NCBI GenBank assembly: GCA_046086645.1 | Contig: JBJSXZ010000072.1 | Span: 1-34,276 of the forward strand | From: Candidatus Limnocylindrus sp. | Lineage (GTDB): Bacteria > Chloroflexota > Limnocylindria > Limnocylindrales > Limnocylindraceae | DNA: 34,276 bases | Direction: 5' to 3' | Shown here: positions 1 through 34,276 of the stretch, piece after piece | Layout of the letters: every line of letters starts with the position of its first letter | Numbering within the stretch: the stretch's first letter is position 1 | The notes under the pieces: model-generated | Database searches by the model: none | What the model saw: the letters and a program-made list of their open reading frames with translations, nothing else | What the model was told of the DNA's origin: nothing | Position numbers and translations under genes: made by a program

Positions 1-285
1 GAGGCACTGTCAGAACTACTGCGGTTTGTGGACTGTGCGCAACTCGTCGTAGTTCAGGAGCTTGGATATGCGGATGAGTTAGTCATCTCCGCGTGGAATG
101 GCTCGGCCACCGTCAATACGGCCCTCGTAGGACCAGGTGGCTTCACGCCGGTTGACTGCTGGACTCACTCTGGGCTGCCAGACCTGAGTCCAAACGAGCG
201 AGAGATGTTGCTTCGCGTAGAGCTTTACGAAACGTTGTTGGACATTGACGAGGTTATTCAAGAGCTCAAGCAAGAGGTGCACTGA
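1..285 (+). CDS. hypothetical protein, probably 5'-partial
   Basis: Frame 1 is open from base 1 to TGA 283-285, and the GTG at 28 is only the first in-window start. I recognise no motif. Confidence 0.35.
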   Translation, partial: EALSELLRFVDCAQLVVVQELGYADELVISAWNGSATVNTALVGPGGFTPVDCWTHSGLPDLSPNEREMLLRVELYETLLDIDEVIQELKQEVH

Positions 286-296
286 CGACAACCGCT

Positions 297-318
297 TTAC
301 TGACCACTTACTGACCAC
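297..318. repeat. perfect tandem duplication, 2 x 11 bp (TTACTGACCAC)
   Basis: TTACTGACCAC at 297-307 is repeated exactly at 308-318, 12 nt after the stop of the first ORF. Confidence 0.9.
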
Positions 319-327
319 GCACAAGAA

Positions 328-392
328 AGCAGCTGTTTTACGCACGAAAAGGGCGACATTCGTGCTCATCACCTGGTTACGAAACAGCTGCT
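328..392. repeat. nested inverted repeats (11-bp outer stem, 7-bp inner stem)
   Basis: Outer stem AGCAGCTGTTT (328-338) pairs with AAACAGCTGCT (382-392). Inner stem GCACGAA (342-348) pairs with TTCGTGC (359-365) around a 10-nt loop. The right outer arm overlaps the tRNA-like fragment. Confidence 0.8.
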
Positions 393-413
393 CTACCACT
401 GAGCTACATCGGC
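370..413 (-). pseudogene. tRNA-Thr(CGU)-derived 5' half, truncated (no T arm, no 3' acceptor strand)
   Basis: The minus strand from 413 reads GCCGATG-TA-GCTC-AGTGGTA-GAGC-A-GCTGT-TTCGTAA-CCAGG. That gives a canonical acceptor 5' strand, a D arm and a 7-nt loop with CGT at positions 34-36. Only 3 of 5 anticodon-stem pairs form. No GGTTCGAnnCC-type T arm and no complementary CATCGGC occur between here and the window edge. A TACAAT -10 box (minus strand, 430-425) lies 11 nt upstream of the 5' end. Confidence 0.5.
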
Positions 414-479
414 GCTGGAGTGGGATTGTAGCGGAGCGACAGGCATGGGTAGACTCGCCTTCGGAAGGGAGAGTGCGAG

Positions 480-842
480 ATGTCGCTCGTATTGGCTCGA
501 GGATGGTTCGGCACGGTAGGCGCCGGGTCGTTGCTCTTGTGCGGCGGCTATCTGGTCGGCGCAGTCCAGGGGAACCAGATGAGCCCCCTGCTCCTCGCCT
601 ACGGGATCGCCCTCGGCTGTTCGGCGCTGGTACTCTCGACGAATCGGCTGACGCGCTTGCCGTCCGCGAGCGGAGCCGCTGCACTGTGGATCTGTGTGGT
701 GCTTGCGGGATCACCGTTTCTGTGGCTCGTCGGTGTCGTGGTAACTGGTGCCCAGAGCGCCGCGGCCTATGCAGTCTTACCAGTCCTGTTGTCTGCGGCA
801 GCCAGCATAGTGATTGTGCGCGACTATCGTCGAAAGAGCTAG
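480..842 (+). CDS. hypothetical small membrane protein (about 4 TM segments)
   Basis: ATG 480 is preceded by GGAAGGGAGAG (463-473). The 120-aa product has four hydrophobic stretches. The competing long ORFs on both strands are Arg/Ser/Pro-rich frame artefacts. Confidence 0.5.
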   Translation: MSLVLARGWFGTVGAGSLLLCGGYLVGAVQGNQMSPLLLAYGIALGCSALVLSTNRLTRLPSASGAAALWICVVLAGSPFLWLVGVVVTGAQSAAAYAVLPVLLSAAASIVIVRDYRRKS

Positions 843-876
843 CTGCCCGATTACCGGAGGCTCGCAGCGGGCGTGA

Positions 877-1503
877 ATGGACGAGGGGCTCACTTGTAAG
901 AAACCAGGCGGGGCCGGACATGATACGGATGCGATGAGTGTGTCTGCAGACGCCGCAAGGTTCGAGGCCGTGCACGCCGCAGTTGCCGAACCGGTGCTGC
1001 GCTATCTCTCACGGCGAGCGCAGCCTGAGGCGGTCGAGGACCTTCATGTCGAGGTGCTGGTTACCCTCTGGAGACGCATCGACGCCGTTCCCGTGGGCGG
1101 CGAGATCCCCTGGGCGATCGGGGTCGCGCGACGTGTGCTGGCCAACCACCGCCGGGCGAACGGGCGTGCAGCGCGGCTCCTGGCGAAGCTCGCCCTCCTG
1201 ACGCCCGGCGTCGATCCCGGTCCCGAGCCGAGCGGCGGGGATGGTGAGCTGGATGAAGCGCTGGGGCGGTTGCGTGCCGACGACCGCGAGATCCTCCGGC
1301 TCTTCGCCTGGGAGCAGCTGACCCTGGGCGAGATCGCCCAGGTGCTCGGGATCTCAGCGAACGCCGCAGGAGTGCGCCTCCACCGTGCGAAGGCGCGGCT
1401 CCGCGACGAGCTGCGCGCCGACGACAAGGAGCGGAGTAAGAATCCACTGGTGGCCAGACAGGAAGAGAGTGTTGAGCGAAAGGAGGCTCGAGATGAACGA
1501 TGA
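877..1503 (+). CDS. ECF (group 4) sigma-70 family RNA polymerase sigma factor
   Basis: Region 2-like EDLHVEVLVTLWRR and a region 4 HTH, LTLGEIAQVLGISANAAGVRLHRAKARL. The start is uncertain: ATG 877 or ATG 934 (MSVSADAARFEAV). Confidence 0.85.
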   Translation: MDEGLTCKKPGGAGHDTDAMSVSADAARFEAVHAAVAEPVLRYLSRRAQPEAVEDLHVEVLVTLWRRIDAVPVGGEIPWAIGVARRVLANHRRANGRAARLLAKLALLTPGVDPGPEPSGGDGELDEALGRLRADDREILRLFAWEQLTLGEIAQVLGISANAAGVRLHRAKARLRDELRADDKERSKNPLVARQEESVERKEARDER

Positions 1504-2242
1504 ACTGCAGCGTCGGCTCGAAGCGGCCGATCCGCTCGCCGTCGGAGAGGGCTGGACCCGAACCCCGGCGCAACTGGAGCGATTGAAGGAGATCGCACTC
1601 ATGAGCGACAGACAGAGGGGCGCGGCGCGGCCGCGCATCATCGGATTCGGCGTGGTGGGAGCGGCCGCGCTGGCAGGGATCCTGCTGGCGGGGAGTTTCG
1701 GCGCACAGAACACGTTGGCGTTCAGCCCGAACGGGGTGATGGCGACCGAGGCGCAGATGGCGGCGGCCGATGCCGCCTGCACCGCACCGATCGACGGCGC
1801 CAGTGGAAGGGATCTTGAGTTGAAGAGCCTCGAACTCTTCGGCAATGGCGGCGTTGCGATCTACGGGAACGAGGAGTTCTACGGCTACTGCCTGGTGCAG
1901 GTCGACGGCGACAGCGTCGAGGCCGGAGTCCGCATCTCCGGGAACACCGTCCCTGGGTTCAAGCCGTTCATCGAGGCGGCGGGCAGCACTGAGTACGAGA
2001 ACCAGACGGTCAGCGTGATCATCGGCAATGCCCCCGAGGGCGCCACCAGTGTCGAGGTCGTCGGACTCGACGGCGTGAGCGCGACGGTCGTCGAGGGTCG
2101 CTACGGACTCTGGCTGCCGCAGTCGCTCGCCGACAGCGCCACCGAGCTGGTTGCCCGAGACGCGAACGGCGCGGAGCTGCTGCGCGCGACCATTGGAGGC
2201 GAGGTCAAGACGTTGCCGACAACGGAGCCAACACGACCGTAG
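1493..2242 (+). CDS. putative anti-sigma factor / single-pass membrane protein
   Basis: ATG 1493 follows AAGGAGG (1480-1486) and overlaps the sigma stop by 11 nt. The product has a short N-terminus, one TM segment (IIGFGVVGAAALAGILLAGSF) and an extracytoplasmic domain. The 1385 start in the ORF track lies inside the sigma gene. Confidence 0.6.
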   Translation: MNDELQRRLEAADPLAVGEGWTRTPAQLERLKEIALMSDRQRGAARPRIIGFGVVGAAALAGILLAGSFGAQNTLAFSPNGVMATEAQMAAADAACTAPIDGASGRDLELKSLELFGNGGVAIYGNEEFYGYCLVQVDGDSVEAGVRISGNTVPGFKPFIEAAGSTEYENQTVSVIIGNAPEGATSVEVVGLDGVSATVVEGRYGLWLPQSLADSATELVARDANGAELLRATIGGEVKTLPTTEPTRP

Positions 2243-2263
2243 CGCGCTGATCTTGGATTCCTC

Positions 2264-2291
2264 GACGGCCCCGCGGCGACGCGGGGCCGTC
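2264..2291. terminator. GC-rich hairpin between convergent genes (putative bidirectional terminator)
   Basis: GACGGCCCCGC (2264-2274) pairs with GCGGGGCCGTC (2281-2291), an 11-bp stem. The following T tract (GTGTTG) is only weak. Confidence 0.55.
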
Positions 2292-2374
2292 GTGTTGCTG
2301 CAGTGCGCGCCGCTATGGTGCAGCTGATCCCCTCATCAGTGTTGGGCAATCTTCGGTTATCGGCACCTGAGGGT

Positions 2375-4408
2375 TTATGGGGAAGAAGGCAGGAGAGCGT
2401 CAACATACGGAATGAGCCGTGCCGCGAGTGCCGAAGCGAGGTGCCGAGCGAATGTGGTTGTTAGGTGGTGGTGGTCATGGTAGACGACGATTCCGTCAAT
2501 CACCGGAGCACAGCGGTGCCCCGGACAGAGCGACGGGGTGAAATCAAAAACGGTCATGCGGTGTCGAGAGGCGAGGAGAAGGTCACGCTTTGTCCCCCAC
2601 GCGTAGACGGTATCCGCACGCGGGGCGACGCATGGCGATATCTCGTCGCGGTTTCGCGCAAGACAGGACGGGAGGTCTATCTGGCTATATGGATTGTCGG
2701 CAAAGATGACGACTGGTGCGATGAGTCGGTCCGTCATCGCCGCGACCGCGTCGGCCGCCTCGGAGAGCGTGTTTACCCGACCGTTCGGATCGTTGTGGCG
2801 CGACGAGGCAATGATGACCAGCACTGGCGGAGAAGCATTGAGCGACTTGATCACATTCTCACGCCAGGCGGTGCATTCCGTGAATGTACGACCGAGCCGC
2901 TCGGAGAAAACCTCGTAGTTGACAAACGGGCAGTTGGTCTTCACATATGGGTTGATCTCCCAGCCAGTCTCAGCAGCAATCGCTTCAAGTGCCGGAACCC
3001 AGTGGGCGGCATGGCTCGTCCCGACGATCGCGATGCGAGGGCCGCCGGCCGTTCCGTAGACGCAAGTCTTCGCGTTCGTTCCTGCGTCGGTGAGGCCGCA
3101 GCCTGAAGGGACGACATCGTCGGCGTCACGCGCCGCACGTTCGATGGCTGGGTGAAGGTCGGCCGGCAACGGGCCAGCCAGCTGGTGACGGCTCGTCCCG
3201 TCGATTGCAATCGGCACGAACTCAGTTGGACGTGTGCTTGGCGAGACCACAGGGTCAGGGGAGGCGATAGCGATTGGACTTGGGGTCGGGTCCTCAGCCG
3301 CTCCCATTGCTGGAGTCATGATCACAACGAGCGCAATCAGCACCGTACCCCCGAGAACACCAACTCGCGGTAGTACCTGGCCGGGCATCTCTCCGAGCAA
3401 GAACCCTGCGCGGAAGGGGCGTTCAACGAGCAGGTAGAGGAGCGTGGCGGTTGCGAACGCACCGGCGAGCGCGATAGCGATCACCTCTGGCGTCATTTCG
3501 ATCCCATACATGACGGGGAGTACGAGAAAAGGCCAGTGGAGGAGGAAGAGACTGTAGCTGATCCGCCCGACCAGCCGGAACGGGGTGAGTGAAAGTGCCC
3601 ACGCCACTGGGCCACCTGATGCGCTTCCGCCGATCAGCGCAGCCGATGCCAGGGCGGCGAGTGGGCCAACAATCCCAGGGTATCCCTCTTCGCCTGGGAT
3701 CAGGGTAAGGATCGCGATGAGGGCTGTGAGACCAGTGAGCGAGAGCGGGACGCCAAATCGGAGAAGGCGCGATTCACCGAGCGCTAGGAGCGCGCCTATC
3801 GCGAGTGCGTAAGCGCGCGATGGAAGGAGGTAGTAGGCCCAAATTGGATCTGAGGCGGTGAGCAGCACTGCGGCGAGTGCTGAGCTGAGCGCGATCGCTC
3901 CGACGAGCAGTGCGACACCGCGCTGACCGCCACCCCGAAAAGCGAGTCCGACTAGGAGTGGGACTACCAGGCAGAACTGTTCTTCAACGCCTAGTGACCA
4001 GAGTGGAAGAAAGACAGATGGCTCAAGTGGGGCGAAATAGTCTTGAAGTGAGATGGCGAAATGCACGTTTGAGGTGCCAGTGAGCGCACTGATCCCGTCA
4101 AGCGCCGCGCGCTCAAGTGCTACTGGGTCACCGAGGAACGCTACCGCACCGACGGTGAGCACAACCGCGACTAGTGCTGGTGGGAGTAGTCGGCGAAGCC
4201 GTCGAGCGTAGAATGCGGCGAGCTTGAGTCCATGCCCGGCGTCGAGCTGGCGGAGGAGTAGACCGACAATCAGATACCCAGAAAGTACGAAGAAGAGGTC
4301 TGGGCCGATTGCTGCTCCCGGGAAGGCCACGCCGGCGTGAGCGGCAATGACGAGGAGGACGGCCACGCCGCGCAGCCCTTCTAGTTCGGGACGAAATCGG
4401 GTGGTCAT
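2375..4408 (-). CDS. acyltransferase-3 family O-acyltransferase (OafA/OatA-like) with C-terminal SGNH-type domain
   Basis: The N-terminus RPELEGLRGVAVLLVIAAH is followed by about 10 hydrophobic helices. A C-terminal soluble domain carries IAIVGTSHAAHW and VYHDHHHLT. Product is 677 aa. Confidence 0.85.
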   Translation of the reverse strand: MTTRFRPELEGLRGVAVLLVIAAHAGVAFPGAAIGPDLFFVLSGYLIVGLLLRQLDAGHGLKLAAFYARRLRRLLPPALVAVVLTVGAVAFLGDPVALERAALDGISALTGTSNVHFAISLQDYFAPLEPSVFLPLWSLGVEEQFCLVVPLLVGLAFRGGGQRGVALLVGAIALSSALAAVLLTASDPIWAYYLLPSRAYALAIGALLALGESRLLRFGVPLSLTGLTALIAILTLIPGEEGYPGIVGPLAALASAALIGGSASGGPVAWALSLTPFRLVGRISYSLFLLHWPFLVLPVMYGIEMTPEVIAIALAGAFATATLLYLLVERPFRAGFLLGEMPGQVLPRVGVLGGTVLIALVVIMTPAMGAAEDPTPSPIAIASPDPVVSPSTRPTEFVPIAIDGTSRHQLAGPLPADLHPAIERAARDADDVVPSGCGLTDAGTNAKTCVYGTAGGPRIAIVGTSHAAHWVPALEAIAAETGWEINPYVKTNCPFVNYEVFSERLGRTFTECTAWRENVIKSLNASPPVLVIIASSRHNDPNGRVNTLSEAADAVAAMTDRLIAPVVIFADNPYSQIDLPSCLARNRDEISPCVAPRADTVYAWGTKRDLLLASRHRMTVFDFTPSLCPGHRCAPVIDGIVVYHDHHHLTTTFARHLASALAARLIPYVDALLPSSP

Positions 4409-4588
4409 CAGCTCATGTTTGGGCAGGCGACGCGTTAGCGGGCCGCGCCAGCAATGCCGAAGGGTACGTCGATGTGGAGAAGATACATCGCGCCTTGGCT
4501 CGCATGTGTGCTCATTCTCGCAATACTCTAGCGGATGCTCTCAACCACGCGCATCACAACCAGTCATGCAAACTAAACGTTGAGTTGG

Positions 4589-5155
4589 TTACTCGCTAAA
4601 CGAAACCTCCACTGCCGGTAGTACCGAAGCCGTTCGCCCTGGCGCGGACTGAAAACCCCAGTACATGTTGGTGTGCTTAATGATCACATCGGGCGACGGC
4701 GCACCCCAATCGGTCATGTCTTCGGTGGTGTGGGCATCGCTCACGAGCGTTACGTCATACCCGCGGGTAAACGCGCCGTGTATGGTGGAACGAATGCAGG
4801 CATCGGTCTGGGCGCCAACGACAACGAGGCGGGAGACGCTCGCGGCCGCCAAGATTGACTCAAGATCGGTCCCTTCAAATGAGTCACCGTAACGCTTGTG
4901 CACGAGCGGCTCGCCCTCAAGCCGCACGAGCTCAGGTACGTACTGCCACCCGGGACTGTTGATGACGAGTTGATCATCGGAATGCTGCACCCACACAACA
5001 GGTGCCCCCGAGCGTCGTGCCGAAGTAAGCAGCGCTGCGATCGTGCTGATGACTTCACTACGGTGATACGCAGCAGCCATGACGCCAATTTGAACGTCAA
5101 TAATTAATAATCCAGTCTTCGTACGTTGAGGCTGTAGTGTGCTCATCGCATGCAT
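4589..5155 (-). CDS. isochorismatase-family cysteine hydrolase
   Basis: GLLIIDVQ and VVVGAQTDACIRSTIHGA match the Asp/Lys/Cys hydrolase pattern. ATG 5155 (or 5146) is preferred, because the 5242 start would overlap the divergent gene at 5208. Confidence 0.8.
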   Translation of the reverse strand: MHAMSTLQPQRTKTGLLIIDVQIGVMAAAYHRSEVISTIAALLTSARRSGAPVVWVQHSDDQLVINSPGWQYVPELVRLEGEPLVHKRYGDSFEGTDLESILAAASVSRLVVVGAQTDACIRSTIHGAFTRGYDVTLVSDAHTTEDMTDWGAPSPDVIIKHTNMYWGFQSAPGRTASVLPAVEVSFSE

Positions 5156-5207
5156 TCTCGCACACGCAGGATCCCTGGCGGAGGCCAGATTGGTATAGTG
5201 CGAATCA

Positions 5208-5687
5208 ATGACTGCAACGAATCCCTGCCTTTGGTTTGACACTAAGGCCGAAGAGGCGGCGAACTTTTATGTTTCGCTCTTCCCCGATAGCACCGTTGAT
5301 GAGGTGGTACGGAGTCCGGATGCCTACCATGGTGGATCCAAAGGGAGCGTGCTCGCCGTCCGATTTAACCTGTCAGGGGCGCCGTTCCTTGCACTAAATG
5401 GGGGACCACAATTCCCGTTCACCGAAGCGGTCTCATTTCAAATTGATTGTGAAGACCAGGCAGAGGTCGACCATTTCTGGGAAGGGCTGGTCACCGGTGG
5501 GGGCGAGCACGGCCAGTGCGGGTGGCTCAAAGATCGATTTGGCCTCTCGTGGCAGGTAAATCCGAGGGAGATGAATCGCTATCTTGGAGGCCCAGACCCT
5601 GCTGGTGCGGCGCGCGCCATGCAGGCGATGATGGGGATGAAAAAGTTGATTGTGGCTCAACTCAAGGCGGCGTACGAGGGAGTGTAG
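5208..5687 (+). CDS. VOC-superfamily protein (PhnB / 3-demethylubiquinone-9 3-methyltransferase-like domain)
   Basis: CLWFD..AEEAANFYVSLF .. GQCGWLKDRFGLSWQV. TATAGT (5194-5199) lies 8 nt upstream of the ATG. Confidence 0.75.
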   Translation: MTATNPCLWFDTKAEEAANFYVSLFPDSTVDEVVRSPDAYHGGSKGSVLAVRFNLSGAPFLALNGGPQFPFTEAVSFQIDCEDQAEVDHFWEGLVTGGGEHGQCGWLKDRFGLSWQVNPREMNRYLGGPDPAGAARAMQAMMGMKKLIVAQLKAAYEGV

Positions 5688-5740
5688 GGAATCCGCTTGC
5701 TGAGGTTTCACCGGCCAATCTTCTGCTATGGTTTCAGTTA

Positions 5741-6421
5741 ATGAGCAATGCACGAACATCTTCCCGAATTTTATTTGGTGTCAATGCCGTGGCGGCCTGG
5801 ATCGGCTACGGCGGACAGCTGCTAGTCAATATTTTCTATCTCGTTCCGTCGGCACCGCAACTTGACCCGAACCTCGTCGGGCATAGCGAGCCTGGATGGG
5901 CAGGTTCCGTCGGTCGTGTCTTTGACTCATTCAGTTACTTCACCAACTGGAGCAACCTCATCGTCTGCATCACGTTGACGATGCTCTTCCTCAATCCGGA
6001 GCGCACTGGTCGCTGGTTCAACACCTTGCGCCACACAGGCATTCTCATGATCACGATGGCCGGGATCCTCTTCCATATTTTGATTGCGCCCTACTACGCA
6101 CCGGAGAGCTGGAATGCAGTCACGAGCCTCTTCGAGCACTACATCACCCCCATCCTGACCGTGCTGGTCTGGGTGGCAATTGGGCCGCGCGGAACCTACA
6201 CGTTCAAGGAGACCTTCAAGGTCTTTATCATTCCAATCATCTACCTGATCTACACCTTCGCGCGTGGTGCGATCGCGAGTGTCTACCCGTATGACTTCTT
6301 CAATGTGGTGAAGTGGGGCTATCCGTCGGTACTCACCCTCGTGGCCGAAGTCATCATTGCGGGGTACGTGGTTGCGCTCTTCTATCTTGGCGTTGAGCGC
6401 CTCAGGAGCCCTCGCCGCTAG
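5741..6421 (+). CDS. polytopic membrane protein, candidate FAR-17a/AIG1-like (Pr6Pr-type) family
   Basis: ATG 5741 (MSNARTSS) avoids overlap with the VOC gene. The product has about 6 hydrophobic helices, and SYFTNWSN and LFEHYITP resemble the Thr/His-bearing helices of AIG1/ADTRP-like proteins. The family assignment is from memory, not a search. Confidence 0.55.
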   Translation: MSNARTSSRILFGVNAVAAWIGYGGQLLVNIFYLVPSAPQLDPNLVGHSEPGWAGSVGRVFDSFSYFTNWSNLIVCITLTMLFLNPERTGRWFNTLRHTGILMITMAGILFHILIAPYYAPESWNAVTSLFEHYITPILTVLVWVAIGPRGTYTFKETFKVFIIPIIYLIYTFARGAIASVYPYDFFNVVKWGYPSVLTLVAEVIIAGYVVALFYLGVERLRSPRR

Positions 6422-6423
6422 AA

Positions 6424-7143
6424 CTACGGGTTCAGATCCTCGACTTCTCCAGAGGCCAGGAAGACAATATCTTCGGCGATGTTCGTCACTCGATCTCCGA
6501 TGCGTTCCAGATAGTGTGCTGCAAAGAGAATTGCCGTTCCAGCGTCAACCTTGCTCGAGTCGTCGCGCATCGTCTTTAGCAGAGATTCAAAGAGTTTGCG
6601 GTACCGATTGTCAACCTCGTCGTCACGTGCAGCAACCTGGCGCGCAGCACGCTCGTCAACATCGACGAGCGCATGGGTTACCCCTCGAACCAGATCTGCA
6701 ACCATGAGTCCAAGTTCAGTCACCCGCGCGACCTCTGGGAGTGTAGCGAGCGGTGCCAAACGCTGTGATTGTTTTGCGACAGAGGCTGCATGGTCTCCCA
6801 TGCGTTCCAGTTCATATGAGACGTGGTCAAGGGTGAGTAGATACCTCAGGTCTCTTGCTACGGGATTTTGCGTAGCAATCGCACCTGCAATGAGCGCCGT
6901 AGTTTTTTGCTGCAATTCGTTGATGCGGCGATCTTCTTCAATAACTCCGCTTGCGGCTCGCGAGTCGTGATTCCCTAGGGATTCGAGAGCAGCGCGGACC
7001 TGCTCTTCAACGAGTGCTCCCATTCGCAATACGCCATCCTTTATCTCGATTAGCGCACGGTCATATCCCGTTCTAACTCCGTGGCTCGTGACCCCGCGAT
7101 TGTTATCTCGGATGTTCTCGTTCACAATAACCCCCTCAACCAA
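6424..7143 (-). CDS. phoU: phosphate signalling complex protein PhoU
   Basis: Duplicated PhoU motifs [15 protein letters not shown] and [18 protein letters not shown]. It lies immediately downstream of pstB. Confidence 0.9.
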
Positions 7144-7966
7144 ATCTTCCCGATACGTAATCTTCCGTCATTGAATTCTGTGGCTTTGTGAAAATATCTA
7201 CAGTTTTCCCGAATTCCACTACATATCCAGCCCGATCATCATCCATGTTCAAGAAAACGGTGTGGTCAGATGCACGTGCAGCTTGCTGCATGTTATGCGT
7301 AACGATAACGATGCTGTAGTTCGTCTTTAGCTCGAACATCAATTCTTCAATTTGAAGTGTTGCACGAGGATCGAGGGCGGAGCACGGTTCATCCATGAGG
7401 ATGACATCTGGATTTGTGGCAATAGCCCGAGCGATGCAGAGTCGCTGTTGCTGACCGCCAGAAAGGGCCAGACCGGAAGTTGAAAGCTTATCTTTCACGT
7501 CGTTCCAAAGTGCTGCACGGCGCAGGCTAGCCTCTACGTGTTCATCGAGGTCGCCCTTGAACCCTTGTATACGTAGACCAAACGCAACGTTCTCGTAGAT
7601 AGATTTTGGAAACGGGTTGGCCTTCTGAAATACCATGCCGATCCGCCGCCGAACCTCCACGGGATCGACGCCTTTTTCGTAGAGGTTTTCGCCGTGGTAG
7701 AGGATTTCGCCAGAGATGCGAGCTCCGGGAATGAGATCGTTCATGCGGTTGATCGAGCGAAGAAGCGTAGATTTGCCGCATCCTGAAGGTCCAATAAGTG
7801 CGGTGATTTCTCGTTCTGGCAGCTCGATAGAAATATCTTTGACTGCCCGAAATGCACCGTAAAAGCAATTAACCTTGCGCAGTTCCAAGACTGATTTAAC
7901 GGCAGGAAAAGTTTCTGCCGAAGATTGGGTGATCATTAGGTCGTCATTATGCACTATGGCGACCAT
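7136..7966 (-). CDS. pstB: phosphate ABC transporter ATP-binding protein PstB
   Basis: Walker [10 protein letters not shown], signature LSGGQQQRL and Walker B ILMDEP. ATG 7966 is preceded by AGAAGG. ATG 7936 is an alternative, and the 8047 start lies inside pstA. Confidence 0.9.
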
Positions 7967-8828
7967 CGAAGCGCCTTCTAAGAACGACAGCAAGGCCGCT
8001 AATTGTGAGTACAACGAATAGAAGCACGATAATAGCTGCGGCGGCATCTTCGCGGAATGCCTCTTGTGGACGTCGCGACCAGTCGTAGATGATTACTGGT
8101 AGCGCCGTATAGGTGCTAGTGAGCATTTTTGCGGCATTCACTCCGGAGAATGAGCCGAGCACTGCTCCAGCTACGACGAGTGGTGCCGTCTCGCCAAGCG
8201 CGCGAGTCAGCGCCAAGATCATCCCTGTGAGGATGCTTGGAGCTGCGGCCGGAAGCACGAGGCGGCGTGTGACTTCCCACGGCGATGCGCCGATGCCGTA
8301 GCCTGCCTCTCGCAGCGAATGGGGGACCGCACGCAATGCCTCGGAGGCAGTGATCACCACGATTGGCAGGACGAGCACCGCGAGCGTTGCGCCGCCGGCA
8401 AGCGCACTTCGCCCCAACAGTGGGACAAACACCGCCAGGCCGAGCAGCCCATAGACAACCGATGGAACACCAGAGAGATTGCGGATATTCACCCGGATAA
8501 TTCGAGGAACAATACTTGTGCCCGCGTACTCTTCGAGGTAGATAGCCGTCGCGATGCCGAGAGGGAATGCAATCGCAGCCACCAGCGCTACCAGTATTGC
8601 GCTTCCAAGCAGCCCCTGAAAAATCCCAGCACTAGCGGCACTAGACGATAAGGATGAGGAAAGGAAGTTCCCACCCCTTTCGAAAAGGACAGGCGCTCCT
8701 CTTAGTATCACATCAATGAGGAGGGCGAACAATGCGCTGAGTGTGAAAAGCAAACTAGCAAGCATGAGAAGAGAGAAGGTCGCGCTTCGGAGGTCAATTT
8801 GCTGTGAGCGCCCCATCGAGCGTTTCAT
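7947..8828 (-). CDS. pstA: phosphate ABC transporter permease PstA
   Basis: Polytopic permease with an EAA-like loop ([16 protein letters not shown]). It lies between pstC and pstB, with 4-nt overlap coupling to pstC. Confidence 0.9.
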
Positions 8829-9772
8829 CGATTGCCACCCTGCGTTCGTCGGACAAACGATTCGCCGAGAAGGTTAAGGCCAAGCGTCATCAAGAACAGC
8901 AGCAAGCCGACGAAGAACAAACTCTGGAAGGCAGCATTCGCGCCAGTAACCTGATCTGAACCGGTCGCAAGGCTGACCATAGCTGACGTCATGGTCCCAC
9001 CTGGGTCAAGTGGATTGGTCGTACGAGTTTGCGGGGAACCCGCAGCCACTGCTACTACCATCGTTTCTCCAATCGCACGACTTGAAGCGAGGATGAGTGC
9101 GGCGACGATTCCCGACATCGCGCTGGGAATTACCACCCGTGCCGTCACCGTCAGGCGTCGTGCACCTAGCCCGAATGCTGCTTCACGCATCGTATTTGGC
9201 ACGCTACGCATGGCATCTTCAGAAACTGATGCAACAAGTGGGATCGAGAGGATGCCCACCCCGATACCTGCTGCAGCCAAGTTAAATGTGCCCGCCTCAT
9301 CAAATACCGACTGGATCAAGCTCGGCGTGATAGCGGTCAAGGCAAAGAATCCGATGACTACGCTTGGGATACCGGAGAGAATTTCAAGCGCAGGCTTCAA
9401 AAGGTCGCGCACCCGCGGCCGTGCGTATTCAGCTAGATAGATTGCAGTTGCCAACCCGATGGGTGTGGCGATTGACATTGCGATGCCGGTCACAATGAGT
9501 GATCCAAGTACGATGGTGGGCACGTCAAATATTCCTCGTCGCGGGAACCAGCCAATACCAAGGAGCTGAGTCATATCGATTTGGGTCACAAACCCGATTG
9601 CCTGGCTGACGAGCGACTGAATGATCAACACTCCGACTAGTACGGTCACGCACGCCGCGAGCAAGAATGCGAATTTGATGAGGAATTCTTTGCGACTTCG
9701 GGCAGCATCGCCATAAAGATCGCTTTGATGAATTCCCCTACCACGCTCGGCCACAACTTCCTCCGTGCCCAT
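8825..9772 (-). CDS. pstC: phosphate ABC transporter permease PstC
   Basis: Polytopic permease with an EAA-like loop (TMREAAFGLGARRLTV). It lies between pstS and pstA. Confidence 0.9.
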   Translation of the reverse strand: MGTEEVVAERGRGIHQSDLYGDAARSRKEFLIKFAFLLAACVTVLVGVLIIQSLVSQAIGFVTQIDMTQLLGIGWFPRRGIFDVPTIVLGSLIVTGIAMSIATPIGLATAIYLAEYARPRVRDLLKPALEILSGIPSVVIGFFALTAITPSLIQSVFDEAGTFNLAAAGIGVGILSIPLVASVSEDAMRSVPNTMREAAFGLGARRLTVTARVVIPSAMSGIVAALILASSRAIGETMVVAVAAGSPQTRTTNPLDPGGTMTSAMVSLATGSDQVTGANAAFQSLFFVGLLLFLMTLGLNLLGESFVRRTQGGNR

Positions 9773-9786
9773 TGCCTAAAGCCTAA

Positions 9787-9822
9787 ACAATGGGCCAAGC
9801 CAATCTTGGCTTGGCCCATTGT
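9787..9822 (-). terminator. intercistronic 17-bp perfect hairpin after pstS (attenuator or mRNA-stabilising stem)
   Basis: ACAATGGGCCAAGCCAA (9787-9803) pairs with TTGGCTTGGCCCATTGT (9806-9822). It lies 14 nt after the pstS stop and before pstC. Confidence 0.6.
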
Positions 9823-9836
9823 ACGTTTACCTTAAG

Positions 9837-10820
9837 TTAGCGAGCTTCCCAGGCAGAACGGGACGCTTCGAGCATGTCCGCAGGAAGATTCACGTACGGA
9901 ACATCCTCCAGGACATTCGCAATGGTTCCCTCAGCGAGGTAGAAATCTACGTATTCCACGAGTGTCGGGTTCGCTTCAGCTTTTGCGAGGTTTACATAGA
10001 TGTACAGGGAACGAGCAAGCGGATATGTGCCATTGGAAATCGTTTCTGCGGTTGGCGCAACACACGTTCCACCTACAGTTTTCGAAATTGGGATCTCTCG
10101 TACGACATCTGCGTTTTCTTCCGCAAATGCAAAGCCAACCCAACCGAGCGATGAGCTGCTACCTGCAATGCCCTCGATAATCGCGTTGTCGTTTGAGGAC
10201 GCCGTGTAGTCAGCGCGCGTCGTTACCTCTTGGCCGCGAGATTCAGCGGCTGACTTTAGTGCAAGTTCTACGAAGCTGTCGAAGGTGCCTGACTCCTCAC
10301 CGGGACCGGTGATCTCTAGGCTTGCGTTGGGGAAGGTTGTCTGCGAGCCAAGCTCGCCTGCGAGGTCTTGTGCGTCACTCCACTTGCTGAACCCGACCGA
10401 TTCCGGGCCGACAAGTGCGTAGAGGTCCGCAAAATTTAGACACGCGATCTCCGAATTGTCTGCGGAAGTAAGAACTGACAACCCGTCAAAGGCAATCTTC
10501 AAGGCAATGAACTCAATTCCTGCGGCGTCGCAAATGGCTTTTTCCTCATCTTTGATTAGTCGCGAGGCGTCAGAAATGTCTGTCTCTCCGGCACAGAAGC
10601 GCTGGAACCCGTCGCCTGTGCCTGGTCCTTCGATCGTGTACTCGAAACCGGGATTTTCGTTTGCGAATGCCTCGGCAACACCAGTCGAAATTGGCTCAAC
10701 TGTTGACGACCCCGACACCACGATTGCACTAGCAGTGCCGCCCGTACCCCCACAACCAACGGCCAACAACGCGATTACGATTGCAAATACGCCAATGAAG
10801 CGAGCGCCTTTTAATGCCAT
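9837..10820 (-). CDS. pstS: phosphate-binding lipoprotein PstS
   Basis: Lipoprotein signal (ALLAVGCGG), GSSTVEPI, and it is the first gene of pstSCAB. GGAGG lies 5 nt upstream of ATG 10820. Confidence 0.9.
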   Translation of the reverse strand: MALKGARFIGVFAIVIALLAVGCGGTGGTASAIVVSGSSTVEPISTGVAEAFANENPGFEYTIEGPGTGDGFQRFCAGETDISDASRLIKDEEKAICDAAGIEFIALKIAFDGLSVLTSADNSEIACLNFADLYALVGPESVGFSKWSDAQDLAGELGSQTTFPNASLEITGPGEESGTFDSFVELALKSAAESRGQEVTTRADYTASSNDNAIIEGIAGSSSSLGWVGFAFAEENADVVREIPISKTVGGTCVAPTAETISNGTYPLARSLYIYVNLAKAEANPTLVEYVDFYLAEGTIANVLEDVPYVNLPADMLEASRSAWEAR

Positions 10821-10893
10821 GCGACCTCCACGCAGCGGGCGGGGCAGAGTTGCCCCAACGAAACCACCTGCACCGCCAACGTGGCGCCCGCTC

Positions 10894-10933
10894 GTTATCA
10901 GAGTGTTCGTGCGTTGTTAATAGAGCGTTAATT
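10894..10933. promoter_or_regulatory. candidate Pho box: four GTT-initiated direct-repeat units at 11-bp spacing
   Basis: GTTATCA (10894), GTTCGTG (10905), GTTAATA (10916) and GTTAATT (10927) each start exactly 11 bp apart. They lie upstream of pstS and overlap the stop of the response-regulator gene. Confidence 0.4.
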
Positions 10934-11620
10934 GCGAGGAGGGCGCAAGACGTATCCGACTCCTCGAATTGTTTCGAGGATTTCTGGATTGGACGGGTCG
11001 CTCTCGATGAGCTCACGAACAGCGTGAATATGCACATCAACCGTACGTGTTTCGCCTGGGTAGTCACTGCCCCAGACGTTCATCAACAGTTGCTCCCTCG
11101 AGAACGCCTGGCCAGGATGCTCAACAAGAAACGCCAGGAGGCGGAACACTTGTGGTTTGACTGGAATCGCGCCGCCGTCTTTCAAGATTTGATGACCGGC
11201 CAAGTCAACGCTGATTCGCCCGATTCGAAGCAGCGTGTTCGTCATATGAGGTTTCTCCAGCCTGCGCAACACAGCGCGGATCCGTGCAGTAAGTTCGCGG
11301 ATACTGAACGGCTTTGTTATGTAGTCGTCGGCTCCGACCTCGAGCCCGAGTATTTTGTCTGCTTCAGAACCTCGAGCCGTCAAAAGTATGATGGGTACAG
11401 AAGATTCTCCGCGAATCAAGCGGCATACCTCTACCCCTGAAATGCCCGGGAGCATTACGTCTAGGACGATCAAGTCTGGTGCATGCTTTCGAAACTCGGC
11501 CAGAGCTGTTGGGCCATCTACCGCCTCACCAAGCGCGTAGCCCTCGTGCTCAAGTGCCTGCAAAACCGACGCGCGAATTATTGGTTCGTCTTCTACAACC
11601 AAGATTCGCTTAGGTGTCAT
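10928..11620 (-). CDS. OmpR/PhoB-family response regulator (RegX3/PhoP-like)
   Basis: Receiver domain ILVVEDEP .. DLIVLDVMLPGISG .. LTAR, and a winged-helix C-terminus TVDVHIHAVRELIE .. IRGVGYVL. Confidence 0.9.
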   Translation of the reverse strand: MTPKRILVVEDEPIIRASVLQALEHEGYALGEAVDGPTALAEFRKHAPDLIVLDVMLPGISGVEVCRLIRGESSVPIILLTARGSEADKILGLEVGADDYITKPFSIRELTARIRAVLRRLEKPHMTNTLLRIGRISVDLAGHQILKDGGAIPVKPQVFRLLAFLVEHPGQAFSREQLLMNVWGSDYPGETRTVDVHIHAVRELIESDPSNPEILETIRGVGYVLRPPRN

Positions 11621-11643
11621 TGATGTTGAGTATAGTCGTATCT

Positions 11644-12831
11644 ATGGAATTAATTATTCTTGTTCTAGGCGCTGCAATCGGCCTACTCGGCGCGTTTCTG
11701 ATCGAGCAACGGCGGATTTTCGAGCATCGTCAGTCTGATAATCGCGTTGCCGAGCAAGAATCACGAGCGTCGGTCCAGCGGCTTATTGACGCAACCGCTC
11801 GTGCCGAAGAGGCACGTGAAAGCCTCTCTACCCTGCTTGGCGCCATCGACACTGGCGTAATCCGTTTGGACAGGCAGCTTGAAGTTCAATCTGCAAACCT
11901 CGTCGCACACGAGTTGTTTGATCGGCCGGCACACGGCATGCAAGGTCGCCCCTTGCTTGAAGCAATCCTCGACAACAACATCGAGGAGTTCGTTCGGTTT
12001 TCGGCTTCGCTCGCGCAACCAACGGGCTGGCGCGAATTCTCTCTCGGGAGGAAGAAGACATTACTCGTCTCTCTGTTTCGCGCTGCCGAAGGAAGCTTTT
12101 GGATGGTCATTAGGGACATCTCAGAAGTTGCACGACTGCGTAAGATCCGGACTGAGTTTGCTGAGAATCTATCACATGAGCTTCGCACACCAGTGACAGC
12201 AATGAGTCTTTTATCAGAGCTTCTCGTGGCAGACAGTGGGGAGTTGGAACACATCTCCCCAAAATTCCGCGCGCGGGTTGTGCAAATGCAGGCAGAAATA
12301 CTACATCTTGGAGAACTAATCACAGAACTCCTTGAACTTGCTCGAATTGAGAGTGGCGAAGACGGCATTCGGGATGAGAACGTTAACGTGATTGACATTG
12401 TTCGATCTGCAGTGAATCGTCTTCGGCCTTCCGCTGAAAAATCTGGTGTAAGAATTGATCTAGCCCGCCCAACAGTCGTCGATGCAACAGTCAAGGGCAA
12501 TGCAACACGACTCAACCAGGTTTTTGTAAATCTTCTCCACAATGCTATTAAGTTCTCACCACAAGATTCCTCGATACATGTGAAGATCGTGAGCTCGCAA
12601 GACCATTGTTCGGTCGAGATCACCGATTGTGGTATCGGAATCTCTCAGGCCGATTTGGAGCGGGTGTTTGAGCGCTTCTATGTCGCCGACCCGGCGCGCA
12701 CAAAGAGAGGCGGCACCGGTCTCGGCCTCTCGATTGCTCGACACATCGTCGAGGCGCATGGCGGCACGATCCAGGTGAATTCTAGTCTCGGTGAAGGCTC
12801 AACGTTTACGGTTGTGTTGCCGCGGCGCTAA
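11644..12831 (+). CDS. sensor histidine kinase (SenX3/PhoR-like)
   Basis: H-box FAENLSHELRTPVTAM, N-box NLLHNAIKFS and G-boxes DCGIGI / GGTGLGLSIA, with one N-terminal TM segment. The start is ambiguous (GTG 11614, ATG 11623 or ATG 11644). I prefer 11644 because TATAGT (11631-11636) sits 7 nt upstream. Confidence 0.85.
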   Translation: MELIILVLGAAIGLLGAFLIEQRRIFEHRQSDNRVAEQESRASVQRLIDATARAEEARESLSTLLGAIDTGVIRLDRQLEVQSANLVAHELFDRPAHGMQGRPLLEAILDNNIEEFVRFSASLAQPTGWREFSLGRKKTLLVSLFRAAEGSFWMVIRDISEVARLRKIRTEFAENLSHELRTPVTAMSLLSELLVADSGELEHISPKFRARVVQMQAEILHLGELITELLELARIESGEDGIRDENVNVIDIVRSAVNRLRPSAEKSGVRIDLARPTVVDATVKGNATRLNQVFVNLLHNAIKFSPQDSSIHVKIVSSQDHCSVEITDCGIGISQADLERVFERFYVADPARTKRGGTGLGLSIARHIVEAHGGTIQVNSSLGEGSTFTVVLPRR

Positions 12832-13332
12832 TCAACGCTCGTCGTTGTAAGTCCAAACATCGATTGCATCAAGGTCAACGGATGTGATGCCATGTGCCGC
12901 GAGCGCACCAGCAATCTGTGCGCGGTGCTCGGTTGCATGGTGCACCGCCTGGTTGATGAGGACCCAACGCGGTACCGAGAGTGACTCGCCGCTGAACGAG
13001 ATCCACTGAATGATCTCGGCACCTGGAAGCGGTGCGGCCGCCCTGAGCCGCATATCGGCGGCGGCAAGTGCCGCGCCGAGTGCCGCGATGTCGGCTCCGC
13101 TCGCCGGGAGTTCGCGCTTCTCTGCACGTGGTTCGCCATAGAGCCGCTGAGCATAGTTCTCTGCTGCGGTTGCGAGGTGGTGCGCGATCGCTCCAACGCT
13201 CCACTCAGATCCGGGCGCGGTATGCGCGAGCGCCTCGGGAGTTAACGCAGCCAACTTGCCGAAGAGATCAGCATTCGCCCACGCCATATGTCCGAGCATC
13301 TGGTCGATCGTCGTTTCAGGCATCGGATTCAT
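12832..13332 (-). CDS. DinB-family (DinB_2-like) metal-dependent protein
   Basis: MLGHMAWANADLF .. AIAHHLATAAENY .. AVHHATEHRAQIAG gives the three-His DinB pattern. Its stop codon abuts the kinase stop with no spacer. Confidence 0.75.
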   Translation of the reverse strand: MNPMPETTIDQMLGHMAWANADLFGKLAALTPEALAHTAPGSEWSVGAIAHHLATAAENYAQRLYGEPRAEKRELPASGADIAALGAALAAADMRLRAAAPLPGAEIIQWISFSGESLSVPRWVLINQAVHHATEHRAQIAGALAAHGITSVDLDAIDVWTYNDER

Positions 13333-13341
13333 TCGCAGAGA

Positions 13342-14532
13342 TTAGCGCTTTCGAAGTCGCGACGTTCTGTGCGAACGTGTTCGCGCCTGGAGCACGATGG
13401 CAGAAAGTGCAGCTGCCATGAAGGATGCTGCGAGTACTCCAACCTTTGCCGCGCCAAGTGACGCAGGATCTGAAAACGCGAGTTCACTAATGAGTAGTGC
13501 AACGGTGAAACCGATCCCTCCGAGGGTGCCGACGATCGCGATGTCGACCCACTGCACGCCGTTGGGGAGCCGAGCACCAGCGAGTGCCGCCATCAGGCGC
13601 GCGGTAATCAAGATGCCGAGCGGCTTTCCAACAAACAGCCCAACGACTACCCCGAGGAAGATTGGCGAGTTGATTTGGGCGGCGCCACTCAGTGTGCGGA
13701 GATCAACCGCGGCCGCAAAGAGGGCAAACGCCGGGACCGCGACCCCCGCGCTGAACGGGTGGAGGCGCTGAGAAACGCGCTCAGCAGGCGCACGCTCTTC
13801 GCGCGGATCTCTTCGGACCCGCGTCAAGAGGCCGAGCACGACGCCAGCGACCGTTGGATGGATACCAGCGTTATGCACCGCAAGCCAGGCACAGAGCGCC
13901 AGTGGGAGGTAGATAAGCACGTGCGTGAGGCGCAGGCGTTGCGCCACCGCATATGCCGCAAACGCCAATAGGGCAACAATGAGCGAGGCAATGTCAATGC
14001 TCCCAGAATAGACAAGTGCGATGACCAAGATGGCGCCAAGGTCATCAACGACGGCGAGGGTGAGGAGAAAGGCACGAACCCCAACTGGAAGCGCTCGGCC
14101 AAAAATGGCGAGGATTGCCAGGGCGAAGGCGATATCGGTTGCCATCGGAATACCCCAGCCGATCAGGTTCGCTGTTTCGTGGGCGTTCAGCAGCACGAAG
14201 AGCGCTGCTGGAAGCACCATGCCGCCAACTGCAGCAGCGATTGGTAGGGCTGCCTGCGCAGGGGTTGCGAGAGATCCGAGCACAAGCTCGTGCTTCAGCT
14301 CGCAGCCGATCATGAAGAAGAAGATCGCAAGCAGCCCGTCCGATGCCCACTCCTGAATCGTCAGATCGAGATGTAGCTGGGCGGGCCCAATGCGCGTCTC
14401 TGCAATCGAGCGGAAGAGCTCTGCCAGCGGGCCGCTCGCAAGCATGATGCCGGCAATCGCCGCCGCTATGAGCGCGCCTCCACCCACTGCCTCGCTGCGG
14501 AGGAACTCCGAAAGACGGTGTCGCTCGCTCAT
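13342..14532 (-). CDS. nhaA: Na+/H+ antiporter NhaA
   Basis: SEAVGGGALIAAA .. WASDGLLAIFFF .. GIPMATDIAFALA .. LAVVDDLGAI are typical NhaA blocks. Product is 396 aa. Confidence 0.9.
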   Translation of the reverse strand: MSERHRLSEFLRSEAVGGGALIAAAIAGIMLASGPLAELFRSIAETRIGPAQLHLDLTIQEWASDGLLAIFFFMIGCELKHELVLGSLATPAQAALPIAAAVGGMVLPAALFVLLNAHETANLIGWGIPMATDIAFALAILAIFGRALPVGVRAFLLTLAVVDDLGAILVIALVYSGSIDIASLIVALLAFAAYAVAQRLRLTHVLIYLPLALCAWLAVHNAGIHPTVAGVVLGLLTRVRRDPREERAPAERVSQRLHPFSAGVAVPAFALFAAAVDLRTLSGAAQINSPIFLGVVVGLFVGKPLGILITARLMAALAGARLPNGVQWVDIAIVGTLGGIGFTVALLISELAFSDPASLGAAKVGVLAASFMAAALSAIVLQARTRSHRTSRLRKR

Positions 14533-14579
14533 GGAGAGATCCTAGCGGGTTGAAACCACTTTTCGCGTATGCACGCTGC

Positions 14580-16127
14580 TCATTGCCAACTTTGGATAAG
14601 GAGCATCGCTGCGCCGGCTCCAAGCGGCAGGTTCAGCACGAGGAAGCGATGCCACGCCGATCGAGCATCGCGAACTGGATTGCGACTCACGATTATTTGA
14701 ACGACATTGAGAGCGCTGATAAAAGGAAGGATCGCAGCGATTCGAACAAGGAGATCAACACTTATCACGAGCACCAGAGCGGCGGCACCATAAAGTGCGA
14801 GCGATGCGAAGCCTGCCGCTCGAGCCCCAATCCACGTAGCGGTCGTTGCAATCCCAGATCGCCGGTCGGCAGAAATGTCCTGGATAGCACCGAGGATATG
14901 GTTCGCCATATTCCAGAGAAAAAATGCGAGGAGTGCGGGGAGCCAGCTCCCGTTGAGGGTTACTGCAAACGCAAGGCCAGAGGCGACAGGCAGGAGGAAG
15001 TGCGTTGCAGAGGTAAGTGAATCCACGATCGGGATCGACCGTGTTCTCAGCATCCAGGGGGCGCTGTAGATCGCGGCACTGCCAACGGCCATGAGCGGGA
15101 ACCAGCCGATCGGCGAGGGGAGCACGAGTAGCGCGGCAAGCGCTGGCGCCAGGCCAATCACTAGGAGTAGCCACCGCATTGGCCGCACGTCGCTTCGCAT
15201 GAGCCGTGCCCCTTCGACGCCACCCTTCCGTGGGTTGAGTGCGTCGGTCGCGGTGTCGTAGAGATCGTTAATACCGTAGAGGAAAAAGTTGTATCCAACG
15301 CCCCACCAGAGCGCGAGGGGAATAATCGCGGGACCAATGGCCTCAACGTAGCCTGTTGCGAGTGCGGCGCCGAGAAACGGCAGGATCGTGTTTGTCCACG
15401 CGAGTGGCCTTGATGAGAGAAACAATCGCCACACCTGGTCTTTTGATGCTGCGATGGCTGACAGAGCAAACAACGCAATGGTGCAGAACGAGTATGCATA
15501 GATAAGATCTTCGATCGGAACACTGAGCAGGTAGATATTGAGATTTGTTCTCTCTGGATAAGAGAAATAGCCCGCGGAGCAAAGAACGTTGTCAAACACC
15601 AGGGTGAAGAAGAGGAAGATCGCAATGGTGATCCAGCTCCCTCGAACACGAAAATGATTGAATGCCAAGCCGCTCGCTGCTGCTGCAAGGGCGAGCATAG
15701 ATCTTGTGTATGCAGGGAATGCTCCGGGAGCGGCGATGATGACAGCTGCAGCAGTGAGGCCGAAGAGCAGTGAGCGACGATTCAATCCAGCAGCGCGGTT
15801 TCGAGCGGGCGACTTCACGTACGTGCTGACGGCTGCGGAGAGAACGAGCGAAAACTGCGCGAGGAAGGCGAGGAGAAGCGGCTCTTCGAGTGGCAGGCCG
15901 GTGTCGTACGGCCCTACGCCGGGGAACATTGCACTGCTTAGTGCACGCGGCGTGTAGAACCACCCGCCAGCAATGCCAGCCATGTCTACGAGGAGGAAGA
16001 GCGTGACCATGATGGTGATGAAGGGGTAGGCGTGCGCCCTCGTAGTGGCGAGGCGCAGCCGGCGAGCCAGGGCGTGGGTCCCAACAGCCGACACTGCGAT
16101 TGTTACAAGATAGAGAAACCCGTGCAT
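14580..16127 (-). CDS. fusion protein: two lycopene-cyclase half-domains (CrtYc/Yd or CrtYe/Yf type) + CrtEb/LyeJ-type lycopene elongase (UbiA prenyltransferase)
   Basis: The N-terminal part (about 16127-15443) carries two hPhE(E/D) signatures, LPLEEP and VPIEDL, each in a 3-TM half. The C-terminal part (about 15442-14580) carries SSRPLAWTNT, YGINDLYDTATDALNPRKGGVEGA (NxxxDxxxD) and LGAIQDISADR (DxxxD). ATG 16127 is preferred over the 16226 start, as it follows a G9-AG tract acting as an SD. Confidence 0.75.
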   Translation of the reverse strand: MHGFLYLVTIAVSAVGTHALARRLRLATTRAHAYPFITIMVTLFLLVDMAGIAGGWFYTPRALSSAMFPGVGPYDTGLPLEEPLLLAFLAQFSLVLSAAVSTYVKSPARNRAAGLNRRSLLFGLTAAAVIIAAPGAFPAYTRSMLALAAAASGLAFNHFRVRGSWITIAIFLFFTLVFDNVLCSAGYFSYPERTNLNIYLLSVPIEDLIYAYSFCTIALFALSAIAASKDQVWRLFLSSRPLAWTNTILPFLGAALATGYVEAIGPAIIPLALWWGVGYNFFLYGINDLYDTATDALNPRKGGVEGARLMRSDVRPMRWLLLVIGLAPALAALLVLPSPIGWFPLMAVGSAAIYSAPWMLRTRSIPIVDSLTSATHFLLPVASGLAFAVTLNGSWLPALLAFFLWNMANHILGAIQDISADRRSGIATTATWIGARAAGFASLALYGAAALVLVISVDLLVRIAAILPFISALNVVQIIVSRNPVRDARSAWHRFLVLNLPLGAGAAMLLIQSWQ

Positions 16128-16249
16128 CTCCCCCCCCCGTGCGTACTGCGTGCGCGTCGCTTTCGATGGTACAAGCCGCAACGTCAATTTCGTATCACCA
16201 TATGGCAACATAGACGTGCAGCACATGCTGCCTAAATGAGGGGGAAACT

Positions 16250-16990
16250 ATGGAGCCAGTGCAGGCATATCAGTTGGTCTACAACTTGATGTCGCTCTCT
16301 ATTGCTGCAATGGGCAGCAGCTTCTTCTTCTTCGTCTCAGCGCGTAGCGCGCTGAAGCCGGAGAATCGCATGGCGGTAACGCTTTCAGCAACAGTCGTGC
16401 TGATCGCCCTCTACCACTATGTCCGCATCTTTAACTCGTGGGTAGACACCGCGGGTGGCACACTCGGCACCTTCAATGAAGCGTACCGCTACGTTGACTG
16501 GATCCTCACGGTCCCACTCCTCGTGGCAGAGTTGGTCCTGGTTCTGCGCCTCGACAGCAAGCTCGAGAGCATGTTGATCAAGCGCAACGTTGTCTACGCA
16601 TTCCTCATGATTGCGACAGGCTACATAGGCGAGATGGACGAGCAGACAACTGTCGTCCTCACGTCAGCCCGTACAATTTGGGGATTCATTAGTTCTGTCT
16701 TCTTCGTCTTGATTCTCCGCGACCTCTTCGGCGGTATCGCGGTTTCAATCAAGAAGCAGAGCAAGGAGATCCAGGGGATCTTCCGCATCCTACGTGTCGT
16801 GCTACTCGCGACATGGGGCGTTTATCCGATCGCGTACCTCTTGCCAACCATCACCACAAGCATCGGCCTCTCGGTGGCTGACGGTATGGTGTTGAAGCAG
16901 GTGGGCTACACGATCGCTGACATCTTGGCCAAGCCAGGCTATGGCCTTCTGATCTGGAAGATTGCTACCCTGAAGGACAAGGGCCGCTGA
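16250..16990 (+). CDS. microbial rhodopsin, DTE-motif light-driven proton pump (actinorhodopsin / proteorhodopsin-xanthorhodopsin-like)
   Basis: Product is 246 aa with 7 TM segments. AYRYVDWILTVPLLVAELV gives D83/T87/E94. It also has His56 (LYHY), Leu91 at the PR-105 position, and Schiff-base Lys228 in GYTIADILAKPGYGLLIW. SD GAGGGGG (16238-16244). Confidence 0.9.
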   Translation: MEPVQAYQLVYNLMSLSIAAMGSSFFFFVSARSALKPENRMAVTLSATVVLIALYHYVRIFNSWVDTAGGTLGTFNEAYRYVDWILTVPLLVAELVLVLRLDSKLESMLIKRNVVYAFLMIATGYIGEMDEQTTVVLTSARTIWGFISSVFFVLILRDLFGGIAVSIKKQSKEIQGIFRILRVVLLATWGVYPIAYLLPTITTSIGLSVADGMVLKQVGYTIADILAKPGYGLLIWKIATLKDKGR

Positions 16991-17015
16991 ACCTGACGTT
17001 CAGAACGGGAAGATC

Positions 17016-17048
17016 CATGAGGCCTGGGGGATTCCCCCAGGCCTCATG
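17016..17048 (+). terminator. intrinsic terminator after the rhodopsin gene
   Basis: CATGAGGCCTGGGGG (17016-17030) pairs with CCCCCAGGCCTCATG (17034-17048), a 15-bp perfect stem, followed by CTTT. Confidence 0.75.
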
Positions 17049-17056
17049 CTTTAGCG

Positions 17057-17072
17057 ATGCAACATGTTGCAT
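17057..17072. promoter_or_regulatory. 16-bp perfect palindrome ATGCAACATGTTGCAT, candidate operator upstream of the cys leader promoter
   Basis: The sequence is exactly self-complementary. It ends 24 nt upstream of the TACGCT -10 candidate (17097-17102), so it is adjacent to the expected -35 region. Confidence 0.35.
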
Positions 17073-17108
17073 TACCACTTCAGAACCATGAAGTAGTACG
17101 CTGCGTAC

Positions 17109-17198
17109 ATGACCGCAGCAGAACTAATCGCATGCGTCGCCGGCGAACCGAGCATCTGTCGATGCCCGTCGTTTGCCATGGAGTGCTGCGCGAGTTGA
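17109..17198 (+). CDS. putative Cys-rich leader peptide (29 codons, 5 Cys) upstream of cysK-cysE
   Basis: MTAAELIACVAGEPSICRCPSFAMECCAS*, with Cys at codons 9, 17, 19, 26 and 27. TACGCT (TANNNT) lies 6 nt upstream of the ATG, which suggests a leaderless transcript. It ends 59 nt before cysK and is too short for the ORF track. Confidence 0.45.
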   Translation: MTAAELIACVAGEPSICRCPSFAMECCAS

Positions 17199-17257
17199 AC
17201 TAGCGGGCACCAGGCAGACGGCGGGACCAACCCCGCCACGAGAGCCTGAGGTGCACC

Positions 17258-18250
17258 ATGAACGTTAAAGACTGGACACGTGTTTTCGATGACAACTCCT
17301 TGACGATTGGTCGTACGCCGCTAGTCAAGCTGCATCGCGTTACCGATAACGCAACCGCAACAGTTTTCGCAAAGATTGAGGGCCGGAACCCCGCCTACTC
17401 GGTGAAGTGTCGCCTTGGCACTGCAATGGTGCTCGATGCTGAGAAGCGCGGCGTCCTTAAACCCGGCAAAGAGATTGTGGAGCCAACGAGTGGCAACACG
17501 GGCATTGCCTTGGCGATGGTGGGGGCAGCCCGTGGCTACAAGGTGACGCTCACGATGCCTGAGACGATGAGCATTGAGCGACGAAAGCTGCTAGTTGCCT
17601 ATGGCGCAACGCTCGTCCTCACCGAGGGTGCAAAGGGCATGTCTGGTGCGATTGCGAAGGCAGAGGAGATTGCTGCCTCCGATCCCGATCGCTATGTACT
17701 GCTGCAACAGTTCAAGAACCCCGCTGGACCGGCAATTCATGAGTCGACGACGGGACCAGAGATCTGGGACGACACCGAGGGGAACGTCGACATTTTCGTT
17801 TCTGGCGTTGGCACTGGCGGTACGATTACCGGCGTTGCTCGCTACCTTAAGAACGGCCGCAAGAAGAACGTGCATGTTGTGGCAGTTGAGCCAGCAACGA
17901 GCCCTGTCATTGCGCAGCGCCTCGCGGGTCAGCCGAACCAGCCTGCACCGCACAAGATCCAGGGGATCGGCGCAGGCTTTGTGCCCGACATTCTTGACCT
18001 CTCACTCGTCGACCAGGTGGAGCCAGTGACGAATGAAGAGGCGATCGCCATGGCGCGTCGCATTGCCCGCGAAGAGGGAATTCTCGTTGGCATCTCGTGC
18101 GGTGCAGCTGCGCATGTGGCGATCAAGCTTGCACATCTTCCCGAGAATGCGGGCAAGACAATCGTGGTTATATTGCCAGACTCAGGTGAGCGATATCTCA
18201 GCACTGCGCTCTTTGAGGGAATGTTTGGGCCAGACGGTCTGCCGCTATGA
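17258..18250 (+). CDS. cysK: cysteine synthase A (O-acetylserine sulfhydrylase)
   Basis: [14 protein letters not shown] (PLP lysine), [11 protein letters not shown] and [10 protein letters not shown]. Confidence 0.92.
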
Positions 18251-19131
18251 GCAAGGAGATCGCAGCAGCACTGCTTGCCGCTGATGCGGCGGTGGCAAGC
18301 GCAGCGGTGGTGGCCGAAGACCGCCCCTCGCGGGGGGAGATCTCCCGCGTGATGGGCGAGCTGCGTGCTGCACTCTTCCCGCGCGAGTTAGGGCTTGCCG
18401 CGCGAGGGGAGGCGGCCGTTGCCTCCCATCTCCAGGAGGCACTCGACGGGCTCAATGAGCAGATCAGGCGTTGCGCTGTGCTCTTCGCGGCGGAGCGGCC
18501 AGGCAGGGGCGCCGCGCTTCCAGCGGACGCTGCAGCGATCGCAGGGGAGCTCGCAAGGGCACTTCCTGAAATCCGAAGGAAGCTCGAAGGCGATATCAGC
18601 GCCGCATTTGATGGGGATCCCGCTGCACAGAGTCGCTCAGAGATCCTGCACGGGTATCCGGGTGTTCGTGCGATCACCGACCACCGCATAGCGCACGTGC
18701 TCTATCAATTGGGCGTGCCACTACTCCCGCGCATTGCTGCGGAGTCGGCACACTCGGCCACGGGCATTGACATTCACCCCGGTGCAACGATTGGCGAGCG
18801 GTTCTTCGTTGACCACGGAACAGGGGTTGTTATCGGCGAAACGGCAATCATCGGCAGCGATGTACGTCTCTATCAAGGTGTAACGCTCGGGTCGAAGAGC
18901 TTCCCACACGCAGATGACGGCACCCTTGCAAAAGGAAGGCCACGCCACCCGATCATTGAAGACCGCGTCGTTATCTATTCTGGTGCGACGGTGCTCGGCA
19001 GGATCACCGTTGGTCACAACTCAACGATAGGCGGCAATGTGTGGCTGACGCGGAGCATTCCGCCGTATAGCAACATCTCGCAAGCACGAACGCGGGCCGA
19101 AGATCTTGTAGGCGAAGGACTCGGCATTTAA
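18247..19131 (+). CDS. cysE: serine O-acetyltransferase (long N-terminal form)
   Basis: [23 protein letters not shown] followed by hexapeptide repeats [35 protein letters not shown] overlap with cysK. Confidence 0.88.
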
Positions 19132-19147
19132 CTGCTACGGTGGCCAC

Positions 19148-20134
19148 ATGGGTAGGCGACGCATCTCTTTAGAACGTTGCTGGTTCACCCCTACCCTTGT
19201 CGCTGCACTCACCCTTGCTGGTTGCACGGCCGCGGCAAGCCCAGCACCATCGCCACGTCCAACACCCTCGGCGGTCGCCTCTCCTACGAGTACGCCTTCC
19301 GACCCCTCAGGCGACCGTGGGATTTTGATCGCGGCGGGCGATGTTGCCTCGTGTTCAACGAGCGCAGATGAAGAGACCGGAGTACTGGTCGGACAACTCC
19401 GCGACGCAGCGGTGAGGGATCACCTCGAGGTAGCGGTTGCACTGCTTGGCGACGGTGCGTATCCCAACGGGGAGGCGTCCTCGTGGGCGAACTGCTATGA
19501 CCCAGCGTGGGGTGCCTTCAAGGAGATCACGCATCCTGCTGTGGGGAACCACGAATATTTATCTGACAATGCAGCGCCGTACTTTTCGTATTTTGGTTCA
19601 GCCGCAGGAAGTCCGCAGAAGAGCTGGTACTCGTACAGGATCGGAGCCTGGCGCATCATCGTGTTGAATTCCGAATGCGCAGTCGTTGGATGTGGCACAA
19701 ACTCCAACCAGTATCGGTGGCTGACAGCATCACTTGCGAGCGCGCGCGCAGCGGGCGAACCGATTGCAGCGATGTGGCATCGACCGCGTTTCAGCACCGG
19801 AGAGCATGGCGACGCGTTGGAGATGCAGGCGATCTGGTCTGCGCTGGCCCGGGCCGGCGTTGCCATTGTGCTGAATGGGCATGAGCATAACTACGAGCGT
19901 TGGGAGCCGCTCACCGCTGCTGGATCGCCAGGAGTTACGGGCATCACCGAGTTCATTGTCGGCACAGGAGGCGCAGACCTACGAGCGCAGCGGCGCAGCG
20001 ATATGCGCAGCGCGGTCTACCATATGGTGCACGGCGTGATCAGGCTCGAACTGGCGCGTGACTCGTATAGTTGGGAGATGATTGCCCTCGGTGGGACTGT
20101 TGTTGATCAAGGTAGGGCGGAGATCGCTCCTTAG
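19148..20134 (+). CDS. secreted/lipoprotein metallophosphoesterase (calcineurin-like)
   Basis: Lipobox LTLAGC, a Pro/Ser/Thr linker, then AAGDVASC, GDGAYPNG, VGNHEY and LNGHEHNYER. TACGGT lies 6 nt upstream of the ATG. Confidence 0.75.
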   Translation: MGRRRISLERCWFTPTLVAALTLAGCTAAASPAPSPRPTPSAVASPTSTPSDPSGDRGILIAAGDVASCSTSADEETGVLVGQLRDAAVRDHLEVAVALLGDGAYPNGEASSWANCYDPAWGAFKEITHPAVGNHEYLSDNAAPYFSYFGSAAGSPQKSWYSYRIGAWRIIVLNSECAVVGCGTNSNQYRWLTASLASARAAGEPIAAMWHRPRFSTGEHGDALEMQAIWSALARAGVAIVLNGHEHNYERWEPLTAAGSPGVTGITEFIVGTGGADLRAQRRSDMRSAVYHMVHGVIRLELARDSYSWEMIALGGTVVDQGRAEIAP

Positions 20135-20208
20135 GCAACCGACGCTAGTGATTAGAATCAAGCGATGATCCACTCCTCCTTAAGGTCGTACGCCACGACG
20201 ATCCTCCA

Positions 20209-22074
20209 ATGAGCGGAGGAATGGGGCCCGGCCGCGGGGGGCATATGTTCGGCGGCGATGCCGCTGGGCCAACGAAGCCTACCGGCGCAGCACTCCCACT
20301 CCTCCGCCGAGCGGCTCGGTTTTTTCGTCCCTACCAGGCGCGCCTTGCCATCATTGGCGGCGCAATCGTCGTTTCGAGCATCCTTGGCCTAGCGAACCCC
20401 TACCTCCTCAAGCTGCTCATCGATGAAGCGATACCTAAGAAAGACATCGGACTTCTTGCGCTCTACGCGGGGCTCATGGTGCTCGTCCCCGTGATCAACG
20501 GAGGTATTGGTCTTGCTCAATCGTGGCTCACCGCGTCGGTTGGCCAGTTCGTGATGCGCGATTTACGCAACCTCCTCTTCACGCACGTGCAGTCGATGCC
20601 GATCCGCTTCTTCTCTGAGACGCGTACCGGAGAAATTCAGAGCAGGCTAACCAATGATGTCTCCGGGGTTCAGTCGGTGGTGAGCGACGCCGCGGCAAAC
20701 CTAGCTTCGAGCATCGCCATCGTCGTTTCAACCCTTGTGGCAATGACTCTCATTGATTGGCGATTGACGGCGGTAAGCCTCTGCGTTGCGCCACTCTTTC
20801 TCTACCTAACGTCGAAAGCTTCTGCCGCGCGGCGAAAGGCGAGCGCAGAGGTGCAGGGTGCGCTCGCGGACTTGACCTCAATCGCGGAGGAGCACCTCTC
20901 GGTGGGCGGGGCACTCCTGGCGAAGTCGTTCGGCAGGTCAGAGGCGGGTGCCGAGCATTTCACGAAGCGCTCAAGTGAACTCGCCACCCTGCAGTTGCGG
21001 CAGGCGCTCACGGGCCGTTGGGTCGGCGTTGTGGTGCAGGTCGTGTTCAGCGGGATTCCAGCACTTGTCTACTTCGCCGCCGGCTCCCTTGCTGCGACGG
21101 GCGCCTCGGATGCACCAACGGTCGGAGACATCGTTGCGTTCACGACCCTGCAGAGTCGCCTCTTCTTCCCACTTGCATCACTGCTCGGGCTGCAGGTTGA
21201 AATCGGGGGGAGCCTCGCACTCTTCGAGCGGATCTTCGCCTACCTTGATCTAGTTCCCGAAATTGTGGACGCTCCGAATGCCGTCGGCCTACGCCGAGTC
21301 GACGTACGTGGCAAGGTTTCATTCAACGACGTCGCGTTTCGCTACCCAGAACCTCCGCGTGCAAAGGGTGCACCGAAGCGCGATACGTTTGGACTCGCCG
21401 GCATTGCGTTCACCGTGCAGCCAGGAACGCTGACCGCACTTGTCGGACCATCCGGGTCTGGAAAGAGCACGATCCTCAGCCTGATCCCGCGTTTCTGGGA
21501 TGTGCAGAGCGGAAGCGTGCAACTCGACGGCCTTGACGTTCGTTCGATCAAACTGCGATCGCTCGGCGAGATGATCGGCGTCGTCACACAAGAGACGCAT
21601 CTGCTGCACGCAAGCATCGCCGATAACCTTCGCTACGCGCGCCCCGACGCTAGCGACTATGAGATGTGGGCGGCCCTTGACGGCGCATCACTCGCGAGTC
21701 GCGTTCGCGAACTGCCGAGCGGGCTCGATACGATCGTTGGCGAGCGCGGCTACAAGCTTTCGGGCGGAGAGCGCCAGCGCCTCGCGATCGCTCGCGTCCT
21801 GCTGAAAGATCCACCGATACTCTTACTCGACGAGGCAACCTCAGCCCTTGACTCGGTCTCAGAACGCCACGTGCAAGCGGCGCTTGAGCGCGCAATGCAA
21901 GGCCGCACAACGATTGCGGTTGCGCACCGGCTGAGCACCGTCGCCTCAGCCGACGAGATCCTCGTCTTGGATCATGGGGTGATTGTTGAGCGCGGCACCC
22001 ATGAGCAGCTTCGTTTGGCTGGACGCCTTTACGCTGAGCTCGCAGCGGTGCAATTCGGAGCGGTAGCGCCTTAA
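20209..22074 (+). CDS. ABC exporter, fused permease/ATPase (MsbA/MdlB-type)
   Basis: Six-TM N-terminal domain, Walker A GPSGSGKST, signature LSGGERQRLAIAR and Walker B LLLDEATSALD. Confidence 0.88.
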   Translation: MSGGMGPGRGGHMFGGDAAGPTKPTGAALPLLRRAARFFRPYQARLAIIGGAIVVSSILGLANPYLLKLLIDEAIPKKDIGLLALYAGLMVLVPVINGGIGLAQSWLTASVGQFVMRDLRNLLFTHVQSMPIRFFSETRTGEIQSRLTNDVSGVQSVVSDAAANLASSIAIVVSTLVAMTLIDWRLTAVSLCVAPLFLYLTSKASAARRKASAEVQGALADLTSIAEEHLSVGGALLAKSFGRSEAGAEHFTKRSSELATLQLRQALTGRWVGVVVQVVFSGIPALVYFAAGSLAATGASDAPTVGDIVAFTTLQSRLFFPLASLLGLQVEIGGSLALFERIFAYLDLVPEIVDAPNAVGLRRVDVRGKVSFNDVAFRYPEPPRAKGAPKRDTFGLAGIAFTVQPGTLTALVGPSGSGKSTILSLIPRFWDVQSGSVQLDGLDVRSIKLRSLGEMIGVVTQETHLLHASIADNLRYARPDASDYEMWAALDGASLASRVRELPSGLDTIVGERGYKLSGGERQRLAIARVLLKDPPILLLDEATSALDSVSERHVQAALERAMQGRTTIAVAHRLSTVASADEILVLDHGVIVERGTHEQLRLAGRLYAELAAVQFGAVAP

Positions 22075-23279
22075 CGAGGTTTTTGCTTGCGAATCTTCTT
22101 TCGGGCGGTCTGAATCGTATAAATACCGCGCCGCAGCAGGGCACCTATTTGGAAACGGAAAAGCAACAGGTTGATTGAGAATCCTGGCATTTGCTCTTTT
22201 GGTTGCAACATCCCAGAAGTTATCATCGTTGCAATGACCATATTTGCTGCGCTAGTTACCTTCTCCTTTTGCTGGTCCAGCTCAGCTCTGGAAGCGTCAG
22301 TGTTTTCTGTGTTTACAGGCTCCGAGAAGAGGGTAAGGTCTCCGATAATACGGACGCCGCTCTCGCGCAAGCCTCTTTCAATTTCTAGGCTTACGCGCTC
22401 AACCTCCTTTGCAGATTCCTCTGGGATGCGAGTTCGCTCCGAGGTAGTTTCTTGTAGGTGATTCACAAAACCGTCAAATGTTCGCCACACGAGCTTCTTG
22501 TAGTTGGTTTGCGTTCCGCCAAGCTCAGCGTACTTCTGGTTTATCTTGAGCAGCACTTCAGCTTCGAACTTTGATAGTGAGGGATTCGTCTTTGGCGGGA
22601 GTATCGTCATCTTTGCAGGGTCTACTCCTAGGATCGACGAGAAAGAATCTACAACGAACGGCCTGTTCCGCTCGTCAGCGACAATCACGGTCACGCGATC
22701 CGGACCTAAGGCATCCGCCCACCGCATCGCTATCTCGTCATATCGATGCTTTAGCCAAAAACGAGCTTTTAAATCGTGCGCCGCATTGCCACGCGGATAA
22801 TCGTCATTCAAGAGCTTCGCCAAAAAGTGAGAAAAGCTACTGCGGTATCCAAACTTCAGTCTCTGTTGCCAGGCAGATGGAAGTGTTTTGGCAATCGGCC
22901 GCACCACAAGTACAGCGTGCATCCGATCCCGCCCAAGATCTCGGACGATTCGTTGCACCGGTTCTGCCGGCGCACTCGCGTACCACTCGCTGCTGATTAA
23001 AGCAAGGCGTTCGGTTGTAGCACCTACCTCTTTCGTGAGGGCCTCCCAATGTGAGATTGGTGGAACTACGCCGGCAATCCTCTGCTTTACTCCCGATACA
23101 GCTTTTGCTGGTGTGGCCCAATGCGTGCGGTTGCCGACGTAGTGCACACCGGCTTTCTCCAGTTCTGCACGGTTCGCATTCCACAGCGCCTGGAGCGTCG
23201 TTGATCCGCACTTTGGCGCGCCGATATGGATAATCCGATCAAATGGGGGGACCGTGCGCGGTAGAGGTTGCTCTGGCAT
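22071..23279 (-). CDS. sulfotransferase-like protein, paralogue 1 (uncharacterised ~400-aa family)
   Basis: IHIGAPKCGSTTLQ is a PKxG(S/T)T PAPS 5'-phosphosulfate loop, and VVRPIAKTLPSAWQQ is 3'-phosphate-loop-like. It is colinear with the 30812-32023 product. ATG 23279 is preferred: TACTCT lies 6 nt upstream, whereas the GTG 23309 start has an SD only 1 nt away. Confidence 0.6.
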   Translation of the reverse strand: MPEQPLPRTVPPFDRIIHIGAPKCGSTTLQALWNANRAELEKAGVHYVGNRTHWATPAKAVSGVKQRIAGVVPPISHWEALTKEVGATTERLALISSEWYASAPAEPVQRIVRDLGRDRMHAVLVVRPIAKTLPSAWQQRLKFGYRSSFSHFLAKLLNDDYPRGNAAHDLKARFWLKHRYDEIAMRWADALGPDRVTVIVADERNRPFVVDSFSSILGVDPAKMTILPPKTNPSLSKFEAEVLLKINQKYAELGGTQTNYKKLVWRTFDGFVNHLQETTSERTRIPEESAKEVERVSLEIERGLRESGVRIIGDLTLFSEPVNTENTDASRAELDQQKEKVTSAANMVIATMITSGMLQPKEQMPGFSINLLLFRFQIGALLRRGIYTIQTARKKIRKQKPR

Positions 23280-23378
23280 GCGGTAAGAGTAGCCGATCCC
23301 ACCACGCACGCCTCCTCGTGCATTTGCGCGGCATGCGACGATCCGTCAGAGTAATACGAGCCAAAAAGGGGAGGGCAC

Positions 23379-25223
23379 GTGAGCGAGATTGACCGCGCGC
23401 TAGAAGCTTCCTCGCTGCGCAATCCTCGCGCACGCGCGTTTGTTCAAGAGTGGGCAGAGCACGTCGGCGCGGGCCGCCTCGAGGTGATCAGCGCGAGCGA
23501 TGATGCTCGACTGACCCGTGAGGCGCTCGCTGCAGGCGAGGTTGTTCCGGTCTCCGGCGGACGCATCTACGCGCGCTCGCATCCGAAAGACACTGCTCGT
23601 ACTGAGGAGCGCACCTTCGTCGCGACGGCCGACCCCGCTGACCAGGGTGCATATAACAACTGGCGCCTAAGCAGTGAGATCAAGCCACGCGTGATGGAGC
23701 TAATGCGCAATGCGGCGGCCGGGAAGACGATATACGCGATCCCATATCTCATGGCGCCACCAGGATCGCCACTCGATTCGTGGGCGGCTGGGCTCGAGCT
23801 CACGGATAGCCGTGTTGTGGCCCTCCACATGATTCGCATGACACGAGTGGGGCCCGCCTACCTGGACAACCTTGTCGACCCCGATTCGTTTGTCCGTGGC
23901 GTTCATGTGACGGGAGACCTCGACAATCTCGGTCAAGGAACTCCAGAAGATATGCGCCACTTCATTACCGTGGCAGACGAGCGACTCATCCTTCACTTCG
24001 GATCGTCGTATGGGGGCAACGCGCTCCTCGCGAAGATCGCGCACGGCCTGCGCCAGGGATCGTATGACGGCTGGAAGAGTGGGCGCTTCCTTGCAGAGCA
24101 GTTCATGTTGATCAGCATTCATGACCGAGAGACTGGCCAGACACGCCACATCTGCGGTGGCTTCCCTAGCGCATCTGGAAAAACCAACCTCGCGATGATG
24201 GAGCCCCCCGCAGGGCTCGATGACCGCTATGAGGTGCGCTTCTTTGGTGACGATGTGATCTGGCTCTACGTTGATGAAGTGAGCGGCCGCCTGATGGCAT
24301 TCAATGCAGAGGCCGGAGTCTTCGGCGTGGCACGAAACTCAAACCCAACGACAAACCCAAATGCAATTGAAGCGATCAGCGAGGGGAGCGCAGCACTCTT
24401 TACGAATGTTGCGTACAACGAAATCACCCACGACGTGTGGTGGGAGGGATTGACGCCTGAGCCGCCCGTTGACCTGAAAGGATGGCGCGACTGGCGTGGC
24501 GCGCTGATAGCGGAGCGACACGCTGGAGAGCAGCGATCTGATGCAGCAGGTGTCGAATGGGCACATCCGAATAGCCGCTTTACGACGGCACTTTCGAATG
24601 TGCCAAATATCAGTCCAGATGTCGAACTTGCACGTGGCGTCCCGATTGACGCAATTATCTTCGGCGGAAGGGTGCGCGATCGTGAGCCACTCATCCGCGC
24701 CATGCGCAACCTCGCCGATGGCGTCTACGACGGCCTTACCCTCGGTGCAGAGGCGACCGCAGCGGCAGAGGGGAAAGAGGGTCTCCTGCGCTACGACCCA
24801 ATGTCACTCCGCCCCTTCATGTCGTTTGGCGAGGGTGACTACGCCCAGCACTGGCTGAATGTGCTGGGTCCACTCGCAAACCCACCAGTATTCGCGCACG
24901 TCAACTGGTTCCGCCAGCGCGGCGGCAGGTACCTCTGGCCAGGGTATGGTGAGAATCTTCGCCCCCTTCTCTGGCTCCTTGATTTCGCTGCGGGGCGTGT
25001 TACTGGGCACGAGACTCCCGTGGGTACCGTGCCGCTGGCAGAAGAGCTCGATCTGCGTGGATTGACCCTTGCGCCAGAAGATCTCGACGAACTGCTCTCT
25101 GTTGATGCAGCGCGCTGGCGTCGCGAGATGGAGGGACGCACGGCGCACCTGGCACAGTTCGAACGTCTCCCGCACGAGATCACTGCCGCACACGAGCGCG
25201 CAGTGCGTGGGTTCGAAGGGTAG
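23379..25223 (+). CDS. pckG: phosphoenolpyruvate carboxykinase (GTP)
   Basis: [15 protein letters not shown] (kinase-1a), YLMAPPGSP and WAHPNSRFT. Product is 614 aa, with GTG start after AAAGGGGAGGG. Confidence 0.93.
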
Positions 25224-25242
25224 CGCTGCTATTCTCGCCCGT

Positions 25243-26310
25243 ATGGCAGACCGTTCCACGCACGTCGCACCAGCGATTCGCCTCGAGGGGCTGAGTAAGC
25301 GATTCCCCAAAGTTGACACGCTCGCCGTTTCAGCAATTAATCTGGATGTTCACGAGGGTGAGTTCTTTTCGCTCCTCGGGCCATCTGGCTCCGGCAAGAC
25401 AACCACCTTGCGCATGATTGCTGGATTTGAAGCGCCTTCAGCCGGAACCGTGTATCTACACGGAGAAGATGTCACCAGGCTCCCACCATTCGATCGTGAC
25501 GTTAACACCGTCTTCCAGGATTACGCTCTCTTCCCACATATGAGCGTCGCAGAGAATATTTCATATGGCCTCGAAGTGCGTAAAGTGCCAGTTGCTGAAC
25601 GCTCCGTACGGATTGATGACGCGCTTCGCATGGTGCGGCTTGAAGGATTCGGCGATCGCCGACCCGCGGAGCTTTCAGGTGGACAGCGCCAGCGTGTGGC
25701 CCTTGCTCGCGCGCTCGTGAATCGCCCACGCGTCCTCTTGCTTGACGAGCCGCTCGGTGCACTCGACCTCAAGCTTCGCGAGGAGATGCAGATTGAACTG
25801 AAGGGGATCCAGCAACAGGTTGGCATTACGTTTATCTACGTGACCCACGATCAAGAAGAGGCGCTCACGATGAGTGATCGGATTGCCGTGTTCAATCGCG
25901 GCACAATTGAACAGGTGGGAACCCCAGCAGATATCTACGAACATCCCGCAACGGCATTCGTGGCCGGGTTCGTTGGCACATCGAACCTCCTTACGGGCGA
26001 TACGGCACGTGCCGTGCTTGGGCGAGCGGGCACCTACACGGTTCGCCCCGAGAAGATTCGCCTTGCCGAGCGGAGTGAAGCGGCCACGGGAGAGGAGCAC
26101 TCGGCGCTCGGGAGCGTGCGCAGCGTGGTCTACCTCGGGCCCGATACCCGATATATCATCACCTTGGACGTGGGAGGAGAGCTGGTCGTAACGGAACAAA
26201 ATCTCCGCACCTCGTCGATGGAGGCACTCACTGCGCAAGGTCGAGCGGTTCGGCTCATCTGGCGCCGTGAGCATGTATTGGCCGTTGCGGATGATCCGCG
26301 CGGAAGATAG
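25243..26310 (+). CDS. ABC importer ATP-binding protein (PotA-like, spermidine/putrescine type)
   Basis: [24 protein letters not shown] and [14 protein letters not shown] 25243 (MADRSTH) has TATTCT 7 nt upstream. The 25069 start overlaps pckG. Confidence 0.88.
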
Positions 26311-26331
26311 CCGCAAGGCATAGGGGGGAAC

Positions 26332-27498
26332 ATGCAACGAGCAAAACGTTTCGGCGCGCTGTTCGCCGCGATCGTTGTCGCAGCAGCATGCACCGGCACC
26401 ACACACGGAGCCGGATGGCTTGACACGATAGGCGAAGGAGAAGGAGCGCTCAATCTCATCATCTGGGAAGGCTACGCTGAGCGCGGCGCAGTTGATCCAG
26501 CTTTCGATTGGGTTACACCGTTCGAAGAAGAGACGGGCTGCATGGTGTCAACGACATCAATGTCCGATTCGGCAAACGGTGTGACGATGCTTCAGTCCGG
26601 CGAATATGACGGCGGATCATTCTCAGGTGACGCGAGCGTCCGCCTGATGGTCGCTGGCGACGTTGCACCGATTAACGTCGACCTCTTGAGCAATTACGCA
26701 AACGTCTTTGACGGTCTCAAGCTCAAGTCACACAACTCCCTGGATGGCGTTCCGTACGGCGTGCCACACGGGCGCGGTGCAAACGTTCTCATGTGGAACA
26801 CTGATGAGGTGACTACTGCCCCCACCAGCTGGGATCCAGTTTGGGAAGGCGGTTCGGCTTACAAGAATCAGATCAGCGTGTACGACTCTTCAATCTACAT
26901 CGCCGATGCGGCGATCCACTTGATGGCGACGCAGCCAGAGTTGGGGATCACCGATCCGTACCAGTTGAACGACGCGCAGTTCGCGGCCGCAATCACCCTG
27001 CTCGAGCAGCAGCGTGATAACGGTGCAGAGTATTGGGGTACCGCTGGCGATCAGATCTCTTCATTCGCCTCAGGCGATCTCGTGATCGGCACCACCTGGC
27101 AGTACCAGGCGAACATGCTGGCCGCGGAGAACAAGCCCGTCGATACGACACTCCCTGCAGAGGGCTCGACCGGCTGGTCTGACACGTGGATGATGGCGAC
27201 AACCGCGGCACATCCGAACTGCATGTACATGTGGATGAATCACATGATGTCCGGAGAGGCTGACGGAGCGGCGGCAGTGTGGTTTGGCGAGGCGCCAACG
27301 AGCCAGGCCGCATGCGAGTACGCCGAGACGCTCTCACCCGGGCACTGTGAAACGTTCCATGCAACGGATGAGGCGTACTTCGATAAGGTTTGGTATTGGA
27401 CGACGCCGCAGGCTGACTGCGCCGATTCGGACGAGGCCACAACCTGCAAGGACCAAGACGCCTGGGTTGAGGCGTGGACAACGCTCCGCGGCCAGTAA
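26332..27498 (+). CDS. extracellular solute-binding lipoprotein (PotD/PotF-like)
   Basis: Lipobox VAAACTG, LNLIIWEGYAE, and its position within the pot-type operon. Confidence 0.75.
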   Translation: MQRAKRFGALFAAIVVAAACTGTTHGAGWLDTIGEGEGALNLIIWEGYAERGAVDPAFDWVTPFEEETGCMVSTTSMSDSANGVTMLQSGEYDGGSFSGDASVRLMVAGDVAPINVDLLSNYANVFDGLKLKSHNSLDGVPYGVPHGRGANVLMWNTDEVTTAPTSWDPVWEGGSAYKNQISVYDSSIYIADAAIHLMATQPELGITDPYQLNDAQFAAAITLLEQQRDNGAEYWGTAGDQISSFASGDLVIGTTWQYQANMLAAENKPVDTTLPAEGSTGWSDTWMMATTAAHPNCMYMWMNHMMSGEADGAAAVWFGEAPTSQAACEYAETLSPGHCETFHATDEAYFDKVWYWTTPQADCADSDEATTCKDQDAWVEAWTTLRGQ

Positions 27499-27523
27499 CC
27501 GCGTAGCCTGACCGAACAAACGA

Positions 27524-27560
27524 CGGGGCCCCCTGAGATGTCGATTCTCGGGGGGCCCCG
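27524..27560 (+). terminator. 10-bp GC hairpin after the binding-protein gene (attenuator candidate)
   Basis: CGGGGCCCCC (27524-27533) pairs with GGGGGCCCCG (27551-27560) around a 17-nt loop. The loop contains the first in-frame ATG (27538) of the next ORF. Confidence 0.5.
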
Positions 27561-28443
27561 TGATATTTCCCGTGATGGCGCAACCAAGCGCTTAGCACGC
27601 TGGTTGGGAATGCGGCCAGGTGCGCAGTTGCGCCTCCTTCTCTCTGGCCCACTCGGATGGATCGGCCTCGTCTATGTTGGCTCGCTGCTTGTGCTGCTCC
27701 TCCATGCTTTCTGGGCCAAAGATGCGTTCACTGGAAAGGTCGAACCATTTAACTGGACCCTTCGCGCTTTTGAGCAGCTGCTGTCGAATCCGGTGTACGC
27801 GACCATCGTCGTGCGGACGATCGGGATCGCACTCGCCGTAACGGTCGTCGACGCACTCCTTGCGTTGCCGATTGCGTACTACATGGCACGCGTGGCATCT
27901 CCGCGCAAGCGCGCCGCACTCCTCATCGCCGTAACCATGCCGCTCTGGGCGTCGTACCTCGTGAAGGTGTACGCCTGGCGCACGATGCTCCAGGGGAATG
28001 GGTTCCTCACGTGGATCCTCGAGCCACTCGGTATCAGCGCACCCGGGCTAGGCGAGATTTCCAACACCTGGATTGTCCTGAGCTACCTCTGGCTGCCGTA
28101 CATGATCCTCCCCATCTATGCGGGAATTGAGCGAATCCCCAACTCGCTGCTTGAGGCCTCTGCCGACCTTGGTGGACGAGCGGGAATGACCTTCCGTCGC
28201 GTCATACTTCCGCTTCTCATCCCATCGCTTGCGGCCGGCTCGATCTTCACCTTCTCACTCAGCCTTGGCGACTACATTGTCCCCGACCTTGTCTCCGACG
28301 CGAAATTCATCGGCAACGTGATCTACGACAACTCCGCGCTGGGAAACTTTCCCGTTGCCGCTGCGTTCTCAGTCGTGCCCATTCTTGTGATGGTTGGATA
28401 TCTGGCCATTGCACGCCGACTTGGCGCGTTTGACTCACTGTGA
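27538..28443 (+). CDS. ABC importer permease (PotB-like)
   Basis: Six-TM permease with EAA loop LLEASADLGGRAGMTFRRVILP. The start may be ATG 27610 (MRPGAQL) rather than 27538, which sits in a hairpin loop. Confidence 0.85.
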   Translation: MSILGGPRDISRDGATKRLARWLGMRPGAQLRLLLSGPLGWIGLVYVGSLLVLLLHAFWAKDAFTGKVEPFNWTLRAFEQLLSNPVYATIVVRTIGIALAVTVVDALLALPIAYYMARVASPRKRAALLIAVTMPLWASYLVKVYAWRTMLQGNGFLTWILEPLGISAPGLGEISNTWIVLSYLWLPYMILPIYAGIERIPNSLLEASADLGGRAGMTFRRVILPLLIPSLAAGSIFTFSLSLGDYIVPDLVSDAKFIGNVIYDNSALGNFPVAAAFSVVPILVMVGYLAIARRLGAFDSL

Positions 28444-28449
28444 TGCACC

Positions 28450-29253
28450 ATGGTTGAGTCGCCACTCATTCGCTTCTTGCTCCGCATGGCGACTGGCCTC
28501 GTCTTGCTTTTCATCTACACACCACTCGTCATCCTTGGCGTCTATGCCTTCAACGACAGTAGGTTGATGGGGTGGCCGCCCGCTGGATTCACGCTCCGCT
28601 GGTTTGGCGAGGCTGCGGCAAACCCGGCTATTCACGAGGCGCTGGTCAACTCGCTTATTGCCGCATCTACTGCAACGCTCATCGCGCTCCTACTTGGCAC
28701 GCTTGCTGCGCTTGCGATACAACGCTACGATTTTTTCGGCAAGAACTCCGTCTCGTTCCTCTTCGTCTTACCGATTGCACTCCCTGGCGTAGTCACCGGC
28801 ATTGCACTCCAGAGCACCTTCAAGCTTTTCGGCATCGGCCTTGGGCTGCCAACGATCATCGTCGCGCACGCAACCTTCTGTGTCGTTGTCGCATACAACA
28901 ACGTTGTTGCCCGCCTTCGGCGCCTGCCTCGATCCCCCGAAGAGGCCTCTGCGGATCTTGGCGCAACTCCATGGATGACCTTCCGCCGCATCACCCTCCC
29001 GGGCATGCGCACGGCGCTCCTTTCGGGTGGCCTGCTCGCTTTTGCACTCTCGTTTGACGAGGTGATCGTCACCCTCTTTGCTGCCGGCGCAGGCACGAAG
29101 ACGATCCCGGTCTGGATCTTCAGCGCGATGCAGCGTCCGAATGAGCTACCGGTCGTGAACGTCGTTGCGCTGGTCCTCGTGCTTGTATCGATTATTCCCG
29201 TTTGGATCGCGCAGCGAATCAGTGGCGGCGAGGCAACTCGCATCACGCGGTAG
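28450..29253 (+). CDS. ABC importer permease (PotC-like)
   Basis: Six-TM permease with EAA loop PEEASADLGATPWMTFRRITLP. Confidence 0.85.
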   Translation: MVESPLIRFLLRMATGLVLLFIYTPLVILGVYAFNDSRLMGWPPAGFTLRWFGEAAANPAIHEALVNSLIAASTATLIALLLGTLAALAIQRYDFFGKNSVSFLFVLPIALPGVVTGIALQSTFKLFGIGLGLPTIIVAHATFCVVVAYNNVVARLRRLPRSPEEASADLGATPWMTFRRITLPGMRTALLSGGLLAFALSFDEVIVTLFAAGAGTKTIPVWIFSAMQRPNELPVVNVVALVLVLVSIIPVWIAQRISGGEATRITR

Positions 29254-29260
29254 GAGCTGC

Positions 29261-30142
29261 TCAGCGGCGCTTCCTTGATCTAGTTGGCGTCTCACTGCGG
29301 AGCGTACGGTACGTCCAGCCTATGGCTGTTACCCAGAGGGCGATGATGACGACGTAGGCACCGAGGAACACCTCGCCAGATGCCCCAACTGCTGCAAGCA
29401 GGACGCGCGCGTTGGTGAAGCAGATAAACCCACCTACCGTCACCCCCAGCAGGCGTGGATTGAGATGGCGAACAAGATAGGCGGCAATCGGCGCTGCAAT
29501 GAGGCCGCCTGCTAGCAGTGCCAACACAAACTCAATGCGTACCCCTTCGCCGCCGAGCGATGTGAAAAACCCGAGGCTTGCTGAAATTGCAACGATGAAC
29601 TCACTGGCGCTGACCGTGCCGATCACGCGGTTAGGTGCGAGCCGCCCGTCGGCAAGCAGTGTCGGCGTTGTCGTGGGTCCCCAACCTCCACCACCCGTAG
29701 CATCGATAAATCCGCCGATGAGTCCGAGCGGGGCGAGGAACTTGAGGCCAGGGAGGCCGGCTCGCTGCACACGCGCTCGGACGAAGAGGAAGCGTGCAAG
29801 CACGTAGAGCCCAAGGATAAAGAGAATGGTGCTTGCCATTGGCTTTGCCGCTTCGGTAGAGATCGATGAGAGAAGTGTTGCACCAGAAAACGCGCCGATC
29901 CCACCAGGGATCGCAATGCGCCGAACGACCGACCAGTCCACATTGCCAAAACGATGATGGGAGATTCCCGAGAGGGCAGTTGTCCCGACCTCGGCAAGGT
30001 GCACCGACGCAGATGCCATAGCCGGCGTCAACCCCGCAAAGATCAGCAGGGTAGATGAGGTGAGCCCGTAGCCCATCCCGAGTGACCCGTCGACGAATTG
30101 AGCTGCCAGACCGGCAATCGCCACCACGATCAAGGTTTGCAT
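29261..30142 (-). CDS. TauE/SafE (TSUP) family anion permease
   Basis: FVDGSLGMGYGLTSSTLL .. FIDATGGGGWGPTTTPTL is the duplicated TSUP pattern. SD GGGAGG. Confidence 0.85.
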   Translation of the reverse strand: MQTLIVVAIAGLAAQFVDGSLGMGYGLTSSTLLIFAGLTPAMASASVHLAEVGTTALSGISHHRFGNVDWSVVRRIAIPGGIGAFSGATLLSSISTEAAKPMASTILFILGLYVLARFLFVRARVQRAGLPGLKFLAPLGLIGGFIDATGGGGWGPTTTPTLLADGRLAPNRVIGTVSASEFIVAISASLGFFTSLGGEGVRIEFVLALLAGGLIAAPIAAYLVRHLNPRLLGVTVGGFICFTNARVLLAAVGASGEVFLGAYVVIIALWVTAIGWTYRTLRSETPTRSRKRR

Positions 30143-30158
30143 GCTGCCTCCCTACCTT

Positions 30159-30191
30159 GTGAGTATTAACTACATAATATAGTGAGAATAC
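30159..30191. promoter_or_regulatory. AT-rich repeat cluster upstream of tauE (candidate promoter/operator)
   Basis: GTGAGTATTA (30159-30168) and GTGAGAATAC (30182-30191) are direct repeats. They flank TATTA-N6-TAATA (30164-30179). A minus-strand TATATT lies at 30181-30176. Confidence 0.3.
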
Positions 30192-30318
30192 AGACTAAGG
30201 TTGATGGCGTCAACGAAGCGTCCGGACATTGCCATTGGAGCGCCGATCAGGGAGTTTAGGGTTTGCAGGACTTTTTCAAGGGCATGGCGTCAGCGCGATG
30301 CGGGGGTCTTGGGGGGCG

Positions 30319-30768
30319 CTAGCGCCACGCGCTCGGGTTGTCGAGGAGGCGCTTGATTCGGGCTGGGAAGCGTTGGGCAACAGCATCGGCAATCGAGACC
30401 CCCTCGAGGATCTCGCGCTCGGCCGCACGAATGGCGATAAGCACCTCGCGGAGCCCCTTTGCCGCCCCCTTGTAGTTGAGCTGCTCTGGCCGTGTTCCGG
30501 CGACGTTCGTGAGTGTGCCGTCTACCGCGCGAATGACATCGGCTAGGGTGATGAGTTTCGGGCTCTTTGCAAGCGCCCAACCCCCCTCAACGCCACGTCG
30601 GGCGGTCACGATCCCTGCGCGACGCAGTTGTGCGAGCACGGCTCCAAGATACGAGGCGGGAATCCCCTGGCTCTTGCCGAGGGCAATCGTGGTGAGGGGT
30701 TCGTCCCCGGCAACCGCAAGTTCCATGACGGCTCGCAGTGCATAGTCGGTCCGACTTGTAAGGCGCAT
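30319..30768 (-). CDS. Rrf2-family transcriptional regulator without Fe-S cysteines (CymR-like)
   Basis: MRLTSRTDYALRAVMELA .. IPASYLGAVLAQLRRAGIV is an Rrf2 wHTH. There is no Cys in the 149-aa product. ATG 30768 has TATGCT 6 nt upstream. Confidence 0.88.
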   Translation of the reverse strand: MRLTSRTDYALRAVMELAVAGDEPLTTIALGKSQGIPASYLGAVLAQLRRAGIVTARRGVEGGWALAKSPKLITLADVIRAVDGTLTNVAGTRPEQLNYKGAAKGLREVLIAIRAAEREILEGVSIADAVAQRFPARIKRLLDNPSAWR

Positions 30769-30811
30769 GCATGCAGCATACTGGTACACAATAGAACCAG
30801 GAGGAGCAGTT

Positions 30812-32023
30812 GTGAGCGATAGTGCGAAGCGCAGGGAAATCAATCCAATTCCAGCACCTGGCGTACTCCTTCATATTGGACCTCCAAAAACCGGTACGAC
30901 TGCGCTGCAGCAGACGTGCCATACGCTCCGTGCCGCCATGCTCGAGCAAGGAGTTCGGTATGCGGGTGATGAACAACAACCTTCGACTGCTGTGTTCGCC
31001 GTGACTGGGCGAACACATCCGAGTACGGGGAAGGTTCCGTCGCTTCGCCATTGGACCCAGTTGCGAGACGAGGTTGTGAACGCGAAAGAGCAGCGGGTTC
31101 TGGTAAGCAGCGAGTTCTTTGCTGGCGCAACGAGCGAACAGGCCACTAGGATAATCCGTGAACTCGGTGGAGACCGCGTACGGGTTCTCATCACACTCCG
31201 ACCGCTGGCAAAGATTCTTGCTTCGCGGTGGCAGCAGAATGTGCAAGAAGGTTCAGTTCCCACCTATTCCGACTGGCTCACCGCCGTGTTGAACGATCGT
31301 GGAAGTGAGCTCAGCCAGAAATTCTGGTCGCGACAACAGCACGCAGAACTCGTGAGCCGCTGGGCGCGCGTGGCTGGCCCAGATCGCGTCACTGTCCTTG
31401 TCGTTGACGACGCGCATCGCAACGCTCTCTTGCGCGATGTTGAGCAGTTGCTCGCGCTTCGATCAGAGACACTTCAATTATCTTCTGTTGACTCGCTCAA
31501 CCGCTCACTGACCGCTCCAGAAGTTGAAGCAATCCGCATGTTCAATGTTGCATTCAAAGCAGCGAACCTTTCGAAAGCGCTCCGGTATAAGCTCATGTCT
31601 CGTGGCGGGGCGCAGCTCTTGAAGACCCGAACTCCAGAGCCGAGCGAGGCGCGAATTCTCACCCCTGCATGGGCCGATACTGCAGCACAAAACATTGCCC
31701 AAGAGATGATTACCGAGATTGCGGCGACCGGCGTACGGATCATCGGCGACCTCTCTCTGCTCGGGAGGGGGCTCGATCCATCCGCAATTGGTGAGATAGA
31801 TGACGCAGGGTTAAAGGTCGCGCCAGAGACTGCAGCATCACTTGCCATGGGCGTGCTGATCGCCACGGGTGCAGGGCGTGGATATGAGCGTGGTTCGAGG
31901 CTGCCAGCTTGGACAGAGCCGGAGGAGTTAAAGCGTGTTCCCACGCGCAACCTCGTGCGCGTAGTGCTGCAACGGCAGGTTCAAGGCCTGCTCCTTCGCG
32001 TGCGCAGCCTAATTCGACGCTAG
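30812..32023 (+). CDS. sulfotransferase-like protein, paralogue 2 (uncharacterised ~400-aa family)
   Basis: LHIGPPKTGTTALQ is a PAPS 5'-PSB loop and ITLRPLAKILASRWQQ is 3'-PB-like. GTG 30812 lies 7 nt after AGGAGG (30799-30804). The ATG 30767 start would overlap the rrf2 start. Confidence 0.65.
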   Translation: MSDSAKRREINPIPAPGVLLHIGPPKTGTTALQQTCHTLRAAMLEQGVRYAGDEQQPSTAVFAVTGRTHPSTGKVPSLRHWTQLRDEVVNAKEQRVLVSSEFFAGATSEQATRIIRELGGDRVRVLITLRPLAKILASRWQQNVQEGSVPTYSDWLTAVLNDRGSELSQKFWSRQQHAELVSRWARVAGPDRVTVLVVDDAHRNALLRDVEQLLALRSETLQLSSVDSLNRSLTAPEVEAIRMFNVAFKAANLSKALRYKLMSRGGAQLLKTRTPEPSEARILTPAWADTAAQNIAQEMITEIAATGVRIIGDLSLLGRGLDPSAIGEIDDAGLKVAPETAASLAMGVLIATGAGRGYERGSRLPAWTEPEELKRVPTRNLVRVVLQRQVQGLLLRVRSLIRR

Positions 32024-33279
32024 GAGCTGAGGAGCGCCTTCACCTGGTCGACAGCCGATTCGATGCTCACCAGAGAAGCGTCGATCACCAGGTCGGCGTC
32101 TGCAGGAATCTCATAGGGCGACGAGATGCCGGTGAATTCGGCGATCTCCCCGGCGCGCGCCTTTGCGTAAAGGCCTTTTCGGTCGCGAGCCTCGCAGATC
32201 TCAAGCGGCGTGCTTACGTAGATCAGGTAGAACGGGGCGACGCCAGCAGCGAGCGCGCGTGCCGCTTCGCGACTCTCAGCAAATGGCGCAATCGGTGCGG
32301 CGATTGCAATTCCTCCGCCCCGCGCGACCTCTACTGCAGCTTCGGCAATGCGCGTCACGTTGGTATTGCGCGCGGCACGGTCAAAGCCAAGACCGAGCGA
32401 GACCCGCCTGCGCATTGCGTCGCCGTCAAGAAGGTGGACATTGGCTGCGCCGTCATCGCGCAATGATTCAGCGAGCGAGCGAGCGATTGTTGACTTTCCC
32501 GAACCAGAGAGTCCAGTAAAGAAGACAACTGCCGGTTGACTCCACGTACCAGACGCTGCTGCTTCAACTTCGCGTGTTGATGCGAGAGTCAGCTCGCTTG
32601 CGCTGCGCACAGCTCCAACTGGCGCTCCCACAACGAACTGCGTCGACTTCTGCGCACCATACGCAGCAAGTGCGCGGAGAAGCCGCGCATCATCGTTGAG
32701 CGGTGCGCCTGGTTGCGCATGTGGCCACGGGAGGATGAGGAGCTCGACTCTTGCACTCGGGAGGTGTTGGCGAAGTTCGTCTGAAGCAGCGATTAGGCTG
32801 CGCGTTAATCCTGCGGCGCCAACCTCCCCCATGTGCGCAGCCTTCCGCGATACGAGCCCGACGATGATGATGCGCGATACCCTCGGCGCCGCACTCTCCG
32901 CCGCGCGGACGATCGCTTCGATTTCGGCGGTACTTGGCGGAAGCACAGCCACAAATGCGATATCGAACGGGGCCGTGTCGGTGGCTGCCGCATGGCGAAG
33001 TGCGGGATCCCACTGTGGGCCGAGCCCACGGGCGAGCGGCTTTAATGGAGTGAGCCCTACGCTACCCGTTGACGAAACGCTGATCTCAGCCAGCGGGGTG
33101 TTCTCCTCATCGCTGAAGGTGCACCGCCGTGCTCCCTGAGGGGCGAGATCGAGAACGTCTGCAGGCTCTGCCGCCCCGCTCAACACGAGTTCCAGGCGGT
33201 CGAGTCCTGCCTCGTCCAGGATGACCGCGCTCGTGCCTCCGTTGCCAGTGCTGCCCGCCAGCGTTTGATCAGATCGCAT
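32020..33279 (-). CDS. cysC: adenylylsulfate (APS) kinase with ~215-aa N-terminal ATP-sulfurylase-like, apparently degenerate, domain
   Basis: C-terminal half: VVFFTGLSGSGKSTIA .. LDGDAMRR .. FTGISSPYE. N-terminal half: LELVLSGAAEP, IIIVGLVSRK and VELLILPWP, but no HxxH. Confidence 0.85.
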   Translation of the reverse strand: MRSDQTLAGSTGNGGTSAVILDEAGLDRLELVLSGAAEPADVLDLAPQGARRCTFSDEENTPLAEISVSSTGSVGLTPLKPLARGLGPQWDPALRHAAATDTAPFDIAFVAVLPPSTAEIEAIVRAAESAAPRVSRIIIVGLVSRKAAHMGEVGAAGLTRSLIAASDELRQHLPSARVELLILPWPHAQPGAPLNDDARLLRALAAYGAQKSTQFVVGAPVGAVRSASELTLASTREVEAAASGTWSQPAVVFFTGLSGSGKSTIARSLAESLRDDGAANVHLLDGDAMRRRVSLGLGFDRAARNTNVTRIAEAAVEVARGGGIAIAAPIAPFAESREAARALAAGVAPFYLIYVSTPLEICEARDRKGLYAKARAGEIAEFTGISSPYEIPADADLVIDASLVSIESAVDQVKALLSS

Positions 33280-33285
33280 AGTGGG

Positions 33286-33302
33286 AGATTACCCCCTAAT
33301 CT
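33286..33302. promoter_or_regulatory. inverted repeat AGATTA-CCCCC-TAATCT = two back-to-back TANNNT -10 candidates
   Basis: The minus-strand TAATCT (33291-33286) lies 6 nt from the cysC ATG at 33279. The plus-strand TAATCT (33297-33302) lies 7 nt from the cysQ ATG at 33310. Confidence 0.4.
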
Positions 33303-33309
33303 GCTCACC

Positions 33310-34158
33310 ATGACATCAGAGAGGAATCCGGACCACGATGATGCGCAGCTCGCCATCCGCATTGCGGAGGCGGCCGCAGCGTCGCTCAGGGGTTTGCGCG
33401 ATACGGCTCCGGTTCACCCTGCAACGTTTGACGCAGCTGCTCTCCGCGCCGCAGGCGACGCAGAGACGAACATGTTGATCGAGAGCATGTTGAGGAGCGA
33501 GCGGCCTACCGACACAATTCTCTCCGAGGAGTCAGCAGATTCCGAACAGCGGCTCTCGGCAGAGCGGGTCTGGATCATCGATCCACTTGATGGGACACGT
33601 GAATATGGCGAGCGCGACGAGCGGGGGGTCTGGCGAGATGATTTCGCCGTCCATGTTGCACTCTGGGAGCGAGGCCGCGGGCTGACCGTCGGGGCCGTGT
33701 CGTTGCCAGCACGAAACATCACATACACCACTGCAAACCCACTGCCGCTTCCACGCGAATCGAGTGGCACACTGCGTGTTGCGGCGAGTCGTACCCGACC
33801 ACCAGAATTCTTAGCGCGCTTGCGCGACGCTGGACGCATAATCCTTGTGCCGATGGGCTCGGCCGGCGTGAAGGCGATGTCGGTACTCGACGGGAGCGCC
33901 GACGCCTACATCCACGCTGGTGGCCAGTACCAGTGGGATTCAGCGGCCCCCGTCGCGGTCGCCTGCGCCGCGGGCGCTGTGGCAACCCGGCTTAACGGCG
34001 AGCCGATCGTCTATAACGGCGCAGAGTTGCTCGTGCCCGATCTTGTCGTCGTCCACCCCTCCCGTGCGGCAGAGGTGCGTGCCCTTCTCGTTGAGGCTGC
34101 CGACGAGAACGGTGGCGCAGGTGTATCTGCCGCGACTGGTGCAGAATCTCCTGCATGA
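33310..34158 (+). CDS. cysQ: 3'(2'),5'-bisphosphate nucleotidase (PAP phosphatase) CysQ, inositol monophosphatase family
   Basis: LSEES .. VWIIDPLDGTREY .. WDSAAP. ATG 33310 avoids overlap with the cysC start. Confidence 0.85.
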   Translation: MTSERNPDHDDAQLAIRIAEAAAASLRGLRDTAPVHPATFDAAALRAAGDAETNMLIESMLRSERPTDTILSEESADSEQRLSAERVWIIDPLDGTREYGERDERGVWRDDFAVHVALWERGRGLTVGAVSLPARNITYTTANPLPLPRESSGTLRVAASRTRPPEFLARLRDAGRIILVPMGSAGVKAMSVLDGSADAYIHAGGQYQWDSAAPVAVACAAGAVATRLNGEPIVYNGAELLVPDLVVVHPSRAAEVRALLVEAADENGGAGVSAATGAESPA

Positions 34159-34171
34159 GGATCCACAACGC

Positions 34172-34276
34172 ATGACGAAAAGCCACGTGATTAGCCAGCT
34201 CACCGCCCTCGAGGCGGAGAGCATCCATATCTTCCGCGAGGTTGCGGCAGAGATGGAGCGCCCCTGCCTCCTCTTT
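34172..34276 (+). CDS. cysD: sulfate adenylyltransferase subunit 2 (CysD), 3'-truncated by window end
   Basis: MTKSHVISQLTALEAESIHIFREVAAEMERPCLLF matches the conserved CysD N-terminus (LEAESIHI.REV). Confidence 0.85.
   Translation, partial: MTKSHVISQLTALEAESIHIFREVAAEMERPCLLF

Follow-up and report, generated by a model that had tools for sequence, protein, structure and literature searches.

The window (the whole 34-kb stretch of DNA analysed) contains a rhodopsin gene and, divergently on the opposite strand, a gene that combines carotenoid cyclase and prenyltransferase domains. The features of the locus, with residues numbered from the supported start, are:

16250..16990, plus strand: rhodopsin gene, 246 aa, predicted light-driven proton pump of the xanthorhodopsin family (Pfam, PDB match and key residues)
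16128..16249, no strand: intergenic region of 122 bp between the divergent starts, which must hold both promoters
15813..16127, minus strand: CrtYe-like cyclase half, residues 1-105, three hydrophobic helices, L78-P-L-E-E-P83
15708..15812, minus strand: linker, residues 106-140, poorly conserved, one extra hydrophobic helix (118-141)
15432..15707, minus strand: CrtYf-like cyclase half, residues 141-232, FDN (178-180), P204-I-E-D207
14580..15431, minus strand: putative CrtEb-type lycopene elongase (UbiA prenyltransferase), residues 233-515 plus stop codon

The rhodopsin had been recognised in a preliminary description as a proton pump with a DTE motif, and this assignment holds. The open reading frame matches Pfam Bac_rhodopsin with 128.6 bits, and its top PDB match is xanthorhodopsin (XR; 3DDL, 189 bits, 47% identity), followed by Gloeobacter rhodopsin (180 bits) and Kin4B8 (156 bits). 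Residues H56, D83, T87, E94, D224 and K228 align with XR H62, D96, T100, E107, D236 and K240, and are unchanged in 22 orthologues. Judged by these features, the protein is an outward proton pump of the XR family. In such pumps, a fenestration glycine opens a carotenoid-binding site beside the retinal ring. The glycine at this position in XR, Gly156, which the preliminary description had singled out for inspection, is kept here as Gly145; both Gly145 and W144 are invariant (22/22 rhodopsin sequences). When the XR residues in contact with salinixanthin (PMC4094778) are compared, 5/9 are identical and 2 further are conservative, while two are changed (N191 to I180 and M211 to T200).

The longest open reading frame of the opposite-strand gene covers 14580-16226 (548 aa). 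We prefer M34 (base 16127) as the start, because all homologues start there and a G-rich ribosome-binding run (G9 at 16130-16138, minus-strand reading) lies directly ahead of this ATG. The gene thus encodes 515 aa at 14580-16127 (minus strand) and is therefore separated from the rhodopsin by a 122-bp spacer, as previously proposed. The protein contains the motifs LPLEEP (78-83), VPIEDL (203-208), SSRPLAWTNT (238-247) and IQDISADR (415-422), and residues 284-303 read YGINDLYDTATD...NPRKGG. These motifs, all catalytic ones included, are invariant across homologues that are 42-99% identical.

Pfam and NCBIfam pick up the UbiA domain and the second cyclase half; the first half lies under Pfam sensitivity, as does bona fide CrtYe (15.8 bits). 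This first half matches Rathayibacter CrtYe by BLASTP (E 1e-8, 36% identity), its P79, E81 and E82 are invariant, and hhalign against 65 actinobacterial CrtYe gives a probability of 97.1% (E 8e-11), compared with ~2% against CrtYf. The second half scores 29.2 bits with Pfam Lycopene_cyc (cut-off 27) and 43.1 bits with TIGR03462 (cut-off 39.4), and reaches a probability of 98.9% (E 1e-17) against 73 CrtYf, the cross pair again giving ~2%. An HMM of this half yields a median of 44.5 bits on CrtYf but only 11 bits on a haloarchaeal CrtY-like ORF with two domains, which is presumed to be a C40 cyclase. Two lycopene-cyclase half-domains within one protein, as originally described, are thereby corroborated. 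The linker is the least conserved segment of the fusion (22-34% identity between clades) and has no counterpart in separate CrtYe (105 aa) or CrtYf (102 aa); we infer that its helix holds both halves in the same membrane orientation.

The C-terminal part scores 58 bits with Pfam UbiA, and both Asp-rich motifs are present and invariant (N287-D-x-x-D-x-x-x-D295 and D417-x-x-x-D421). Among NCBIfam models it scores 196 bits with CrtEb-type NF009608, 125 with NF010119 and 110 with LyeJ-type NF009516, while quinone, chlorophyll and lipid UbiA models all remain <35 bits. The domain therefore groups with lycopene elongases rather than with non-carotenoid prenyltransferases. The earlier CrtEb/LyeJ assignment stands at this level, although the score lies just below the NCBI curated CrtEb cut-off of 217 bits. 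For reference, NF009608 gives 477 bits on the Rathayibacter CrtEb within a crtE-crtBI-crtYe-crtYf-crtEb cluster, and a Natrinema LyeJ with CrtD and CruF as neighbours scores 466 bits with NF009516. On the strength of its domain matches, the 515-aa protein is an in-frame CrtYe·CrtYf·CrtEb fusion that retains the actinobacterial gene order: at actinobacterial loci, crtYe, crtYf and crtEb follow one another inside 1.2 kb in 72/72 cases.

An assembly or frameshift artefact, raised at the outset, is excluded by the presence of the intact fusion in 25 GTDB species genomes as well as in independent JGI, ENA and Logan assemblies, and by a dN/dS of 0.22 (0.07-0.17 for neighbouring genes). The complete three-part fusion is restricted to a single lineage, with only 3 clusters among 1.84 billion representatives and 7 in a database of 5.8 billion proteins. 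All 25 GTDB loci with the fusion belong to Chloroflexota (Ca. Limnocylindrus, Ca. Aquidulcis and relatives). The host is thus a relative of Ca. Limnocylindrus and not an actinorhodopsin-bearing actinobacterium. The nearest stand-alone elongases are those of Microbacteriaceae, and identity of the elongase part to actinobacterial CrtEb is 37-44%.

We assessed linkage in 19 GTDB species loci and 6 metagenome contigs, counting only loci with enough flanking DNA. In 19/19 GTDB species loci with enough upstream DNA, and at loci L001-L003, the rhodopsin gene is found upstream of the fusion in divergent orientation, and a search from the rhodopsin side found the fusion on 3/3 further contigs. Among the loci examined, the fusion was never found away from rhodopsin, contrary to the coincidental adjacency that had been considered. 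The surroundings occur in three forms: metallophosphoesterase or cysKE on one side and NhaA-DinB on the other; UbiA632-P450-DUF1761 and MsrAB; or GpsA-Der-IspH and MoeA-MoaC, in which case DUF4332 and Lit lie between the two genes. Clades with differing flanks are 19-25% apart in PEPCK. In freshwater Chloroflexota of the Limnocylindrus type, these two genes form a conserved pigment module.

It is very improbable that this adjacency represents chance synteny, inherited in one family and selectively meaningless. All examples do belong to a single lineage whose genomes are related and streamlined, and we found no second independent lineage with the pairing. However, the pair is kept in 26/26 informative loci even though three clades have different genes on either side, and in the window clade cysK-cysE was inserted beside the rhodopsin, leaving the pair unbroken. 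Neighbourhood alone is nonetheless weaker evidence here than in large genomes, since these genomes are streamlined and tightly packed, and since, in the main Limnocylindrus clade, Lit-like and MoeA genes unrelated to the fusion overlap it in an apparent operon. In actinobacteria, rhodopsin was found within 10 kb of crtEb at 0/81 loci (two of them from Aurantimicrobium), although freshwater Actinomycetota possess XR-like rhodopsin and crtEb; linkage is thus not required for the function of either gene.

Spacer identity is 92% among the window, L003 and L004, compared with ~72-75% for synonymous sites in the genes on either side (pS 0.25-0.29). The rhodopsin 5' leader contains a hairpin with a 6-bp stem (GCAGCA-CA-TGCTGC, 16218-16231), and a hairpin of other sequence occupies the same position in every clade. 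No sigma-70 consensus promoter was detected in the 122-bp spacer.

The preliminary description offered cross-talk, a carotenoid antenna or a chromophore route as hypotheses for function, and we treat them as such. The first takes its model from Halobacterium salinarum, where, according to the account of Dummer et al. 2011 in PMC6212597, the bacterio-opsin apoprotein indeed inhibits lycopene elongase, so that, as long as opsin is without its chromophore, lycopene is channelled towards retinal. Applied here, divergent co-expression would match the amounts of opsin and elongase in one membrane patch. The tight divergent layout, the conserved spacer and the placement of the UbiA domain in the same elongase clade as LyeJ fit such regulation, but we consider it improbable as the main explanation: the mechanism comes from one archaeon, opsin and elongase are both distant (110 bits LyeJ-type against 196 CrtEb-type), and it needs an endogenous branch from lycopene via beta-carotene to retinal, which was not found at the loci. 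Cross-talk is also compatible with the other readings rather than exclusive of them.

The reported absence of blh/brp and crtE/B/I from the 34 kb was upheld by Pfam searches of every major ORF, and a Blh HMM gave no match among all six-frame ORFs of at least 60 aa in the window (positive control 381 bits). The 405 kb surrounding the module in ~25 species likewise yielded no Blh, and crtE/B/I are also absent from the called genes of L001-L003. The only lycopene-cyclase domains detected at these loci are those of the fusion. The missing Blh and the lack of other lycopene-cyclase domains count in favour of a second possibility, in which the fusion belongs to an unrecognised chromophore route and its cyclised product (C50, C45 or a C40 ring-bearing side product) would be cleaved by an oxygenase to retinal or an analogue. 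A precedent exists in Aurantimicrobium minutum: this species carries an XR-like rhodopsin together with crtYe/Yf and crtEb, has neither blh nor diox1 and still makes retinal, and the same route was proposed for it (Nakajima et al., PMC7734400); most Luna-1 Actinomycetota with rhodopsin and crtEb likewise lack blh (PMC12422013). We nevertheless regard this route as unlikely. The module has no linked cleavage enzyme. If a C50 cyclic carotenoid were cut centrally, the product would be a C25 aldehyde with a substituted ring instead of retinal, so that a purely hypothetical asymmetric cleavage would be required. Retinal scavenging is common among streamlined freshwater bacteria (PMC12422013).

The constant pairing suggests that the genomic partner of the pump is a C50 pigment rather than the usual retinal-making enzyme. 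As the best overall explanation, we tentatively propose that the module is kept together because the rhodopsin has a cyclic C50 carotenoid as its partner pigment. By analogy with its family, the UbiA domain would attach a C5 unit from DMAPP to lycopene at each of C-2 and C-2', producing a flavuxanthin-type acyclic C50 intermediate. Ring closure at the ends would follow, catalysed by the fused pseudo-heterodimeric cyclase with its 3+1+3 helices and a PxE(E/D) motif in each half, and would yield a decaprenoxanthin-, sarcinaxanthin- or C.p.450-type carotenoid. Fusion would set a 1:1:1 stoichiometry and allow the intermediate to pass straight from elongase to cyclase. The product may sit in the Gly145 fenestration and against the helix E/F surface, acting as an antenna (second chromophore) or stabilising ligand, and could double as a photoprotectant in the shared membrane; retinal would be supplied from outside the locus, by other genes or the environment.

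To our knowledge, no C50 cyclic carotenoid has been tied to any xanthorhodopsin by experiment or structure. The antennas characterised so far are C40 pigments whose ring bears a 4-keto or 3-hydroxy group, and the extra C5 substituent at C-2 of a C50 ring may fit poorly at the antenna site. Among freshwater Chloroflexi rhodopsins (SL56 cluster included), up to 10/12 salinixanthin-binding residues are kept in at least one (Mehrshad et al. 2018, PMC6169038). In a crtEb-bearing lineage, an actinorhodopsin that has the corresponding glycine binds its native carotenoid and then shows faster initial pumping (PMC8113403). The changed XR contacts, the CrtEb score below cut-off, the 0/81 actinobacterial linkage, the tight gene packing and the failure to locate lycopene synthesis genes were counted against the partner-pigment reading.

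Somewhat doubtful, in our view, is that the two genes are independent and merely both light-related, the C50 carotenoid being a plain membrane photoprotectant or rigidifier as in Corynebacterium, Micrococcus and Arthrobacter. Adjacency would then stem from joint arrival or retention on the move to sunlit fresh water, perhaps with a shared light- or stress-responsive divergent promoter. In its favour, we know of no role of bacterial C50 carotenoids past photoprotection and membrane effects, the nearest stand-alone elongases (Microbacteriaceae) are unlinked to rhodopsin, and the main clade has the pair split by two unrelated genes, with the fusion overlapping its neighbours. The gain of rhodopsin by Limnocylindraceae has also been dated to the freshwater transition (PMC13212565). 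Against independence, the pair outlasts three independent rearrangements of both flanks, the enzyme is separated from crtE/B/I, its cluster mates in the sequenced Rathayibacter locus, the fenestration glycine never varies, and the window-clade spacer is more conserved than synonymous sites.

A comparison with known systems places the partner-pigment proposal in context. The decaprenoxanthin-type CrtYe, CrtYf and CrtEb of C. glutamicum and Microbacteriaceae provide the three functions in the same order, with half-specific homology (half 1 to CrtYe, half 2 to CrtYf) and common PxE(E/D) and Asp-rich motifs; here they form one polypeptide with an added linker helix in a Chloroflexota host, detached from crtE/B/I and adjoining a rhodopsin. 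In the C.p.450 pathway of Dietzia sp. CQ4 (LbtA and LbtBC), LbtBC naturally joins one C50 cyclase subunit and lycopene elongase in a single reading frame, and has been called unique (PMC6393565). Only one cyclase subunit is fused there, LbtA being separate and rhodopsin unlinked, whereas both are fused here. LbtBC-like two-part fusions of 376-429 aa are also present in protein databases.

For the rhodopsin, the closest solved structures are Salinibacter ruber xanthorhodopsin (with salinixanthin), Gloeobacter rhodopsin and Kin4B8, which share the DTE motif, the His-Asp counter-ion pair and the fenestration glycine. Their known antennas are C40 keto- or hydroxy-carotenoids, in contrast to the ring-substituted C50 pigment predicted from the linked gene here. 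Aurantimicrobium minutum XLR and the Luna-1 actinorhodopsins (such as ActR-13023) likewise come from streamlined photoheterotrophs of fresh water in which an XR-like pump occurs together with crtYe/Yf and crtEb, often without blh (PMC7734400, PMC12422013), and ActR-13023 binds native carotenoid (PMC8113403). Their crt genes are separate ORFs in a crt cluster, whereas those of Limnocylindria are fused and opsin-paired.

The bop-lye system of H. salinarum, as described in the account cited above, also ties a rhodopsin functionally to the C50 branch point through opsin inhibition of lycopene elongase. In archaerhodopsin-2 trimers, C50 bacterioruberin is bound between subunits. Archaeal LyeJ, however, belongs to another sub-clade (NF009516), is neither fused to cyclases nor located beside bop, and acts with CrtD and CruF to give acyclic bacterioruberin. 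Finally, in canonical rhodopsin-blh operons (Polymorphobacter plasmid, SAR86, proteorhodopsin clusters) a carotenoid-pathway gene also directly flanks the rhodopsin. The partner in that case is the Brp/Blh beta-carotene 15,15'-dioxygenase on the same strand, while at the Limnocylindrus-type loci, which have no Blh, its place is taken by a gene of the competing C50 branch.

The locus comprises two divergently oriented genes and the short spacer between them:

16250-16990, plus strand: rhodopsin, a 246-aa ORF matching Pfam PF01036 (Bac_rhodopsin) at 128.6 bits.
16128-16249: divergent spacer, 122 bp between the two genes.
14580-16127, minus strand: CrtYe-CrtYf-CrtEb-type fusion, 515 aa, start supported by homologue alignment.

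The preliminary description of this DNA had read the plus-strand gene as a DTE-motif proton-pump rhodopsin, and alignment to Salinibacter ruber xanthorhodopsin (XR; 47% identity) bears this out. The motif residues D83, T87 and E94, together with H56, correspond to XR D96, T100, E107 and H62, while the Schiff-base lysine K228 and D224 align to XR K240 and D236, respectively; all are invariant among 22 orthologues (22/22 for the lysine). A PDB search identified xanthorhodopsin (3DDL, 189 bits) as the nearest solved structure, followed by Gloeobacter rhodopsin and Kin4B8, and the protein is thus predicted to be a xanthorhodopsin-type outward proton pump. In XR, the small side chain of G156 opens a pocket for the ring of the antenna carotenoid. 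Inspection of this position, as the preliminary description had proposed, reveals G145, which is invariant (22/22), as is W144 across the 22 orthologues. When the nine residues of XR that contact the antenna carotenoid salinixanthin (list taken from PMC4094778) were compared, five were found to be identical (L137, G145, F146, L186 and G190), two conservatively changed (S149 and L197) and two different (I180 and T200). The locus is firmly predicted to encode a proton-pumping opsin whose carotenoid pocket is open. Among freshwater Chloroflexi, the SL56 cluster is one of several groups with rhodopsins described as xanthorhodopsin-like and possibly antenna-binding (Mehrshad et al. 2018, PMC6169038).

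The longest ORF form of the minus-strand gene starts at 16226 and encodes 548 aa. This form was rejected, as the aligned homologues (n = 7, database) all begin at the Met encoded at 16127 (M34 of the longer form), and the extra 33 codons would overlap the conserved hairpin of the rhodopsin leader. The 515-aa product and 122-bp spacer originally described are therefore retained. A G9 run lies directly before the fusion ATG (G7 in two related contigs). Pfam and NCBIfam models identify a lycopene-cyclase domain followed by a UbiA prenyltransferase in the encoded protein, and the cyclase region consists of two ~100-aa halves, each with three helices and an invariant PxE(E/D) motif (P79-L-E-E82 and P204-I-E-D207). 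By BLASTP, residues 1-112 match Rathayibacter CrtYe (E 1e-8) and residues ~165-216 match CrtYf (E 9e-6). Profiles were built from 25 fusions, 65 CrtYe and 73 CrtYf, the latter two sets drawn from 81 actinobacterial loci. Comparison using hhalign paired half 1 with CrtYe (probability 97.1%) and half 2 with CrtYf (98.9%), with the cross pairs at ~2%. Half 2 also passes the curated models PF18916 (29.2 bits, cut-off 27) and TIGR03462 (43.1 bits, cut-off 39.4). Half 1 is undetected by curated models; as genuine CrtYe itself scores only 15.8 bits, the curated model is insensitive to this subunit. The half-2 HMM scores a median of 44.5 bits on CrtYf versus 11 bits on one haloarchaeal two-domain CrtY-like ORF, a presumed C40 cyclase and our sole C40-type comparator. 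In 72/72 actinobacterial loci, crtYe, crtYf and crtEb occur in that order within 1.2 kb, which is the domain order of the fusion. Domain and profile matches thus uphold the view that two cyclase half-domains and a UbiA prenyltransferase reside in one polypeptide. A poorly conserved linker of ~35 residues joins the halves and contains one extra hydrophobic helix, giving a 3+1+3 helix pattern in the hydropathy profile of the cyclase part; this helix may be a device that keeps the two three-helix subunits similarly oriented within a single chain.

The UbiA part matches PF01040 (58 bits) and contains two invariant Asp-rich motifs, N287-D288-x-x-D291-x-x-x-D295 and D417-x-x-x-D421. Elongase-type NCBIfam models lead (NF009608 196, NF010119 125 and NF009516 110 bits), the next best UbiA model scoring 34. 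The same three models also lead for Rathayibacter CrtEb and Natrinema LyeJ, both verified by context. In the case of Rathayibacter festucae, the UbiA protein (NF009608, 477 bits) is encoded in a C50 cluster of idi, crtE, a fused crtB-crtI, a 105-aa gene, a 102-aa lycopene-cyclase-domain gene and the UbiA gene, while the Natrinema protein (NF009516, 466 bits) is flanked by a CrtD-like oxidase and a CruF-like protein. Scores of 196/125/110 bits on the elongase models against <35 elsewhere therefore place the UbiA part within the lycopene-elongase clade (CrtEb/CrtE2/LbtC/LyeJ), nearer the bacterial CrtEb type, with a predicted function of C5 addition to lycopene. This agrees with the CrtEb/LyeJ-type identity proposed previously, models for quinone, chlorophyll and lipid UbiA enzymes scoring far lower. 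Among stand-alone proteins, those most similar to it are actinobacterial "prenyltransferases", with 37-44% identity. The part falls below the NCBI curated equivalog cut-off of the CrtEb-type model (196 vs 217 bits) and is thus a divergent member, whose exact substrate and product are not to be assumed. The PDB search returned no solved lycopene elongase or CrtYc/d-type cyclase, the only match being a weak one to chlorophyll synthase. Taken together, the domain assignments firmly predict a single-chain elongase-plus-cyclase. By analogy with characterised CrtEb and CrtYe/Yf enzymes (Krubasik 2001 and Netzer 2010, summarised in PMC6393565), the fusion enzyme would convert lycopene, by way of an acyclic C50 intermediate, into a cyclic C50 carotenoid.

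Only three full-length fusion clusters turned up when 1.84 billion cluster representatives were searched exhaustively with HMMER. A GTDB scan (one genome per species) found the full fusion at 25 loci, all in Chloroflexota MAGs, most of which bear the name Ca. Limnocylindrus or Ca. Aquidulcis. The MAG nearest to the window fusion (87%) is "uncultured Chloroflexi Ki3-D1_bin-0051", with a PEPCK 97% identical to that of the window. A seemingly truncated 416-aa fusion reported by gene callers in L200 is an artefact of a scaffold gap of Ns (~4430-4530) inside the gene; such gaps could make MAG surveys under-count the fusion. With a dN/dS of 0.22 (window versus 87%-identical relatives), compared with 0.07-0.17 for neighbouring genes at similar dS, the fusion is under purifying selection, yet is the fastest-evolving gene of the neighbourhood. 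Between clades, rhodopsin identity is 78-86% and fusion identity 41-49%, while PEPCK of the window and the Limnocylindrus-group MAGs is 75-81% identical (pS 0.70-0.74). By this measure the rhodopsin keeps the pace of a housekeeping gene, and it is the fusion that evolves fast; recent horizontal transfer of the rhodopsin was rejected on the same comparison. Between-clade synonymous divergence of the rhodopsin (pS 0.54-0.64 vs 0.70-0.75 for other genes; window and L001, of the main Limnocylindrus clade) and its GC3 (0.75-0.79 vs 0.63-0.67 in neighbouring or other genes) are consistent with the strong codon bias of a highly expressed gene, as opposed to gene transfer.

The synteny survey suggested by the preliminary description found the pair intact at every informative locus, with differing flanks. 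At 19/19 GTDB loci that reach far enough, a divergently oriented rhodopsin gene is present upstream of the fusion; the other six loci, in which no rhodopsin is seen, have <1.1 kb of upstream DNA. Both genes also occur on three metagenome contigs found via the fusion (L001-L003) and three found via divergent rhodopsin variants. The flanks by clade are as follows:

Window clade: metallophosphoesterase on one side (cysK-cysE inserted in the window itself), NhaA-DinB on the other.
Second clade: DUF1761-P450-UbiA632 on one side, MsrAB on the other.
Main Limnocylindrus clade: GpsA-Der-IspH; MoeA-MoaC; DUF4332 and Lit-like genes between the partners.

The pairing has thus outlasted rearrangement of both flanks at least twice. 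Chance adjacency is one rival explanation for the pair, against which stands its retention through these rearrangements. Actinomycetota were also searched for this pairing, without success: no rhodopsin lies within 10 kb of crtEb at any of 81 loci, two of them from Aurantimicrobium. Linkage at all informative Chloroflexota loci and at 0/81 actinobacterial loci makes the pairing lineage-specific.

Several features of the flanks are specific to individual clades. At L001 (8941-10001) and most Limnocylindrus loci, rhodopsin and fusion are separated by two small genes, one for a DUF4332 protein and the other for a membrane protein of the Lit-like/TIGR01906 type; the fusion overlaps the Lit-like stop with its start and the MoeA start with its stop, an arrangement suggestive of a single operon. 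In the window, an NhaA Na+/H+ antiporter gene (13342-14532, minus strand) begins 47 bp past the end of the fusion, in the same orientation, and is followed by DinB. This NhaA-DinB order is common to the window, L003 and L004 and is absent from the Limnocylindrus clade, such that proton pump and proton-driven sodium exporter adjoin in the window clade only. The cysK-cysE genes (17258-19131), located between the rhodopsin and metallophosphoesterase genes, are missing there in L003 (87-94% related), so that DNA next to the module has recently been gained or lost locally. One sub-clade (L200 5624-9195; L015 and L016) has the rhodopsin followed on the same strand by genes for DUF1761, a cytochrome P450 and a protein of 632 aa whose N-terminal UbiA domain is unrelated to the elongase, a stretch that may be a larger pigment-tailoring cluster. 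The 632-aa protein was considered as an elongase and rejected, as it is not elongase-like. A DUF1761 gene is also present 8 kb from a rhodopsin-blh pair on a Polymorphobacter plasmid (L119).

The spacer is 92% identical among the window, L003 and L004, compared with differences at 25-29% of synonymous sites in the flanking genes, and is therefore under constraint. A scan with the sigma-70 consensus found no promoter in the spacer. In every clade (L001-L028, L200-L202), a short GC-rich hairpin (window 16218-16231) precedes the rhodopsin ATG by ~20-45 nt, directly after a -10-like box and ahead of a strong GGAGG. Its 5-6 bp stem is kept while the sequence varies by clade (GCAGCA/TGCTGC, GTGGC/GCCAC, GCGGC/GCCGC, GCGAUC/GGUCGC), and it looks like a conserved 5'-leader stem-loop, putatively an mRNA stabiliser or regulatory site. 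Shared regulation, or shared history, is also how the pairing would be explained if the fusion product served photoprotection independently of the pump. A further rival, by analogy with Halobacterium, is that the apo-opsin might inhibit the elongase.

A Blh HMM made from 120 Brp/Blh proteins (positive control 381 bits) found no match to Blh (PF15461-type) in six-frame ORFs of the window, as the preliminary description had noted, or in 30 related loci (405 kb). This sets the locus apart from the canonical rhodopsin operon, in which a Brp/Blh dioxygenase (PF15461) adjoins the opsin. The remaining ~30 window genes are housekeeping or transport genes, with no carotenoid or retinal gene among them even at lenient thresholds, and include the following groups:

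pstSCAB-phoU and a two-component system.
DinB and NhaA.
cysK, cysE, an ABC exporter and GTP-PEPCK.
An ABC importer, TauE and Rrf2.
APS kinase and an inositol monophosphatase-family protein.

The carotenoid-gene supplementary tables of Mehrshad et al. (PMC6169038) cover Chloroflexales only, and a 2026 Limnocylindria paper (PMC13212565) does not mention retinal or carotenoids. At the far end of the window (29261-34158) lies a sulfur-assimilation neighbourhood encoding a TauE exporter, an Rrf2 regulator, a 419-aa protein that ends in an APS-kinase domain and has an N-terminal half without assignment, and a CysQ-like phosphatase, with PAPS reductase just past the window end (L118); contigs sharing exact window proteins are short and end in cysH. 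Such genes have been reported absent from most freshwater Chloroflexi MAGs (Mehrshad et al., PMC6169038). With respect to the source of retinal, Aurantimicrobium is without blh and has crtYe/Yf and crtEb, and its type strain has an XR-like rhodopsin; the retinal route proposed on this basis by Nakajima et al. (PMC7734400) is a rival account of the pair.

We favour the explanation that the two genes are kept together because the fusion product is the partner pigment of the pump. The invariant fenestration glycine and partly conserved contact set argue for this, as does the fact that the fusion gene has left the crtEBI cluster and adjoins the opsin. Furthermore, ActR-13023, from a lineage also carrying crtEb, binds native carotenoid and then shows faster initial pumping (PMC8113403). 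Against it, known antennas carry keto or hydroxy C40 rings, which are less bulky than a C50 ring, gene neighbourhood counts for less as evidence in streamlined genomes, and Actinomycetota having both genes leave them unlinked. We know of no C50 antenna. Identification of the locus is secure, and a functional link of the two genes is plausible. More generally, we raise as a speculative and rather doubtful possibility that a cyclic C50 carotenoid is a physiological second chromophore of these rhodopsins or, in genomes proving blh-less, the entry point of the postulated retinal pathway. If the former were true, a C50 carotenoid would for the first time be seen in the role of light-harvesting antenna, and the synthase making it would be wired to the opsin genetically.

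Limnocylindria (SL56 cluster) are among the abundant planktonic lake bacteria, and their rhodopsins contribute to freshwater light capture. The locus offers a handle on which carotenoids, if any, serve fenestrated xanthorhodopsin-like pumps as antennas, and on the chromophore source of rhodopsin bearers without blh. The system is compact, the two adjacent genes being movable together into lycopene-producing E. coli. Balancing expression of crtYe, crtYf and crtEb is a known difficulty in carotenoid engineering (PMC6393565), for which the fusion, given its predicted activity, would be a ready-made single-gene C40-to-cyclic-C50 converter.

We found no mention of the fusion or its opsin pairing in literature on the lineage or on C50 pathways, including PMC6169038 and PMC13212565. 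Related architectures do occur. Many CrtEb-type elongases are C-terminally fused to a family-2 glycosyltransferase (612-719 aa; P0021, P0026, P0029, P0031 and others), for which no description was found in the literature examined; this would couple C50 carotenoid elongation to glycosylation. Fusions of one cyclase half with an elongase also exist (376-429 aa), an architecture called unique for Dietzia LbtBC (PMC6393565). In LbtBC, one cyclase subunit is fused and the other is a separate gene, whereas the window fusion carries both; it is a step beyond LbtBC and lies outside that architecture. The three-part fusion is therefore a further step in a fusion-prone pathway, as opposed to a new kind of enzyme. 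The family of each component and the partial cyclase-elongase fusion were already known; what is new is that all three proteins are fused and that, in a lineage abundant in lakes, this fusion is invariably paired with a fenestrated xanthorhodopsin.

Follow-up and report, generated by a model that had tools for sequence, protein, structure and literature searches.

The cysK-cysE locus and its lineage

The window, that is, the entire 34,276-nucleotide stretch of DNA that was analyzed, carries the cysteine synthesis genes cysK and cysE downstream of a rhodopsin gene, and a short open reading frame (sORF) with two RNA structures, denoted P1 and P2, lies immediately before cysK. The features of the locus are the following.

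16250-16990: rhodopsin gene, upstream of the sORF
17097-17102, plus strand: -10-like hexamer TACGCT (TANNNT), 6 nt before the sORF ATG; putative promoter of a leaderless sORF-cysK-cysE mRNA
17109-17198, plus strand: leader sORF of 29 codons, MTAAELIACVAGEPSICRCPSFAMECCAS, with homologues before cysK in four lineages
17142-17177, plus strand: hairpin P1 inside the sORF, in the minimum free energy (MFE) fold of every lineage, with compensatory pairs
17148-17171, plus strand: 24-nt block CCGAGCATCTGTCGATGCCCGTCG, codons 14-21 (PSICRCPS), invariant in every homologue
17157-17165, plus strand: C-R-C motif TGT-CGA-TGC, the only Cys codons common to all lineages; proposed sensing codons
17184-17189, plus strand: tandem Cys codons 26-27, TGC TGC, specific to the window
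17205-17257, plus strand: structure P2, with a closing helix (17205-17215 with 17244-17257) and an inner hairpin (17220-17225 with 17232-17237)
17258-18250, plus strand: cysK, O-acetylserine sulfhydrylase A (TIGR01139, 460 bits against a cutoff of 351); presumed regulated gene
18247-19131, plus strand: serine O-acetyltransferase of the CysE/EpsC type (NF041874, 158 bits, above its cutoff)

The cysE ATG overlaps the cysK TGA (ATGA), and the operon probably terminates at cysE because the next gene (19148) has a TACGGT-N6-ATG of its own. A strong hairpin (17016-17048) is located 3' of the rhodopsin gene.

The best genome match for the window CysK comes from a metagenome-assembled genome (MAG) of Candidatus Aquidulcis (86% identity), a member of the class Limnocylindria of the Chloroflexota, and the matches that follow, at 77% identity or less, are a mixture of Proteobacteria, Acidobacteria and others. 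A CysK that is 98% identical is encoded in a MAG designated "Chloroflexota bacterium" at NCBI, which shares with the window the order of the antiporter, carotenoid, rhodopsin, cysK, cysE and phosphoesterase genes. The CysK matches and the shared gene order therefore place the window among the freshwater Limnocylindria, near Ca. Aquidulcis, and not among the Actinobacteria.

A conserved, unannotated leader ORF

The first-pass annotation described a 29-codon ORF with 5 Cys codons before cysK-cysE, and all of this is present in the sequence, the Cys codons being 9, 17, 19, 26 and 27. An in-frame TAG at 17094-17096 rules out an upstream extension. We compared the cysK upstream regions of four lineages, including that of the window, with genome GC contents of 59-72%. 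Homologues of the sORF precede cysK in L001, L081-L084, L161-L167, L169-L174 and L179/L182, and the lineages are characterized as follows.

Window lineage: rhodopsin gene upstream; sORF MTAAELIACVAGEPSICRCPSFAMECCAS
Near relatives (L169-L172): CysK 98% identical; rhodopsin gene upstream; sORF MTAAERIASVAGEPSICRCPSFAMECSAS
Aquidulcis type (L001, L081-L084, L181): CysK 84-89% identical; membrane protein gene upstream (L001, L081-L083); sORF M[TS]AA[DE]LIAQAAGEPSICRCPSLSFGPSCAR
High-GC Chloroflexota (L161-L167, L173/174, L179, L182; the L161 lineage): CysK 83-85% identical; VanY gene upstream; sORF MTAAERIANVAGEPSICRCPSLPVGRLVAR

In all four lineages, the sORF is followed on the same strand, 59-82 nt away, by cysK and cysE/EpsC, while the gene further upstream encodes a rhodopsin, a membrane protein or VanY; the sORF is therefore linked to cysK-cysE, independently of the upstream gene. 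All homologues retain the ATG, the frame, a length of 29-30 codons and the TGA stop. Across codons 2-13, all 12 third positions vary, compared with 5 of the 24 first and second positions, and this substitution pattern, together with the maintained start, frame and stop, indicates that the sORF is translated. The N-terminal part of the peptide is conserved (MTAAE-IA--AGEPS), and the C-terminal third differs by lineage (FAMECCAS, LSFGPSCAR, LPVGRLVAR). No gene is called at the position of the sORF in the NCBI MAG that encodes the 98%-identical CysK, and a search with three concatenated sORF variants against a collection of 5.8 billion proteins yielded no match. The cysK upstream regions of more distant relatives (L175-L177, CysK 80% identical) contain no such sORF, and the further relatives that were looked up supplied no additional leader variants. 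These observations confirm the sORF as a genuine, conserved and unannotated leader ORF tied to cysK-cysE.

Two cysteine codons, not a polycysteine tract, are conserved

Among the mechanically delimited ORFs of 20-40 amino acids in the window (n = 272), 6 contain at least 5 Cys, 11 contain CC, and 3 have both. The Cys content of the sORF exceeds chance only weakly, and we consider the sORF real because of its conservation, not because of its Cys count. In the comparison of cysK upstream regions that the first-pass annotation proposed, the sORF recurs in the four lineages. Upstream of cysK in other phyla (165 loci), Cys-rich sORFs are about as frequent in the sense orientation (35 loci) as in the antisense orientation (31 loci). 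One candidate, the "MWCCCC" ORF of L123, turned out to be an off-frame artefact within a rhodanese gene.

The polycysteine character that the first-pass annotation took as the key feature is not maintained even at close range. The relative with the 98%-identical CysK has TGC TCT (C-S) at codons 26-27, and its sORF (...IASVAGEPSICRCPSFAMECSAS) lacks both Cys9 and the tandem CC. Codons 26-27 of the relatives read CS, SC or LV, with one Cys in the Aquidulcis type and none in the L161 lineage, in which the only two Cys codons of the entire sORF are those of C-R-C. The conservation of Cys codons in orthologous leaders, which that annotation had named as a check, thus holds for Cys17 and Cys19 but fails for Cys9 and Cys26-27. 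A separate high-GC lineage (L168/L178) has a different sORF, of the form CCC...CC, before cysK-cysE, and this second kind of sORF underlines how often such leaders evolve.

An invariant block that encodes a hairpin

Codons 14-21 form a block (CCGAGCATCTGTCGATGCCCGTCG) that is identical at 24 of 24 nt in all homologues despite the range of genome GC contents; even the high-GC lineage with a GC3 of 0.94 retains the TGT and the CGA. The baseline for this comparison was the cysK gene of the same sequences, with third positions counted within columns of identical amino acids: there, 26% of the third positions are invariant, and invariant codons form runs of at most 3. This contrast indicates an RNA-level constraint on top of the coding constraint in codons 14-21.

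The block is located within P1, a hairpin that carries the Cys codons and that, like the block itself, had escaped the first-pass annotation. The apical stem of P1, GCAUC/GAUGC, pairs 17152-17156 with 17161-17165, and the lower pairs extend to ORF nucleotides 34-69. Of the conserved Cys codons, Cys17 falls in the loop, UGUC (17157-17160), and Cys19 (UGC, 17163-17165) is part of the 3' strand. The folding z-scores of the P1 region range from -2.0 to -2.4 across the lineages; in the alignment of its 14 pairs, 95.9% of the cells are paired, compared with 33-51% for slid partners. Compensatory changes are found at two pairs, 39-64 (AU to GC) and 36-67 (CG to GC), and in the window P1 also includes a G.U pair. 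When the pair list is set against the codons, the third positions in the block pair with first or second positions of other conserved codons, with the exception of U51, which is in the loop. The total invariance of the block probably results from joint selection on the peptide and on the hairpin.

The palindrome GCATC-N4-GATGC was also considered as a DNA operator; this reading was set aside because G.U pairs and compensatory changes fit RNA only.

A putative leaderless promoter

The first-pass annotation pointed to TACGCT-N6-ATG as the geometry of actinobacterial leaderless transcripts. The geometry itself is present, conserved and recurrent in the genome, although the host is not an actinobacterium. 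In each of the four lineages, TACGCT or TACGAT (TACGMT) precedes the ATG by exactly 6 nt, within flanking bases that differ. Elsewhere in the window, TANNNT-N6-start precedes 4 of the 30 other long ORFs, where 0.12 would be expected (an approximately 30-fold excess), and two more ORFs have TANNNT with a 7-8 nt spacer. No usable Shine-Dalgarno sequence (SD) was found before the sORF; the AGGAG of the L161 lineage is too near the ATG to function, ending at a distance of 1 nt. A sigma-70 promoter scan, which depends on a -35 element, returned no sites; the hexamer has no such element at the standard spacing. Leaderless genes were predicted in 4 of the 12 Chloroflexi genomes covered by a published survey (PMC3160421). 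Leaderless initiation of the sORF is plausible, and to judge by the recurrence of the motif, leaderless transcripts may be widespread in this group of Limnocylindria.

Structure P2 over the cysK Shine-Dalgarno sequence

In the MFE fold of the window leader, the closing helix of P2 pairs the region of the cysK SD (GAGG, 17248-17251), although the GA of the SD itself is bulged. The helix proposed earlier over this SD is thereby recovered, and it is slightly longer than described. The segment between the sORF stop and the cysK AUG folds better than each of 200 dinucleotide shuffles (z = -3.85), whereas the z-score of the whole window leader is only -1.5. In the MFE folds of the intergenic regions of all lineages, an early arm and the SD region form a helix that encloses an inner hairpin, with differing sequences. 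The L161 lineage has a near-perfect 11-bp closing helix, GCGCCUCGCGC with GC-GCGAGGCGC (z = -3.62), and the z-scores in the two other lineages are -1.2 to -2.0. The anti-SD arm begins 0, 6 (9 for the shorter arm of the first-pass annotation) or approximately 14 nt after the stop, depending on the lineage.

The covariation that the first-pass annotation named as a check on this helix did not materialize. The closing helix has changed on one strand at a time and in ways that wobble pairing tolerates, for example from A to G opposite U in L169 and among GCUG, GCCG and GUUG opposite CGGC (C/U opposite G) in the Aquidulcis group, and no double compensatory change is found among the lineages aligned. 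The small enclosed hairpin, which had also been described, forms in the window fold but is often broken elsewhere, with a C.A mismatch in L169, and hence is not maintained across the lineages. SD sequestration appears to be an architecture common to all lineages, and covariation lends the predicted helix weak support. Pairing of the SD readily arises in GC-rich leaders, which counts against the significance of P2.

A model of cysteine sensing and its alternatives

By analogy with known leader ORFs, we judge it somewhat better than an even bet that the sORF, on a probably leaderless mRNA, is a cis-regulator of cysteine synthesis that senses the cysteine supply. Under this model, transcription would start at or next to the sORF AUG, as the conserved geometry suggests, and ribosomes would translate the sORF, in agreement with its substitution pattern. 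The conserved Cys codons, UGU-CGA-UGC, would be presented at the apex of P1, where the folds of all lineages place them, and helix P2 would hold the downstream cysK SD, as it does in silico in every lineage. When Cys-tRNA is scarce, the ribosome would pause at C-R-C and hold P1 open, as in the mycobacterial leaderless sORFs (LL-sORFs) and the classical leader peptides. The same analogy suggests that, as a result of the pause, the leader would refold or P2 would be blocked, so that the SD is exposed and the expression of cysK increases together with that of the translationally coupled cysE. When cysteine is plentiful, the ribosome would presumably clear the sORF, P1 and P2 would form, and initiation at cysK would be attenuated. 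The remodeling step and the direction of regulation are those that the analogy predicts.

Folding calculations bear on the remodeling step. They follow the classical four-region scheme, in which a ribosome that occupies region 1 leaves region 2 available to pair with the anti-SD (2:3 pairing). Modeling the ribosome as a footprint over Cys17, Cys19 or the stop codon does not open the SD consistently across the lineages; when the RNA is truncated at the footprint edge, the window RNA alone (truncated at nt 62) adopts a 2:3 pairing in which the SD is free. The duplex of the anti-SD arm with the ORF segment 3' of the stall has an energy of -17.0 kcal/mol in the window, against -18.2 kcal/mol with the SD, and the corresponding values for L161 are -21.9 and -23.9 kcal/mol. 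In comparison with shuffled sequences, the 2:3 pairing shows no advantage (p = 0.06-0.12), and the Aquidulcis group lacks it (p = 0.7). Because the footprint and duplex tests yield no consistent switch, we propose only the general model and no specific alternative pairing. Since the ribosome would be paused approximately 40 nt upstream of the anti-SD arm, it could not melt the arm directly.

Several other readings of the same locus have to be weighed against cysteine sensing. That the sORF is a functionless ORF that arose by chance in a GC-rich intergenic region has a negligible probability in our estimate: the 3 window ORFs with at least 5 Cys plus CC and the equal sense and antisense frequencies upstream of cysK in other phyla speak for it, but the conservation of start, frame, length and 21 codons at 59-72% GC and next to differing upstream genes, the coding signature of the substitutions and the invariance of the block effectively refute it. 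A functional micropeptide, for instance one with a thiol- or metal-binding C-x-C that works with CysK/CysE, could be encoded by the first cistron, in which case the Cys codons would be no sensor. The purifying selection on the amino acids of codons 1-21, which goes beyond the Cys residues, and the constant company of cysK-cysE fit a micropeptide; we nevertheless regard it as improbable, given that the C-terminal third varies freely, that the invariance of synonymous sites and P1 point to a role at the RNA level, that no homologous protein was found in databases, and that non-Cys residues are conserved in known Cys-codon leaders too. A sensor-less 5' element, in which leaderless translation stabilizes the mRNA or terminating ribosomes open P2 and are passed on to cysK by translational coupling, with constitutive expression as the outcome, merits a similarly low degree of belief. 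The conserved stop position and the L161 anti-SD arm, which directly follows the stop such that a terminating ribosome would melt it, speak for such an element, yet the stop-to-arm distance varies between 0 and 14 nt, and in the Aquidulcis-type leaders the terminating ribosome would miss the arm. Moreover, Cys starvation would then lower cysK, which is physiologically backwards, and the two Cys codons at the invariant apex would be left unexplained.

The hairpin itself, rather than the codons that it carries, might be the functional element, namely, a protein or ligand site or a signal for processing or stability, independent of Cys-tRNA and with translation secondary. P1 is the best-supported structure of the leader, the invariant block includes U51, which is constrained by neither coding nor pairing, and the stalled-ribosome folding models produce no switch. 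Against this, the third-position pattern upstream of P1 shows that the frame is read, the ATG and its spacing from the -10 element are conserved, no Rfam match appears at permissive thresholds, and the loop and 3' strand contain exactly the two Cys codons, before genes of cysteine synthesis; on these grounds, we consider an autonomous hairpin unlikely. The conservation of the N-terminal peptide is superfluous for a simple codon-hunger sensor and counts against the cysteine-sensing model. We assign a small probability, slightly below those of the hairpin and micropeptide readings, to a further variant: the invariant nascent peptide AGEPSICRCPS and the invariant hairpin that encodes it could form a dedicated arrest or sensor module, as opposed to a plain Cys-tRNA hunger sensor. 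Such a module might, for example, sense a sulfur metabolite or the thiol redox state via its two cysteines, or a factor might bind the hairpin; if real, it would represent a novel kind of translational sensor for cysteine synthesis in abundant freshwater Chloroflexota.

Implications

To our knowledge, mycobacteria are the only organisms in which experiments have shown leader ORFs to sense cysteine via the ribosome. If cysteine sensing by the sORF is correct, the logic of Cys-codon leaders extends to a second, uncultured and ecologically abundant lineage at the phylum level, the freshwater Limnocylindria, and its appearance at cysK-cysE in both phyla would amount to convergent evolution. Two non-adjacent Cys codons on a hairpin may suffice for sensing, and searches for Cys runs would therefore overlook such leaders. 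The 24-nt core provides a defined signature for finding further members of a possible regulon.

Comparison with known systems

The closest precedent is the polycysteine LL-sORFs of mycobacteria (Ms5788A and Rv2334A), which respond to cysteine via SD sequestration (Canestrari et al. 2020, 10.1101/834739, Mol Microbiol 114:93). Their function was shown in M. smegmatis, and Rv2334A, located before cysK1-cysE in M. tuberculosis, was identified from transcriptome profiles (Canestrari et al. 2020, 10.1101/834739); cysK-cysE is accordingly not a new target for such leaders. The Limnocylindria sORF resembles the LL-sORFs in being an unannotated short first cistron of a cysteine operon, with the same genes, cysK-cysE, as in the case of Rv2334A, in its leaderless-type promoter geometry, its Cys codons and the predicted duplex over the SD, and in having no intrinsic terminator. 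It differs in belonging to the phylum Chloroflexota, in the lack of sequence homology, and in having, instead of a C-terminal run, two mid-ORF Cys codons split by Arg; the search criterion used for mycobacteria, at least 2 consecutive Cys codons, would not retrieve the conserved C-R-C, the CC of the window not being shared. In the mycobacterial model, ribosomes stalled on the poly-Cys tract block the duplex of those codons with the SD (10.1101/834739). Here, the partner of the SD region in the MFE folds of all lineages is an intergenic arm and not the Cys codons: unlike those of Ms5788A, which pair with the SD, the Cys codons pair in P1, and the anti-SD is located 3' of the sORF stop codon, unlike in the mycobacterial LL-sORFs. 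Because the Cys codons pair in P1 and the anti-SD arm lies 0-14 nt past the stop, the stall-duplex model cannot hold here in its literal form. Of the first-pass annotation's view that the same logic operates here as in the mycobacterial attenuators, the precedent, the predicted helix over the SD and the operon linkage stand, but the conserved Cys run does not.

The uORFC-8-2 motif before cysS in Rhodobacterales, interpreted as ribosome-mediated attenuation (Brewer et al. 2021, PMC8632094), likewise places two conserved Cys codons (there approximately 14-15) in the first of the two stems of its leader. In that motif, the Cys codons are in tandem, the second stem, followed by a U-run, serves as an intrinsic terminator for transcriptional control, the target is cysS, and the hosts are Alphaproteobacteria, whereas the second structure here covers the SD without a terminator. 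A terminator scan found no intrinsic terminator in 16800-17400, and no U-run follows P2 in any lineage. Cys leader peptides before cys operons have also been predicted in Actinobacteria (Seliverstov et al. 2005, PMC1262725). Those leaders, too, are short Cys-codon ORFs upstream of cys operons with no obvious terminator, but they have Cys runs near the stop, with a suggested Rho-dependent mechanism, in place of the C-R-C hairpin in the middle of the ORF. As in leaders of the trp type, the proposed regulatory codons are located in the first hairpin (Cys17 in the P1 loop and Cys19 in the 3' strand), and as in translational attenuation of the ermCL type, the proposed output is the exposure of an SD and not termination; unlike in both types, a conserved 2:3 pairing is not demonstrated, and the mRNA is putatively leaderless. 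Searches with Rfam 15, including the T-box, SAM and other riboswitches, produced no meaningful match in 16900-17400 at E values up to 10, and none in the leaders of L001, L161 and L168 at E up to 0.1.

The element would act like the known Cys leaders yet is a member of none, having no tandem run, no Cys-SD pairing, no terminator, no Rfam match and no homology. The concept and the target operon were already known; what is new here is the hairpin that presents C-R-C, the 24-nt invariant core and the phylum in which they are found.

Leaderless-type starts in the window

Six ORFs in the window, other than the Cys-codon leader ORF (sORF) preceding cysK-cysE, carry a TANNNT hexamer 6-8 nt before the start codon, and in most of them an SD is absent:

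12832-13332, - strand, window ORF with TANNNT exactly 6 nt before the start codon
13342-14532, - strand, window ORF with TANNNT exactly 6 nt before the start codon
19148-20134, + strand, window ORF with TANNNT exactly 6 nt before the start codon
32020-33279, - strand, window ORF with TANNNT exactly 6 nt before the start codon
8825-9772, - strand, window ORF with TANNNT 7-8 nt before the start codon
10928-11620, - strand, window ORF with TANNNT 7-8 nt before the start codon

At a spacer of 6, 4 cases were observed vs 0.12 expected. This spacing, combined with the lack of an SD in most of these ORFs, suggests frequent use of leaderless mRNAs in the Limnocylindria genome represented by the window.

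Sequence elements around the sORF

In the window, in the near-relative locus L169 and in the Aquidulcis-type loci, an element GTTGCA-nTAmC, preceded by a TTGC(A) repeat, is located 23-24 nt 5' of the -10, too distant for a sigma-70 -35 element. This element is related to a perfect 14-bp palindrome, TGCAACATGTTGCA (17058-17071), located downstream of the rhodopsin terminator and upstream of the sORF promoter, and could serve as a transcription-factor site. Among the cysK upstream regions compared, it was not found in the L161 lineage, high-GC Chloroflexota with a homologous sORF.

Farther upstream (14580-16990), a microbial rhodopsin gene (+) is divergent from a gene (-) that fuses lycopene cyclase with UbiA; synteny is kept in the near-relative loci L169-L172. 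A strong 33-nt hairpin (17016-17048), followed by CUUU only, lies 3' of the rhodopsin gene.

C-rich, G-poor tracts, ACCAACCCCGCCAC, CCACCACCCACCA and ACCCCCAACCCA (respectively, window 17225-17240 and the intergenic regions of L001, an Aquidulcis-type locus, and of L161), occur in every lineage 10-25 nt 5' of the cysK SD, facing a G-rich strand. Such a tract could simply form the inner hairpin's 3' strand, or it could represent a Rho or anti-SD-related signal.

Origin of cysK and other polycysteine ORFs

Among the genome matches, the nearest relatives of CysK (17258-18250) outside Limnocylindria come from Proteobacteria, Acidobacteria and Myxococcota (73-79% identical), not from other Chloroflexota, which hints that the window-type cysK was acquired horizontally.

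In L123, a cysK locus from another phylum, an 'MWCCCC...' ORF before cysK (about 909-983) was rejected as a poly-Cys leader, being off-frame within a rhodanese-like gene; this case calls for caution in searches based on Cys runs.

A second polycysteine sORF, MLCPA[YN]SSVARPGAPLAPAACCCRL[AT]CCR, precedes cysK-cysE in L168 (about 2803-2892) and L178, a high-GC lineage (GC 73%, CysK 81% identical), and is kept across two metagenomes. It has TACGCT 12 nt 5' of its ATG and is different from, and non-homologous to, the window sORF.

What the first reader, a model, noticed from the sequence alone, without database searches (positions are those of the whole stretch)
30319..34276. Dedicated PAPS-dependent sulfation cassette around an unplaced ~400-aa sulfotransferase family, with its own Rrf2 regulator
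30812-32023 encodes 403 aa with an N-terminal LHIGPPKTGTTALQ loop (the PKxGTT 5'-phosphosulfate-binding loop of PAPS sulfotransferases) and ITLRPLAKILASRWQQ (3'-phosphate-loop-like).

It is surrounded by the genes needed to make and clear the cosubstrate:
- APS kinase (32020-33279), which overlaps its stop codon in a CTAG;
- PAP phosphatase cysQ (33310-34158);
- cysD (from 34172);
- a TauE/SafE anion permease;
- a Cys-free Rrf2 regulator transcribed divergently, with only 43 bp between the start codons.

In mycobacteria sulfate assimilation runs through APS reductase, so PAPS is made only for sulfated metabolites. If the same holds here, this is a sulfation module whose acceptor is unknown.

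The roughly 250 aa after the PAPS-binding core end in a hydrophobic stretch (AMGVLIATGAG) and an Arg-rich tail. I recognise no motif there. The tail suggests membrane association and a lipid-like acceptor.
Basis: partly seen in the sequence, partly recalled or inferred. Interest (0 to 1): 0.75.

Follow-up and report, generated by a model that had tools for sequence, protein, structure and literature searches.

The report
Unannotated sulfotransferase family with PAPS-supply genes
A freshwater Chloroflexota (Limnocylindria-type) bacterium carries a compact gene set that most likely takes up sulfate, converts it to the donor PAPS and passes the sulfate group to an unknown target, probably a cell-surface sugar polymer, through a large enzyme family that no database names.

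Summary

- **The enzyme.** The 403-aa protein (30812-32023) matches no Pfam, NCBIfam or PDB sequence model. Its AlphaFold model (pLDDT 89) finds sulfotransferases first: 3rnl, heparan-sulfate 3-OST-1, TPST1 and NDST1. K26, E101, R130 and S138 are conserved even in a 23%-identical cyanobacterial relative.
- **The family.** It is large: 12,826 representative clusters at E<=1e-3. RefSeq calls its members "hypothetical protein".
- **The cassette.** In 52 of 59 Chloroflexota-labelled species loci the gene lies tail-to-tail with a two-domain APS kinase. In 45 of them cysD and cysN follow; cysQ and a TauE permease are present in most.
- **The acceptor.** In Actinobacteria the family sits in teichoic-acid-type clusters, and it occurs fused to a TarS-like glycosyltransferase. 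Distant relatives lie in exopolysaccharide clusters.
- **Untested.** Whether the cassette is dedicated to sulfation could not be tested, because the genome's cysH type is out of reach.
A second family member lies at 22071-23309.

Verdict: a new sequence family and cassette variant of a known kind, of moderate interest.

The parts
30812..32023 (+). 403-aa member of an unannotated sulfotransferase-fold family. Proposed PAPS-dependent sulfotransferase: K26 in the 5'-phosphosulfate loop, E101 as candidate catalytic base, R130 and S138 as the 3'-phosphate motif, an N230-R231-S232 motif, and a basic C-terminal helix.
   Evidence: There is no Pfam, NCBIfam or PDB sequence hit. The AF2 model has pLDDT 89. 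Its top Foldseek hits are sulfotransferases: 3rnl at 3.4e-5 and 3uan at 1e-4. The listed residues are invariant or nearly so in the family and are kept in a remote homologue. Family members give sub-threshold Sulfotransfer_4, _1 and _3 hits.
32020..33279 (-). Two-domain APS kinase (CysC). Residues ~1-245 form a degenerate ATP-sulfurylase-like domain and residues 248-400 the APS kinase. The gene is convergent with the sulfotransferase gene, and the two stop codons overlap in CTAG.
   Evidence: Pfam and TIGR00455 score above their cutoffs. The N-terminal domain has no Pfam hit. The top Foldseek hits of the full-length model are two-domain ATPS/APSK proteins: 1m8p, 3cr8 and 2gks. The CTAG overlap is seen. 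The convergent arrangement holds in 53 of 53 loci that carry cysC.
33310..34158 (+). CysQ-type 3'-phosphoadenosine-5'-phosphate (PAP) phosphatase. It removes the sulfotransferase by-product.
   Evidence: Pfam Inositol_P scores 2.3e-30. The best PDB sequence match is entry 5djf, a PAP phosphatase, at 1e-53. TIGR01331 scores below its cutoff. The gene is conserved next to cysD-cysN in the related loci.
34172..34276 (+). 5' end of cysD (sulfate adenylyltransferase subunit 2), cut by the window end. Close relatives continue with full cysD and cysN.
   Evidence: NCBIfam CysD scores 2e-8 on the 35 aa present. L002 and L003 carry cysD (301 aa) and cysN (430 aa) at this position.
30319..30768 (-). Cys-free Rrf2-family regulator, divergent from the sulfotransferase gene. 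Candidate sulfur-status regulator of the cassette.
   Evidence: Pfam Rrf2 scores 4.6e-31. The CymR, IscR and NsrR models all score below their cutoffs. The translation contains no Cys. An Rrf2 homologue lies next to the gene in 8 of the 76 genome-scan loci, plus L002 and L003.
30769..30811 (.). 43-bp divergent intergenic region. It contains a box, CA(G/T)CATACT, conserved just upstream of the Rrf2 start codon, an imperfect palindrome across that start codon, and the Shine-Dalgarno sequence of the sulfotransferase gene.
   Evidence: The sequence is shown, the palindrome 30758-30781, and the box in relatives with 70-96% identical Rrf2. Its function (a -10 element or an operator) is inferred only.
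29261..30142 (-). TauE/TSUP-family permease, proposed sulfate importer for the cassette.
   Evidence: Pfam TauE scores 2.7e-38. The gene is present in nearly all cassette loci. C. glutamicum CysZ, a DUF81-family protein, behaves as the high-affinity sulfate transporter (PMC1266029). That DUF81 is the former name of Pfam TauE is my own knowledge.
22071..23309 (-). Second, divergent member of the same family: 412 aa with HIGAPKCGST, SSE and VVRPIAKTLPSAWQQ, and NPS in place of NRS.
   Evidence: BLASTP against the first copy gives 31% identity, E 2e-51. Pfam Sulfotransfer_1 scores a sub-threshold E 0.011. In L008 the related gene lies directly downstream of TauE.

Best explanation
The locus is a self-contained module that activates sulfate and transfers it to an acceptor.

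1. A TauE/TSUP permease imports sulfate (inferred).
2. CysD and CysN make APS. Only the cysD start is in the window; both genes are complete in relatives.
3. A two-domain CysC phosphorylates APS to PAPS.
4. The 403-aa protein is a cytoplasmic, PAPS-dependent sulfotransferase of a previously unannotated family.
   - K26 in the PKTGTT loop would bind the 5'-phosphosulfate.
   - R130 and S138 would bind the 3'-phosphate.
   - The invariant E101 at the end of the SSE strand is the likely catalytic base, as Glu is in heparan-sulfate sulfotransferases (my own knowledge).
5. CysQ hydrolyses the inhibitory product PAP.
6. The Cys-free Rrf2 protein probably ties expression to sulfur status.

The most likely acceptor is a cell-envelope glycopolymer, such as a wall-teichoic-acid-like or secondary wall polysaccharide. 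It would be modified on the cytoplasmic face of the membrane before export. The basic C-terminal helix would hold the enzyme at the membrane or on the polyanion.

- **Shown:** fold, motifs, family size and gene linkage.
- **Inferred:** PAPS use, the role of each residue, the acceptor class, the direction of transport and the regulation.
For: **Fold**
- The AF2 model has pLDDT 89 and pTM 0.84.
- The six best-ranked Foldseek PDB hits are sulfotransferases, and other P-loop proteins start at rank 7. They are 3rnl (3.4e-5), 3-OST-1 (3uan, 1e-4, 315 columns, TM 0.60 on the target), TPST1, NDST1 and an Anopheles cytosolic sulfotransferase.

**Motifs**
- HIGP[PH]KTGT, SSE, TLR-x7-S-x-WQQ and NRS are invariant or nearly so in 53 homologues.
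- K, E, R-x7-S and N-x-S persist in a Gloeothece homologue at 23% identity (hhalign probability 97%, E 3e-11).
- Family members give sub-threshold Pfam hits to sulfotransferase families: Sulfotransfer_4 in 7 of 53, Sulfotransfer_1 in 3 and Sulfotransfer_3 in 1.

**Linkage**
- 52 of 59 Chloroflexota-labelled species loci have cysC within 10 kb. It is always convergent, with a median gap of about 100 bp. In 45 loci cysD and cysN are also present. TauE is in nearly all.
- CysQ is closest to the PAP phosphatase of PDB entry 5djf.

**Acceptor**
- P0191 fuses the family domain to Glycos_transf_2 plus TarS_linker.
- TarS-like glycosyltransferase genes are interleaved with the paralogues in L006, L019, L025, L032 and L058.
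- In Streptomyces (L084, L079, L066) and in L083 the gene sits among IspD-SDR, Glyphos_transf (TagF-like), TarS-like and pyruvyl-transferase genes.
- Distant plasmid homologues lie in exopolysaccharide clusters, once fused inside a 1267-aa glycosyltransferase and once beside two annotated sulfotransferases.

**Tail**
- There is no transmembrane helix. The last 30 residues carry a median net charge of +7 across the family.
Against: - No biochemical datum exists for any member.
- No sequence model of a known sulfotransferase family reaches its threshold.
- Foldseek TM-scores are moderate, 0.56-0.60 on the target.
- The window itself holds no glycosyltransferase or teichoic-acid gene next to the cassette. 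The acceptor inference therefore rests on relatives that are 40-46% identical or more distant, and these may have different acceptors.
- cysK and cysE lie 12 kb upstream. A preprint reports cysIJ/sir sulfite reductases as particularly common in this lineage (10.1101/2021.08.23.457424). The activation genes may therefore also feed assimilation.
Confidence: 0.7

Rival explanations
1. The cassette is chiefly the organism's assimilatory sulfate-activation locus. Sulfate would go to APS and PAPS, then to sulfite through a PAPS-type CysH encoded elsewhere. The Rrf2 protein would act as a CymR-like cysteine regulator, and the sulfotransferase-like gene would be a minor side consumer. This would not exclude a sulfotransferase role. 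It concerns how dedicated the module is.
For: - cysK and cysE are in the same window.
- A preprint reports cysIJ/sir sulfite reductases as particularly common in this lineage (10.1101/2021.08.23.457424).
- A DUF81-family permease is the assimilatory sulfate transporter in C. glutamicum (PMC1266029).
- The Rrf2 protein lacks cluster-binding Cys, as CymR does, and gives a weak CymR hit (61 bits).
Against: - No cysH or cysI lies within 10 kb in any of about 85 held loci.
- cysC is glued tail-to-tail to the sulfotransferase gene in 53 of 53 loci that have it.
- Multiple tandem paralogues, up to 5, accompany cysC.
- The same TauE-cysC / cysQ-cysD-cysN module sits inside a wall-polysaccharide cluster in Myceligenerans. 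In Actinobacteria CysH is typically the APS type (established for M. tuberculosis; the sequence motifs point the same way in C. glutamicum, PMC1266029).
Confidence: 0.25
2. The enzyme is a sulfotransferase, but its acceptor in this organism is a membrane lipid, glycolipid, carotenoid or other small metabolite, rather than a wall glycopolymer.
For: - The enzyme has a basic amphipathic C-terminal helix and a small-residue hydrophobic helix.
- The window cassette has no adjacent glycosyltransferase.
- Carotenoid and rhodopsin genes are in the window.
- The mycobacterial Stf enzymes give a precedent for sulfated lipids (my own knowledge).
Against: - No lipid-biosynthesis gene is linked in any locus.
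- The recurrent partners and fusions are TarS-like glycosyltransferases, TagF-like polymerases, CDP-alditol synthesis genes, pyruvyl transferases and exopolysaccharide genes.
- The nearest structures are polysaccharide and protein sulfotransferases.
Confidence: 0.22
3. The protein is not a sulfotransferase. It would be another P-loop-like enzyme, such as a kinase or nucleotide-binding scaffold, that merely travels with the cys genes.
For: - From rank 7, Foldseek hits are mainly SRP GTPases and small kinases.
- No curated sulfotransferase model reaches its threshold.
Against: - The loop is PKTGTT, with K before the G. This is the sulfotransferase 5'-PSB form, not the Walker A motif GxxxxGK[ST].
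- The R-x7-S motif sits at a strand-to-helix junction as it does in sulfotransferases.
- The best-ranked Foldseek hits are sulfotransferases.
- All recurrent sub-threshold Pfam hits except bact-PGI_C (5 of 53 members) are to sulfotransferase families.
- The linkage to the PAPS-making and PAP-clearing genes is near-obligate.
Confidence: 0.06

Closest known systems
Heparan-sulfate sulfotransferases (3-OST-1, PDB 3uan; NDST1 sulfotransferase domain, 8cd0) and the Alicyclobacillus sulfotransferase 3rnl
   Same: - These are the best structural matches.
- They share a PKxGT-type 5'-phosphosulfate loop and an Arg...Ser 3'-phosphate motif.
- An acidic residue sits where a catalytic base is expected. 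That Glu is the base in heparan-sulfate sulfotransferases is my own knowledge.
- Their acceptors are polysaccharides.
   Different: - Identity is only 15-17%, and there is no Pfam Sulfotransfer_1 hit for the window protein.
- The window protein is about 150 residues longer, with inserted helices and a basic C-terminal helix of about 70 residues.
- It is a cytoplasmic bacterial enzyme.
Bacterial modules that pair PAPS supply with a sulfotransferase: rhizobial NodPQ + NodH, Xanthomonas RaxPQ + RaxST, and M. tuberculosis CysDNC + CysQ + Stf0-3
   Same: - The logic is the same: dedicated or shared sulfate activation and a PAP phosphatase feeding a PAPS-dependent sulfotransferase.
- CysQ here is closest to the PAP phosphatase of PDB entry 5djf.
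- The branch at APS in M. tuberculosis is described in the abstract of PMC4373884.
   Different: - The sulfotransferase belongs to a different, unannotated sequence family.
- CysC is separate from CysN and carries a degenerate ATP-sulfurylase-like domain.
- The permease, the phosphatase and, in one subclade, the regulator are all in one tight cassette conserved across a whole class.
Wall-teichoic-acid tailoring by TarS (S. aureus), and sulfated exopolysaccharide clusters of cyanobacteria (synechan; cited in PMC13390465)
   Same: - Members are fused to, or neighbour, TarS-like GT2 enzymes, TagF-like polymerases and CDP-alditol synthesis genes.
- A cyanobacterial relative lies in an exopolysaccharide cluster with annotated sulfotransferases.
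- This suggests cytoplasmic tailoring of a polymer before export.
   Different: - My literature searches found no report of a sulfated teichoic acid or wall polymer made by this family.
- The window's own cassette has no glycosyltransferase or polymerase gene beside it.
Two-domain APS kinase of Thiobacillus denitrificans (PDB 3cr8)
   Same: It is an APS kinase with an N-terminal ATP-sulfurylase-like domain, and it is among the top Foldseek hits. That the domain lacks sulfurylase activity there is my own knowledge.
   Different: The N-terminal domain here is shorter (about 245 aa), matches no Pfam model and evolves fast. Related copies were found only in about 390-430-aa CysC proteins of Chloroflexota-type metagenome contigs and of Myceligenerans.
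CymR (Bacillus and Staphylococcus Rrf2-family cysteine regulator)
   Same: Both are Rrf2-fold regulators. The window protein has no Cys to bind a cluster and lies next to sulfur-metabolism genes. That CymR also lacks cluster-binding Cys is my own knowledge.
   Different: It scores 61 bits against the CymR model cutoff of 195. IscR, SufR, NsrR and RirA models match it about equally weakly. No operator or partner is known.

Membership tests
PAPS-dependent sulfotransferase superfamily | Sulfotransferase alpha/beta fold | tested here: met
   The AF2 model has pLDDT 89. The six best-ranked Foldseek PDB hits are all sulfotransferases: 3rnl, 3uan, 5wrj, 8cd0 and 7r0o.
PAPS-dependent sulfotransferase superfamily | 5'-phosphosulfate-binding loop (PKxGTT type) after the first strand | tested here: met
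   HIGPPKTGTT follows strand 17-22. K26, T27, G28 and T29 are at least 90% conserved and are kept in a 23%-identical homologue.
PAPS-dependent sulfotransferase superfamily | 3'-phosphate-binding Arg...Ser motif at a strand-to-helix junction | tested here: met
   T128, L129 and R130 end strand 123-129, and S138 lies in helix 132-145. R130 and S138 are invariant.
PAPS-dependent sulfotransferase superfamily | Catalytic base (His or Glu) positioned next to the sulfuryl group | tested here: inconclusive
   E101 is invariant at the end of strand 95-100 and is kept in remote homologues. Its 3D position relative to a PAPS pocket could not be inspected.
PAPS-dependent sulfotransferase superfamily | Binds PAPS and transfers sulfate | not testable with these tools
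   This needs biochemistry. The near-obligate linkage to cysC, cysQ and cysDN is indirect support.
Pfam Sulfotransfer_1 / _3 / _4 and the NCBIfam sulfotransferase models | Score at or above the curated gathering threshold | tested here: not met
   The window protein has no hit even at E<=10. Relatives reach at most 20.9 bits against the Sulfotransfer_4 cutoff of 22.8.
Mycobacterial Stf0 family | Sequence match to the Stf0 family model | tested here: not met
   No such Pfam hit appears for the window protein or for any of 53 family members at E<=1. That Stf0 has its own Pfam model is my own knowledge.
APS kinase (CysC) | Match to the APS kinase models above their cutoffs | tested here: met
   PF01583 scores 180 bits (cutoff 21.1) and TIGR00455 scores 167.1 bits (cutoff 138.7). 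Foldseek aligns the APS kinase domain at rmsd about 2.6 A.
CysQ PAP phosphatase | Match to the CysQ equivalog model or to a characterised CysQ | tested here: inconclusive
   TIGR01331 scores 89.9 bits against a cutoff of 228.8, so the equivalog model is not met. The full-length match to the PAP phosphatase of PDB entry 5djf scores 1e-53. The protein is therefore close to that characterised type.
CymR | NCBIfam equivalog score | tested here: not met
   The protein scores 61.2 bits against a cutoff of 195. Only the Rrf2 superfamily model (TIGR00738) is met.
TauE/TSUP permease | Pfam PF01925 above threshold | tested here: met
   The protein scores 132 bits against a cutoff of 32.6. The substrate, sulfate, is inferred from C. 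glutamicum CysZ.

The most novel reading that the evidence does not exclude
The family marks a widespread and so far unrecognised pathway. Monoderm bacteria (Limnocylindria and other Chloroflexota, Streptomyces and other Actinobacteria) would sulfate teichoic-acid-like or secondary wall glycopolymers in the cytoplasm before export.

In phosphorus-poor fresh water, sulfate esters could supply wall negative charge in place of phosphate. This would be a cell-wall counterpart of sulfolipid-for-phospholipid substitution.

Two hints are compatible with a link to phosphate status, but neither tests it:
- The cassette is ubiquitous in an abundant freshwater class.
- A phoD gene lies directly upstream of the Streptomyces orthologues.
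Probability: 0.2. Interest if true: 0.8.

Novelty: new variant of a known kind. Interest (0 to 1): 0.55.

Why it matters
Sulfated cell-surface polymers are regarded as uncommon in bacteria outside cyanobacteria (PMC13390465). Here a family gives 12,826 matches at E<=1e-3 (1,607 at E<=1e-30) among 50%-identity cluster representatives, and it matches no model in Pfam or NCBIfam.

- It is tied to a complete PAPS supply-and-clearance cassette across an abundant freshwater and soil class.
- In cultured Streptomyces it is tied to teichoic-acid-type machinery.

If the prediction holds, three things follow:
- It would add a new sulfotransferase family to annotation pipelines.
- It would explain why these genomes keep cysC and cysQ.
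- It would make wall-polymer sulfation testable in tractable actinomycetes.

It also matters for reading sulfur budgets from metagenomes. In these lineages cysC and cysDN should not automatically be scored as assimilatory sulfate reduction.

Tried and rejected
- **Sequence searches against known families.** Pfam, NCBIfam and PDB searches, by single sequence and by profile, gave nothing above threshold.
- **hhalign against an annotated sulfotransferase.** Comparing the family profile with a single annotated Gloeothece sulfotransferase fragment was uninformative.
- **cysH type.** tblastn with E. coli CysH and CysI against all held loci found only CysD cross-hits. Literature searches on Limnocylindria sulfur genes gave only general statements.
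- **Unbiased neighbour clustering.** Clustering of stop-to-stop ORFs in 76 loci collapsed, because long antisense ORFs in GC-rich DNA merged the clusters. Pfam scans of the next-largest clusters showed no further conserved partner.
- **ABC exporter link.** I considered a link between the second paralogue and the adjacent ABC exporter and rejected it. The exporter and PEPCK genes are adjacent, without the paralogue, in L013 and L034.
- **Transmembrane anchor.** I considered and rejected one. The maximum hydropathy is 1.32.
- **Promoter and terminator scan.** It gave no more sites than the shuffled controls.
- **Myceligenerans locus.** It carries the same PAPS module, but neither tblastn nor an HMM search found a member of this family there.

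Full report
**1. The observation**

- The candidate gene runs 30812-32023 (+). It starts at GTG, with AGGAGGA 8 nt upstream.
- It ends in a CTAG shared with the stop codon of the convergent gene 32020-33279 (-).
- That convergent gene is an APS kinase. Pfam APS_kinase scores 3.7e-53 and TIGR00455 scores above its cutoff.
- cysQ runs 33310-34158 (+). Pfam Inositol_P scores 2.3e-30. The best PDB sequence match is entry 5djf, a 3'-phosphoadenosine 5'-phosphate phosphatase, at 1e-53.
- The first 35 codons of cysD start at 34172.
- Upstream lies a Cys-free Rrf2 gene, 30319-30768 (-). Its start codon is 43 bp from that of the candidate.
- Further upstream is a TauE-family permease, 29261-30142 (-).
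- The window's other genes and the named homologues place the organism in the freshwater Chloroflexota class Limnocylindria. Those genes include a rhodopsin, pst-phoU-phoBR and cysK-cysE.

**2. What the 403-aa protein is**

Sequence methods find nothing: no Pfam, NCBIfam or PDB hit, even with a 53-sequence profile.

An AlphaFold model built on that alignment is confident, with pLDDT 89 and pTM 0.84.
- Foldseek against the PDB returns sulfotransferases first: 3rnl (E 3.4e-5), heparan-sulfate 3-OST-1 (1e-4, 315 aligned columns, TM 0.60 on the target), TPST1, NDST1 and a cytosolic SULT.
- Generic P-loop GTPases and kinases come only after these.

The secondary-structure order matches the sulfotransferase plan.
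- Strand 17-22 leads into the PKTGTT loop, which carries K26.
- Strand 95-100 ends in the invariant S99, S100 and E101.
- Strand 123-129 ends in T128, L129 and R130.
- S138 lies in the following helix.

These residues, together with N230 and S232, survive in a Gloeothece homologue of only 23% identity (hhalign probability 97%, E 3e-11).

Several family members give sub-threshold hits to Pfam Sulfotransfer_4, _1 and _3, and the window's second copy gives Sulfotransfer_1 at E 0.011. Only one non-sulfotransferase family recurs among these weak hits: bact-PGI_C, in 5 of 53 members.

The loop is not a Walker A motif, because K precedes the G.

I therefore accept the sulfotransferase assignment at the superfamily level. 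Membership of any curated family was tested and not met.

**3. The C-terminal region**

The true extension is about residues 330-403.
- It consists of a small-residue helix (AASLAMGVLIATGAG), a low-confidence linker and a long basic helix.
- No window of 19 residues reaches transmembrane hydropathy; the maximum is 1.32.
- The last 30 residues carry a median net charge of +7 across the family.
- This fits peripheral binding to an anionic membrane surface or to a polyanionic substrate.
- Longer relatives repeat this module.

**4. Size and status of the family**

- A profile search of 1.84 billion representative proteins gives 12,826 hits at E<=1e-3 and 1,607 at E<=1e-30. These include tandem double-domain proteins of about 800 aa.
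- The single scan of GTDB species genomes found at least 533 encoding loci. Most are Limnocylindria or other Chloroflexota MAGs. Others are Streptomyces, Aeromicrobium, Nocardioidaceae, Frankiales, Mycobacteriales and Binatia.
- RefSeq names the Streptomyces proteins 'hypothetical protein'. One UniRef entry carries the name 'Sulfotransferase family protein'.
- Five literature searches found no characterised member.

**5. Gene linkage**

The counts below are for 59 Chloroflexota-labelled species loci with enough flank.
- 52 have cysC within 10 kb.
- In all 53 genome-scan loci that carry cysC (these 52 plus the Binatia locus L074) it is convergent with the family gene. The median gap is about 100 bp.
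- 45 also have cysD and cysN.
- A TauE permease is present in nearly all. It lies upstream, with Rrf2, in the Limnocylindrus subclade, and between cysC and cysQ elsewhere.
- Gene calls with precomputed Pfam hits confirm the same order in L001, L002, L003, L004 and L006.
- 37 of 61 loci carry two to five tandem paralogues.

The window has a second copy, 31% identical, at 22071-23309 (-). Its counterpart in L008 lies directly downstream of TauE.

This linkage to the enzymes that make PAPS and remove PAP is the strongest functional evidence after the fold.

**6. The acceptor**

None of the 12 actinobacterial loci has cys genes nearby. Their contexts point to cell-envelope glycopolymers instead.
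- In Streptomyces sp. NBC_01373 (L084) the gene lies among several wall-polymer genes. They are an IspD-SDR fusion (CDP-alditol synthesis), two TagF-like Glyphos_transf genes, two TarS-like GT2 genes and a polysaccharide pyruvyl transferase.
- L079, L066 and L072 are similar.
- A metagenomic contig (L083) carries a double-domain member. It also carries a 981-aa fusion of the family domain with Glycos_transf_2 and TarS_linker, next to IspD-SDR and Glyphos_transf genes.
- In Chloroflexota, TarS-like genes are interleaved with the paralogues in L006, L019, L025, L032 and L058.
- Distant plasmid-borne relatives sit in exopolysaccharide clusters of Tritonibacter and Gloeothece. The Gloeothece copy lies beside two annotated sulfotransferases. 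In Qingshengfaniella the domain lies inside a 1267-aa glycosyltransferase.
- The same TauE-cysC / cysQ-cysD-cysN module, without this family, is embedded in a wall-polysaccharide cluster of Myceligenerans.

I infer a cell-envelope glycopolymer as acceptor. It would be modified in the cytoplasm, where PAPS is, before export. For the window organism itself this remains an extrapolation.

**7. Other parts of the cassette**

- **CysC N-terminal domain.** The 245 residues have no Pfam hit. They occur only in about 390-430-aa CysC proteins of Chloroflexota-type metagenome contigs and of Myceligenerans.
  - The full-length model (pLDDT 81) matches two-domain ATP-sulfurylase/APS-kinase proteins best. 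One of them is the T. denitrificans APS kinase, whose sulfurylase-like domain is inactive (my own knowledge).
  - Sulfurylase activity here is presumably left to CysDN.
- **TauE.** It is most simply a sulfate importer. The DUF81-family CysZ of C. glutamicum behaves as the high-affinity sulfate transporter (PMC1266029).
- **Rrf2.** It meets only the superfamily model; CymR, IscR and NsrR are all below their cutoffs. A short box, CA(G/T)CATACT, just upstream of its start codon is conserved among relatives. An imperfect palindrome spans the start codon. What these elements do is not known.

**8. What remains open**

- Whether PAPS here serves only sulfation could not be tested.
  - No cysH or sulfite reductase gene lies in any held locus.
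  - A preprint reports cysIJ/sir sulfite reductases as particularly common in this lineage.
  - An older study found the sulfate-activation genes (PAPS synthase and sulfate adenylyltransferase) absent from most freshwater Chloroflexi MAGs (PMC6169038).
  - A PAPS-type CysH would make cysC dual-use, but it would not remove the sulfotransferase inference.
- PAPS binding, the catalytic role of E101, the acceptor and the regulation are all inferences.

**9. Comparison and verdict**

- The logic, PAPS supply plus a sulfotransferase plus a PAP phosphatase, is that of NodPQ/NodH, RaxPQ/RaxST and the mycobacterial CysDNC/CysQ/Stf systems.
- The fold is closest to polysaccharide sulfotransferases.
- Three things are new:
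  - a very large sequence family that no curated model covers;
  - a tight, class-wide cassette that includes a two-domain CysC;
  - a recurring tie to teichoic-acid-type and TarS-like enzymes, which hints at sulfated wall polymers.
- I rate it a new variant of a known kind, with interest 0.55. Cultured Streptomyces orthologues make it testable.

Noticed in passing
window 22071-23309 (-): This is a second, divergent member of the same sulfotransferase-like family: 412 aa, 31% identical, with HIGAPKCGST, SSE and RP...S.WQQ, and NPS in place of NRS. In the window and its closest relatives it is inserted between an ABC exporter and PEPCK. In L008 the related gene lies directly downstream of TauE.
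   Followed up: partly
window 32545-33279 (-), N-terminal 245 aa of CysC: This is a fast-evolving domain with no Pfam hit. The full-length model best matches two-domain ATP-sulfurylase/APS-kinase proteins (1m8p, 3cr8, 2gks). It looks like a degenerate, probably non-catalytic sulfurylase-like domain. Homologues were found only in about 390-430-aa CysC proteins of Chloroflexota-type metagenome contigs and of Myceligenerans.
   Followed up: partly
L089 (Myceligenerans crystallogenes, BAAANL010000003.1), 5686-11269 and flanks: The same TauE-cysC(two-domain) / cysQ-cysD-cysN module is embedded in a wall-polysaccharide cluster. The cluster has several GT2 genes, a pyruvyl transferase, an ABC-2 exporter, a GT8 and an Acyl_transf_3+SGNH gene. 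No member of this sulfotransferase family is present. Large unassigned N-terminal regions of the 630-aa and 909-aa proteins might hide another sulfotransferase.
   Followed up: partly
L084 8348-9898 and L079 8171-9853 (Streptomyces): A PhoD-type alkaline phosphatase gene lies directly upstream of the family gene in two Streptomyces genomes. The assignment comes from Pfam in L084; in L079 it is my reading of the ORF translation. The window itself carries pstSCAB-phoU-phoBR at 6424-12831. A link between wall sulfation and phosphate limitation is possible but untested.
   Followed up: no
window 33280-33309: The start codons of cysC and cysQ are divergent and only 30 bp apart. This is a second very tight divergent pair in the cassette, so promoters must overlap coding sequence or the mRNAs must be leaderless.
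   Followed up: no
window 30769-30790 and relatives L002, L007-L010, L014, L034: A box, CA(G/T)CATACT, is conserved immediately upstream of the Rrf2 start codon. On the Rrf2 strand it reads AGTATG(C/A)TG about 6 nt before the ATG. It could be a -10 element for a leaderless mRNA, or an operator half-site.
   Followed up: partly
window 14580-16990: A microbial rhodopsin gene (16250-16990) lies next to a lycopene-cyclase/UbiA fusion gene (14580-16226). This fits a light-harvesting freshwater Chloroflexota lifestyle.
   Followed up: no
window 17258-19131: A cysK-cysE pair (cysteine synthase and serine acetyltransferase) lies 12 kb upstream of the cassette. It is relevant to whether the Rrf2 protein works like CymR together with CysK.
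   Followed up: no
L002 9119-9511 and L003 4603-4995: In the 83%-identical relatives an F420H2-dependent quinone reductase gene sits between TauE and Rrf2. In the window only a 176-bp spacer (30143-30318) is there.
   Followed up: no
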